DNA from: Eledone cirrhosa
Taxonomy: Eukaryota
Assembly: GCA_964016885.1 (NCBI GenBank)
Contig: OZ024740.1
Coordinates: 311,488,001 to 311,552,000, forward strand
DNA length: 64,000 nt
Direction: 5' to 3'
The number at the start of each line of letters is the position of its first letter. Positions within the stretch are counted from its first letter, which is position 1. The translations under genes and the position numbers were made by a program. A model generated the notes under the pieces. That model did not search any database. It saw only the letters and a list, made by a program, of their open reading frames with translations, and was not told the DNA's origin. Below, piece by piece: positions 1 through 64,000 of the stretch.

Positions 1-275
1 TAAAGAGAGGATGTATAAATGTACAGGAATGTTTTGTGTGATTGGTGTGCAAAAATGTATATTAACAAATACTGATGACACAATGAGATTGTTACTTAAA
101 GAACAGATAATAGATGTTTAGTTGAACTGGTAAAACACATTTACTAAGTTTTATAAAATTCCATTGTAAACAGTACATACACATACACATATATATATAT
201 ATATATAATGTATGTATAGAGAGAGACATACATAAACACACATATTTATATACAGGTAAAACCCTATACACATGC

Positions 276-276
<1 letters not shown>

Positions 277-358
<82 letters not shown>
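277..358. repeat. (TA)n microsatellite
   Basis: Direct reading. Similar (TA)n/(CA)n tracts at 2485-2530, 3219-3455, 4087-4140, 34785-34853 and 35281-35316. Confidence 0.97.
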
Positions 359-359
<1 letters not shown>

Positions 360-360
<1 letters not shown>

Positions 361-650
361 TAGGCCCTTCAGTCACAAATGACCATGGTTTTGCACTTAG
401 AAAGTTCCCCTTCAAGGCGCAAGGTGTGTTTGTGGAAGACCAACAGTCGCTCATGCATGCCTGTCTCCCCACTCCATGCCACCAATGTTGTCCAAGGGAA
501 AGGCAACGGCCGATACAGCTTGGCACCAATGACATCACAACTCATTTCTACAGCTGAGTGAAATAAAGTATTTTGCTCAATAACACACTGCATCGCCCGG
601 TCCAGGATTCAAATACCCCCACTTTACAATTGTGAGCTCAATGCTCTAAC
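360..650 (-). mobile_element. SINE with family 1 head and centre but a different 3' tail
   Basis: Minus strand reads GTTAGAGCATTG...GAATCCTGGACCGGG...GAGCAAAATACTTTATTTCACTCAGCTGTAGAAATGAG, then an unrelated tail. Confidence 0.7.
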
Positions 651-982
651 GTTTTCCCTGTTAGCAATATGTATTTATATGTATGCAGAATCAGGCACAA
701 ATGTATATACACTTTTACACATACAATGCAACATAAAAAACATTTGTTATAACTGATTTCAAACGGGGAAAAAAAAAATAATGTAATAATTTAAGAAAAA
801 TATAACTATTACAGGAGATTTAAAAAGACAAAAAATTGTTTTCTTCAAAATAGAATTGAGTATTCTTCAAGAATTGCTACTTTTGTTTTGAAAATTGTGG
901 GACATACTGATTAGTATAAGTGATATCCAAATACTAATGATTCAGTATATCAATGAATAAGAAAACCTATTTCTGTTGGCCT

Positions 983-1198
983 TTAACCCTTTTGATACCA
1001 ACCTGCCCAAAACTGCTTCTGGTTCTATGAAACAAAACCACCCATTTTAAAAGGTTCCCAATAAAGTAAAACCTCCCAACATATTTTCATACAAATACTA
1101 TGAAATAATTAATAGTTTTAGTAAATCCCTCCAAAATTCTTCATTTATTAAATGAAATACAGTATATTTCATTAAAAATAGGCTCATGAAAGGGTTAA
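983..1198 (+). mobile_element. piggyBac-type MITE family B (TTAA-CCCTTT termini)
   Basis: TTAACCCTTTTGATACC...GAAAGGGTTAA. Related copies or fragments at about 51787-51983, 44310-44547, 14800-15010 and 6020-6080. Confidence 0.65.
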
Positions 1199-2486
1199 AT
1201 ATATGCACCTTAAGGATGTGTTATATCTGCCAACACCAACTAAAAGGCGTCTAAGAAATTTCCAGATATATTATTTTTTTAATAGCACCAAGAACATCGC
1301 TTTTCAAAAAGAAGCTACTGTGAAATCTGATTGGGTGGGTGAGAAAGGGTGGGGAGATAGAAATAAAGAGTAGAAGAAGACAAAATAATAAGAAGAAATT
1401 ACATCTAAGGCTGTAACAAAATCACAAAAAGAAAAACAGTTCCAAATTGAAATTTGGTTTCAAAAAGTCAGGAAAAGACAAACACAAAGAAAAAAGACAA
1501 GATTAGAGACGTGAAAATACAAAACGTTGTGTGAGAGAGAAAGAGAAATAATGAAAGAGCTGCTAGCTACAGAAATTGTAAGCATAAAAGACTTTAAACA
1601 CTATGTTCAGTTAAATTAAACTTTCTTTCCATAACTGAAATAATAATAAATCTAATGTAGAATCAAATCAATAAAGTGTTATTTCAGTTATCTTTATATA
1701 CACACACACATTCTTTTACTGATTTTAGTCATTGAATTGTGGCCATGCTGGGGTACCACCTTGAAGAGTTTAAGTCAACTATATTAATCCCATTTCTTAT
1801 AGACTGGCACTTAATTTATCACCCTTAGTGAGTAAAAGGCAAGCTTCATTGGGGACAGGATTTGAACATAGAATGTAACGAAATACAAGGTATTTCATCT
1901 GATGATCTACTAATTCTGCAAATGAAGAGCACAGCGTATATGCACACACATATATTCATATACACGAGCATGCATACACACATACATGTACATATACATG
2001 CATAAACAAATGTACACCTCTTTTTAGAATGGAAGGGCAGCCCTCACACCCCTTCTCATGGTCTCTGATACTTAGTAGAAAGATATCCTCACACCAAAAA
2101 CCTGGCATGAATGCTTACAACAGGATAAACTCTGATAAAAGAATTCAAGGATCAGGTGGTGGTGATAAACCGGGCAAATGAATTATCTACATATATACAT
2201 ACAAACAAGTATATACACATATAGACACAAACACTCATACATACACACATATATATCTACACACCCACATAAATATGTATATATTTGAAACATAGTCATC
2301 CCAAAGCAAATGACTATAAGTTACTACAAATAATAGCTGATAAAATTAGGTAAAGTACCATTGGAAATGGAAAAATACATACAAACACATGCGCACACAT
2401 ATGTACAAATAAACACACACGGATATATGTGTGTGTGTATTTGTATGTATGTGTATACATACAAATACATATTTATACATAAAAAT

Positions 2487-2532
<46 letters not shown>

Positions 2533-3215
2533 CAGTTACCTTGAAGAATATTATCAAAGAAACAAGAAACTTCAACAATCAACAGAACTAAACTAAATCT
2601 ATGAATAAATGAATAAATATATCTTATTGAATATACTTGCATGTAAATCAAACCTCCATTTTAAAATCATTTACAATGCACCATCTATTTTGAATTGAGG
2701 TTTTGTAGTTACAGTAGATGCATTGAATGTTAGTTTTTCAAAGTGTATTTTAATGGGAAAAGTTGGATTTACACACAAGTATATAAGGTATGTGAATATA
2801 TGCATATATATAATATGTGTGTGTGTCTGCATATCTTTAAATCAACCAATTAATCTATTAGGAAAAAATGTGTGACACAATTACAACCAGCTTGCAATTG
2901 TAGTATATATATATATACACACACAGACACATGTGTATACATACGTACACACACACACACACAATTATACATGTATAAAATAAAACAACCAAAAATGTCT
3001 GCTATTACTGATTAAATAATATAAAACTAGTAAGAATTTAGAGAAAATGGTGGGAAAGATTGTATTTACAATCATAATTATTGAATTTTTGTATATTAAA
3101 AATAGAGAAATTCAATAAGACATTAAAAGAATGGATTATAGAAGTTATAAATTTGAGTAAGAGAATATTACTGTTCTATATAGAGAGGTGAATTAATAAA
3201 TAGGTAGTCTCATCA

Positions 3216-3260
<45 letters not shown>

Positions 3261-3357
3261 TAATAAAACTTTGTGTTTTTGCATCTGTGTTGTCATTTCT
3301 TTAACTATATATATATATATAAACACATATATTTATATACATATATACACTTACACA

Positions 3358-3404
<47 letters not shown>

Positions 3405-3418
3405 CACATATATACACA

Positions 3419-3458
<40 letters not shown>

Positions 3459-4080
3459 AGGACTTATGCTTCATCTACTCCATAAATTACATCATATTGA
3501 AATTGCCACCTTCTATCATTCAAAATTTTAGATTGAAATATTTTCTCTAATATCATTCAAGCTGACCCCTTTTTGCATGTATGGTAAAATTGTCTGTATC
3601 TATGTTAGAAAGGAAAGTATGTTAAATATGGAGTCTATTTTAGTTGGGACAATATAAGCAATATGCATCTAAATGGTTTAAGATTTAACAAAAGCAAAAC
3701 AGCCATCTATTCTATGTGCAATTTAAAAAGAAAAATAAGAAGAGGAAAGGGTTTCCCTGAATTTTTCAGCATCACAGACAATTTGAAAACTTATGACATG
3801 ATCAATGCAATAAGACAAAAAGAAAGATGATACTATGTGTTTGAGTCAGACATAATCATCAATGCCGAAGAAATGCTGTTACGATGTAGTAAGACAACCG
3901 ATAGCAAATGGTTTGAAGTTAAGTATTGTGAGTACCAGACAGAAAGTGACAAGTTATTAAATATAATTATCAGTAGGTCGCCCAGATGTGTACATGGCAT
4001 GATTATTTTCCTCACATATTAATTCATATCCACAATGTAATTATAAAATTCTGGTTCTTTACCAACCTACCCATATATAA

Positions 4081-4142
<62 letters not shown>

Positions 4143-4188
4143 TCACTCTTTAACATCTATTTTCTATGCTTGCATGGGAGATTGTATA

Positions 4189-4223
<35 letters not shown>

Positions 4224-4852
4224 AACATATACACATATATATACATATATTTATTTATATATATATATACATATACATACATATATATATATATACATAT
4301 ATGATAAATGATACAAGATGTATAAATATGCATATCTAAGCAATTAATATATAATATTGTCACTTTTCGGCATATGTTGTATATAATGATGCCAAGGCAG
4401 GAAAACTAGGAAGAAACTCATAGAGTCACTTCCTTTTACAGCTGAACTTTTTTGCTTTTCTATCTTTCTTTCTTTTTTTTTTTTACCATTTTTTTTTTTT
4501 TTTTACAGAAAGAGATAACAAATTAAAACTTTTCTGAAAGGAGCATGAGGAATGCGAAACATACAAGGTTGATTATTTAAAGAGGATTAGCCTAACATTT
4601 TTCTTATCTTTTTGGATGTTTGATAAAATATGAACATTCCATTCTTTTAATTATTTCAAATTATTTAAGAGTTTTCTTTGTCTTTTTTTTACTAAAAAAA
4701 AAAAAATTGTGAGGAATGGATGTCTTTCCATCATTTAAATTTCAAATATATCATCATCATCATCACCATCTTCATCGTCCTCATCACCTGATTAGAGATT
4801 AATGGGGAAAGTGAAGATGTATTCATTTATTTACACATTCATGAAAAATTTG

Positions 4853-5043
4853 TCAGAGAAAATAGGGGGTAGTTGATCGAGTAGGGATGACTCTCTCGTT
4901 GTCTGGGACAGCATCAAACATCATGGCTTCCTTGTTGTTGCAGTCTGTAAAAGATAACACTGCAGCCACATTGCCACAGCGATAGCAATAATTTGGAGCA
5001 GACCAGACAGTTACCAGTTTCTCATCAAACATGAATCGGTAAC
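4853..5043 (-). CDS. PPP6C: PPP6C exon 10 ([24 protein letters not shown]...STTPYFL*)
   Basis: CAG acceptor; TGA at 4853-4855; minus-strand AATAAA at 4826-4831. Confidence 0.96.
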
Positions 5044-8000
5044 CTGGAAAAAGAATAAAAAGCAAATAAATATACATGACACTTTGAAGAGTAAGCAAAC
5101 CTTTTAACATTTAAACCAGCTGTATCGAGCCAGAATTCTCTCACATCTTTCTGTTCAAACTAGCTGTAACCGGCCACTCATACCAATGTTATGGTATTGT
5201 TCTTAATACAAATAACATCAAAATCTCATAGATTCAATATTATGTGAAGTAAAGACTTTACTGCGAAAATATAATAGTAAATCTAGAATAATGTAAATGC
5301 TAAAGGGTTGAATAAGTACAGGATCAAGTCCAAACCAAACTAAATAGAAAATTAAGTGATGCAAATGGCTGAGCATTCCACAGACACATGTGCCCACAAG
5401 GAGATTCAGCATAACAGTGTGTGACAAAGCTGGCCCTTTGAATTACAGGTATAGTCCCTCTGATAGGTTTCCAAACTGTTTCTGTTTATCCAATTTCACT
5501 CACAAGACATAGGTTGAGCCATGACATTTACCCAAAGTGCCATACAGTGGGATCATACCTGGGAGCTAATGATTGAGAAACAAACTCCTTAACCATTGAG
5601 CTAATGCTGTTTTATTTGGTTGACTATTTGTTATTTCTTGAAAAAAGATATTTTTAACATTTATACAACACACTTTAAAAACAATTTCTAAAGATTAAAA
5701 CTTACCTTCATGTACTAATTGATGAGCTCGGCATATTAATTTTAAATTATTGATATGAACAAACTAGAAGAGAAAGAAAAATAATGCAAAAACAGTGATA
5801 ACAGTAAAAAGGAACAGACATAATACTTATAGCTTAGTCAGAGAAGAGAGGGCAGTACCCACAATTTTTTGAAGGGGTATGGAGACTTATAGGAGAAAAG
5901 GAGGAAGAAGCATCACTTATGGGCTGTTGCAGAATGAAGCAGTACATTAACTGAGTTAGCCTCAGAGACATGGTACATATACTTTCACAGAGAAGACTAC
6001 TAAAGCTAGGTGATGGCATTAACCCTTTTGTTACTGTATTTCTAATGAAAGACACTGCCTACGAGTTTCAAATAATTTGGCTAAAAGCTCTCAGTCCACC
6101 CTATAAGGTTGTCACACTGGTGACACAACAAAAGCCCCTAGTCCACCATGTAGTGTTCATGTTGGTGACATGACAAAAAGCGCCCAGTCAACACTGTAAA
6201 GTGGTTGTGTTGGTGACATGACAAAAAGTGCCCAGTCTACACTGTTAAGTGGTCGTGTTGGTGTCACAACAAAAAGTGCCTAGTCACATTCATGATTCTG
6301 ACATATGGAGGATGTGCTGAAAAAGCCAGTTCAACATGCAACACTTATTCTTGCAGATGGCTGTCTCTACTTCAATCAAAGTGAGTAGGAAGGTGGTTCA
6401 GAGACCCATGATGCCTGATCCTTTTATGATAAACCTATCAGAGAGAAGCAAGGTTCTGATCCTAATTTCATCATAGAATGGGAAGACCGTGATACCATAC
6501 AGCCTTTTGTTGTCCTCTTGGTTTAACCCTGCCGGTTGGAAATCTAGCTGTATCCAAGCTGTGTTTAACGATCCTTTTGAGAGAAGTAACCAGTGCTCAG
6601 GTGGCAGGACAGCCGGTGGATTCCACAACTGTCTACTGAAGACCCATGATGGTATTTATGCCACTCACAGATTCAGAGCCCAAGCCTAAGCAAAACGCTA
6701 ATTCAAAGACAGTTGTTATCAAGCTGTCATTTAATCAGACACTGTTGTGAGACTGGGAGGCAAAGCTAGTTGCTGTTGGTGCTGGTCACACTCAATGGTG
6801 GCCCACAGGATTATGCAGTAAACTTCTTCACCTTACAGCCATACATACAATCAACAATGTTTAATATGCCACATGCTAGCGTGGAAGATGGACATTAAAT
6901 GATGATGATTATGAGATTTTCTTGTAATGAGAAGAAAGGTTATAATGAAATTAGTTAAGTTATAAATTCCTACTTGCAGCCATTTCACTTCCCTTCATTT
7001 CTAATGTGGTTTTGAGAAATATTTGAGTTCCAGGCACTCTGAAGCCAACCAAGGATTCTCTACCTGGTCAATTCAGCTGAGTTAAATAACAGACAAATCT
7101 CCCTGAAATCACACCTTACTATCTTAATTAAATAAAGGACACATTAGATAATATAGTCATACATACCCCTAGAAAATGACAGGAGAATCGTCGCTAGAAT
7201 GTTTTCTTGATAAGATTAACCTGAGGCCAAATAACATATGAAAAGCAGAAATTGAAACTAGGATGTAAAAACAACTAATCCCTCTCAAGATAAAACATGT
7301 ATTTACCTCATTAGTAACCATTGCTCCAAATAACCAACCAGCACCCCGTGGACTAATTGTCCAACTTTCCACATCTTCAGGATCAGACCAAACAAGATTT
7401 AAATACGGTTAAAGAAAACAAAAATTGAAAATATTTTATAATACACAAGTGTAGTAAAAGTGCTAGACTAAATACTTTGCCATAACAAATTAACCAAAGT
7501 AGTGAGAGAGTGTACTCGTAGGTAAGTTTATAAATGAATGTATATGTTTAATAAAAAGGTACTTATGTCTAGAGCTAATCCCACTACTACTGGAGCATCC
7601 TGTCCAACCTGCAATTGGTCAGTGTGGACCAGTAGGGCTAAAACATAGATAAGCTGACAACAGCATGCTGTTGCTTCATTGAAGATGACTGAACGGAATT
7701 GAATGTTTAACCCTTAACATCCTGTACTACATGAAACTGCATTAATAATAAATTCTTAAAAGTACAAAACAGCATTATGACTGCATCAAATTAAAAATTA
7801 GTCTTTACTTTAATACTGCAAATTTTTACAAAGATCTATAAACAGTAGTAAAGATACTATAAACATTAGATTTAATAGACATCCGTTTTTACATATTTTC
7901 TGCTAAATCATTAGTGTGTTGAAAGTTAATAAAAATACATTTAGTTTAGTAGTGCTAAACTATATGCACCTCTCTGCAGAACAAAGTGAAGAACAATCTT

Positions 8001-11000
8001 GACTAACCACACCAGTTACTACCAGCTTATCAGAAACATTTACCTCCACAGCAAGATAGTGTAGCTTACAGCTGTTTATGAAAATTGTCATGAACATCCA
8101 GCACTGCTTTTGCTCATTTGGATTTCGTACTCTAAATAACACTGATATCTTTTTTTAGGGTTTATATCAAACCTTTCTACTTTTTACACATGGAAGCACG
8201 GCCTAGAATCAAAAGGCCTTAAAATTAACCTGGCTAAGACTAAAGTTCTAGTTTGTAGGAAAGAAAATAAGGCGCCGGTCCCCTCCGGGAAATGGCCATG
8301 CTCAGTGTGTAGGAAAGGCGTAGGTAGAAACTCCATTTTATGTCCCAAATGCAAAGTATGGGTGCATAAAAGATGTAGTGGGATCACAGGTAAGCTAACT
8401 AAGAACACAGATTTTACATGTGGCCAGTGCTCTGGTGCAATAAGTAGCAGCAAATGCCCACAAAATACTAGCTCTTTCAACTGCGTAGATGGTTCCATAG
8501 AAATAGTGGATAGCTTCCGTTACCTGGGTGACAAAATCAGCAGTGGGGGAGGGTGCTCTGAAACTACAGTAGCTAGAGTCAGAACTGGATGGAAAAAGTT
8601 CAGAGAGCTTATACCACTATTAGCCGCTAAAGGGTTCTCCCTAAAAATGAAAGGCAGGTTGTATGATGCCTGCATACGAACAGCAATGTTGCATGGCAGT
8701 GAGACCTGGGCATTGTGTGCAGAGGATATACGCAGACTAGAGAGGAACGAAGCTTGCATGCTCCGCTGGATGTGTAATAGTAATATACGTGAACGGCAAA
8801 GCATAAACGAACTAAGGAAAAAATTAGAAATAAGAGGGATCAGATGTTGTTTACTCGAGAGAAGGCTACGTTGGTATGGTCACGTGATGCGCATGAAAGA
8901 CGACAGCTGTATAACAAAGTGCAGGGCAATAAAGATAGATGGTAGCCACGGAGTAGGCAGACCCAGGAAAACCTGGGACGAGCTGATAAATTCCGACCTC
9001 ACACACTTACACCTCTCCAAGACAATGTCACTGGACCGAGCCCTTTGGCGGTACTCAGTAACAGAGAAGACCCGCCTTACCTAAATACAAAGTAAAACCT
9101 ACTACAGTCAGTAGGCATCTCTAACAAGATACACCCCCATCCCCACCACCCCTACCCCATCCACTCCGCCCCCTTCAATGCAAAGTTATGTTGGTGCCAC
9201 AACATCCAGGCCGAAACAAATGAGATCGTGTAGGTGTCACGACAAAATACACACAGTCCACGCTGTAATGTGGCCGTGTAGGCAACACGGTAAAAACCTC
9301 CCAGCCCCACACTGTAAATGTGGTTGGTGTTAGGAAGGGCATCCAGCTGTAGAAAACACGCCAGACAGTCCACGCTGTAATGTGGCCATGTAGGCAACAC
9401 GGTAAAAACCTCCCAGCCCCACACTGTAAATGTGGTTGGTGTTAGGAAGGGCATCCAGCTGTAGAAAACACGCCAGACAGTCCACGCTGTAATGTGGCCA
9501 TGTAGGCAACACGGTAAAAACCTCCCAGCCCCACACTGTAAATGTGGTTGGTGTTAGGAAGGGCATTCAGCTGTAGAAAACCCGCCAGACAGTCCTATGC
9601 GAGCAAGACAACCACTCTTGCCTCAAGTGGGAAAACCCCCATCCAAACCCATGCAAGCGTGGAACAGGGACGTTAAACGATGATGATGATGATGATGATG
9701 ATACAAGGGGTACTCTCTAAAGAACTACATACTCAACTCCAAGCAGCATGTTCACTCCACTATTTTGGTACCTTACAATACATATATCACTAAATATAAA
9801 CATCAAGCTGTTCACAAATGAGAATCAGAAAAAAGATTGACAATTCTAGAAAGGATATCACAAAAGGCTCCTTTGTGTGGAATTTCTTGATTTCTGTCAA
9901 TTGTCCGGATTTGATCAATGGTTTTGATATCAGGAGATAATCCTCCATGTACACACAGGATACATTCATCAATAATCTATCAATACAAAAAAAAGACAGA
10001 AAATATATAAACTAAAACAACAATAAGGCAATCAATACGGTATTACAATTATTAATCAAATAAATATAGTTTACTAAACAAGATACAATATTTGTTTGTT
10101 TCATATTTTTTGTTTGTTAAAAGAGACAAATAAATCTACAGAAAAAGTCCAACTTGTCAGTTGGTCATTTTGGTGCCATGATGCAAAATACCCACTCTAT
10201 TCTGTAAATATGGTTGGTTTGAAGAAGGGCATCCAGTCATAGAAACCAAGCCAGAAACAGTTCTGTATGAACAAGACACGGTCACCTGATCTGACTTGTC
10301 TCAGAAAACTCACTTATCCCATGCTAGTATGGAAAATGACATTAAATGGTGACAATGGTGATGATGATCAAGAATAATTTAGAGACATCAAAAAGAGAGG
10401 GATTAAATGTTGGCACAATGCAAGTACAGTTAAGCTGTTGGACAACTGATCACAAAAATGGCCATATGTTCAGATTACAGTCATTGTTTTGTGGCCTTCA
10501 GCAAATTAAATAACTGCCTGACTAAATAAAACTACAGGCTCTATTGCCTACTTCACAGGTGAATGGTTAACAGCAAAAAGAGCATTCAGCTGTAAAACAC
10601 AACTAATCCAACAGGTAAATGGATCTAAAAGAGTAAAAAAAATTATATATAGCTAAAGGTAAATTGCTGTTAAGTCAACACTAAATGTTTTTGTTTTTTT
10701 TAAATGGATTAACTATTAAATGGTTTGTTAAAGCTAGTAACAAACTATTTTATATAAAGAATACTGAAATACTTACAGCAGCAATAGTCAGAAGATCAAA
10801 TACTTTACAACAATATCGCCATGCATTGGCATTGCCATATTTTGTTTGACACTCATCTGAAGTTAAAGAGGATTGGTTTAAGCAACAGTGAAAATGAAAA
10901 AATATGAAAAGTTACCAAAATGATTTTTTTTTTAAATCTAATCAAATAAGTCTAATACAACAAGGAATTAACAAAGTTAGAATAAGACTGTGTTCTCTTC

Positions 11001-14000
11001 ATTGTTTTTCACAACTTAACTTTAAAGTGGAGAAGATTTATATAGACACAAATAAGTTATCATTCAGGATTTGAGTAGTTGTAACATAAACAGATTACAT
11101 CTTCATTCTGTATAAATGAACAGTTAATTCTTATAATACTATATGAATTGAAAACCTACCATAAAATCCATAAATTTGTGTAATTTGCCTACTTTCATGG
11201 TTTCCTCTCAGTAAAACAATCTTATCGGGCCACCTAATTGAAAAATAAAAGAATTATATATTTTGAAGAAAAAATGTTTAAAAAAGAAAGAAGAAAATTA
11301 ATACCAGTTTGATTATTAAACAATGTTAGGGTTGTGGGAACTATTTAGTTCTTTCTAGTGTCAGTGGCACAATGAAATTTATCTAGTCCATGCTATGAAG
11401 TGGATGGCAATAGGAAAGCATCCAATCTTAAAGAGTTGTGCTAAAACATATGACATACACAACATATATTGGCAATTTTTTCTGTTGTTATGTTTTATTA
11501 GATGACAAAGAAACACAAGAAAAAGCTGTGCTGGAGCAGATCTGACCAACCCATGCCAATATTGAAAAATGGAAAAATTACGATGATGATAAATGAGTAG
11601 AATTTACAATTACAGAAAATAAGATAAATTTGGTCATAATTCAAACAAACTGTTTAAGAAGGAATAAAATAGAAGTGAATTACTACTTAGGTTAAATATT
11701 TTTCTAATTTGACTTTAGATCTAATGAAATACTTCAAAGCAAAGTAGGTTTAGCTGAAGAAAGAAATTTAGTTGCTGCTTTTCTTAGATAAACATGAATT
11801 ATCTGAGTATATAAATATCTGCACCAGTGCTATATTCAAGCATTACAATTCAAATCAGGAAAAGTTGTTTTAATCTTAATCAAGATCCTTTTTGTATCGT
11901 GAATTCTGAAGTGCATACAAAAGAAATATCTATTATTATGATTGTTAATATTTTAAATCTAGTCTAAACTCTCTTCTTTCAATTTCATTTATATTTGATG
12001 ATCTGTGAAGAAAAATCACTTCTCATACATTTGCTAGCCCTTCTAGAATAAGAAAAGTGTAAGTATAACTGGTGAAATTATTTCAGTTGTTGTAAGTTGA
12101 TTAAATGGACGATATTAACCAGCTGATGTTTCACAGATGTGTAACGAACAGATTCTAACATTTCTCCAATATTGACCAAAACATTTTCCTCTCACAAAAA
12201 TACTTGATCTTTTGGATCGCAAAATTTTATAGAATTATATTAAGAATGTTTTGATAAAAACAAATGATATAATGGTTTGTTTTCTACATTATTTATTGAA
12301 AATAGAAAACAAAATATAATCTTACACCTGTTCTCGTGAAATAATCTCCAAGTCACAAAATTTATTTTACTGGTTCCCTAAGTTGACAGAACAATGAAAA
12401 GTAAAATAAAACTTACTTTGCTTTTAAAGTTAATAACAATGTGAATGTTTCCAGACTATAGTATCCTCGGTCCACAAAATCTCCCTGGAAGATATTAGAG
12501 TTAATTGTTTTAAAGAAATTACTTAATTGAATAATATAAGTTTAATATATGTTTTAAAAAAACAATCCAGGAAAACTAGTGGAGGCTTGCATCACCAAAG
12601 ACAAAATAGTTTTTAGAGTTCATATGATGTTTGGAAGATTTCTTGATGTCTTAGATTGAGCTTTTCACAGAGAGAAATATCTACTATCTATCATTAGTGA
12701 AAAATTAAGCTGTCTGTGAATGCATGAGATAGAAACAGTGGGATAAGAGGTAAGGATAAGAAATTAGGAGGGAGAAAGAGAATAAGAAAGAGGAGTAATT
12801 ATTAGGAAAAAGTAGGGGAAGGAGGTAAATGTGCTAGAGGTTAGTGAGTTTATATAGTTCGTAAACTGTTTTGCAGTAAACAACAATATACATACAATCA
12901 TGTGTGACACAAACAAACACACTCGTATATATATATATGATTAGTCCATGCCAGCAAAGAAAAAAATGTAAAATTATAATGATGATGGTGATGATAAAGT
13001 CATACACATGCATACACAGGTGCCCACATACATATACTCAGACATAACCTTCATGGTGCCCACATATACACATAATAGGTGCAGGCAGCATGGCTGTGTA
13101 TTTAAGAAGTTTGTTTCACAATCATGGGCAAGTAACTTCTACTATAGCTTCAGGCCAATTAATGCTTTGAGAGGGAAGTTAGTAGACAGAAACTGCGAGG
13201 AACTCCAATATATGTATAATATATATGAAAGGAAAGATAATACCCAGATCAGACCTAGGAAAATGGGTTTCTATTGATCTTTACATTGTTAATATTATCT
13301 GTTAGTCACAACTTCTGGCAGATGATAGAAACACACACATCATTATCGCTTTAACATCTGCTTTCTCTGCTAGCAAGGGTTATGTATATAAGTGTGTGTC
13401 AGTCCCCGCTAATGAAATGCATAATTAAGGGGTAATAGAGAAGTGTCATACCAAATGACTGTTGTAGTAACAACTACTACATGAACAAAGGAGATGCGGT
13501 AGAGAGTGGAAACAAAATAGGCATCAAGTTGGACCAAATTATAAAAGTCACTGAAAGAGACAACTGATTAGAGACCTAATTAGCCTAAATTAGTTGCAGT
13601 TCAAGTTTGTGTCAAGAAGAGGAACTATTAATGCCTCCTTCTTAGTGAAACACCTGTAGATGTACTTAGCCAAGAGTAATGCCTTTGACAGGGCTCCATG
13701 TTTAGTAAACCTGTGATCAATAGTAAGGAAACTAGGGGTAAATGAATGGCTTGAGGTCCATGCAACTGTGTACAGAAGTGCAGTCAGTAAGGTGAGATTT
13801 AGCAATGAGTAGAGTGACAAATTTAGAATGTAAGCAATGGTCTACCAGGACTCAATCCCAAACCTTCTATTTATCACAGTCCTCAAGTCCAGCTATCCAT
13901 AGGGATTACTAAATACTGATGAGCTAATAAATTTAGTTAATATCAAAGTTTTAGTAAGTGGGAAAGTTGACAGAACTCCGATACCATTAGGAAAATGGCC

Positions 14001-15911
14001 ATGTCTGATATGTTGTAAAAGAGTTAGTATGGATTCCATACTGTCCCCTTTATAAATCATGGATGCACAAAAGACGTAGTGGTATCATTGCCAGGCTATT
14101 GGAGTAAGTAGATTTTGAATGCAGCAGATGCACATGGATTGTAAGCAGTCAAAGCTTATATTAACTAGATGACGTAACTGGCAGTAGAGGTGGGTGGTCT
14201 GAAAACATATTAGCTAGAATAAAAATACGATGGCAAAAGTTCAAAGAGCTATTAACTCTACTGGTAACAAAGACTTTCATTGTCAGAGTAAATGACAGGC
14301 TGTATTATATTTATGTACAAAGTGTAGTGCAACATAATAGTAAGATGAAAGCCTTCATGGGATTTACTAAGACTAGAAAGAAATGAAGTGAGTATGCTTC
14401 ACTGGATGTGTAATGAACGATGTGGAACAAGTAGACACAAGAAAACATAGAATGTTGTAGTGAAGACTGATCTTAGGAGACTGAATCTCAGGTTAGTGAC
14501 ATGATACTGGAGATAACCCACCCATTCATGCGAGCATAACAAAATGAGTGTCCTGCAGTTTGCATCTACCAAATTCTCCTCACAAGGTATTGATCAAACT
14601 GAGCTAACACTTGCACAAGATGCCAAATATGTTTGAACCTGGAAGCATGTGGTTGTGGAGCAAACTTCTTAACCATACTGCTATACCTGCCATTTATAAT
14701 ATAATACATTTAACATGTAAACTTTTCATGCTAAGAAGACTGTTTCGAAGTTCCACCTTTTTGATATCAAACTTCCTGAAGCCGTCCCTGATTCTATAAT
14801 ATAAAACTGTGTTTTAAGGTATTAATATTTAGCTAAAACCCTTCTACCATATTTCTTTGTAAAAACCTTTTAAAGTTATATTCCAAACATCAGCTTAGTA
14901 ATGAGAAAGTTAATTATTTTACTAAATCCCTCCAAATTCTTGATTATTTTGAAAATGATTTGAAAACCATAGACAGTGTCTTTCATTAGAAATATAGTAA
15001 CACGTGCTAATGAAATGTAATTACTTACCATAAATACATAATGTTTATCTGGCATTTCACCACCAGTACGGAAAAGAGCCATCAAATCATAAAACTGGAA
15101 ATAAATACGCAGGTAAGTGATGAAAAAATACTCCAAATAATGAAATAAAAGCATTAAAAAACAATATTTTTTATCAGTAGAAGTTAATTAAAATCAAGAT
15201 AATGCAAAAATACACCAACAAAATTTTTTTATAAATTGGATAGCTGGGTCAGATAAGGGAGTGCAGAACTCATGGACATTTGTGAAGCCTCATTGAGAGG
15301 TAGGAGGAGAAGAGGGAGGGGAAAGAAAAAAAAAATCACAATTCATAAGTTGTTGAGTAGGATGCAATGCATCAGAATATCGAGTTATTCTCAAAACAGA
15401 GACCTAGTCAAAATGCTTGCAGCAGAGTGGACTCTGCTAAAGAAACTCAAATGCTGAGTGGTGGCACTGAGTCAACAACATTGTTCCAGTTTACTCAGCT
15501 GTGTAGAAATGAGATGATAGGCCTGGGGTCCCTATCATTCCACTGCAAAGTGGTCGTGGAGGTGCCACGGCAAAAAAGCACCCAGCCCACACTGTAAAGT
15601 GGACGTGTAGGCGCCACGGAAAAAAAAGCACCCAGCACTTACTGTAAATGAGGCTGGTGTTAGGAAGGGCATCCAGCTGTAGAAATCAAGCCAGAATCAG
15701 TTCCCGTATGAGCAAGACAAGGTCAGCCAACAGGACAATCCGTCTAACCCATGCTAGCGTGGAAGAATGGACATAAACGGTGATGATGATGGTGATGAGT
15801 ACAGAGGACTCTTTAGTAATGCAGAGGTCATGACAATCCACCAAGAGCTGCTGCCATAATAAAAAGCACACAGTACACTGTAAAGCAGTTGATATTAAGG
15901 CAGGCATCCAG

Positions 15912-15943
<32 letters not shown>

Positions 15944-18900
15944 GGTTTAGCGTCCGTGTTCCACGCTTGCATGGGTTTGGACGGGGGTTTTCCCACTTGA
16001 GGCAAGAGTGGTTGTCTTGCTCGCATAGGACTGTCTGGCGGGTTTTCTACAGTTGGATGCCCTTCCTAACACCAACCACATTTACAGTGTGGGGCTGGGA
16101 GGTTTTTACCGTGTTGCCTACACGGCCACATTACAGCGTGGACTGTCTGGCGGGTTTTCTACAGCTGGATGCCCTTCCTAACACCAACCACATTTACAGT
16201 GTGGGGCTGGGAGGTTTTTACCGTGTTGCCTACACGGCCACATTTACAGCGTGGACTGTGTGTTTTTTTGTCGTGACACCTACACGATCTCATTTGTTTC
16301 GGCCTGGATGTTGTGGGACCAACATAACTGTACATTGAAAGGGGCGGTGTGGATGGGGTGGAGGTGGTGGGACGGGGGGGGTGTTTTGATAGAGATGCCT
16401 ACTGACTGTAGTAGGTTTTTACTTTGTATTTAGGTAAGGCGGGTCTTCTCTATTACTGAGTACCGCCAAAGGGCTCGGTCCAGTGACATTGTCTTGGAGA
16501 GGTGTAAGCGTGTGAGGTCGGAATTTATCAGCTCGTCCCATGTTTTTCTGGGTCTGCCTACTCCGTGGCTACCGTCTATCTTTATTGCCCTGCACTTTGT
16601 TATACAGCTGTCGTCTTTCATGCGCATCACGTGACCGTACCAACGTAGCCTTCTCTCGAGTAAACAACATCTGATCCCTCTTATTTCTAATTTTTTCCTT
16701 AGTTCGTTTATGCTTTGCCGTTCACGTATATTACTATTGCACATCCAGTGGAGCATGCAAGCTTCGTTCCTCTCTAGTCTGCGTATATCCTCTGCACACA
16801 ATGCCCAGGTCTCACTGCCATGCAACATTGCTGTTCGTATGCAGGCATCGTATAACCTGCCTTTCATTTTTAGGGAGAACCCTCTAGCGGCTAATAGTGG
16901 TATAAGCTCTCTGAACTTTTTCCATCCAGCAGTAGAAACAATACTCAGAATAGAATATACGAACAAGATGTTGTCCCTTGAGCCATCTAGAAAGACAGTA
17001 ACTCCCAATACGAATTGACTCAGACTGTAACAACCATGCAGTATGAAAAGCAGACGTAAAATGAAAATGACGATGCAACTTCAAAGGAAGGAATAAAGTA
17101 GTTATCCAGCAAAGTATCTACTACATATTAATAGTCCATGTAAATTGTTGGTATATTAAATACTACACAGAAAATACAACACTTACCTGTCCATGAATAT
17201 CTCCACATACAATAACTGGTGTTGACACAGGCTGTACATTGGATTCTTCCAGTAAAAGTTCACATACTAGTTCACATAGTTTCTATAATAAAAACCAGAA
17301 GACCATTTAAAACCCTGCTTTACTTAGAATTTAAATAAATATATCTTCAACTCACAAGTGTTTGAATGTTATTGAATAGGGAAAATATAGATATTAAGTT
17401 ATTAAGTTTGAAGTTAGAAAAAATTGGCAGAAGAAAATGCTTTAAGCTCAAATTTAAGGACCACTGCCAGGTACTGATTGTGGACCCTATTGAATGCTTT
17501 CAATTGATCTAAGTTGATAAGTGTCCCACCTGTGCCAGCTCTCTTTGATGTATTGCATAAGGTGAAGGTTGTTGTGGATTGATCTCTTCAGAATGGCATG
17601 TCTGTGCCTTCCCTACGAAACCACAGACGAAAAGCAGCAACCTAACACCTTGGCTAAAATTTTGAACTCTGCATTTAGTAAAGTTATGTGCCTAAAATTA
17701 TCAATATAATCCCCTTTGTTTGGGTCCTTTCTCAGCAGTGCCACTGCTCCTTAGCTCACAGAACTGAGAATTCTCCCATTCTGCTACCAGTTGCAATAGA
17801 CATCTGCCAAGAGGTCACCGAACAAATTTGGCATATAAATGTAAAGCTCGTAGGGCAGACCATCCAAACCAGGTGATTTTAGTCATTGCCTCTTGTATTT
17901 CAGCAGCTGTTATTGGCTTTTTGCAACAATCCCCCTATTTTACCGAAAACCGCAGCAGGCCATCAAGGTAGGCATTTAAAGTCCATCCCACTATCTGGCC
18001 CACTGTTGCTCCCGCACAGTTGAGTAAAGTGCTGCTGGAAAGTCACACACATCTGCTTGGGATCAAGTAACATGCACCCATCGTGGTGTGCTAAAGATAG
18101 GATTGTGACTTTGTTGCTACACTGTGCCTCCACCATTCAGGCCCATTGAACAACTTTCGTCCTCACGCATCTAAGAGCAGACACCTTAGCTCTGACAATG
18201 CAGCCTTCATAATTAACATTGAAGAATTGGTCCAGGGCCAATCTCACCACAAGCATGTTGGTTGTAATGCCTTTGCTAATTGCTTCTTCTAATTTTCTCT
18301 ATTGCTACGACTTTACTAGACCTTATCAATTCTACTCTGATCGCCCTGAAAATGGCGAACCACCATTTGTTGGTCGTCGGGTTGGTGTTGATGCTGGTAG
18401 CGGGGTGTAGGTGCATGTATTTGTTGGTTTCTGACTTTTGCATCTATTTTTAGAGGATATAGAAGTTTTTTTTTGGGGGGGGGGGGGCACTCCTCATCCT
18501 CGTCTGAATTTAGGTTCAACTATGTGACAACAGGGAGTGGCATGTCTTCGATGGACGTTGATGTTGTTGTTCTTCGTCTTAAGTGTTGATGATGATGTTA
18601 TTGTCTGAGTTTTGCTAGTTGTTGTAGCTGAGTTTTTTTTTTGCTGTTTGTAGGAGAGGAATATCCTCTCTTTCCCTTTCAAATTTGAGCAGGAGGTTCT
18701 TAGGTGATTTGTCGAAAGACAAATGTGACACTTGGCCATCCTCCATTCTACCCTAATGAGTAGGATGATGCCACCTGGGAGACGTATCTGTTCTGGAATG
18801 GCGTCCACATTCCTTTGATTGGTTTGAATTGGGATTTCAACCTCCGTCTCTGACCAGTTATCCTTTAGTCTGGTAGACTTCGAGGATTTTCAAGTTTTTC

Positions 18901-20144
18901 TCGATGTCTACCGTGACTGCAGCAATTAGCCAAGGAATGGCTATGTCCTGTTGTACAGGAAACAGCCATTCCTTACAACTCTCTATCTGCAGTAGTAAAG
19001 GACCAGCAGATCTCTTCGCTTTGTAACAGTTTTAAGGAATGAGATCTTGCTTCCTCTTCTGTTGCAAATCTCACATCCACCATGCCAAAACCACTACCTC
19101 TTTGTATGTAAGTTTTTAAGTTCTATATGGAACCTAAAGATATTATAATTGCATTTCTGTGGCTCTCCACCTTCCTAATTTTTTAAACCAATAATACGGT
19201 ACATCACTGTGCAGCAGATCATATTTTGGATGGTGTCAACAGGGGTGTTGAGGCTGAAAATATAGCTGGCTCTTTCCACCAGCGCTCTAGCTTGTACTTC
19301 TTCCACAGAGTAACTAACATTTTGGAAGAATGATTTTGTAGCACTAGCAAAAGATATCTTACCACTAGTGCTGGCATTTTTGGCTGGCTCACTGTTGTTG
19401 TCGTCATTGGTTCCCTTATAGTCGTGTTCGTTATAGCCATTTTTTATTTTATAGCTATTGTTTTTGTTGTTATCGCTGTTTTCAGTGCTATTATTGTCAT
19501 TATTCCTGTTACTATTGTTAACAATATTGTTATTTTCTGTATTCAAAACCATATTTAAAATAATATGGTTTGTTGTTTTGTTTTCGCTGCCATTGAAGAA
19601 ACGCTGTCTTTCTCATCCTCCTCACTTCAGCTGTTGACAGGAACTACCGCTCTCTTCTATCTCGATGTTGTCTCTTCTTGGTAGCATCCATGTTATCTTT
19701 TGTTGGAAAAATTTGTTTGAAAATCAAAACTGTCGACAGCCCCTGTAAGGGGTTGTTGTATCAAAACGACAGCTCCACCTGTGACAAGCAGGTTAAACCC
19801 CCCCCCCCCCCCCACACACACACACACACAAAAAATAAAACTCTTGTCAAGTTTAAAACTTGAATACAAGATTAGAATTGGAGTAAACAAACAAAACAAT
19901 TGAACATTTTTGAGAGCTGAGAAAAAGCATGCTTCTACCTCAGTAGTTAATAATAATAATTGTTTCTACTTTTGGCACAAGGCCAGCAATTACTCAGTAC
20001 ATTACTGGTACTTTATTTTATCGACCCCGTAAGGATGAAAGGCAAAGTTAACCTCAGCGAGATTTGAACTCAGAATGGAAAGGGCCGTAACTCTATGCGT
20101 TAAAGCATGGCGTCCGACCCTCTACCGATACTGCCAATCCACAC

Positions 20145-20177
<33 letters not shown>

Positions 20178-23100
20178 TGTTTCTACTTTTGGCACAAGGC
20201 CAGCAATTACCCAGTATATTACTGGTACTTTATTTTATCGACCCTGTAAGGATGAAAGGCAAAGTTAACCTCGGCGGGATTTGAACTCAAACCGTAAAGA
20301 GACGTAACTATGCTGGAAAGCATGGCATCCAACTCTCTACCAATACTGCCAATTCACCGCCCTAATATAATAATAATAATGGCTTCTGATTTGGGCACAA
20401 AACCAACAATTCCTTTGGTGGGGAAGTCGATTAAATCGACCCCAGTGCATTACTGGTACTTTATTAATAATAATTTTGCTGATGTTTGAGTCCTTATGGC
20501 ATCATATGTATGACAATTGATTGTAAAATGTATGTATTATCAAATTTTGCCTCAGGTGCCAAGTCAACACTCAGCATGGCATATTAGTGCGGGCTGTGAA
20601 CGGAGCAGATTTGTTTGGAACTAACACTGGTGACAAAAGTAAAGGAGAGGTACAAAATGAACATGAAACAGCATGTGAGGGGAAGACACTACAGGGAAGT
20701 TCAGAAAAGCAACAAATGAAGTGAGAATAAAATCATGGGATTGGCTAAAGAAGGGGTATTTGAAAAAGGAAACAGAACAATAATTGCAGTTATTAGATAT
20801 AGTAAGGCTATTTTAAATTGGACCATAGAAGAAATAGAGAAGTTGGCTAGATTAACACATAAGAAAATGGTTGAGAATGGTGCACTGCACTCAAAGACAA
20901 TTGTCATCAGGCTCTGTACACTACAGCAGTGCTACTCAAAGAAATATGGGCTTGCAAACCACTGAGAAATGGTATCAGCACAAACCAGAGAGGGTTCTAG
21001 AAAATCAAACTCTGAAACTCTTGTGGGACTTTACAATTCAAACAGATAGAATTCTTGAAAATACAAGGTCAGACATAACTTTGGTGGAGAAAGGTACTGA
21101 AAGAAGGTGTTTGTTAATCGATGTAGCTTGTCCTGGAGACCAATACATCACTGGTAAAGAAAATGAGAAAATTGTAAAGTATGCAGTCTTGAGAATGGAT
21201 GTTGAGAAAATGTAGAATATGAAAGTAAGAGTGATACTAATTGTGATTGGAGCACTTGGGTCAGTGAGAGAAAACCCTGAGAAAAACCTTGATAGAAATA
21301 GAATCAGCCCCAGCATTATGACATTGCAGAAAACAACACTTTTGGGAACAGGAAATATCTTGTGGAGGGTACTGTCTCTGTGATTATATAACTTTATAGG
21401 AAGTCAATTAAATGCACCCAGTATAATCTGTAGAGTGCAGAAATATATGTATGTGAAATGTGAGCCCCCCAGGCCATCTGAGAAGTCAGTAGCACCAATT
21501 AAGAACAGACTTAATCTGTGATGACTCATCCAACCCTTGCTAGCAAGGAAAATGGACGTGAAATGATGATGGTAATAACATATGTGTGTGCATGCGTATA
21601 TGTGAATGTGTGTTTTTTATACAATTATATGACAAAGAGATATGGAAACAAAAGTTCAAGGTTTTGTAAAAATCAAACATTAGATATTTTGATAATATTT
21701 TAAATATCTAAAAGGTAAAATGTAAATATAAATATGATCTGTATTGTTATTATTTATTTATTTTCCTTCAGTAACTGTGATATGTAATGATCACTTATTT
21801 GTATAGGAAAAAGAAAAAATGTCTTTTTCATTGAGTTTAACATGAATAAATGTTACACCATCACCAGAGGACATGCAAAGACTTGAGAGAAATGAAGCAA
21901 CCATGTTTCGTTGTATGTGCAATGTAAATGTGAGAGAAAGGCAGAGCTTGGATGAACTGAGGGAGAAGCTGGGTTTAACAGGAATCCGAGATGGTGTGCA
22001 GGATAGAAGACTGCGTTGGTATGGATATGTGATGTGCATGGACAATGACTGATGGGTGAAAAAATGCCAGGAAATCCTGGTGGAAGGAAGCCACAATAGA
22101 GGATGACCAAGAAAGACCTGGGCAGAGGTTGTGAGAGCGGACATCAAATTGGTAAGACTGGCAGAGGAGATGACGAAGGAACGCGACAAGTAGAGAGATG
22201 CTGTGCTGAGAAGGACCCATCCAACCCATGCAAGCATGGAAAAGTGGGCGTAAAAACATTGATGATGATGATATATATATATATAAACACGCAAATATCA
22301 TCATCATTTATATAAGGCACCAAACAGGCAAAAGGTAGAATGGTACTGTAGATAGAGCCATAAAAGCTAAAAGACAGGCTTGGAATGACTGAAAGAATGT
22401 AGGCAGCAAGCTGAGAGAAAAACTGGGCATAAGAATCAATTGTAATGTACAAGAGAGAAAACTGTGCCGGCATGGGCATATGATGCATGTGGAAGATTAT
22501 TCATGGGTAGAGAAGTGCCAGGTGTTCCAAATGGAAGGAAGCTGCAGTAGAGTATGTTCAAGAAAGATGTGGACAAAGGCTAGAAACAAGTGGAGAGATG
22601 TTGTGCTGGAGAAGACCTATCTAACTCATGTGAGCATGGAAAAAAATGGATGAAAAACTGGCGATTATGATACACACATATTTAATGTCTATTTTCTATG
22701 CCTGCATGGGTTAGACAGATGGTCACATGTTGAAACTAGTGACAACAGGTGACATCTCCCTCATATTGTTCCATTTAGGCTTGGTTTCTATAACTAGGTG
22801 CCCTTCCTAATGTCAATCACTTCACAGTGTGTACTAAGAGCATTTTATCAAGACACAAGTACTACCACTATACAGAGTGGACTGACTGCTTTTTGTCTTG
22901 ACACCAGCACTACCCCCTTACCACTTTTCAATACTGGGCTGTAAAGGCAGTGGTGGGAATTGGGGTGTAGGATGAGAAGGGGGGTGTAGGATGAGAAGGG
23001 AGGTCTAGCTACATGGTTCTTATTGAGGAAGGGGGTCATTACACCATGGGAGAGCAAGCATCGGATCTTGGCGGTGGCTTTGAAAGGAGTGAGTTGTATC

Positions 23101-26100
23101 TGGTTGTATATTCCGGCATTCTATACTGGCATGGTTGGACAAAGAAGGTGAAATCAGGGAGGTTGGGGCAGCACATTTATGGTGATTCGAGTTGGACAAG
23201 GAGCAAGGTGAAGGATGTGAGTGGTGTGAGACTAAGAAGGAAGACAGATATGGAAAGCTGGGGACAGTTAGGGGGCATCACATGGGGAGGGTAGATGGTG
23301 GAGTCTAGTAGAGTTGGAAGTATGTTGGCAGGCAAGGGCCTGAATGTTGTTTCATCATTCTGCAATCCCGTTTCATTTCATCCCACTTGTGTTGTGCGTG
23401 TGTGTGCAACAACCCATCTAGCCCATGCCAACATGATGATGACCTGGAATGTCTTTGATCATAAGTCTACTTGTCAATATTGATCTAAACAACAATAGCT
23501 TAAACTAACTGTCCATCAAATATAAGGAGAAACAGAAACATCTCCAGTTGGAGATTGAATGTTCATAACCATCAGTCTTTTTACTGGTTTAGATAAAATC
23601 AATTAGGATTTCAGCCCTAACTGGCTGACTGTTGACCAGTTGTAAGTTGGTTGTTGATTAGTTGGATAGTTAATTGGTTATTAAACACTGTACATATAAT
23701 TACAATAAACCTTATTTCTTTTCTAAAACCATGGATATGGCTGTTATTTAGTGTGTCCATTTGATATTTCCAAAAATGATGATTAAAACGCCCTGCTATG
23801 ATTATGATATCCTTGTTATGTGTTTCTTCTCATATGGTTGGCTTTACAGAACTGATCTATCAGCTTATGCAGTATAAATTACATTGGCCATCATGTCAAT
23901 TACTAGTTGCAGTTCAATATTTCTATTACCATCTCTGGCTACATGTAGCTTATGAAGCCAACAGAGGAGAGTATATATAGTTACTTGACCTGCAAGAAAT
24001 AGTAACCAGATCACCTTCAAACTTCACCCAACCTTTGAATACATTGTATAGTGTGATCCTTGATGCACTATTTCTAAAAAAAAGAATGGTATAGTCATGT
24101 TTGGAACATACTTGGTCATTATTAATCTAATTCTATTACTTTCACAACTTGATCCATCAATTTTATGTCTCTGTAGTTACTCCTTAAAATTTTACCCTTG
24201 TAGCAATTAATGATGATACTATTACACCATTCATCATGCATGACACCATCACTTGTTGATTATGCGAGTGACTAAATCAAGCCCTACTCCAACTATCCCA
24301 GATGGTCCAGTAGCTTTTCCTTTTTTCACATCCATAATGAACTCTTTAAACATAACTGTCAACCTCAATAGCTAGTCCCCATATTGGGTCTACTGGGAGT
24401 AGTCCCTCTTCTTCCCCCACATTCAGCATGCCTCTTTCTTCTGAGCATCAGTGGAGGAAAAGGCACCAGAATTATTCTGGACACATTTTACCCAATGTTT
24501 TGATTCACAGATATATTGCTTTACTATCTAAAATACCTCATGCGTCAGATTATCTCATTACCAAACCTTGGAAAACCTACTTTCAGGTTCTCTTTGAGCC
24601 ACATAAATCTGATGATGGCTAGTTTTCCTTCTAGCTAAATGATAGTGTTTTTGCTTCCTCCTTTCTTCCAATTTTTTCAGATCTGTATTTTATTTTTATG
24701 GCTTCCCTCCTAAATCAAATGTAAAAATTAATCCTAAAGTCTTCTAGAGGTTTCTGAAAAAACAAAGATCACAGAACCATTATTTTAAGGAAATGCCCAC
24801 CTTACTGTAGATCCTTAAAAAGTAAATATACTATTCTACAGAATTTTTCACCTCACTGGTAGAAATACAAATAGCTAATGTCTTCAATGCTACAACTTTC
24901 CATAGCGAAGCAGTAATCGTCAATTACAATGATAAAAGAAGATATATTATCTGCCTCAGGCAGACTGATATAACTCAGCAACAGGTCCCAATGGTTTTCA
25001 AACAATTTTCATAAAAACATACAAAAAAGGGTTAAGCTAAACCACTTTGGGTATTTCTTCAAACATCCCTTAGAAATGGTAAGCTCCCCCCAAAACATGA
25101 AATAGATCATATGCTCTCTCTACAAAGAAAAAAAGCAATAAAAATACTAAAAACTATAAACCTATCTCTCTGACTTCACATATCAGTAAGGGCAGAAAAG
25201 AAAAAAAAACTTTTACATTCAGCTAGAAACTGTAACGCACAAATTTTGCAAAAGGTTCTGACAAATTTGATCATAGCATAATAGATCTTGGCATGGTTAG
25301 AAAACTATGAGAATGGTAGTATGACTTTTTAACACTTAACATCTTGTACTGCATAAAACTAAATTAACAAGACATTCTTGAAAAATATAAAACAGCACTA
25401 TGATTGCCATTACATTAAAAATTCAACTCTAGTTTACTGCAAATTTTCCCAATTTGTTCACCAGTAAAGATACAATAAACATTTGAATTAACAAACCCAT
25501 ATCTAAACGTTTTCTGTGAAATCATTACAGGATGTTAAGGGTTACGGGACTGAATTCAATTCCTTGTAGCCTTTAACCCTTTAGCATTTAAACCGGCAAT
25601 GTCCAGCCAGAATTCTCTCACCTCTTTCTGTTCAAACCAGCTGTAACTGGCCGCTCATATTTATGATAAGGTATTGTTCTCAAAATAAATAATGTCAAAA
25701 TCTCGTAGATTCGATATTGTGTGAGTTATTATGTAAGATAAAGCTTTTACAACAAAAATACAATAGTAAATATAGAATAATGTAAATGCTAAAGAGTTAA
25801 AAACAAAAAATCAATAGTACATAGTAGATTGCATCAAGGAAGTGTCACAAGACCATTAATATTTGCAACAGCTCTCTCAGGCATGCTATGATAATGATTT
25901 AAAAATATCAAAAACATTTGCAAGTCCCAATGATGTCAAAAAACCCACAGAAAAACCTAGAAACTATTTGTGAGTGGATGGATGAAACGAATATGCAATT
26001 CAAAGTTGGACAATTCGAAGCACTTTACTCTTAACCCACTAACACAATAAAACATAAATATAAAGGGCCAAGAGTAATTGCAATCCTAAAAAAACTGAGA

Positions 26101-29100
26101 CTTATGAAGTAATATTTACTAAAATGGCAATAGCATTCAGGCTAGATCTTGAGATTATTTAGAACAAGATATGTCCTAATAGCCCCTTAGGAGATACCCT
26201 TTTCAATTCTTTTATTAATCAGCAGGGGAAAGCTAGAACCAATGACCTTTTTTTGAAGCCTCAAACACTGATGATAAGAAAGAAGGAAATTATCTTCAGA
26301 CCAGAAACCTACTCCAAATGCTTGCAACAAAGTGAATTCAACTAAAACTAGATTAAGTCTTCGACCAAGGAACAGATATAATCCTTCCAACAAGCTTCCA
26401 GCTTCTATCCTTTAAATTTCACACATAATGCTTTGGTCAACATGAGGCTATTGTAGAAGACATGGCCCAAAACAAATAATTTTGAAGCAAACTCTTAACC
26501 ATATGGCTATGACTGTACCTATTCTTTTTAGTCATCTAAATTCTTGCTCCCAGCTATGGTCTTCTCATAGTGTTAAGTTCATTAATTTGATACAATCCAA
26601 CAAAGAATATTGCTTCTATGCAATCTTGTTTGCCACAGTTAAATTTAGGAGATGTTAAAAGCTTTAATACTCTTGTTTCTGGAGTGAAAAGGTAAGAGAT
26701 ACATGCTAATTTATTTCTGAAAGGCATTCTAAGTCCTAGTATTTTACATTCAAAACTCTCTAAAACTCTGATCTGAGCAATATTGAATTGTTATGGATTC
26801 TGCATCCTCCATCCCAAATTATGACTAGATATTGCAATAGCCTATAGTTAAAAAAGCAGCAGCTCTTCAATATCCTCCAACAAAACATAAGTGATTGACA
26901 TGGAGTAGATATTAATTGATTCAAGCAACAATTAGACAATACCAAGCATAAGAAAAAAGCTACCACAGTATTGATGGTGGTGTATCAGAGTGGCCAAAGC
27001 CCAGTTGCTGGAACCAGTATAAGGGTAATATCCAAATTATCGATAAGTTACAACCTAAACTACCCTATAAATAACACAAATCAAATGCAGTAACACTTTA
27101 ACATCTGACACTATGATAATGACAACCACACGTGTTATGAGCTTACTATATGGCATCGTGTTTTATATAACTAATGGTGGTTCCAGATAAAAGATCTGAA
27201 TTCAAAGTCCAGTATGACTATTATGGCCTATCACCATCGCAATATTGATAACATCGGCACAATAAGTAAATTATTTAAAAATCAATATTCTACTAGAACA
27301 AAATCGTAAGCCAAGAATCTGTTTTCTACTGAAACATGAAAACAGTAACCAATATTAAAAGAATGTAAGTCTGGTCACTGGATTGTACGCATTCGTGTAG
27401 TCATCACAAAGAATGGTCAAATGTTAATAATAGAAAATAGTTATACTAAACTAAATAGGACAGAGTGATAATGTTCTGGTGGTACTTTTTTCTGAAATAG
27501 AATACTTCTGGTTTTTAGCTACTCTTATAACAATAAAGCATACAAGATATAAAATTCAATAATTCACATTATACTACGGTAGTAATGTTGACAGATATCA
27601 TTGAGCTGTTTGAAGTGAATATTTTCAATAAAAAATAATATAAAAGAAGGAAGTCAATAAAATTGATAAAGAGATAAGCTTTTGCCATTAAAAATATTTA
27701 ACATCTAAAACGTATTTAAACAAATCTGTGCTAACACAGACTATCCGATTATATATTGTTACGATTTGAGGCTGTGGTAGTTATAGCGTAAATAACAAAC
27801 AGAGAAGTAATCTCTCCCCATATTACTCTCACAAATGTAACTTTCATATTCACTACACTCAATACTTCAGCTATCATTACCAAAAAGGATTCTCTCCCAC
27901 AGACTATGGGTAACACATTTCCTCCTAAATACGATAATAATAAAGGATAAATTCTTCGGTTTGCATGATCTGATAAGAGGCAAAATTAGAACATCGTGAA
28001 ATATGCAAAGTCACTCGGCCGAGAGTTTACTCAAACAAAACTTTTTTAAAAAAAAGCTTTTTAGTATGTCCGTCTTCACTCAACGACGATACTTTATGTC
28101 ATAATTACTTTGAATACAGATTTATTTGCTCTTAAATTTCCCTAAATGGTTTGTTTGTTTTCTAAACAAATGTCTTAAAGGTGGCCAACGTCCATTTGAA
28201 TAAGATGTAATTTACATTACAGATCTAGTTATCCGTTAAATTCTGTTGTTTCCTCCTTTTCGAGAGATATTGATATAACGCTTGGATAGTTTAAGTATAA
28301 AATAAGCCTTTGGACAAAAAACTAGGAAACTATTTGAAATATGCTAATAATTAACAATTTAATCAGAAGTCATAATATATATTTACTTCGTGTGAAACGC
28401 AAAACATTGCAATAGAAATATGGAACATAAATCACAGCTACGATGACAATTAAGTTTTCTTTAAATAAAACTGATTGTTGGGGTATTTCTTGGGGAAGAA
28501 ACAGTGGAAAGGGGAAACAAGTTTGAAATCATGACATAAACTTCTATTATATATCGATAACGGCGAAATTATTATTTTTTTTTTAAAGAAAGAAAAAGCA
28601 AGAATATCAAGAACAAATAAAGCCATAATATAATGAATTTCTCTTTGATTTCCTATTTTTCCTCTCGGTATTCTTAGCTTTTGCTTGGTGCTACGAACCA
28701 ACAAGATCAACAAATACTTAGTTGCGTGAGTACAAGCAAATCTTGGAAGAGTTAAGAGAAATATTTCTAAAAAGTTCACTAGTTGAGAGGCGCCATCGGA
28801 ATTAGATAATTTATAACATGAAGTTGTGTGATATATCAAACGAAGGGAAAAAAACTTATATTATTAATAAGCTATTACGAAAATGTCCGGTATTTTAAGA
28901 GATTTACATACAAAGAGAAAACATTTTGAGGAACTTGATAGAACTTTCCCCTTCCCCACTATATAGATACATGTATCTATATATCTATTAAAGGAACTTA
29001 TATAGCTACATTATATAAATGTATGTGAAGGTAAGCAGAATATAGGCCAAGTAAAATATCATTTGAGAAATTAACGGTTACAAATAAACATACAATCTAT

Positions 29101-29606
29101 ATTATAAGAGAAGAGTTTCAGGTGAATAGACTTTGCATAGAATATTTTATATATATTAAAAAACAAACAAACAAAAATACATTAATCAGTAAAAAGATAT
29201 GGTAGAGCTTTGTGACATTTGGAAACGTTATCAAAGAGACAATTAAATATAATAAGCAGTTAAATGATCGGTTCGTCGTTCTTTAAATATGTGTTTCAAA
29301 TGAAAGGTTGACTTAATTGGGGTTAAATACAAACAAGAACACGAGAAATCGGTTGATAAATTAAAGGAGAGATTTTTATAAGTAAACGAACTAATTAATG
29401 AACCCTCACTTGATGACCATCTACTACTAAAATTGATTGATGACACATTAAATTGAAATCAAAATTGATAGGACACAAATTTCCCTACTACATATACTTT
29501 TCCCTAAGATTAACAAAATATAAATTTGTACCTTTAGATCATTTTCCGGAAGATATTTGCATTCTTTTGCAATTTCTATCCACTTGTCAACACATTCGTC
29601 CGCCAT
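4853..29606 (-). CDS. PPP6C: Serine/threonine-protein phosphatase 6 catalytic subunit, 10-exon gene model (305 aa)
   Basis: complement(join(29532-29606,17187-17282,15029-15094,12417-12484,11160-11233,10777-10856,9859-9976,7307-7398,5706-5763,4853-5043)) = 918 nt = 305 aa + TGA, with all phases compatible. PPP motifs [24 protein letters not shown] and the C-terminal TPYFL are present. [30 protein letters not shown] and [20 protein letters not shown] are PP6-type rather than PP2A/PP4-type. Confidence 0.96.
5706..5763 (-). CDS. PPP6C: PPP6C exon 9 ([19 protein letters not shown])
   Basis: TAG acceptor, GTAAG donor, RAHQ motif. Confidence 0.96.
6090..6290 (+). repeat. 48-bp minisatellite derived from the RTE/SINE 3' region
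   Basis: GTTGGTG(A/T)CA units at 6161, 6209 and 6257. Related arrays in reverse orientation at about 61850-62090, 37720-37860 and 32260-32420. Confidence 0.75.
7307..7398 (-). CDS. PPP6C: PPP6C exon 8 ((D)[30 protein letters not shown])
   Basis: Starts with AT, completing the GAT (Asp) codon split by the U12 intron; preceded by AA rather than AG/AC; GTAAAT donor. Confidence 0.9.
7399..9858 (-). other. U12-type (minor spliceosome) intron 7 of PPP6C with AT-AA termini
   Basis: 5' site ATATCCTTT (9858-9850) matches the U12 consensus RTATCCTTT. Branch-site-like TTCTTTAAC (7416-7408) ends 9 nt upstream of the 3' end. The junction restores the conserved CDLVWSDP. Confidence 0.85.
8180..9701 (+). 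mobile_element. 5'-truncated RTE-clade LINE (young copy A) inside PPP6C U12 intron 7
   Basis: Intact 259-aa ORF 8305-9084 (Cys-rich insert, [31 protein letters not shown]). The 3' UTR has three 112-bp tandem units (9253-9588) and a (GAT)n tail at 9679-9701. Confidence 0.92.
9859..9976 (-). CDS. PPP6C: PPP6C exon 7 ([39 protein letters not shown])
   Basis: TAG acceptor; ends at a U12-type donor, G|ATATCCTTT. Confidence 0.94.
10777..10856 (-). CDS. PPP6C: PPP6C exon 6 ([26 protein letters not shown])
   Basis: CAG acceptor, GTAAGT donor. Confidence 0.96.
11160..11233 (-). CDS. PPP6C: PPP6C exon 5 ([24 protein letters not shown])
   Basis: TAG acceptor, GTAGG donor, RGNHE motif. Confidence 0.96.
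12417..12484 (-). CDS. PPP6C: PPP6C exon 4 ([22 protein letters not shown])
   Basis: CAG acceptor, GTAAGT donor, GDFVDRG motif. Confidence 0.96.
13500..14545 (+). mobile_element. Degraded RTE LINE fragment
   Basis: Frameshifted remnants ([33 protein letters not shown]). Confidence 0.7.
15029..15094 (-). CDS. PPP6C: PPP6C exon 3 ([22 protein letters not shown])
   Basis: CAG acceptor, GTAAGT donor, phase 0-0. Confidence 0.95.
15475..15797 (+). mobile_element. 5'-truncated family 1 SINE
   Basis: Same body and tail as 41470-41800. Confidence 0.8.
15912..16929 (-). mobile_element. 5'-truncated RTE LINE (copy B), inverted near-identical copy of A, in PPP6C intron 2
   Basis: Same protein C-terminus with only a few substitutions; two 112-bp units; (GAT)n tail. 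Apparent 9-bp TSD CATCCAGCA at 15905-15913 and 16923-16931. Confidence 0.92.
17187..17282 (-). CDS. PPP6C: PPP6C exon 2 ([32 protein letters not shown])
   Basis: TAG acceptor, GTAAGT donor, GDIHG motif. Confidence 0.96.
17460..19945 (-). mobile_element. L1/Tx1-clade LINE remnant (5' UTR, ORF1 with CCHC knuckle, partial RT) in PPP6C intron 1
   Basis: Asn-rich ORF1 start (19175-19552); zinc knuckle [14 protein letters not shown] (CX2CX4HX4C); RT segment [36 protein letters not shown] (about 17640-17750), same family as the element at 59350-61495. Confidence 0.8.
19948..20475 (-). mobile_element. Tandem array of family 2 SINEs with (AAT)n tails
   Basis: Two full copies and one partial copy of GGCAGTATCGGTAGAG...GAGTTCAAATCCCGCCGAGGTTAACTTTGCCTTTCATCCTTACGGGGTCGATAAAATAAAGTACC, separated by (AAT)n. 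Confidence 0.85.
20640..21385 (+). mobile_element. R4/Dong-like non-LTR element, 3' part with restriction-like endonuclease
   Basis: [11 protein letters not shown]...RSDITLV...LIDVACPGD...KENEKIVKY resembles the PD-(D/E)xK endonuclease region; degraded. Confidence 0.8.
21850..22670 (+). mobile_element. Two tandem degraded RTE 3' fragments
   Basis: [14 protein letters not shown] and RRLRWYGY remnants; tail CCCATGCAAGCATGGAAAA...(GAT)n at about 22225-22270 and again at about 22625-22670. Confidence 0.75.
24950..26950 (+). mobile_element. Highly degraded CR1/L2-like LINE RT remnant, interrupted by a MITE
   Basis: [13 protein letters not shown] near 25150; an AFDK-like segment near 25250; QGSV-like near 25835; many stops. 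Confidence 0.55.
25573..25800 (+). mobile_element. piggyBac-type MITE family A (about 225 bp; TTAA TSD, TIR CCCTTTAGCATTTA)
   Basis: TTAACCCTTTAGCATTTA...TAAATGCTAAAGAGTTAA. Other copies at about 5097-5311, 41124-41339, 44900-45116 and, inverted, 53693-53905. Confidence 0.8.
29532..29606 (-). CDS. PPP6C: PPP6C coding exon 1 ([25 protein letters not shown])
   Basis: ATG at 29606; donor AAG|GTACAA; matches the PP6 N-terminus KYLPENDLK. Confidence 0.92.
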
Positions 29607-32097
29607 TTCTGTTAACCTTTATTTTGGAAACCTCAACAAGGGGCATAACTCTGAATTATTATCTGAACACGCTAAATTCTTGATAGGACTAAGTTCATTT
29701 TTACAAAAACTGTATTGTGCTTTATCAACATATTTACACAAAGTCTAAGGAATAAGACATTAATTAATAGTATGTTTTTTTCTTAAAAATCACTGACTGC
29801 AACACTAGAGTAGCTAATCATTACCGACCAGATATTGCAGCAGGCAATTCGACAGAAGGTCATAACCGGCCTGTCAACCTACAGGTTGTTAGATGATAAC
29901 CATAGCGGATAGACTATTCTCCTGCATCTGTTATAGATGTCTTATATTTTACTTAGAGTGAAAGAGATCTATTAAAGGAAATAAATATTTTTTTTTTTAA
30001 ACTATTACTGAAACATGAGATAGACGTCTCCAAGACATTGCAATGAGATAAAAAAGAAATACCAGATGTGCGACACGAATGCAGGAGAATGGCATGTAAT
30101 CTTGTCTCTTTTGAAAATATGACACCCTAGTAGTACAAACATCTATCTACCTTGCTGTTAAAATAGTATTGTCATTGTATACATATATACGAAGTGTTGT
30201 ATATAATAGAGAGAAATGAGTGTTGACTGTAGAAGACCATTGGAGCTAGAGGCAGCTTTACGTGTATTTACATAAATTATCAAATGATTAACAATTTATA
30301 GAAAAAAAAGCAATCAGAGCCGAAAAAAAAGAAAGAAAACAAAAAGCGAGCGAAGACGTGCCTATTCAATTACACGTCACAGCAGTGGACACTGTTATGT
30401 CCCTCTAATAATGTGTGAGGCAAGCCAAGCCTCTCGCGACATGATGGCGAGGCTAAGGCATTGAAATAGCCAAACACACTTGCGAGCATTACTTGATATG
30501 TGAGAAGGAAACAGAGAGTCACTAACTACCTCTAACCCAACGGTAAAAGGTAAGACTATCTGGCCTTTTTCCTATCAATCCAGTTGGCTTCATAATTGAG
30601 GGGATATTGGTTCTGGTTAGAGCCCACTTAATTATTAGGTTCAACTCGTTATAACAAACGAAGCTAGGTCAGAAATTGGGATTCTAAGAGGGCACTATGC
30701 TGGTAGTTGGGGAACCATGACAGGAGGGAAGGATTCAGTGAACTGATCCATTGTCAGCTGATGTTGTGAAGCCAAGTGATTAAGGATTCAGAGCTTGCAT
30801 TTGGAGTTGCTAACTTGAAAGCCCCTACGACGAAGTACTTAAATTATTGACTTCAGTATATTGAGTCTCCTCAAACAAGCATCATCAAGGTACTATCAGG
30901 GCTCCCATCATAGTAATGTCATTGATACCTAGTGCAAATAAGGCAGGCTTGAACTGGTTATTTTGTTGGTCTTGTGAGGGAGATGGAATAAAATGGTCAC
31001 CAAAGAAGAGATGGGAGGGTACCCAATAAGCCTGCCAAACAAAGTGATAGAGTTCTGGGACCCTCTCAATGAGCTGAGAATAACATCACATCTCATGGAA
31101 TTAGTTTGGTGTCCACTCCCAGCTGAATAGGGGAAAATTCTGTGAACTGGTGGTCTGAAACCAATAACAAACACCTTTTACCTGTGAACCACCTAACTGC
31201 TATGGGGCAGAGGTTGCTATTGACCTTAACAAGACCAAACAGTTTAGCACTACAGAACAAAAAGTGTATATAGAAGGGGATTCTCTCAGATGAGAATGTG
31301 TGAATGTGTTCATAAGCTGTATGATAATCTCTAAGAGATTGAGGCCAGCATCATTGATTGACAGTGAGATACCATTGTGAATCCCTGTAGCAGACCCCAT
31401 ACGAAAGTATTGTATTTTATTTATGCGGTGTACTTAAATCCCATTATTCACAATTGTTTAAGACTCAGGGAAATTAAGTCATATCACCAACAATCTGTTG
31501 AATTATTGTGCACTCTCAGTGATTTAATAGCTAAGATAGTACAGCTTAGGCTCATATGAGTCTAACTACTGTCTATCTCCTTACCTGTATTAAAATGTCC
31601 CAATTTATTATATTCCCACAAATAGAAAACTCTACCTTTCTAAGACAGTTATTATATTTTAATGATATATAGTTAGTTATTGTTTTACATGTTTTTTTTT
31701 TCAATTTTTTCATGGGCTGGACAAAGCCTAGAGCTAATCTCAATTTCACAGGCCTCAAACAACTGCAACTGAGAATACAAGACTGGACACCTGTTTAGGG
31801 CTAACCCACAACTGCTGATGGTACTCTTTGTTTTGGTTGTGGGAACTGGAACAAAGTGAAATGAAGTGCTTTGCTTAAGAACACATGTCACTCAGTCTGG
31901 GAATCAAACCCACTACCTTATGATCATGAACTCAACACTTACGTCACTTGAGGGGCCATGTCACATTTTCATCTAAAGAATATATATCTGTGTATGTGTG
32001 TGTGTATATATATATATATACATGTGTGTGTGTGTATGTATATATATACAGGATGCAGCCTCCCATATTTTACATGGTCACTTTGTAAAATATATAT

Positions 32098-34510
32098 CAT
32101 CATCAATCATCATCGTTTAACATCTATTTTCAACACTAACATGCGTTATATGGGTATCCCTTTTGAGGCAAGTCAAGTGAGAAGACCGTGTCTTGCTCAT
32201 ACAGAACTGTTTCTGACTTGGTTTCTATGGCTGGATGCCCTTCTTAACGCCAACCATATTTACAGTGTGGACTGGGTGCTTTTTGCTATGACACCTACAT
32301 GATTGCTTTACACTGTGGACTGGATGTTTTTTTTATTGTAGAACCATAACAACCACTTTACAGTGTGGGCTAGGCACTTTTTGTTGTGGCACCAAAACGA
32401 CCACTTTATAGTGTAAATTGGGGCTGATGTGGGGATGGATGTGTAAAAGCATGGATGAAGGGTGGTGTATTAGGGCGTGAGAATGTATGGAAGGAGGGAA
32501 GATGGGGATTAAGTGGGGCATACTAGAATATCTGCTTCAACCTGTGTGCATCGGAAGACGGGACTTCTGTATTACTGCATAACATCAAAGATCTTGATCC
32601 TGTGTTATTGCCTTTGAGAGGTGCAATTGTGCAGAGTCAGCTTTTATTACCTCAACCCAGGTCTTCCTACTCCAATGCTTCCATCAACTTTGATCGCCCT
32701 GCACCTTTTTATACAGCTGCCATCCTACATACCGCTCACATGGCCATACCAACACAATCTCCTCTCCTGCACACTGATCCCTCTTATGCTCAATTTCTAT
32801 CTCAGTTCATTTACACTATGCCATTGATATATATTACTATTACTCATCCATCAGAGCATGCAGGCTTCATTTCTTTCCATGCAACATTGCTGTTTGTATA
32901 CATGCATCATACAGTCTACCCTTCATTTTGAGGAAAAAACGTTTTGTAACTAGCAGGGGTAGTAGCTCCCTGAACTTTCTCCATCCCATTCTCACTCTGG
33001 TTACTATGCTTTCAGAACATTCTCATCCACTGATAATTTGGTCACCCAGGTAACAAAAACTGTTGACTATTTCTACAGAGCCTTCCAGGCATTTGAGGGA
33101 GCTAGTATCCAGTGAGTCCTTGTTACTTACTAAACCTATGCATTGGCTACATAAAATCAATGTTCTTTGATAGCCTGCCTGTGATCCCACTACATCTCTT
33201 GTGTAACCATAGCTTGCATTTGGGGCATAGGATGGAAATTCTACTTACTCCTTTACTGCACACCGAGCAAGGCCATTTCCCTGAGGGAATCTAGGCTTTG
33301 TTTCCTTTAGTCTTTGACAAGTTGACTTTAAGACCTTTTGATTCTAGGCCATGCTTCCAAGTTTGGAATGTTGTCTCTAATTCTGCCATAGATTCAGCTT
33401 TAAGGGTTAGATTATCTGCACACAGAAGTTCCCATGGGAAGCCAGTCTTGAATTCTTCTGTTATAGCCTGTAGGGCAATAATAAACAAGAATGGGCTAAG
33501 GATGGATCCCTGAGGGACCCCAACCTGCACGCTAAATTCTTCACTATAGTCATTTTTAATTCTAACTTTGCTGACTGTTCCTCTGTACATGTTTTGTCGC
33601 TATAGTCATTGTTAATTCTAACCTTACTGACTGCTCCCCTATACATGGCTTGTACAGCCTTCACAAGTCACTCATCTACTCCTAGTTTGCTAAGTGCCCA
33701 CCAGATAATGGAATGGGGGACTCTGTCAAAAGCTTTCACCAGGTCAACAAAAGATAAGTAGTGGGGTTTACTTTTAGCTAGGTACTTCTCCTCTAGTTGT
33801 CTCATGGGGAAGAGAGCATCCATGGTACTTTTACCTGGCACAAATCTAAACTGCATTTCATCTAGGCTAACTCGATCCCTAATCAGCTGTGCTATAACTT
33901 TTTCTGTGATCTTCATGTCCTGGTCAACCAACTTGGTACCTTTAAAATTTTCTCTATCTAGAGCATCTCCTTTGCCCTTGTAGCAGTTGACAATGCTGCT
34001 GCTATGCCAGTCATTGGGTATGATGCCATTTTGTATTACTTGGTTTACAATATGGGTGACTCTGGTATGACCCACGATCCCAGATGCTTTCAGCATCTCA
34101 GTAACTACCCCAAAGGTCCAACAGCTTTGCCTCTCTTCATATCCTTGATTGCCTTACTTAATATACTACTGCTGACATACATAACCAGTCCTTCTCTTGA
34201 GTCATCTTAGAGCAAACTATCTTCTTCCCATGCATTCTCCTCATTTATTAGTCTTTCATATGGTACTACAATGCTACCTTGTTTTCAGCTTCAGTGAGGG
34301 CGAGTACCCCATTATCATCATGGACACACTTCTCCTCATCAACATCACAATTTTCCATGCAACCTCGCAATCCTGAACACCTCATGCATTTGGTCCTTGC
34401 ATTGCAGAACATGCATAAATTTTTATTTTCTGCTTCTCTTCTTGAAAAGTACACTTGTCATCCAACTTCTCCCCTAGCCTCCTGGAAGTGTTCTCTACTT
34501 TCCCCATCCC
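32098..34510 (-). mobile_element. Older frameshifted RTE LINE (RT domain through 3' UTR)
   Basis: ORF pieces with YKGKGD, FVDLVKAFDRVP, VGVPQGSILSPFLF, ELLCAD and GLKVNLSKTK; (GAT)n tail near 32100; internal tandem duplication of about 50 bp at 33540-33650. Confidence 0.9.
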
Positions 34511-34784
34511 ACCATTCTTTCCATATATATATACGGATGTACAAAACCACCTAGTCCACCCTGTAAGGTGGTTATGTTGGTGACACATCAAAAACTACCC
34601 AGTCCACCCTGTAACATGGTTGGTGTTAAGTAGGTCATCCAGCCATAGAAACCAATTCAAAATACAGATCTTTATCAGCAAGACATGGTCTCTTGACCTG
34701 AATAGTCTCATAATGTGATAACGTGACAACTTGTCTAACCCATGCAAGCATGGAAAATGAACATTAAATGATGATGATGATATA

Positions 34785-34854
<70 letters not shown>

Positions 34855-34961
34855 ATTAGTACATCTACCAACATATGCGTACAGATGTACACTAATACTA
34901 GTAAATATATAAGTTATGTCAAAGTACCTAGGTGGTTCAATGCAGGGAGATGCAGAACAAT

Positions 34962-35276
34962 TATATGAACGACGTAAAATAAGAAAATTTAAAAAATTTA
35001 AAATTAACTTACTTACTAAAATTTTCACTCCAACTAATTAGTTTCTGTCATGGGATAAATATAGTTACGCAATGTAACTATCGAGAATTCATTACGTCAT
35101 CAGAATTCATTACGTCATCAGAATTCATTATGTCATTAGACTCACTGATGACGTAATGAATTCTCGATAGTTACATTGCGTAACTATATTTATCCCATTA
35201 CAGAAACTAATTAGTTGGAGTGAAAATTTTAGTAAGTAAGTTAATTTTTAATTTTAAAATTTTCTTATTTTACGTC

Positions 35277-35285
<9 letters not shown>
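34962..35285. repeat. Long foldback palindrome (arms of about 141 bp) with a hammerhead-like motif
   Basis: Arms 34962-35103 and 35145-35285 are reverse complements with only a few mismatches. The centre has 18-bp GAATTCATTACGTCATCA repeats, and the element abuts (TA)n. Confidence 0.95.
35140..35221 (+). ncRNA. Putative degenerate type I hammerhead ribozyme (Penelope/retrozyme-like)
   Basis: ACTCA-CTGATGA-c-GTAATG...CATTAC-a-GAAAC-TAATTA-GTT-GGAGT; mismatches at the core-proximal pairs of stems I and II. Confidence 0.45.
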
Positions 35286-35319
<34 letters not shown>

Positions 35320-35404
35320 GACAGGCAAAGCTGTTGGACCTTTGGGGATAGTTACTGAGATGCTGAAAGCATCTGGGATCGTGGGTCACACCAGAGTCAC
35401 CCAT

Positions 35405-35790
35405 GGAGGCACATGGCTTAGTGGTTAGAGCATTGGCCTTGCAATCGAAAGGTTGTCAGTTCAATTCTCAGACTGGGTGATGTGTTGTTTCCTTGAGCAA
35501 GACACTTTATTTCACATTGCTCCAGTTCACTCAGCTGTAGAAATGAGATGATAGGGACGGGGGTCCCTATCATTCCACTGCAAAGTGGTTGTGGAGGTGC
35601 CACGGCAAAAAAGTACCCAGCCCACACTGTAATGTGGACATGTAGGCGTCACGGAAAAAAAGCACCCAGCACTCACTATAATTGAGGTAGCTGTTAGGAA
35701 GGGCATCCAGCTGTAGAAATCAAGACAGAATCAGTTCCCGTCCCACCCTTGCAAGCAGGGAAAAGCGGACGTAAAATGAAATGATGAAAT
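35405..35790 (+). mobile_element. tRNA-derived SINE with CORE-like centre and RTE-derived tail (family 1)
   Basis: A-box TGGCTTAGTGG, B-box-like GTTCAATTC, CCTTGAGCAAGACACTT centre, and tail AAGGGCATCCAGCTGTAGAAA...(GAT)n shared with the RTE 3' UTR. Confidence 0.85.
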
Positions 35791-36079
35791 GATATATATA
35801 TATAGTGGGAACAAGACACGATAACCTATAGCTCCAATAATGACAGGTGTAATGCTGAGCGGGTAGTTTGGATATTAGATCTGGAAACTCCTCATCACTA
35901 CTCCATACATATACACCTTCTCTTGTATTTTTCTTAGTGGGCAGCTAGCTGACATCTACAACAGTGTATGTTTTAATGTGTAGTCTGAAATGACAATATC
36001 GGGCCGGTTGTGCATTAATTTGGTGGCATTTTTTTATTTTTAGGTTCTACCAGTAGTCTCTTCTGCCATCTGCAAGCGA

Positions 36080-36330
36080 CGCCTGGGCTGGTTTAGGCAC
36101 GCTTTGAGACTTCCCCCGGAGAGACTGGCGAACCAAGTACTTAAATGGAACCCACAGGGAAGCAGACGGAGAGGGCGACCCAAAATGAACTGGCGCCAGA
36201 CAGTTGAGAGGGACCTGCGAGCAACAAACAGACAATGGCGGGACGCTGTGCAACTGGCTGCTGACCGAATGCGGTGGAACACTATGATTGCCTCATGCGT
36301 CGCAAGACGCAGGAGCTTCTGAGTCTGAGT
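36080..36330 (+). mobile_element. RTE-type LINE 3' fragment (different subfamily)
   Basis: RLPPERLANQVLKWNPQGSRRRGRPKMNWRQTVERDL, a typical RTE C-terminus; CTGAGT repeat tail. Confidence 0.8.
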
Positions 36331-36399
36331 ATTTCTTTGATCCATCAATCTCAACATATTCCTCCCTATTTGATTTGATTTTCATCTTCCGTAATGCCT

Positions 36400-36720
36400 T
36401 TCAGATCGTTCTAGTTATCATATCATGTCTCATGGGAAGGTAGTAATGAGAAGACAGTCTTTCCTTAGTTGACAATAATGTGGCTAACATTTTCAATCTT
36501 TGTTTTGCACAGCCTACATTTATTGTCAACTGATGACCTTCCATTTTGTGCAGTAGGTACTTGATGTTGATATCTTGTTCCTGGATTGCATGGAAATATC
36601 CTTCAAGGTGGAAAGTTATAAACTTGTCAAAACTCCATGTGAGGCTTTTAATATAGTTTATCCCCTCTGGTCTGTGGTTTTCATCTCAAGCACCCATGTA
36701 CAACCTTCTCAGTGAATTGG
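36400..36720 (-). mobile_element. R4/Dong-like fragment
   Basis: EGYFHAIQEQDINIKY-like segment, typical of the region upstream of the R4 zinc knuckle. Confidence 0.5.
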
Positions 36721-37520
36721 TTCATGCATGTATGTATGTACACACATACAGAGTGAGAGAGAGTGAAAGAGGCAAAAAAATAAATAAAACACTAAGGTTA
36801 ATTACTTAGAGATGCCATCCAGATAAAAATCGACACATATTTAATGTAGATCATCAAAAATGTTAATAGAAACACTAATGTAGGGAGGAGAAGGAAATAT
36901 TAGTTAATGACTAATGTTATTTTAATCATTTCAGCAAGTAAGGGAGATAACTGTTGACATATACAAACTGTCTCTGTGAGGCATAGACGTCATCGTATTA
37001 CATATTCTAATTTTCCACGTCTACTCAGGTTACCTAGTGATTCTCTTATCACCATTTTGGCAAAATACGGAGATGTCTGAGAAGGTCTAATATGATTTAA
37101 AAATTCTAGAATTTTCACCTGTATTTGTCAAAAAGATAAAAAATAATAGTCATTGAGCTTATTTATATTCTTCTGTTCTCAATATATTAGTATTTCTAAT
37201 TACATTTTTGAAGTGCTGCTCAGGTGTACTGTTTAACTCCACATAACTCTATATAAACCACATATATTTATATAAGTCTCAGCCATAGAATAGTTGCATC
37301 CCCTTCTATGTTTATAACATTTTAGCTTCAACCTTTGGCCCATACATAAGTGTTATATGTTTGCAACTACTGCTTGCAACTTCACTTGTGGTTGTGTTTG
37401 AATAAAAGGAAAACATTTAGCCAAAATAATTTATCACTGCCAGTACAGTCTGGCAAAGTTCCAGAACCATAGATATAATAGAAGTGGTTTTTATTTACCA
37501 CCCATGAATAACTGACAATT

Positions 37521-37535
37521 ATCATCATCACCATC

Positions 37536-37615
<80 letters not shown>

Positions 37616-37617
37616 CA
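37521..37617. repeat. (CAT/CAC)n microsatellite, expanded tail of a minus-strand RTE/SINE 3' end
   Basis: About 32 trinucleotide units next to TTCCACGCTGGCATG, the reverse complement of the RTE/SINE tail motif. Confidence 0.9.
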
Positions 37618-38304
37618 TTTTATGTTCACTTTCCACGCTGGCATGTTGACACTGTTTGGGACCAGACAGTTAGGAATGACCACTTCTTGCTCATATGTTC
37701 TATATTTAGCATGGTGAACTCTGTACACTTTACAGGATGTACAGAGTGCATTTTTTGTGACACCACTATTACTATTTTACAGTGTCAACTGGGTGCAGAT
37801 TTTCATGACACTAACACAAACACTTTACAGAGTGTACTAGATGCATTTTATTGTGACAGCACCTCTGTTCATCCAAATTGAAGGGTCCTCGCAAACCTTA
37901 TATTATCACCAGGTTGGAACACAGCCAATTTCTGAGAGAGAGAGAGAGAGATAACCAACTACCAGTTCTGTACTAATATATTATTTATTGACCTCAAAAA
38001 GATGAAGGTCATAGTTAATCTTGGGTAGATTTGAACTCAGAAAACAGTGAGCTTGAACAAATAATCCAACACTCTATCACTTTCATATGACATGTACATT
38101 ACTATAATTAGATAAATGAGTGTCAAAGTAATATATCCCAATGATAAATTCATATGAATTTAATTGTTAACATTTTCCCCTCATAAAAACTTACTCCACA
38201 CTATTTCACATCAATTAACTGACACACTATCTAATGGTAAAATGTGTTTCTCACTAGCTTAGTTTTATAGAATTTAGATCACACTCAACAATAATTTTCA
38301 TTAT

Positions 38305-38650
38305 TGGTGAATTGGCAGTATCAGTAGAGGGTTGGACGCCATGCTTTCTAGCATAGTTACGTCCCTTTACAGTTTGAGTTCAAATCCCGTCGAGGTTAAC
38401 TTTGCCTTTCATCCTTACAGGGTCGATAAAATAAAGTACCAGTAATGTACTGGGTAATTGCTGGCCTTGTGCCAAAAGTAGAAACAATTATTATTATTGT
38501 AAACCTCCACTGTCCGTGTCTTTGTATTGTCCGCTACATGTCGGCCCTTGTGGCCAATAAATGAAATCTCGCCGAGATTAACTTTACCTTTCATCTTTAC
38601 TGGATAATTGCTGGCCTTGTCCCAAAAGTAGAAACAATTATTATTATTAT
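38305..38650 (+). mobile_element. Family 2 SINE plus a partial second copy
   Basis: Same consensus as 19948-20475, B-box GTTCAAATC, (ATT)n tail. Further copies at 40270-40470 (+), 50025-50140 (-) and 52337-52492 (+). Confidence 0.8.
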
Positions 38651-39098
38651 TTTTTTTTTTTGTTACATTCTTTGTTTTTGTTTTTATATATATAATTTTT
38701 TTATTTTTACATGCAGAAATTCCCATTTGTACTGTCCTGTGCTGTCCTTAATGTTATACTTTATGTCAACCCTTGTGGTTAATAAAGAAATCATTATTAT
38801 TATTATTTGATGTATATGTAAAATATAGATTTTTTTTTTAATGTAGCCATGTGGTTTTGTTAAGAAATCAATATTTCACACATGAATCAAGTTGTTTATA
38901 CTAAATTCTGTAAAATATTTAGTAAGTGAGATACACATTTTGCCACTAGATGGCATGCCAGTTATCTTTAGAGGTGTGTAACTGATTCTCTGCTGTTCTC
39001 ACTACATTCAAAATCATGATGTAACTAACTACTATATAAAAGTTCACTTAGTTTGCTGCTCTGTGATCAAATTGTATCTTCCATTTTTATCACCAATC

Positions 39099-39320
39099 TC
39101 ATCATCATCATCATTCGTCGACTACTGTCGAGATGATGGATCTCACTCTCATGCCCCAGAATTCCCTGTCCCCCATCGCTGCCCCCAGGTCCTGTCTACT
39201 GATTCCCGTATCCCTAGAGATAACGTCAGGGAATGACAGCTTCCTACTCCTAGTCAGGCTGGAGTCAGGGTTCCAGAGCAAGAGAGCGGATATGATTTCA
39301 TTGCTCGTAGAGATTTTATC
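39099..39320 (-). mobile_element. RTE-like LINE 3' fragment
   Basis: LLWNP...FPDVISRDTG...AAMGDREFW followed by a (GAT)n tail. Confidence 0.65.
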
Positions 39321-40639
39321 AGTCCCCAAAGAAAAAGAGAGAAAGAAGGGGGAAGAAAGAATGAGAGAGAGAGAGAGAGAAAAGGAAAAGAAAGAAAGAA
39401 AGAAAGAGAGAGAGGAGGTTATAGCTAATTTGATAATATATCAGACATCCAATATAGGGGTCAGTAGTTCATAGCCGATCATAGGTACTCCATTGTGCCT
39501 TTGATCAAGACACTTAATTCCCACACCACAACTTATGACATTAACATGACATCATTATCAAACCAGCCAGCCACCCAGCAGAGACTTTTTTGTTGTAGAG
39601 TGGCAGGCTGACATCTACAGAGTTGAAGTTTTTTGGCAACTCAGCAATCTCACATTTTCCCTTAAATTACCAACAACTTGTCTTTGCCATAGGACACCAA
39701 TTCATTTCCCACCTCTCCTCTTCTCCATACAAACACCAACCTTATTCACACACTGTAAATTTCCACAACGCACTTCTTCCCCCAACATCCCTAGTTACCC
39801 TATTGTTTCTGTTTCGAACTACTCTACTGAACTCATCTTTAAATATCTTGACCAGCTCACCTTTGTTAGCCGCACTCATATCCACATGTATTATACTAAC
39901 CAGGCCCTCTACTTAATCTGCTACATTTTACCATGCATGCTAAGTTCCTCTATACCATCATACTCCACTTAAACACAGAACCCCCTATTTTTTTCTTTTC
40001 CAAAGAATTTTTTTTACTAACAGTTTACTGGAGTGGCCATTCCCTATTTGTTTGTGTGCATGATTGATAATTACCCCCCATTACACTCTTTTATACCAAA
40101 AACCACATACCCCTGCTTACATTCATTCTGTCATATCCAACTATGTTTGTTCAATACTACAAAACAACCTATCTCTAACCATTTTGATTCTCCGTCATCT
40201 CTTCTGTATGTCCCTACATTTTCAGATCTATTATCAACACTTCTTTCATTATCTTTATCTGAGGGCTATAGATTGGCAGTATCAGTAGAGGGTCGTAGCA
40301 TAGAGTTACGGCTCTTTATGATGTGAGTTCAAATCCCGCCAAGGTTAACTTTGCCTTTCATCCTTATGGGGTCGATAAAATAAAGTACCAGTCATGCAGT
40401 GGGGTCGATTTAATCAACTTCCCCTCCCCCCAAATTACTGGCTTTGTGCCTATATGAGAAACCATTATCTTTAGGTCAACTTTACTTCAAAAAATCTTTA
40501 CTGTATATTTCACTGAATAGTTTTCATTTATTCTCCTTATATTACTATACCAGTCCAGCTACATCTCCTATCACACATACACTTTCAGTTTCTCAGCATT
40601 TCACTTAATTAACACACAAAACCAAGTCAACAAGGTAGC

Positions 40640-40870
40640 CTTCATGTGGTCATTGAACCTGGTAAAAATAGCAACCAAATCGCCCTCACTTCATACTTCA
40701 CAATCTTCATGAAAGACAGACAGATAATGATCCTTTAACAGACAATGTCTAAGATGTAGACCTTGATACACTATAAATGAAAGATGGGATGGTCACAGCT
40801 GGAACACTTTTTTATCATATGACTGCTTGATAAAAACTGACATTGGCCTAAACAGCCACAACAATAACAG
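40640..40870 (+). repeat. Dispersed repeat of about 250 bp with a (CAA)n-like tail (unclassified SINE or LINE 3' end)
   Basis: GACCTGCTAGAAATAGCAGCCAAATCTCCCTC...GGTCATGGCTGGAA-like consensus. Related copies at about 7070-7160, 23980-24120, 42340-42420, 43070-43200, 46680-46960 (-), 54830-55000 and 56475-56665. Confidence 0.65.
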
Positions 40871-40905
40871 AAAACATTGCAATTAAACAGAAGGATTTTA
40901 TTCAA

Positions 40906-45907
<5,002 letters not shown>

Positions 45908-47979
45908 TTAGAATTGTAACTAAAGAACAAAGCTGTTTTTTTTTCTTTATTTGGTTAGGGAGGGAAGAGCAGCACCCATGACTCTTATTTTTTCAGTGCC
46001 TTCAAGACTGAAGAGAGGAAGAAAGGAAGTTTTCCACAAATGAGAAATCTAGCCCAAATGATTACAACAAAGTTGACTCCACTAAAGGTACATAAGGACC
46101 ACGTGGCAGTGTTAAACCAAACAATAGATTAAGTCACCCAAAAACTCAGAATGCAGTGATCTGGAGCAAACATCAATGCTGTAAAGATTTCATCTGGACT
46201 GATACTTTATTATATTGACCCCAAAAGGATGTAAAACCAAATCAACCTTGGTGGAATTTGAACCCAACATGCAGAGGGCTGAAACAAATACCACAAGGCA
46301 TTTTTTTCTATGCTCCAACAACTCTGCCAGTTTATTAATATTATTCCTTAGCTAGTCTATTTCTTTTGGATCAATACAATTAACTTATAGATGGAGGCCT
46401 GTGAGATTTAGCTCTAGTTCTGGCTACATTCACAGAAGTTGGACTCAGTATTGTGAATCAATGAAGCCCTCATCAATTTGGCAATATTGCCTGTTTACAG
46501 CAGAAATCCATACCTCAAGATATCTAATTATAACCAAGTGAACTGGGCTATTGAGAGTTAAGAGTCTTAAGTATTGACACAGTACAGTATTGCTACAAGA
46601 GATTCCAAATGTGTAAATCTTAGTAGATACTTAAAATTCTTTAGAAAAATATTGCAATGTGTATGTGGATGGTGTAGTTGCTGCTATTGTTTAGACCAAA
46701 TCAAACAGACTTATTATTCTAGTGAAAACAGTCATTTTTTTCAGACTTAATATATCAAAGACACATTATCAAATGGGTCTTTTCTTTTTATGAGAGGTGT
46801 GATCTGAAGGATATTTGACTGTTACTTCTAACAGGTAGAGCAACCACATATAGATTCCCAGTGAGTGCTTGTTGCTGTTTAATCTCAAAGTTATGCCTGA
46901 TTGAGCAGACCTATGAGCAAAGGAATTCCAGCCATGACTATCCCTTCATCGTGAATTTCAAATTATGTTATCTAATATGTCTATTTCTATAATGGTAGAG
47001 AGAGTTGGCTGCTATTTTAGAGGCTTTCTCATTAGTTTGTATGAGTTTGTTTATAAAGATGGCAGGCAACAATCTATTCTCAATACCTCATTCTCAATTC
47101 ATGAAGCTGGTAATTAACATACAGTAGAAAAAATCAGATGTAACAAATAGAGTTAAACACCAAAAGTTGGATATTTCATTGAATATTATTTCATGTTTTT
47201 ATCACCTGTGTAAAAAACAAAATGAATTGAACTGTCATCTTCCTATTTGTTTTGACAATATTCTGTTTGCAACCGTAAAATCCAAGATTCCTTCAAAGCT
47301 CTACTACTTTGTCATATTAACTCAAGGGATGGGAGTGAAATAGTTGTTGCAGTGCTTATAAACTCCAATGATTTGTATGATGTGAAATATCAACTAGAGA
47401 TTGAAATCCATACTAAATTTATTTTGCTCGTCACCAGAATTATATTGAGTTAATTTAATTAGTAGGGTTAGTTCAAGGATGCTCTTTGTTGAATCATGTT
47501 TTGTGTTTGATAGAATCAATTGGAGATATTATACCTGTTCACACGTGACAATACTTTGCTTCATATATTACACTTCTATGAACACCAGAGATAGATGAAG
47601 CCAGTCATATTCTAGGAATAGAAAGAAGTTATGAGAGTCTTTGTTTTTTCAAACATGTTAAGAAAAGCAATTTAATATTTGTTACTGGTTTTTTACATTA
47701 GCAAAATATCATAAATTTACAGAGAAAAAATATATTTTATTGATTCCCAGAGATAATGAAATGCCTGACAGAATTTGAATTCAGAATATAGAAGGCCAAA
47801 CTAAATATTGTATAATACATTGCCCTGTGCTCAACCGGCTAACAGCAACCAAATCTTACTTAATTCACACCGTTCAGTCATGGGAAAGGAAGGGGACATT
47901 GGATCATGTCGTCCACTAAAACCAAAACCATGAAAAAAGATAGAGAAGGATAGTAATTACAGGTATGCCATTGACATAC

Positions 47980-49680
47980 TTGATCAGGCCGACGTAGGGC
48001 TAAAAATTCGTTAGAACGATTAAAATCACTAAATGTTTTTCATAACGAAATTAAAAACAGTATAATTTTGGGGGGTTATTAATGCATTAGTGAATCTTCT
48101 TTTAAACTATTTATTAATCTGAAAATGTATAACCATATTTCTTAAATACTTCAGGATTTCGAACGTGACTGCCTGGAAGTTCCTACACTTATTTAGAGTT
48201 TGATATAAAAAAAAAACGTGAAGATTAAGGATGTATTTCGAGTATAATTTGAAGAAAGACAATTAAAATTATCATTCTTTAAACAAAACAAAAAATAATA
48301 ACGATAATCAGAATAGGAAATATTTAAGTAAAATTATAAAATTGTTTACATTTGAGATATTAGAACGAGTTTAGTCATTTGATTAAGAGTAGCTTTGCTG
48401 AAACACAAGCAATATAAGTTTCGTATAATAAATTATTCATTGCAGTGGATTTAATTTTAACTATAACTTAATTGATTTTTTAAAATATTGTTATATTAGT
48501 GTGTTTTGTTTTATTCTGTAGACTTTTGAATTTATAAAGTTTACCTAATTTGTTATGTCAAAGTAAACACATTTTAAAGATTAAAAATGGCGGCCGTCGG
48601 TAAAAGTCCATCGAAACGGAAATCAACAAAGTTAAAAAGTTCTACTGGTAATTCATTAGGTGCTCCTCCAGCTTCGAAAAAGAAGAAATCGAATCCTGTA
48701 AGTATCAATAATATGTTAGTTTCAATTAAAATTGTCGAATTGAAATGCTATTTTCCTCATTTTAATACACGTAAAGGCGGTATGTTGACAATCGTTAGAT
48801 CACCGGGCATGGTGCTTGTAGTATCTAATTACAGAACTTTACACATTGAGTTCAAATCCTGCCTAGGTCGATCACTATAAAACACCTTAGGTGTGAATGA
48901 GATTATGATAGAAGGCAAAAACGTTTCTCGTCGTTATTATAGAGCAATTATTTCCCTTTATATTTACCTGTTATATGCTCCCTTACGTAAGTAAAAAGAA
49001 GCTTCGAATGTATAGAAGTAGGAATTTGTGACATTCATGCTTTTCTCAACGACATAAGTGACATATCTGAAGCGTTGCTACAAACACAGAAACTGACTTG
49101 CGATCTCTATTCGCTGAAAACTTACTACTTCGGTACGGAACTTGTTCTATAATCGATTCAAATATCTAGGTTTGGAAGTGAATATTTTCTTTTAACTAAT
49201 CTTCAAGTTTCATCGCCACTTGAAGATTTTCTTTTATTATTGCATTTCATGTTTAACATGTATAATTGACGATATAAATATCTCTCCTTTCATATACTAT
49301 ATATCCTGTTGATTGCTTAACTTTTCATTGTTAGTCGTGTATCGGGGAAAGGTAATTTCAACATTATATACATTTCACAAAAAAGGTTAACGACACAGCT
49401 TGATAACGTTTGTCCACTTCATTTTGCGGTCCGGTTACGTATGCAGAGTTTGAGAAGGTGGGTGGTCCGCATTTGGTTTGTCGAATTCGAAGGGTGATTT
49501 AGGTTTGGTTTGGCCGGAGTCATGAGTTCAGGTTGGCGTTCGGTTTAGGATGTTTACTGAGTTTTTGTGGACTGATTGGAGCAATAACGGTCGTATTTAC
49601 CTCTATAATCTGGTGTAACGAAAATAAAAAAGAAAGCATCTGTAAACACTCGGCTTATCGGGAAATGCTGTTTGCGCTAT
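47980..49680. promoter_or_regulatory. Probable shared/bidirectional promoter region of METTL5 and INO80C
   Basis: Head-to-head start codons 2.7 kb apart; CpG is visibly retained here compared with the flanking introns. The TSS cannot be determined from sequence. Confidence 0.5.
48587..48697 (+). CDS. INO80C: INO80C coding exon 1 (basic, NLS-like: MAAVGKSPSKRKS...KKKKSNP)
   Basis: AAAATGG start context, GTAAGT donor, phase 0. This part is poorly conserved, so it is less certain. Confidence 0.8.
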
Positions 49681-52600
49681 TTAATTTATTATTGCTGTTA
49701 TTTTAATTACTGATTTGTAAAATAAATAGAAATACGAAAGAAATGAAAGTAAAGGCAACACAGTTAATTGTAAATATAAAATTCATTGATTTATATATGA
49801 CAAAAATATCTGAACTTCATCTACTACCTTAATTATGAAAACAAAAAGAAACTTTGACTAAATATATTTACCTGTGCCTACAAAAAATATAATAATGACG
49901 TGTGGCACATCTAATGACCCATGGGCTACGCCTAAATGTTCACTTGACTAACTGCATGGTTTAAGTCAACTCTAATTGACTTAAACTATGAATTGATAGA
50001 TTACCAGAAAATCAGCTGATTTAGCGACCCCGTAAGGATGAAAGGCAAAGTTAACCTCGGCGGGATTTGAACTCAGAATGGCAAGGGCCGTAACTCTATG
50101 CGTCAAAGCATGGCGTCCGACCCTCTACCGATACTGCCAATGAAATATTGTGTACAGTGCTCAGGTGCACCACAACTCATCAAAAAGTGTATGTATAGTA
50201 CATAGGGCAATGTACAAACGTCAGGAAAATGAACAGTGCATGAGTCATGATATACACGTGTGCATGTGTATGGAAGGGGTACATCAGGTGTAGTTTTGGC
50301 GTATTTCGGGAAGCATGAGGGTTTTAAAGGATGCAGTGTCTCGGCAGCTAACAACTGACGCAGACAGTTTCTTCCATGCTTCAGCAACTCTGAGCGTGAA
50401 AAAATGTTTACGAAAGTCATGGGAGCTGTGCTGTTTTCTGATTTTGTAGGCATGTCCACGTGTGTTAGACACATGGAGATCAAAAAGGTGCTCAGGGTTG
50501 TTGTTGGCGAGATGGTTAATAACTTTGTGGGTGTTTACCAAATCCATTGCCAGACGTCGGAGCTTCAATGAATCCATGCCCAGAGAAGCAAAGCATTCAG
50601 AGTATGGTAGGTGTCTGATGGAGAGTATGCGCTTGGTTGCACGTCTCTGAACAGTTTCCAGGAGGTCAATGTTCTGAGCAAGATAGGGGTTCCAGACTGA
50701 TGATGCGAATTACAAGTGTGGTCGTACCATAGCTGTATACAGCTTTAAATAGATGGCTGGAGAGCGGCTAAACACGCCTGTGCATAAACAGCAATAACTT
50801 ACGACTAATTCAATCGATCATGTTGAAACATGCTGCGTTACCATGTATTCATAGGAAAATCAGTACCCTCACTTTGGGTCAAACCTCGTATGATTAGTTT
50901 TTTCGTTGTTTTGGTATTGTATGGCTGGGTTTACCTGCCGCAATTTGCAATTTGTCAAGCTGTCTAAACGTATGTTATTACTCTAAGGACCTACCCTTAT
51001 TGAGTGCTTTGCTACTCATTCCTAATTATAGGTCGCTTTGCTTGGCCGCAGCCAAAGCTTCCATTTTACTAAGCTTCCACTTGTATATATATATACACAC
51101 ACACAGTACATTTACACAGTATATATATACACACACTACATTTTTTCTTAGTTTGGAATTCCTCCCGTGGTTGCCAAGTCCCTCCCATTTGGAATTACTG
51201 ATTTATATCGTTTATCTTTCTGAGATCAATAAAATAAGTATTAGTAATATACTAGAATTGATTCAAATGACTAAACACCTATTCCTACCAAATTTCTTTG
51301 TGTATCTTGCTACGGTGTCGAGACACTGCATCCTTTAAAACCTCCATGCTTCCTGAGATTCACCAACACTACACCTAATATTCCCCTTCCATACACACAC
51401 ACACACATGTATATCATGACTCATACACTATTCACTTCCCTGACATTTGTATATATATCCATGAACAAACAAACAAAAATTACAATATATTTTAGTTTTT
51501 TTTTTTCTAGCTTATTTTGATAAAATCCCTACTAAAATATTCTAATGCCTGACTTGAAATATTCTATCAGTTTTGTTTTCTGTTCTATTTTAAATGATAG
51601 CTTCCTCCTTTACCACCAGTAGAAAGTGAAGAACTGGAAGATCCAAACATGACAACAACAGAATATGTTGAGAGAATTCCAATTTTTAAAGATCCTAATT
51701 TTGTGGTATGTGTTTAGTTTTATGCATTTAGCATTATTTCGTAAATATAAACTTTTTTTATAATATTAGTCATTATATGCACCAATTTAATCCTTTCAAT
51801 ACCATATTATTAATGAAAGAAACTACCTATGATTTCCAAATCATTTTGAAAATAATCCAGATTTTGGATTGATATAACTAACTTTTTCATTATTGGAACA
51901 TAACTTAACAAAGGTTCTTACATAAAATTACTATGAAATTTTTGTATCAAAATGTTTTAGGTGGTTTGGTATCAAAAGGATTACAAGAAAAACAAATCCA
52001 CTGACAGAACTCAAACCATAAATTCTTAATAGTTATTTCATTAATTGTTTTGTTGATAATGATGATGACAATAATAATGTCAGGAAACTAAAAGAAGTTA
52101 TATTTCAACAAAACATTCTTTTCAGCAGTGTTTACTAGCCAATATCTGACCAATTCTGCAGTATAAAGACAGATTCTATTTTATCAACTCAGCAATATTA
52201 AACTAGTTTCTGTGGTTTCACCAATTCATACACTGTTCGCTTTCCTGACATTCGTACATTATTCTATGTACTATACATGCACCTTTGATAAATTGTAGTG
52301 TTTCTGAGCACTGTACACAATTTTCATTATTATTATTGGCAGTATCGGTAGAGTCAGACGCCATGCTTTCCAGCATAGTTACGTCCCTTTACGGTTTGAG
52401 TTCAAATCCTGCCGAGGTCGATAAAATAAAAGTACCAGTAATGTACTAGGTAATTGCCGGCCTTGTGCCAAAAATAGAAACAATTATTATTATAATTCAA
52501 TAATATTGAGTCAGTTTCTGTATCTGTTTGACCGATTCAGTAATGTTAAGTTAGTTTCTGTGCTTGATCAACCTTCTGTAAAATTTATTTGATAAAAAAA

Positions 52601-55216
52601 ACTAAAAAAAAAACTATGTCTATTTCCACAATCCCTTATATATTTTTCTATTTTGAATATTTTTAAGCACTCTACAAAAGGAGCTGCTGGTGCCAAAAAA
52701 AGGGGATGGAAAAACCTAAAACAAATAATAGCTTCTGAACGGGCCCTGCAATGGCCACCCAATGCTGTTACCTGTAAGTCTTTATCATGCATCTAATTTT
52801 TTTAAGTTCTATTTACTGTTTAGTCAGAATTAGAAGTTTCTGAGACTGGAGGGAGGAGAAAAGTATCTTCAAACCAGTAACCAACACTATGCCTCATATC
52901 CCCTCCATACACATATGTCTGTCTGTATATCATGACACATACACTGTTCACTTTCCTGATATTTGTACATTATTCTATGTACTATACATGCACCTTTGAT
53001 GAGTTGTAGTGCACCCGAGCACTGCACACAATAATTTTCATTATTATCATAATTAAAGGCCACATGGTGGTATTAGATTGTGTGATGGATTAAGACCACT
53101 ATGCTATTAGGCTATAGTGGGATTGGAACACGAGCCAGAACAAATACTCTAATTTTATCTGCCCTTCTAGAAATTCTGCCAGTCTACAACCCTAGACTAA
53201 TCTTTTATTCTATCAAAACCTAAAAATACGAAAGGAAAATTTGACCATGGCAGGATTTGAACTCTGAGACATTTTGTCCAGTGCTCTCATGACTCAACTA
53301 TCTGAACATTTTTTGAAAAATTAATCCTAGACAAAACTATTCAGTTCAATTATTGATATCTAGTTATTAAACTAAACTAATTTATGAAATTAAACCAATT
53401 CCAATATTGATCTTCACTGAAGTAAGCTTCTCAATAAAATTTCACAAATGTAGCATTGATGATCTTTTTGTGCTACTGAATTTGATATTGTGCATCAGTT
53501 ACTGAATAAGGCTGCTCAATGAAGTTGGATAGACCTGCAAATTTATAAATTTACCTTAATTATTGAAGCAAGTGTCTTTTTTTTTCTTTTTTGTTGTTTT
53601 ATAGCTTGTTGTTTTTTCCTAATCTCAACCTATCAACCATGTCAGGTTTCAGGTAAAGCAATTACCAACCATGGACGAGCCATTTTAATCATTTAACCCT
53701 TTAGCGTTTACATTGCTCTATATTTACTATTGTATTTTCACAGTAAAGGCTTTATTTCACATAATATCAAATCTATGATATTTTGATATTTATTTTGAGA
53801 ACAATACATTAACGTTGGTATGAGTGACCAGTTATGGCCAGTCTGAACAGAATGAGGTGAGAGAATTCTGGCCGGATATGGCCAGTTTAAATGCTCATGG
53901 ATTAAGAGCACTACACAAAAGCTGTTTACTTCACTTTTCATTTATTTCAAGAGATGTCAAAATTTACATCATACTTCTATGATCTGGTTGCATTAAATCA
54001 GGTTGCACATTATTTTTTATCTGGACAGTGTTTGAACTTGTAAGATTAGGTCAATAATCCCAAATATTAACCACTTTTTCCTCTTGCAGCAATGGAGAAA
54101 TGTTAATTATTTCATCATTTATACTGTTGCTATATTTTCAGACAGTAGCATAGAAGGTCCTCCATCATTCAAACCAGCTAAAAAATACTCAGACATATCT
54201 GGTCTTCATGTAAGTAGACTTCAAAAACAAATTCATTGTTAGCTAGTCATTTGTATTAATATTAGCATTGAGGAGTTGGCATTTTAATACAAGAGATCAA
54301 TATTTACTTGAGTAAATATTGATCTCTTCCAGTGATACAAGATCACAAATTTTGATTTAAGTATGAAACTAATATAAATTTTATCCCAAGCTAGAAGTGA
54401 AAACCTTGTTGATTAAATGTTACTTGGAATTTATTTTAGCTCTTTACTGTGTTTGTCATCGTGTCACTATCTTTATAAGTAAATAATTGTTTCTACTTTT
54501 TGGCACAAGGCCAGCAATTATCTCAGTGTATTACTGGTACTTTATTTTATCGACCCCGTAAGGATGAAAGGCAAAGTTAACCTCGGCGGGATTTGAACTC
54601 AGTTCTGCCAATCCACCGCCTGTATTTATAACTGTGCTACAAAGCATGGCGTCCGACCCTCTACCGATACTGCCAATCCACCACCTGTATTTATAAGTAA
54701 ATAATAATTCCTATCATAAGACAGAATGCCACAAATTTTGGAGGATAGGTAGAGTGAATTTAATCAATATCAGTTTATGACTGGTACTTATTTTAATCAA
54801 CCTTGGAGAGATGAAAATCAAAGCTGACTCTGGTGAGTTGCTCAAACTGCTAGATAAAGCAGCTGCCCCACCCCTTTCAGGAAAGATCATTTTAGATAAT
54901 GTAGTCCTACATACTCACTAAAAATATGGGTTTGTCATGGTTGAAACACCTTTGATCATAAATCTGCTTAATATAGATTGACCTTGAAGGCTTACACAAA
55001 AATCACAGCATATTGTTGAGTAAATTGTTATTACAGCCTCTTATTTACTAAGACAAATAATTTGATATAATTTCTTCATTTCAGTCTGATTACAGAGATC
55101 CACAAAGCAAGTTACGATATCATAATGCCAAAGAATTTTCTCAGCTACGAATGCTTCCCAGTGATTTAGTTTCTGCATATTTAGCTTTACGCAAAGCTAA
55201 TGCTCCAGTTCCATGA
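48587..55216 (+). CDS. INO80C: INO80 complex subunit C (IES6, YL1_C domain), 5-exon gene model (173 aa)
   Basis: join(48587-48697,51601-51705,52668-52773,54142-54209,55085-55216) = 522 nt, all GT-AG. FKDPNFVHS, WKNLKQIIASERAL, PPSFKPAKKYSDISGL, YRDPQSKLRY and YLALRKA match INO80C/Ies6. Confidence 0.93.
50140..50770 (-). mobile_element. CR1-clade LINE 3' end in INO80C intron 1
   Basis: LRRLAMDL...TRGHAYKIRK...RKHFFTLRVAEAWKKL is a typical CR1 C-terminus. Copies of its 3' UTR recur on the plus strand at about 51310-51455, 52225-52335 and 52880-53050. Confidence 0.85.
51601..51705 (+). CDS. INO80C: INO80C exon 2 (LPPLPPVESEE...IFKDPNFV)
   Basis: TAG acceptor, GTATGT donor, phase 0-0. Confidence 0.88.
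52668..52773 (+). CDS. INO80C: INO80C exon 3 (HSTKGAAGAKKRGWKNLKQIIASERALQWPPNAVT)
   Basis: AAG acceptor, GTAAGT donor. Confidence 0.93.
54142..54209 (+). CDS. INO80C: INO80C exon 4 (SSIEGPPSFKPAKKYSDISGLH)
   Basis: CAG acceptor, GTAAGT donor; start of the YL1_C domain. Confidence 0.95.
54291..54328. repeat. Perfect 18-bp inverted repeat with 2-nt spacer
   Basis: AAGAGATCAATATTTACT-TG-AGTAAATATTGATCTCTT. Confidence 0.95.
54488..54689 (-). mobile_element. Family 2 SINE with 16-bp TSD and rearranged head
   Basis: TTTATAAGTAAATAAT at 54472-54487 and 54690-54705; internal near-duplication of TGCCAATCCACCGCCTGTATTTATAA. Confidence 0.8.
55085..55216 (+). CDS. INO80C: INO80C exon 5 (SDYRDPQSKLRY...YLALRKANAPVP*)
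   Basis: CAG acceptor; TGA at 55214-55216. Confidence 0.95.
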   Translation, partial: SDYRDPQSKLRYHNAKEFSQLRMLPSDLVSAYLALRKANAPVP

Positions 55217-58200
55217 AAAATCATTTGTCCTGCTATATATTAACCCTTCATTCATAACCTCATTATGTATATGTCTCACAAACTCTGAACTATATGTAAA
55301 AATATATGCAAGAAAAATTCTTGCACTCACCTATGGACCCATGAAAGTTTTTTTTTTGTTATTTATATTTAGTAATAATAATAATTAATAATTATACATT
55401 TATACTAGTTTGTTTTTAATTATCATCCTCCTCCCCCTCATCATAATCATTTAATGTCTGTTTAGCCTGCGAGCAAGGGTAGGTCAGGTTGTTACAGACA
55501 GGTCAGCACTTAAGCAGAGCTACTGACCTTTCAGATCGACTAGGACAAATAAAATTAACATACTTAATGATAGGGCCAACAATTTAAAGTAAATGGAAAG
55601 TAATAATAATAATTATTATCATAATTCATTAAAAAATATTTCCATCAACCTTCAGATGTATGCTTTTCTTTTATGTCATATTAGAATATTGCATTAATAC
55701 CCACAATTCTTCACTAGAATTTCAGAACTTCTAAAAGAAAAGTTAACATATTCTGAAACTATTCCAAATTACTTTTCACTATTCCTTATTTTACCAATAT
55801 TGGAATTGAAATATAAATATAAACCCACTGAATGGAAAAAGATGGTTATCAACACACAAAATTGGATTTTTCTTGTTTTTAAATCATTATATTTTATCAA
55901 TGTACTGGGTAATTTCTGGCCTTGTGCCAATAGTAGAAACAATTATATTTTATCATTTCATGTTAGCGTAAATGGGATGGTTTTCGTTGATGGAATAGTT
56001 TGTATAACTGGATGTTTTTTTCTTATTGTGAAGTAGAAAGCATCCTACGGCAATCAGAGTTTGTGCCTTAGTTCCTTAGGCAAGGCACACAACAACAAAT
56101 TCTTATTTTAGAATATATAATAGTATGCATCAAGGGACTGAAATCTTAATTACAATTTTTCACTTATTTCAAACTAAGAGGTAAATCAATAGCTTCTAAC
56201 AAGTTCAACCAGGAATATGTGGCTCTTTATTCTAGCTTAAGTGCTCTAAATTTATTTTTATTTTATTAAATTTGCAAACTTGTATTAAAATCAAATTTAT
56301 GGCTTATGACCCAAACAATTTTAGATGAGATTCAAAATCAATAATTGCATTGAATAAGAAAACATTTAACCAAATTCATGTTTTCTTGTAAGTGTTTATT
56401 TTTTATTATAATAAATTAACTCTAACAGTCTCAATTTCTTCAGGTTGGAAGGGTTCCCCACCCCTACCCTAGGCAGTTGCTTGACGTGTATGAAACAGCA
56501 ACAAAATCGCCCTCAATCCCACTCAACTTATTGTCTTGAAAAAGGAAGAAGACATTGGACAATGCAGTCCAGGTTATTCAAAAAGACAAGATGGTCACAG
56601 CCAGAATGTCTTTGATTATAGGTCAGCTCAATTATGGCTTACATGAAGACAAACAATAACAACAAAAAAATGTATTAAATAATTTTATTCATTAAAAAAT
56701 ATATATCTATGAACAAAATTAACATATAACAGATTTATATTTGAATGAATCATTATCATACAAAAACCTAAATCACTCCACCTCAATTTTGTTGATCAGT
56801 ATTTACCTAGCCACCTCTACTCCCCACTTCGATGAGCAACTCATTAACTCTTGACATCCTATAATGATTTAGAAGAAAATATCTGAAAACAAGTTTGTTA
56901 TTTCAAATGTTTATAGTATTTTTACTAGTGGACAGATTGTGAAAATGTTTTTAGTAAACTAAAGTAAAGCCTTTGATATTTAATGTGATGCAGTTATAAT
57001 GCTATTTCATACTTTTGAAGAATGTGTTGTTGATATGGTTTCATGTGACACAAGGTGTTAAAAGTTAATTTAAGTAATGTGGCTACCAGCTAGTACAGTT
57101 AAATGTCTTGCCCATAGACACAACACAATGCCTGTATGTATGGTATGAACTCAACCTGAGTACAAGGATTGCAGAAACCTGTCAAAATGGTAACTGCACA
57201 TCTTCGATGATTTAAATATATCAGATTCATAAACAAAAATAGATATGGTTTTCTTTTTCTTTTTACACAGATTTGTAAAAATAATGTGGTAAAAATGATT
57301 TCTTAGATTTACAGAAGACTGTATATTCCATACATATATATATATATATATATACTCATGCATAATGCGACCCTTGATTTTTTTTTCACTGAGTGAAAGC
57401 TTTTGAGCAATACTGCTAGGTCTTTCTTAGTGGAATGTTTCAATACAAGGTAAAATCTTAGATGCATTTTTTAGCAAATAAACATTGGTAATTAACCAGA
57501 TTATCTGACTATATTTTTTCAGTTGTACTATACATCTTTTTTAGTATATAGTCATCCCCAGTATATTAAGAAAAATTACTTAAAACACCTGATAGAATGA
57601 GGATTTGCAGATACATGTATTATTGTTCAGGCCCGACAGTATTGCTCATGGCACAGTAGGCTATCAGTAATTATAACAGTAAGCTCCTTCGACTCTTATG
57701 AAGCCTAGTTTCTTTTCAATTGTTGTTACAAAAAAATTTCCTCCATTATATATATATCACTTAAAATCTATAAATACCTTATATAAGTGAAAAATAAACA
57801 ATGCTTTTTTTTTTTCTTACTCAAATTAGCATACATCTTTATTTGAATGTGTTTACATCACTGAGGTACTGCCTCTCAACGATATACTTCAGCTGAGACT
57901 CCTTATTCTGTTTTCTCTTATTTAAAAAAAATTTACATTGTATGGTAGCCCTACTGAGTAGCCACCAAAAGTACATAAATACCCCTCTGTATATAGTGTG
58001 ACTTCCTATATTTTGCAGTAAAATTTGATCATAAAAATCACACTAAACTTGAGTATATGAGGTAGTCAATTGAATCAACCTCATTACATAAACAGTATTT
58101 ATTTTATTGACTTTGATTGAATGGAAAAGTGAACTCTAAAATTTGTGCCAATGAAAGCAGTGATGATTATTATCATAATAAGCAGAATCAGTATAGGGCC

Positions 58201-59093
58201 AGACAAAATGGCTCAAATCCTGCTTCGGCCAACTTTGCCTTTCATCCTTCCAGATCAATAAAACAATCACCATCATGCTCTATCATCAATTCAATCAAAT
58301 CTCCCCCTCTCCCCCAAACTTGTGTCCTTGTGGCAATGTTAGAAATCAATAAGAATTATTTCTAACTTTGGCACAAAACCAGAAATTTGTAAGGAACTGA
58401 ACTAGCACCTGTATAATCATCATCCATCTTGGCATACTGGTTGCATGGATTGCAATGAATTTCCATTTCAAGCCAACTCTGTCATCCATTGCTCATGGCA
58501 GGTTCAGCGAATTACACTCAGCATCCTCACATAGCTGTTTGAGGTAGGTTCAGTGAGATCTGCTCATGTTGGTTTTATATATTTCTAACCCGTTTAATAC
58601 AGGTATTTATTTGATTCACTATTGAGGGATAAATGGTGACAGCCTCCTCTGTAGGATTTAAACTCAATGAGAATTAAATTTAACTAAATAGCACATATTT
58701 TGTCCAGCACTATACCGATTCTGCCATCTATTCTGCTTGTTAATAATATTAGAAACCATTATTTCTAATATCAAGCACAATTTTAGGGAAGAGGAAAATC
58801 AGTTAAATCAACCCCAGAATCCTGAAAGACAAATCTAATCCCAGCAGGATTTGAATTTGGAATATAAAGAAACTTAACTAAATACTTCAAGGTATTTTGA
58901 CCAACAGACTACTCTTTCTGTCATTCCTCTGTCTTTTTTTATTTAATAATCATAATTATATTAGTATTTATCGATAATCTTATCAACTAAATGTAAGTTC
59001 TATTAAATGTTATCCTCAGATGTCTGACAATGATTAAGTTTATATATTTTTTTTTTAAATAAACAAATACGAAAAATATAGAATTTGTTAGTA

Positions 59094-59330
59094 TTAAGTA
59101 CGTTTTTGAGATGCAATGTAATTAGTTGTACCTGTAGAGTTAATTAATGGGGTATCTACAAAAGTGACGATGCACGGATCTCCTTCATTACAGGGAGCAG
59201 ACTCTAGTTCAAATAGCACAACAGTGTTTACACCTGGTACTAATAAAGTTTTAGGTACAAATAATCGGATTTGAGGACCTTTGGTTGACCAATATCTTCC
59301 TAAATTAAAGCCATTGATGTACACTTGACC
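59094..59330 (-). CDS. Terminal exon of a GH35 beta-galactosidase (GLB1/GLB1L-like); upstream exons were not found and presumably lie beyond the window
   Basis: CAG|GQVYINGFNLGRYWSTKGPQIRLFVP...NTVVLFELE matches the GH35 C-terminal motif GQVxINGFNLGRYW..GPQ; TAA at 59094-59096. Confidence 0.9.
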   Translation of the reverse strand, partial: GQVYINGFNLGRYWSTKGPQIRLFVPKTLLVPGVNTVVLFELESAPCNEGDPCIVTFVDTPLINSTGTTNYIASQKRT

Positions 59331-59349
59331 CTGAGTAGAAAACAAAGAT

Positions 59350-61495
59350 AACAATAATAATAATACAATAATAATAACAATGCTTTCTTTATTAACCACA
59401 AGGGTTTACACAAAGTAAGACATTAAGGACAATACAGGACGGTACAAATGGGCATTTCTGTGTGTAAAAAAACCCAAAAAACAGGATGTAACAAAAAAAG
59501 AAACAATGAAAAATTCCCCAATAGGGGGGAGACTTCCAAGGGACATTCGTGGAGAAAGCCCATTAAAAAAGCCACGGTGACCCTGACCACCAGGGCAAGT
59601 GCCCTCTCCCAGTTTTCCATCTTCAATTTACAGGCACATACTCAGAGTAGGCCCATTCACACGAGCCATTCTTGCCTCTCTCACCCATCTTTCAACAAAA
59701 TGCTAGGAAGAGAGCACTTCCCTCTCTACCCTGATTTTCCTTTTCAAATGAAATTTGAAAAAGTTAATCAGGGCATCACCGAAGCCCTTTCAAACGCGTC
59801 CACCATACTATCTCTTTTGCCATGGCCACCAGACAGATAAAGGAAGAGAGCCGGGAAATCCTCACGATGGACTCAGCTGATAGCCGGATCCGTCCTACAT
59901 GCGACAGCAGAGGTTCGACATAAACCCACAAGTCAGCAATGCTCGGACACGTGCAGGACGGTTTTGTCGTCCTGCGCGCATCTCAACATGCCCGGCTGAC
60001 GGCACCTCCGTGCCTGTAGAGTTTATCCTTAACTGGCAAAGCTCCTCAGTAGCACTGGCAGGCCAGGGATTTCTGGAAGTTGTCCATAGGCCCCGGCCCG
60101 AAAGTTCTTCTGAAGAGATTGGCTAGTTGATTTTCGTTGATGCCTAGAGTTTCCCCAAGTACGTCGTCGCTCTTCCCCTCCACTAATCCTCTATAGAACG
60201 TCAAGGTGGAGTTTCCACCGATCACATTGCCCGATTGGTCGAGGGCTGTGAGCGCCTGAAGACATTCCAGTCTCCAAGCGCTCCCTCTCGGTCTTCGCTT
60301 GACCCAGGACTGCAGCTCCGTCAAGGAGACGAGCTGGGGAAAGACGTGTCTAGCAAACGGCGACCAGACCTGATTACCGTCGAGGAAGAGGTGGAGATGT
60401 CGTAGCCTGAGCGCGTGTCTGTGCATCATCAGCTACGACATGCCCAGCCCTCCACGTAGTGGGTGTTGACAACAGATGGACCGGCTGACCATCGGAGCGT
60501 GTCCCTTCCACAAAAAGAGAAAGAGCAAACGCTCCAGCGCAGTCAGGCGAAGCTTAGGACAAGGCACGACGGTCAGGCAGTAGTAGATGATGGACGCGAT
60601 GTACGCATTCGCCACCTCCGCTCAACCTTTCAGGGATAGCTTCCTCTCTGCCCACTTTGTGAGAGAAGTCACCCTGCTCGTCACCTCGTCCTAGTTTTTG
60701 TGTCTGGAGGTCCGGACTGAGCCAGAGCTCTAGCAATGTAACAGGTCCGTCCGTCTGTCCAACACCCGACGATGCTGTTGGACGGCATGGACCTGCCTCT
60801 CCAGTTGCCAAGCTGCAGGCCCACCAACTTTTCCGATCATTGCTCCTGTCACTGCTTCGTATTCTCTTAGTGTAGTTCTGATCGCCTCGATGTGTTTGGC
60901 GTTCGACACCACTACAGTGACATCATCCGTATATGCTGACACGGATCTTCCGCATCCTAGTCCACGCGGGACCCCCCTCAATGTCTCCAGTTTGTGCAGT
61001 AATGGCTCGTGAGTCAATGCGTACAACAGGGATGAGAGGGGACATCCTTGGCGGACTGAGTGCATGATGTTGAACGGTTCCGAAAGATGACTGTTCACTC
61101 TTACCACAGAGCAGATGTCGCTGCCAGATAACAATGGTCGACCCTATCGAAAGCTTTCGACTGATCTAAATTGATCAAGGACCCACCCGTGCCAGGTTCC
61201 CTAGCTACCCTCTCCACGATGTATCGCATGAAGTGGGGGTTGTCGTGGATGGGTGTATGGAATGACGCATGTCTGCGCCTCTCCCACCAGACCACCAACG
61301 ACAAGCGCCAACCTCTTTGCTAACACCTTGGCCAAAATCTTGAACTCTGTGTTTAGCAGAATTATGGGCCTGAAATTATCTATGTTATCCCCCTTGTTCG
61401 GATCCTTTCTCAGCAGCGCCACCGCTCCTCGGCTCACAGAGCTGGGAATTCTCCCATTCTGTTGCCAGTTGCAGTAGACGTCTGCCAAGAGGTTT
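59350..61495 (-). mobile_element. 5'-truncated L1/Tx1-clade LINE ORF2 (RT and C-terminus) in the last intron of the beta-galactosidase gene
   Basis: [48 protein letters not shown] and GGLGM motifs across frameshifts; AATAAA at 59388-59393 followed by a (TTA)n tail. Confidence 0.9.
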
Positions 61496-62744
61496 AAAAG
61501 TTTAAATTTTGGGCTCAAGGCCCCAAATTTTTAGTGTCCTTTTCAGAAAGCAATATATCAGAACTTATAAACACTTAACAACAAAAATTTTCCATAACTG
61601 GCAATTTGAAACAACTGAGAACAACAAACCTTTGTGGAGCTCACAATAATACGATTTACTACATAGGTCGCCAATAATAATAATAATAACAATATCAACA
61701 TCATCATCATTTAATGTCCATTTTCCACACTAGCATGGGTAGGACGGGCTGTCCCTTTATGAGAGATCAGGTCGGAGGACCATGTTTCGCTCACACAGAA
61801 CTGGTTTTGGCTTGGTTTCTATGTCTGGATGCCCTGCCTAATGCCAACCACAGTGGGCTGGGCACTTTTTGTCGTGTCGCCAACATGACCACTTTATAGT
61901 ATAGACGCTTTGTCATAACCAATGCGAGCACTTTACAGTATGGACTGGGTGCTTTTTGTTGTGACACCTACACAACCACATTACAGTGTGGATTGGTCAC
62001 TTTTGTCATGACACCTACACAACCACTTTATAGTGTGGACTGGTCGCTTTTCTCATGGCTCCAGGGGTACCACTTTATGGTGTGGGTTGGGAACTTGGGT
62101 GGGGAAGATGCTTGAGGAATTGGGGATGTAGGTAATGGAGTGGGATTATTTCAGCAAGGGAGGTGTATTGGAGGGAAGATGGTAGGGGAAGGCGTTGCCT
62201 CAGCTTGAACATATGGGAAGGCGGGTCTTCTGTAATACTGCATAGTCCCAGAGATTGCGAATCTTAACTATAATAAAGAAAGGAGTGCAGGACTGCATCC
62301 AGAATATATTTTTTTACCCCGATTGTAAAATAAGTTGGATTACTTTGAATAAATAATGAATGAATATTACATAATTTATCTACTAAATTTTGTGGCTGTT
62401 GATTAAATATATTTTATAGCTTATTTAAAGATTCACTTCTTTAAAATTGTCAAATGTCAACACTTCCGGTTAGCGGCCCTTATATTATAACACTTATAAT
62501 CGCATATATTTCCGTCGCTAATTTTCTCCTAATGCAGTTTATATATAATATCGTCTTTTTTTAAAATATATCATGGATTACGTTACTGATTACAGAAGAC
62601 AGTGTAACACAGGCTTCATTCAATTTCTGTGTATATTGTCAATTACGATTTTATTTACATGCATATATATTTGTGTATAATATCAATATACACACTACAC
62701 ATGCTAGCAGAAAACCACCTGAAGGGTGGTATTTCTGCTAGTAA

Positions 62745-64000
62745 TAATAATACTGGCAGCCATGTTCAATGATTGAATAATGTCAGGTGAAGTACTGCAG
62801 GGGTTGACAAAAGGTACCACGGTTCTAATAATGAAAGACTGAGTGAAGGGAAATGAGGTTACCAACTATAGGACTATCGCATGCCTGTCATTGATGTGGA
62901 AATTGCTAACAAGCATTATGCTTGAGGAAATTACCACCACCTCAACATAAACAACTTATTGCTGGGGGAACAGAAAGGATGCCAAAAGAAGTCCAGTTAC
63001 TTATAGACAAGATGATAATAAAGAACAGCAAGAAGAGGCATACTGGTCTTGCTATGGGATGGATAAACTTCAAGAAAGCATTCAACGTGGTCCCTCATTC
63101 TTGGATAACCAAGTGTCTAGATATATTCAAGGTGGCCAACAACATCAGACTGCTATTAAGTAATAGCATGAAGAACTGGGAGTTAACATTGGGGGAAGAA
63201 TCCTTGGGAGGAGTGAAAATCAAGAAAGGTATTTTCCAAGGAAATAGTCTGTCTCCTTTATTGTTTGTCCTTACCCTCATACACTTTTCCCTCATATTGC
63301 AAAGAGTGAAGGCAGGATACAAACTAGGAAGAGGGGAGCTTACCATCAACCACCTCTTCATGGACAAACTAAAACTCTTCGGGAAAAATGAGGAGTTGGA
63401 TGTACTTGTTAACTTTATTCATATTTTCAGCAAGCAATGATATATGTATTGAATTTGGTGTTAATAAGTATGGAGTCCTAGAAATGGGGCAAATTGAAAA
63501 GAAGAAAAGGAATCATGATACCAACGGGTGAGGTGATAAAGAAGATCAACACTAAAGAAAGATATAGGTATTTGGGTGTTTTGGATGCAGATAACATCAA
63601 GGACAATAAAATGAAGGAGACTATAAGATCTGAATACAATACATACGGAGAGTAAGAAAAATACTAAAATCACATCTGAATAGTAGGAAGCTATAAGTGC
63701 AGTAAATTCCAAAGCTGTGTCTATTATTAGGTACAGTGTGGGAATTCTTAAATGGAACGTAAACAAGCAAAAATAACTGGATAGAAAGACAAGGAAATTA
63801 ATGACTACCTACAGTAGGTTTCAGAAGAAAGGTGATATTGATTAACCGTACTTAAAGAGATCTGAAGGCAGGAGAGGTCTTATCAGATGGAGAAGAGCTG
63901 TTTACATAAATATGTGCCTGAGAGTAACAAGCCAATGCTTAAGGCTGTATTTAAAGAGGAGATAATAGACCAGGGAATAGCCAAGAAAGAAGTAATGACA
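62745..64000 (+). mobile_element. R4/Dong-like non-LTR retrotransposon RT fragment, running off the window end
   Basis: WINFKKAFNVVPHSWI, KGIFQGNSLSPLLF, INHLFMDKLKL, YRYLG and GRRGL motifs; degraded. Confidence 0.85.

Follow-up and report, generated by a model that had tools for sequence, protein, structure and literature searches.

An intron with U12-type signals and AT-AA termini in the PPP6C gene of an octopod

Intron 7 of an octopod PPP6C gene, found in a window of 64,000 nucleotides (the whole stretch of DNA analysed), has AT-AA ends and U12-type signals. The reading favoured with high confidence is that the acceptor at 7398 is the one used, that the minor spliceosome probably removes this intron without editing, and that the intron probably arose from an ancestral AT-AC intron through a single C>A change. 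During its removal, U11 would bind the donor at positions +4 to +9 while U12 binds the branch site, as the computed pairing suggests, and U6atac would then replace U11. This replacement is established for the minor-intron class. The 3′ splice site of U12 introns is set by the distance from the branch adenosine, with an optimum of 11–13 nt (PMC3584512), and AT-AN introns are spliced productively (PMC1557818). Since the 3′ site is set by branch distance, the last base of the intron can vary.

The ten joined exons encode a predicted protein of 305 aa, containing HKGAFCDLVWSDP, which is identical at 303/305 residues to the Octopus RefSeq PP6 (P0131; XP_029640369.1, XP_052827323.1). PF00149 matches this RefSeq protein, in keeping with orthology to the named PP6c, and the PPP motifs are intact. 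One high-identity PPP6C copy is present in the genome (G000) among the matches listed. The other introns of the gene, eight of nine, are GT-AG. The exon 7/8 junction was compared in 170 proteins, of which 60 lack the WSDP motif; Asp is found at the junction in 108 of the 110 that carry it. An Rfam scan of the whole 64-kb window gave 0 matches.

Base 9859 is the G that closes exon 7 (TTT TGT G), and the intron opens at 9858 with ATATCCTTT, in agreement with the extended U12 donor of the RTATCCTTT type. This donor sequence occurs once in 128 kb (both strands of the window), where 1.6 copies would be expected somewhere; its chance per site is 1.2e-5 and the single copy sits at the base required by the protein. 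The candidate branch site, TTCTTTAAC, departs by one C>T from the U12 branch consensus and likewise from CCTTAAC of the orthologous introns. Counted from the AA junction, its adenosines lie at −12 and −11, within the 11–13 nt optimum, and a branch-like 9-mer would fall inside a 6-nt window by chance with p ~ 5e-4. Only the 9 nt CGTATTTAA separate the branch site from the 3′ end; no distinct polypyrimidine tract is seen there, and a T-rich stretch lies upstream of the branch site. The nearest AG upstream of the acceptor is at 7464–7463.

A preliminary description of this DNA had named the gene PPP6C with a product of 305 aa, which the RefSeq identity bears out, and had read an AA end at 7400–7399 behind a perfect U12 5′ site; both are confirmed by the sequence. 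Its assignment of the intron to the U12 class is consistent with the donor, the branch site and the 9-nt spacing of the orthologs, and the cephalopod host that it had entertained is indeed an octopod. Its statement that no AG is nearby holds only within the U12 range, since exon 8 contains an in-frame AG 24 nt from its start (7376–7375).

Features of the PPP6C gene around intron 7 (window coordinates)
Feature	Coordinates	Strand	Basis
PPP6C gene, start to stop codon, 305 aa in 10 coding exons	4853..29606	-	303/305 identity to P0131
Exon 7, 118 nt, last letters TTT TGT G	9859..9976	-	sequence and frame
U12-type 5′ splice site ATATCCTTT	9850..9858	-	sequence; pairs with the genome's own U11 5′ end
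Intron 7, 2460 nt, phase 1, AT-AA	7399..9858	-	sequence, contigs, orthologous introns
U12-type branch site TTCTTTAAC, adenosines 7410 and 7409	7408..7416	-	sequence; duplex with own U12
Terminal AA acceptor, 9 nt past TAAC	7399..7400	-	X1 contig; spacing in 4 U12 orthologous introns
Exon 8, 92 nt, first letters AT CTT GTT TGG	7307..7398	-	sequence; X4 cover of 7307–7398
In-frame AG within exon 8, taken by wrong GT-AG models P0002 and P0121	7375..7376	-	
GT within exon 7, false donor of the 296-aa model	9860..9861	-	
Inserted repeat within intron 7, with a 312-codon open frame and a 112-bp tandem unit	8146..9702	+	

The genome encodes U12 (128.2 bits), U11 (96.4), U6atac (93.6) and U4atac (81.3), all over the Rfam cut-off. 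With these snRNAs of the host itself, the computed duplex energies were −6.2 for the U11 5′ end on the donor and −11.4 kcal/mol for the U12 5′ end on the branch site, the latter with one G-U wobble by inspection; both duplexes formed as expected. The computed U6atac duplex was in a non-canonical register; by inspection, AAGGA of U6atac is complementary to TCCTT of the donor.

The orthologous PP6 introns share position and phase with intron 7, inside the Asp codon of C-D-L-x-W-S-D-P. A metagenome search with a pattern that required TAAC gave 23 matches, from which 10 were dropped as non-PP6 acceptors (nine unrelated and one intronless PPP gene, L004), two for lack of a donor (L013, L023) and two as duplicates. 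The nine distinct introns, which are not a census and include no cephalopod, comprise three U12 AT-AC introns (L007/L020, L008, L010), one U12 GT-AG intron (L015) and five GT-AG introns with non-U12 donors (L003, L006, L011, L016, L018/L021); an AA end is found in 0/9. The donors of L007/L020 and L010 are identical to ATATCCTTT, and the spacing from TAAC to the intron end is 9 nt in all four U12 introns, as in the window. The equal spacing in these AT-AC and GT-AG orthologs indicates that the AA end was likely derived by C>A. A very old intron position is thus met in four states: U12 AT-AC, U12 AT-AA, U12 GT-AG and U2-like GT-AG. As a case in a single-copy gene, it should be useful for the study of subtype switching and of the splicing cost of a C>A change at the last base.

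Reads were compared over 5600–8150, i.e. the acceptor side of intron 7. In X1, a run of the same organism that may be the sample behind the window assembly, a contig of 858 nt (record 3, 6885–7742) runs through 7399 in full agreement with the window (0 differences, 0 gaps), and no second X1 contig adds depth there. A second sample, X4, which is not recorded as RNA and was treated as RNA-like on account of its exon-only cover, yielded an exon-only contig of depth 37.1. It covers 79.05 of the 86 bases in bin 7320–7405, 13.0 of 86 in bin 7234–7319 and 0 in 7406–7491, and the edges deduced from these bin depths are 7398 and 7307. We infer the joining of 9859 to 7398 from this acceptor edge and from the joined form in the RefSeq proteins of relatives. 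The X4 contig might have come from a processed retrocopy, but the matches listed for the genome include no further locus of high identity.

The AA end could instead be an assembly error, or an allele private to one individual, in an otherwise ordinary U12 AT-AC intron. All three distinct AT-type orthologous introns end in AC, the X1 contig may come from the source sample itself, and records over 7399 from organisms B (X5) and C (X12) show 10 and 5 differences, of which 4 and 3 are unplaced, including two T>G per run. An assembly slip is argued against by the unbroken 858-nt contig without differences across 7399, and an AA/AC heterozygote by the presence of a single X1 contig at this base, although this is not proof as contigs drop rare variants; the X1 agreement is compatible with an allele or a species-specific state. 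Overall, this explanation appears unlikely. Still further from probable is a cut shifted by 2 nt (AT-AT, the intron starting with ATCCTTT) or removal by the major spliceosome, for which there is hardly any likelihood. Intron 7 and exon 8 both open with AT, so that cuts shifted by 1–2 nt (TA-AA, AT-AT) give an identical mRNA, as follows directly from the sequence. Reads therefore cannot fix the register; what sets it is the motif at the donor together with the spacing in the orthologs. U2-type AT-AC introns also exist (PMC1557818). However, a full U12 donor results from the unshifted cut alone, the donor lacks a U2 consensus, and the four orthologous U12 introns have AC or AG exactly at the unshifted position, 9 nt past TAAC.

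The preliminary description proposed that, in a cephalopod with heavy A-to-I editing, editing of the last intron adenosine could gate splicing; ADAR would then produce an AT-AG(I) intron. The host is an octopod, and octopods are a lineage with heavy A-to-I editing. The pre-mRNA also contains two inverted repeat copies of 1.1 kb, to which ADAR would be attracted: the insertion in intron 7, whose 312-codon open frame is presumably a LINE reverse-transcriptase fragment, has an inverted 96% copy in intron 2 (15919–16929). The bases immediately 5′ of 7399 are paired in one local fold (±300 nt) out of three. Against this, the long inverted repeat is ~1.2 kb distant from 7399, and none of 22 inverted-repeat pairs (at least 14 nt) in 6000–10200 lies over that base. 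Its pairing probability is 0.17, 0.11 and 0.01 in the three folds, and the most stable duplex that the acceptor region forms with other parts of the gene (−37.9 kcal/mol) falls in the range of the other eight acceptors (−30.9 to −38.2). Thus, neither the inverted-repeat search nor the folds predict a long duplex over 7399. In plants, AT-AA is the dominant non-canonical type, and plants, to our knowledge, have no ADAR. AT-AG is reported to be disfavoured (PMC3584512), yet it is present in mammals. With no predicted duplex over 7399, editing not needed and AT-AG disfavoured, the editing gate is very improbable.

In the auto-editing of rat ADAR2, an AA is reportedly converted to AI and thereby creates a 3′ splice site. 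Such sites share with intron 7 the AA at the acceptor and an editing-rich animal; however, they belong to the U2 type, require AG and are embedded in long duplex RNA, whereas the PPP6C site is U12 and does not need AG. It is highly doubtful, too, that the weakened AT-AA acceptor turns PP6 splicing into a regulated step under the control of RNA structure or editing, at which ADAR, drawn by the intron 2/7 repeat, edits the terminal adenosine and tunes splicing; if true, it would be the first case of editing on a U12 terminal base. The unedited AT-AA intron favoured here is probably spliced with somewhat lower efficiency than an AT-AC intron, as would hold for A-type or non-canonical minor introns generally. 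Throttling of output is a general hypothesis that covers all minor introns.

PPP6C intron 7 adds a case to AT-AA, an already catalogued subtype. Among the non-canonical termini of minor introns, AT-AA ranks first in both animals and plants, with 1.117% (823) and 2.958% (690) of conserved minor introns, respectively (PMC10639083, Table S1), and the octopod intron may already stand in the per-intron tables of that study under O. sinensis or O. bimaculoides. Human AT-AA U12-type introns are known in RASGRP4, FLJ21106 and MSH3 (PMC1557818, Tables 2–3); the MSH3 intron has the AT-AA form in human but the AT-AC form in mouse (PMC1557818), the same one-base switch as that inferred for octopod PPP6C. 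The present intron resembles AT-AA U12-type introns in having a U12 donor, a branch site close to the 3′ end and an AA terminus, and in the frequent mis-mapping of such introns by automated annotation, and differs from these three in gene and lineage. A-type (AT-AN) minor introns, among which AT-AA is counted, depend on CENATAC, and their splicing is less efficient than that of minor introns with GT-AG ends (PMC8280824); by its ends, PPP6C intron 7 would fall in this class. In MIDB, human PPP6C is listed as minor-intron-containing (PMC6717393, supplements 1 and 8). The intron given in these supplements is a different one, human-only, of 614 nt and with the donor context CGG/GTATCCAGT, which does not match TGT G/. 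A literature search found no publication on this PPP6C intron or on the cephalopod minor spliceosome.

Other splice choices at intron 7 were rejected. The in-frame alternative at the AC of 7409–7408, noted in the preliminary description, was recomputed as a 308-aa form (acceptor 7407); it alters the conserved motif, and its AYLN insertion occurs in none of the 110 WSDP-bearing proteins. Acceptor 7374 would give 297 aa, and three GT/AG pairs that preserve the frame would give 296, 304 and 308 aa; these forms, too, lose or alter the motif. All of these mismatch the X4 cover, which ends at 7398 and not at 7407, as that description had expected; rare use of such alternatives may occur. Read-through of an AA end was also weighed for a Haliotis protein (P0019, GPLCNLVWSDP) and discarded, as Cys before Asn would require TA or CA rather than AA. 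The RefSeq protein of O. sinensis/O. bimaculoides carries the correct exon 7/8 junction. The conserved DLVWSDP is lost or garbled there in UniProt A0A0L8IH57 (O. bimaculoides, 296 aa) and in CAI9716164.1 (O. vulgaris, 309 aa), the O. vulgaris model continuing past the exon 7 end with C-D-I-L, intron sequence that is in keeping with an AT donor. GT-AG gene finders had been predicted to mis-model this junction, and these two public octopus PP6 models, which go wrong exactly at this point, call for an annotation correction.

The PPP6C model consists of 10 exons (ATG 29606 to stop 4853) and encodes 305 amino acids. Eight of its nine introns have GT-AG ends; intron 7, of 2460 nt and in phase 1, has AT-AA ends. 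When both strands of the window were scanned, the strict U12 donor 9-mer was found in a single copy, at the base required by the protein (chance 1.2e-5 per site), and a branch-like 9-mer lies within a 6-nt window (p ~5e-4). Since intron 7 and exon 8 both start with AT, moving the cuts by 1 or 2 nt leaves the mRNA unchanged. The AT-AA intron of U12 type and the 305-aa protein put forward in the preliminary description are thus confirmed by the sequence, the ends and the 10-exon model, and PPP6C intron 7 is a real U12-type intron. At the intron 5 acceptor (10857-10875, minus strand), the branch-like TCTTTAAC lies 5 nt upstream of the AG; the donor there is of the U2 type (GTAGGT) and the resemblance is probably due to chance.

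Boundaries of PPP6C intron 7 in window positions
Feature	Position	Strand	Sequence
Exon 7 end	9859	-	TTT TGT G
Intron 7 start	9858	-	ATATCCTTT
Intron 7 end	7399	-	TTCTTTAAC CGTATTTAA
Exon 8 start	7398	-	AT CTT GTT TGG

The modelled protein has 2 differing residues among 305 when compared with P0131, which in RefSeq is the catalytic PP6 subunit of both Octopus sinensis and O. bimaculoides; this identifies the host as an octopod. Searching the genome of the same organism (G000) with P0131 gave at least 28 matches: the 10 of high identity all lie in the window, and the others are paralog exons, 37-73% identical. WSDP is present in 110 of 170 proteins compared, and Asp occupies the position four residues upstream in 108 of them (91 FCDLV, 10 FCDIV, 6 FCDLM and 1 LSDLM); the remaining two have Asn and His there. 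The AYLN insertion of the 308-aa form, which acceptor 7407 would yield, was seen in none of the 110.

Contigs of four sequencing runs were compared over 5600-8150. In X1, a run of the same organism and possibly the assembly's own sample, an 858-nt contig (6885-7742) matched the window with no other letters and no gaps; on the earlier question of AA or AC at 7399, it shows genomic AA in this one sample. Exons 8 and 9 are covered at a depth of 37.1 in a second sample of this organism (X4, kind not recorded), whose unique intron bins next to these exons have no cover. Its exon cover was deduced from bin means (79.05 of 86 bases in 7320-7405, 13.0 in 7234-7319, 0 in 7406-7491), in contigs that lose rare forms; the bin means place the cover at 7307-7398 and therefore the acceptor at 7398, as originally preferred, and not at 7407. 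The alignments of two relatives, organisms B and C, extend across the branch region as far as 7423 and 7422, respectively. We infer that the donor is used.

Intron 7 belongs to a known kind. According to the cited sources, donor and branch site define U12 introns (optimum distance 11-13 nt), non-canonical ends function, often at lower efficiency, AT-AG and GT-AC ends are apparently disfavoured, and a rate-limiting role is a suggested model (PMC3584512). Three human and four mouse AT-AA introns are described, with an AT-AA/AT-AC switch in MSH3; AT-AG introns also exist (11 in human), and AT-AN splicing is productive, with frequent mis-mapping (PMC1557818). In a survey covering both Octopus species, AT-AA ranks first among the non-canonical ends of animals (1.117%) as well as of plants (2.958%) (PMC10639083); it is counted among A-type introns, which splice less efficiently and depend on CENATAC (PMC8280824). 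Human PPP6C is listed for a minor intron, but a different one (PMC6717393). The accessible part of the DROL1 preprint does not mention AT-AA, and the literature search found no paper dealing with PPP6C intron 7.

Matches to U12, U6atac, U11 and U4atac in G000 exceed the Rfam cut-offs. Duplexes were predicted between the U11 5' end of this genome and the donor (-6.2 kcal/mol) and between its U12 5' region and the branch site (-11.4 kcal/mol); for U6atac and the donor the canonical register was not obtained. Intron 7 would depend on the minor spliceosome, presumably with lower splicing efficiency. Over the cut-off there were 15 U6atac-family matches versus 1 U12, 2 U11 and 1 U4atac, and part of the 15 may be U6 or pseudogenes (contigs listed for snRNA-family matches: C9, C4, C12, C19, C745, C11, C2, C3, C17 and C1).

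Metagenome contigs were searched with a branch-plus-exon-8 pattern in which TAAC was obligatory, so that the count is not a census. Among 23 stretches, 13 had PP6-like acceptors at the intron 7 position, 11 with a donor, 9 of these distinct: three U12 AT-AC introns (616, 339 and 718 nt), one U12 GT-AG intron (105 nt) and five short GT-AG introns with non-U12 donors. TAAC lies 9 nt from the junction in all four U12 introns, as in the window, versus 7, 10, 12, 12 and 14 nt in the other five. Several contigs with U2-like introns have a fungal appearance. For two contigs, L020 and L008, Nematostella is the nearest match, with 93% and 92% identity, respectively, across the exons compared, and L010 has a weak affinity to molluscs (75-77%). 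On the simplest reading of these sequences, the intron position would be old, with a U12 AT-AC intron in early animals and a change of the last base from C to A somewhere on the lineage leading to this octopod; intron 7 is likely derived from an AT-AC ancestor, the direction of change being the one this reading implies. The AT-rich, protist-like contig L003 carries a 26-nt GT-AG intron (1634-1659) at the same PP6 position.

GT-AG gene finders had been expected to mis-model this junction, and this held in two of the three octopus sequences seen. Forcing GT-AG (GT 9861-9860 to AG 7376-7375) gave a 296-aa model identical to UniProt A0A0L8IH57 (O. bimaculoides) apart from the same two residues that differ from P0131, and the O. 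vulgaris translation CAI9716164.1 enters intron 7 (CDILLRIINLLAN) and resumes at AG 7376-7375. These mis-spliced models show a non-AG acceptor, be it AC or AA, in those species. PP6 models of oyster, spider and snail (P0024, P0103, P0105, P0037, P0018) are also broken at or near the junction, which suggests that a non-AG acceptor trips annotation across protostomes. As judged from protein letters, the C-G-K with which the Biomphalaria model (P0018) runs into the intron would fit a GTAAG donor, and H-L-V-W at the junction of the spider model (P0037) would fit an intron with terminal C.

Editing of the terminal A, proposed earlier as a gate on splicing, has no long predicted duplex over 7399 to act on. 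None of 22 inverted-repeat pairs of at least 14 nt in 6000-10200 spans this base, the best predicted duplex of the acceptor within the gene falls inside the range of the eight other acceptors, and 7399 is largely unpaired in three predicted folds, one fold pairing the bases immediately upstream. The AT-AA junction is explicable without editing. About 1.2 kb from the acceptor, an inverted repeat pair of 1.1 kb (~96% identical) links introns 2 and 7. The two copies would pair in the pre-mRNA and place exons 3-7 in a loop; the pairing, which would start 156 nt from the donor of intron 7, is a likely hyper-editing substrate. If exon 7 is back-spliced to exon 3, a donor of U12 type would be joined to an acceptor of U2 type. 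The inverted copies (8585-9702 in intron 7, 15919-16929 in intron 2) contain a 112-bp tandem unit. Within intron 7 and antisense to PPP6C, a stop-free frame of 312 codons (8146-9081, plus strand), presumably a LINE reverse-transcriptase fragment, was also noted; older copies lie at 32555-33362, 21865-22122 and 14153-14414.

Follow-up and report, generated by a model that had tools for sequence, protein, structure and literature searches.

A fold-back insertion in Eledone cirrhosa contig OZ024740.1 contains a motif that resembles a type I hammerhead ribozyme, and raises the questions of which kind of mobile element gave rise to it and whether this copy could still cleave RNA. The locus lies in a stretch of 64,000 nucleotides, referred to here as the window. 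It had originally been predicted to be the remnant of a Penelope-like element or retrozyme. The findings described below indicate, with a probability of roughly 0.8, that the insertion derives from a Penelope-like retrotransposon, which probably belonged to the Hydra clade, and is the severely 5′-truncated 3′ end of that element, with a hammerhead motif in one arm that is predicted to be inactive. It is likely an ordinary dead Penelope-like remnant of an already described kind.

Elements of the Hammerhead-Like Motif

The core boxes, stems, inner hairpin, palindrome, and GTT triplet originally described for the plus strand were all found in their places when the sequence was checked (Table 1). 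The boxes CUGANGA, GAAA, and NUH are present and in order, stem II starts with the G10.1-C11.1 pair and has the optional extra base on either side, and stem III with its loop is formed by a perfect 10-nt palindrome. Two features expected of Penelope-type hammerheads are lacking. Loop II, expected to span 3-10 nt, is 37 nt long in the plus motif, and positions 2.1-1.1 of stem I are occupied on the plus strand by an A.G couple, followed by four Watson-Crick pairs; the minus strand is without stem I. The A.G couple and the 37-nt loop are the true departures of the plus motif, and with these two departures the plus copy is best called a degenerate remnant.

Table 1. Positions of the fold-back insertion, its arms, and the parts of the hammerhead-like motif (window coordinates).
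Feature	Position	Strand	Details
Fold-back insertion	34962..35285	.	324 bp; two copies of the 3′ end of one element, head to head, 3′ ends outward
Inverted arm	34962..35103	-	Second core and tail
Minus core	CTGATGA 35103-35097; GAAAC 35045-35041; GTT 35034-35032	-	
Extra tandem repeats of the core's first 18 nt	35104..35139	-	Two copies: 35121-35104 exact, 35139-35122 with two changes
Turn of the fold-back	35140..35144	+	5 nt; doubles as what is left of the stem I 5′ strand
Type I hammerhead-like motif	35140..35221	+	More complete of two copies; from sequence, descriptor, folding, shuffles
Stem I	ACTC 35140-35143 / GAGT 35218-35221	+	A 35144 opposite G 35217 at base
First core box	35145-35151	+	CTGATGA = C3-A9
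Extra base after first core box	35152	+	C
Stem II	GTAATG 35153-35158 / CATTAC 35196-35201	+	6 bp; first pair G10.1-C11.1
Loop II	35159..35195	+	37 nt; 8x8 internal loop, then inner hairpin
Inner hairpin of loop II	35167-35174/35180-35187	+	Perfect, 8 bp, 5-nt loop
Extra base before second core box	35202	+	A
Second core box	35203-35207	+	GAAAC; G12-A15.1 = 35203-35206
Stem III, self-complementary	35205-35216	+	12-nt palindrome; perfect 10-nt palindrome at 35206-35215 (ACTA-AT-TAGT)
NUH site	35214-35216	+	GTT; U17 = 35216; predicted cut after 35216
AT-rich 3′ tail	35222..35281	+	60 nt, from stem I to TA run
(TA)17 microsatellite	35282..35315	.	Inferred target

The consensus of Cervera and de la Pena (2014; PMC4209133) reads CUGANGAH-G...C-GAAAN-palindrome-NUH-AU-rich, and the descriptor from that study permits stem II to be flanked, 5′ and 3′, by one optional extra base. 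The plus motif matches the consensus of their Fig. S3 in the H after A9, the G10.1-C11.1 pair, the palindromic 15.2-16.2 segment with loop 3, and the AU-rich 3′ flank, whereas it falls outside the descriptor, which specifies a loop 2 of up to 10 nt, no loop 3, and a stem I paired at the core. The extra A before GAAA is shared with one of the 56 rows listed in PMC4209133.

Comparison with Hydra-Clade Penelope-Like Elements

The motif was compared by eye with the hammerheads in a table of 25 Hydra-clade families (Craig et al. 2021, PMC8557442). As in these families, the plus motif has CUGANGA with an extra base, an extra base before GAA, and GUU as the NUH triplet; a U at the cut is listed for 10 of the 25. 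A stem III of 9-10 nt running from AC to GU is found in 25/25 families, and the 10-nt AC..GU stem III of the present element (ACTA-AT-TAGT) resembles that of Penelope-1_HM (ACTA-T-TAGT). This stem III and the probable (TA)n target are typical of Hydra-clade elements, though not a definition of the clade; every family with a listed target prefers (TA)n. The short AT-rich tail (60 nt) is shared as well: in 23 of 24 families stem I lies 26-149 nt away from the 3′ end, and in one the distance is 351 nt (a count that leaves aside Penelope-18_HMa, whose listed motif sits at the 5′ end). The element differs from the Hydra-clade hammerheads in its 37-nt loop II with a hairpin of its own (3-10 nt in the families), in the A.G closing pair of stem I (base paired in 25/25), and in having no coding sequence attached. 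Long forms of loop II appear in the table in only two plant rows, which are flagged as non-canonical. Taken with the fit to the published consensus, this comparison supports the original reading of the motif as a Penelope-like type I hammerhead whose stem III is palindromic.

The core-proximal couples of both stems had been regarded as mismatched, and only one of them appears to be damaged. The A.G couple of stem I is a real defect, whereas the C.A couple at the base of stem II is probably native, because the descriptor of Cervera and de la Pena tolerates additional bases there and 15 of the 25 Hydra-clade families are unpaired at that couple (14 U.U, one U.C); the Chara family PLE-X1_cBra has the same C.A (PMC8557442).

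The host and a published Octopus family also favor a Hydra-type Penelope origin, which is considered likely. The nearest gene found, METTL5 (rRNA m6A methyltransferase; exons at about 40909-45476, minus strand, ending ~5.6 kb to the right of the element), has a middle exon that is 85% identical to that of Octopus sinensis and 69% identical to that of Argonauta (best two of 91), in keeping with an octopod, and Hydra-1_Obim of Octopus bimaculoides is an already published Hydra-clade family with a hammerhead (PMC8557442). By eye, the published 3′ ends of Hydra-1_Obim, Naiad_Obim, and Naiad_Ovul, as available, bear no resemblance to the fold-back element. An origin from a Naiad was considered because the Naiads of Octopus and Euprymna have a "half core", a 35-50-nt spacing, and TA targets (PMC8557442); it was rejected on the dissimilar Naiad_Obim and Naiad_Ovul 3′ ends and on the Naiads being without canonical stems, as far as the available description goes. 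For Octopus vulgaris, 31 recently active Penelope-like families have been reported, in a text whose available part makes no mention of hammerheads (PMC13282606).

Chance Expectation and Model Searches

The CTGANGA box by itself is not enriched in the 64-kb window (25 observed versus 28.3 expected). An initial, stricter descriptor, in which at least 5 of 6 stem I pairs were required, gave no matches and missed the plus motif itself. A second descriptor, built after that of Cervera and de la Pena and widened post hoc so that loop II could be long and stem I could contain one mismatch, gave a single match on the two strands of the 64 kb, the plus motif, and did not pick up the minus core. In 2,390 window-equivalents simulated with a third-order Markov model, the widened descriptor gave no matches when a stem II of at least 6 bp and stem I were both required, three matches when stem II was relaxed to at least 3 bp, and five when stem II was kept at 6 bp or more and stem I was not required. 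When the core boxes were held fixed and the rest of 35130-35232 was shuffled, a stem II of at least 6 bp, a palindrome with UH, and a stem I with 4/5 pairs occurred together in 45 of 300,000 shuffles. Four of the five spacer positions form Watson-Crick pairs with the 3′ strand of stem I, with a chance of 0.009 (0.17 if G.U is allowed). The motif exceeds chance by a large margin, although the post hoc widening flatters these figures somewhat.

The proposed search with Rfam models gave no support, as no hammerhead family was present among the 35 and 4 matches obtained at E<=10. The matches to mir-569 and mir-4856 over the element, far under their gathering scores, reflect its hairpin shape. A scan of a metagenome collection yielded six loci, all of them chance matches over short stretches only (best E 0.022), and a 22-nt motif had no matches in viral contigs or prokaryote genomes, as expected for animal DNA. 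Parts of the stretch were present in 9 of 14 sequencing runs listed, with no RNA run among the listed holders.

Fold-Back Architecture and the Probable TA Target

Alignment of the two arms revealed 138 identical bases among 142 aligned, with four substitutions and one internal indel. All four substitutions (34970, 34991, 34999, and 35049) are transversions, which is unexplained, the number being small. Read in the hammerhead sense, both arms point outward, run through a 60-nt AT-rich tail, and stop at the same letters, an inverted 5′-truncated copy being joined head to head to the other; Penelope-13_HM also has an inverted 5′-truncated copy (PMC8557442). The hammerhead lies near the 3′ end of the arm, and the right end of the fold-back runs into the (TA)17 tract, with only TATAT adjoining the left end. 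The center is lopsided, as the minus arm opens with three tandem copies of an 18-mer, which appear to have arisen by slippage at the fold-back junction. The second core that had been proposed for the minus strand does exist as a mirror core, but its stem II is broken by one change (35049) and the 5′ strand of its stem I is absent. Opposite-strand pairs of hammerheads, 100-700 bp apart, have been reported (PMC4209133), and the two cores of the present element resemble them in their opposite orientation. The 37-nt loop II was found in both arms and was therefore present in the template.

Comparable structures are usual among Penelope insertions; for endonuclease-bearing elements, head-to-head inverted terminal copies with palindromic junctions were read as the products of self-priming (Arkhipova et al. 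2013, PMC3846280). The present insertion resembles the inverted pLTR insertions of that study in its inverted terminal copy, head-to-head arrangement, palindromic junction, AT-rich target, and ~200-bp scale. It differs from them in its short arms of only ~140 nt, in its triplicated 18-mer, and in lacking an ORF and an 8-10-bp duplication of the target. The two arms end alike, without a one-sided 30-40-bp tail, and nothing was seen of a target duplication beyond TA-unit repeats of 4-5 bp; tail and duplication are both called optional in PMC8557442 and PMC3846280.

A GIY-YIG domain was found in none of 148 reading frames scanned with Pfam, an absence expected for a 140-nt truncation. The scan covered 146 of 509 stop-to-stop frames of at least 45 aa (24-47 kb, high complexity, not overlapping 34780-35330) and two others, and its only two reverse-transcriptase matches both came from a LINE-type fragment 0.8-1.7 kb away.

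Proposed Origin of the Insertion

A mechanism compatible with this architecture may be outlined. An element-encoded GIY-YIG nuclease would nick the (TA)n tract, and reverse transcription would proceed for ~140 nt from the RNA 3′ end through the uncleaved hammerhead, halting within the stem I 5′ strand. The nascent DNA would then turn back around the 5-nt spacer and copy itself, giving rise to the inverted arm, with two slips during this self-copying, both across the 18 nt that open the core. The template RNA was presumably uncleaved or rejoined, because the motif is continuous across the cut site. In vitro work on an anole Penelope-like element identified uncleaved RNA as the main insertion substrate, and reported cleavage at AT-rich sites and a protein-assisted hammerhead (Frangieh et al. 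2024, PMC11167929). The hammerhead of the parent element is likely to work as a Penelope-type dimer ribozyme, which would cut after GUU as a dimer formed through the palindromic stem III, perhaps with the assistance of a protein.

Predicted Folding and Activity

When the motif was folded alone, the predicted pair probabilities were 0.76 for stem I, 0.98 for stem II, 0.95 for the inner 8-bp hairpin, and 0.11 for stem III (monomer). The best fold of the isolated motif (-18.1 kcal/mol) pairs the core with the palindrome and hides the core; the hammerhead fold lies at -13.3 to -14.5 kcal/mol, that is, 3.6-4.8 kcal/mol above it. A homoduplex of the 10-nt palindrome was estimated at -9.0 kcal/mol and corresponds to the usual dimer route with a second copy. 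Penelope-type hammerheads are reported to cleave poorly and to need dimers or an extended stem III (PMC4209133), and their cleavage as dimers has been reviewed (PMC6765202).

In longer plus-strand RNAs, stems I and II had a probability of 0.0 for five of six start points, the exception being a start at 35138, and in minus-strand RNAs stem II did not exceed 0.012 from any of the six start points; the minus core never folds in these predictions. For the RNA of the whole fold-back, the predicted structure is a hairpin with an energy near -200 kcal/mol. Because each core is transcribed after its own antisense arm, a read-through RNA would be a long hairpin rather than a ribozyme. The dimer cleavage originally suggested fits the palindromic stem III, which is of the dimer type, but the usual dimer is excluded within one RNA, because the two cores belong to opposite strands and, in the predicted folds, the arm facing each core traps it. 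With the A.G closing pair of stem I, no partner on the same strand, and the antisense arm transcribed first, the present copy would collapse into a hairpin. The figure legend in PMC4209133 describes mutant dimers designed to break the stem I closing pair. The probable inactivity put forward earlier is supported by the A.G couple and by the antisense trapping in the predicted folds; the present copy is predicted to be inactive where it sits, and any transcript of the fold-back would be no ribozyme but a substrate in the form of double-stranded RNA.

Alternative Explanations

The palindrome as a whole might be a non-autonomous mobile unit, a retrozyme-like or MITE-like unit derived from a Penelope end and copied with both of its arms, although this is unlikely. 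Such a unit would be consistent with the near-identical 31-mers that other data sets contain (of 29 words, a share of 0.52 in three runs from a single sample, and shares of 0.34 and 0.21 in two further organisms and studies), which may reflect either a dispersed family or an orthologous locus; four further runs, with word shares of 0.07-0.17, were given no weight. The truncation almost exactly at the 5′ edge of the hammerhead is also in its favor, as is the proposal that animal retrozymes derive from Penelope terminal repeats (bioRxiv 10.64898/2026.07.22.740005). The element shares with animal non-LTR retrozymes a non-coding, AT-rich sequence, a type I hammerhead, and a Penelope relationship. 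The described animal retrozymes, however, are head-to-tail tandems of ~300-bp units with one hammerhead each (PMC7229834; bioRxiv 10.64898/2026.07.22.740005), and the "retrozyme" part of the original prediction fits less well than a Penelope 3′ end because the element is one head-to-head pair, with no tandem repetition. The lopsided center is what a one-off junction would leave, the RNA of such a unit is predicted to be a long hairpin unable to form the ribozyme, and no other copy of the fold-back was found in the 64-kb window.

Somewhat less probable still is a fold-back DNA transposon (MITE) with a preference for TA targets, in which the hammerhead-like pattern arose by capture or chance. 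The arms, ~97% alike, make up nearly the entire unit, both ends adjoin TA, the sequence is rich in short palindromes and is not recognized by the Rfam hammerhead models, and Octopus vulgaris has active MITEs and Tc1-mariner elements (PMC13282606). Chance is nevertheless a poor source for the motif, given how rarely the shuffles reproduced it even with the core boxes supplied and how well the spacer at the turn complements the 3′ strand of stem I (p about 0.009, Watson-Crick). The motif also has the outward orientation and the position, 60 nt from the end, that are seen in Penelope 3′ ends, and it matches the Hydra clade in its details. That the palindrome is an artifact of fold-back reads or assembly, or the motif a product of chance, is very improbable. 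Read errors could account for all four arm substitutions being transversions, but the mirror symmetry breaks off at one and the same short end in both arms, does not extend into the flanks, and is disturbed at the asymmetric center; the Penelope palindromes of Adineta have been argued not to be assembly artifacts (PMC3846280), and an artifact leaves the motif itself, as assessed by descriptor simulations and shuffles, unexplained. The severely truncated Penelope-like 3′ end is therefore preferred over these three explanations.

Genomic Surroundings

The fold-back is flanked by decayed pieces of LINEs and SINEs. Decayed LINE fragments, which by their motifs may belong to the RTE clade, occur at 33000-34500 (minus strand), 8146-9084 (plus), and 16430-17080 (minus), the first with RVT_1 matches and a frame for a PHD-like finger. 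A 92-bp inverted copy of a LINE reverse-transcriptase fragment (35313-35404, plus strand) is 97% identical to 34052-34142, 1.2 kb apart; it starts at the end of the (TA)17 tract and is directly followed by a SINE. It may be a local templated copy from the same event as the fold-back, as its divergence equals that of the fold-back arms. The SINE-like repeat (35404-35741) starts with a tRNA-like head, which scores 25.6 bits with the Rfam tRNA model (under the gathering score), and is 93% identical to 41359-41695 and 91% to 15478-15707. Besides METTL5, the window contains a C-terminal exon of beta-galactosidase at 59097-59405 on the minus strand (Pfam PF21467, E 3.6e-13), and a frame at 48578-48880 on the plus strand with MAAVGKSPSKRK... 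and basic stretches, a possible first exon that had no Pfam match.

Implications for Penelope-Like Elements of Octopods

No report of the family of this element, or of a long-loop hammerhead in cephalopods, was found in the literature covered, most subscription papers as well as Dfam and Repbase being outside that coverage.

By itself, the element matters little, as such motifs are abundant in animal genomes, with thousands per genome (PMC4209133), and one has already been published for Octopus (PMC8557442). In hammerheads of the Hydra type, it would be wrong to count as decay a stem II whose basal couple is unpaired. The 37-nt loop II, if retained in other copies, would mark a variant that is missed by standard searches. 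A more far-reaching, and rather doubtful, proposal is that an undescribed Penelope-like family exists in octopods, with a hammerhead in which stem II is conserved as two parts, 6 bp and 8 bp, on either side of an 8x8 loop, a variant that escapes Rfam and the published descriptors. If so, descriptor-based surveys would have overlooked a class of ribozymes, perhaps including the "half-core" cases. The octopod lineage is one of heavy RNA editing, and in such a lineage the fold-back remnants of a family of this kind would seed long double-stranded RNA.
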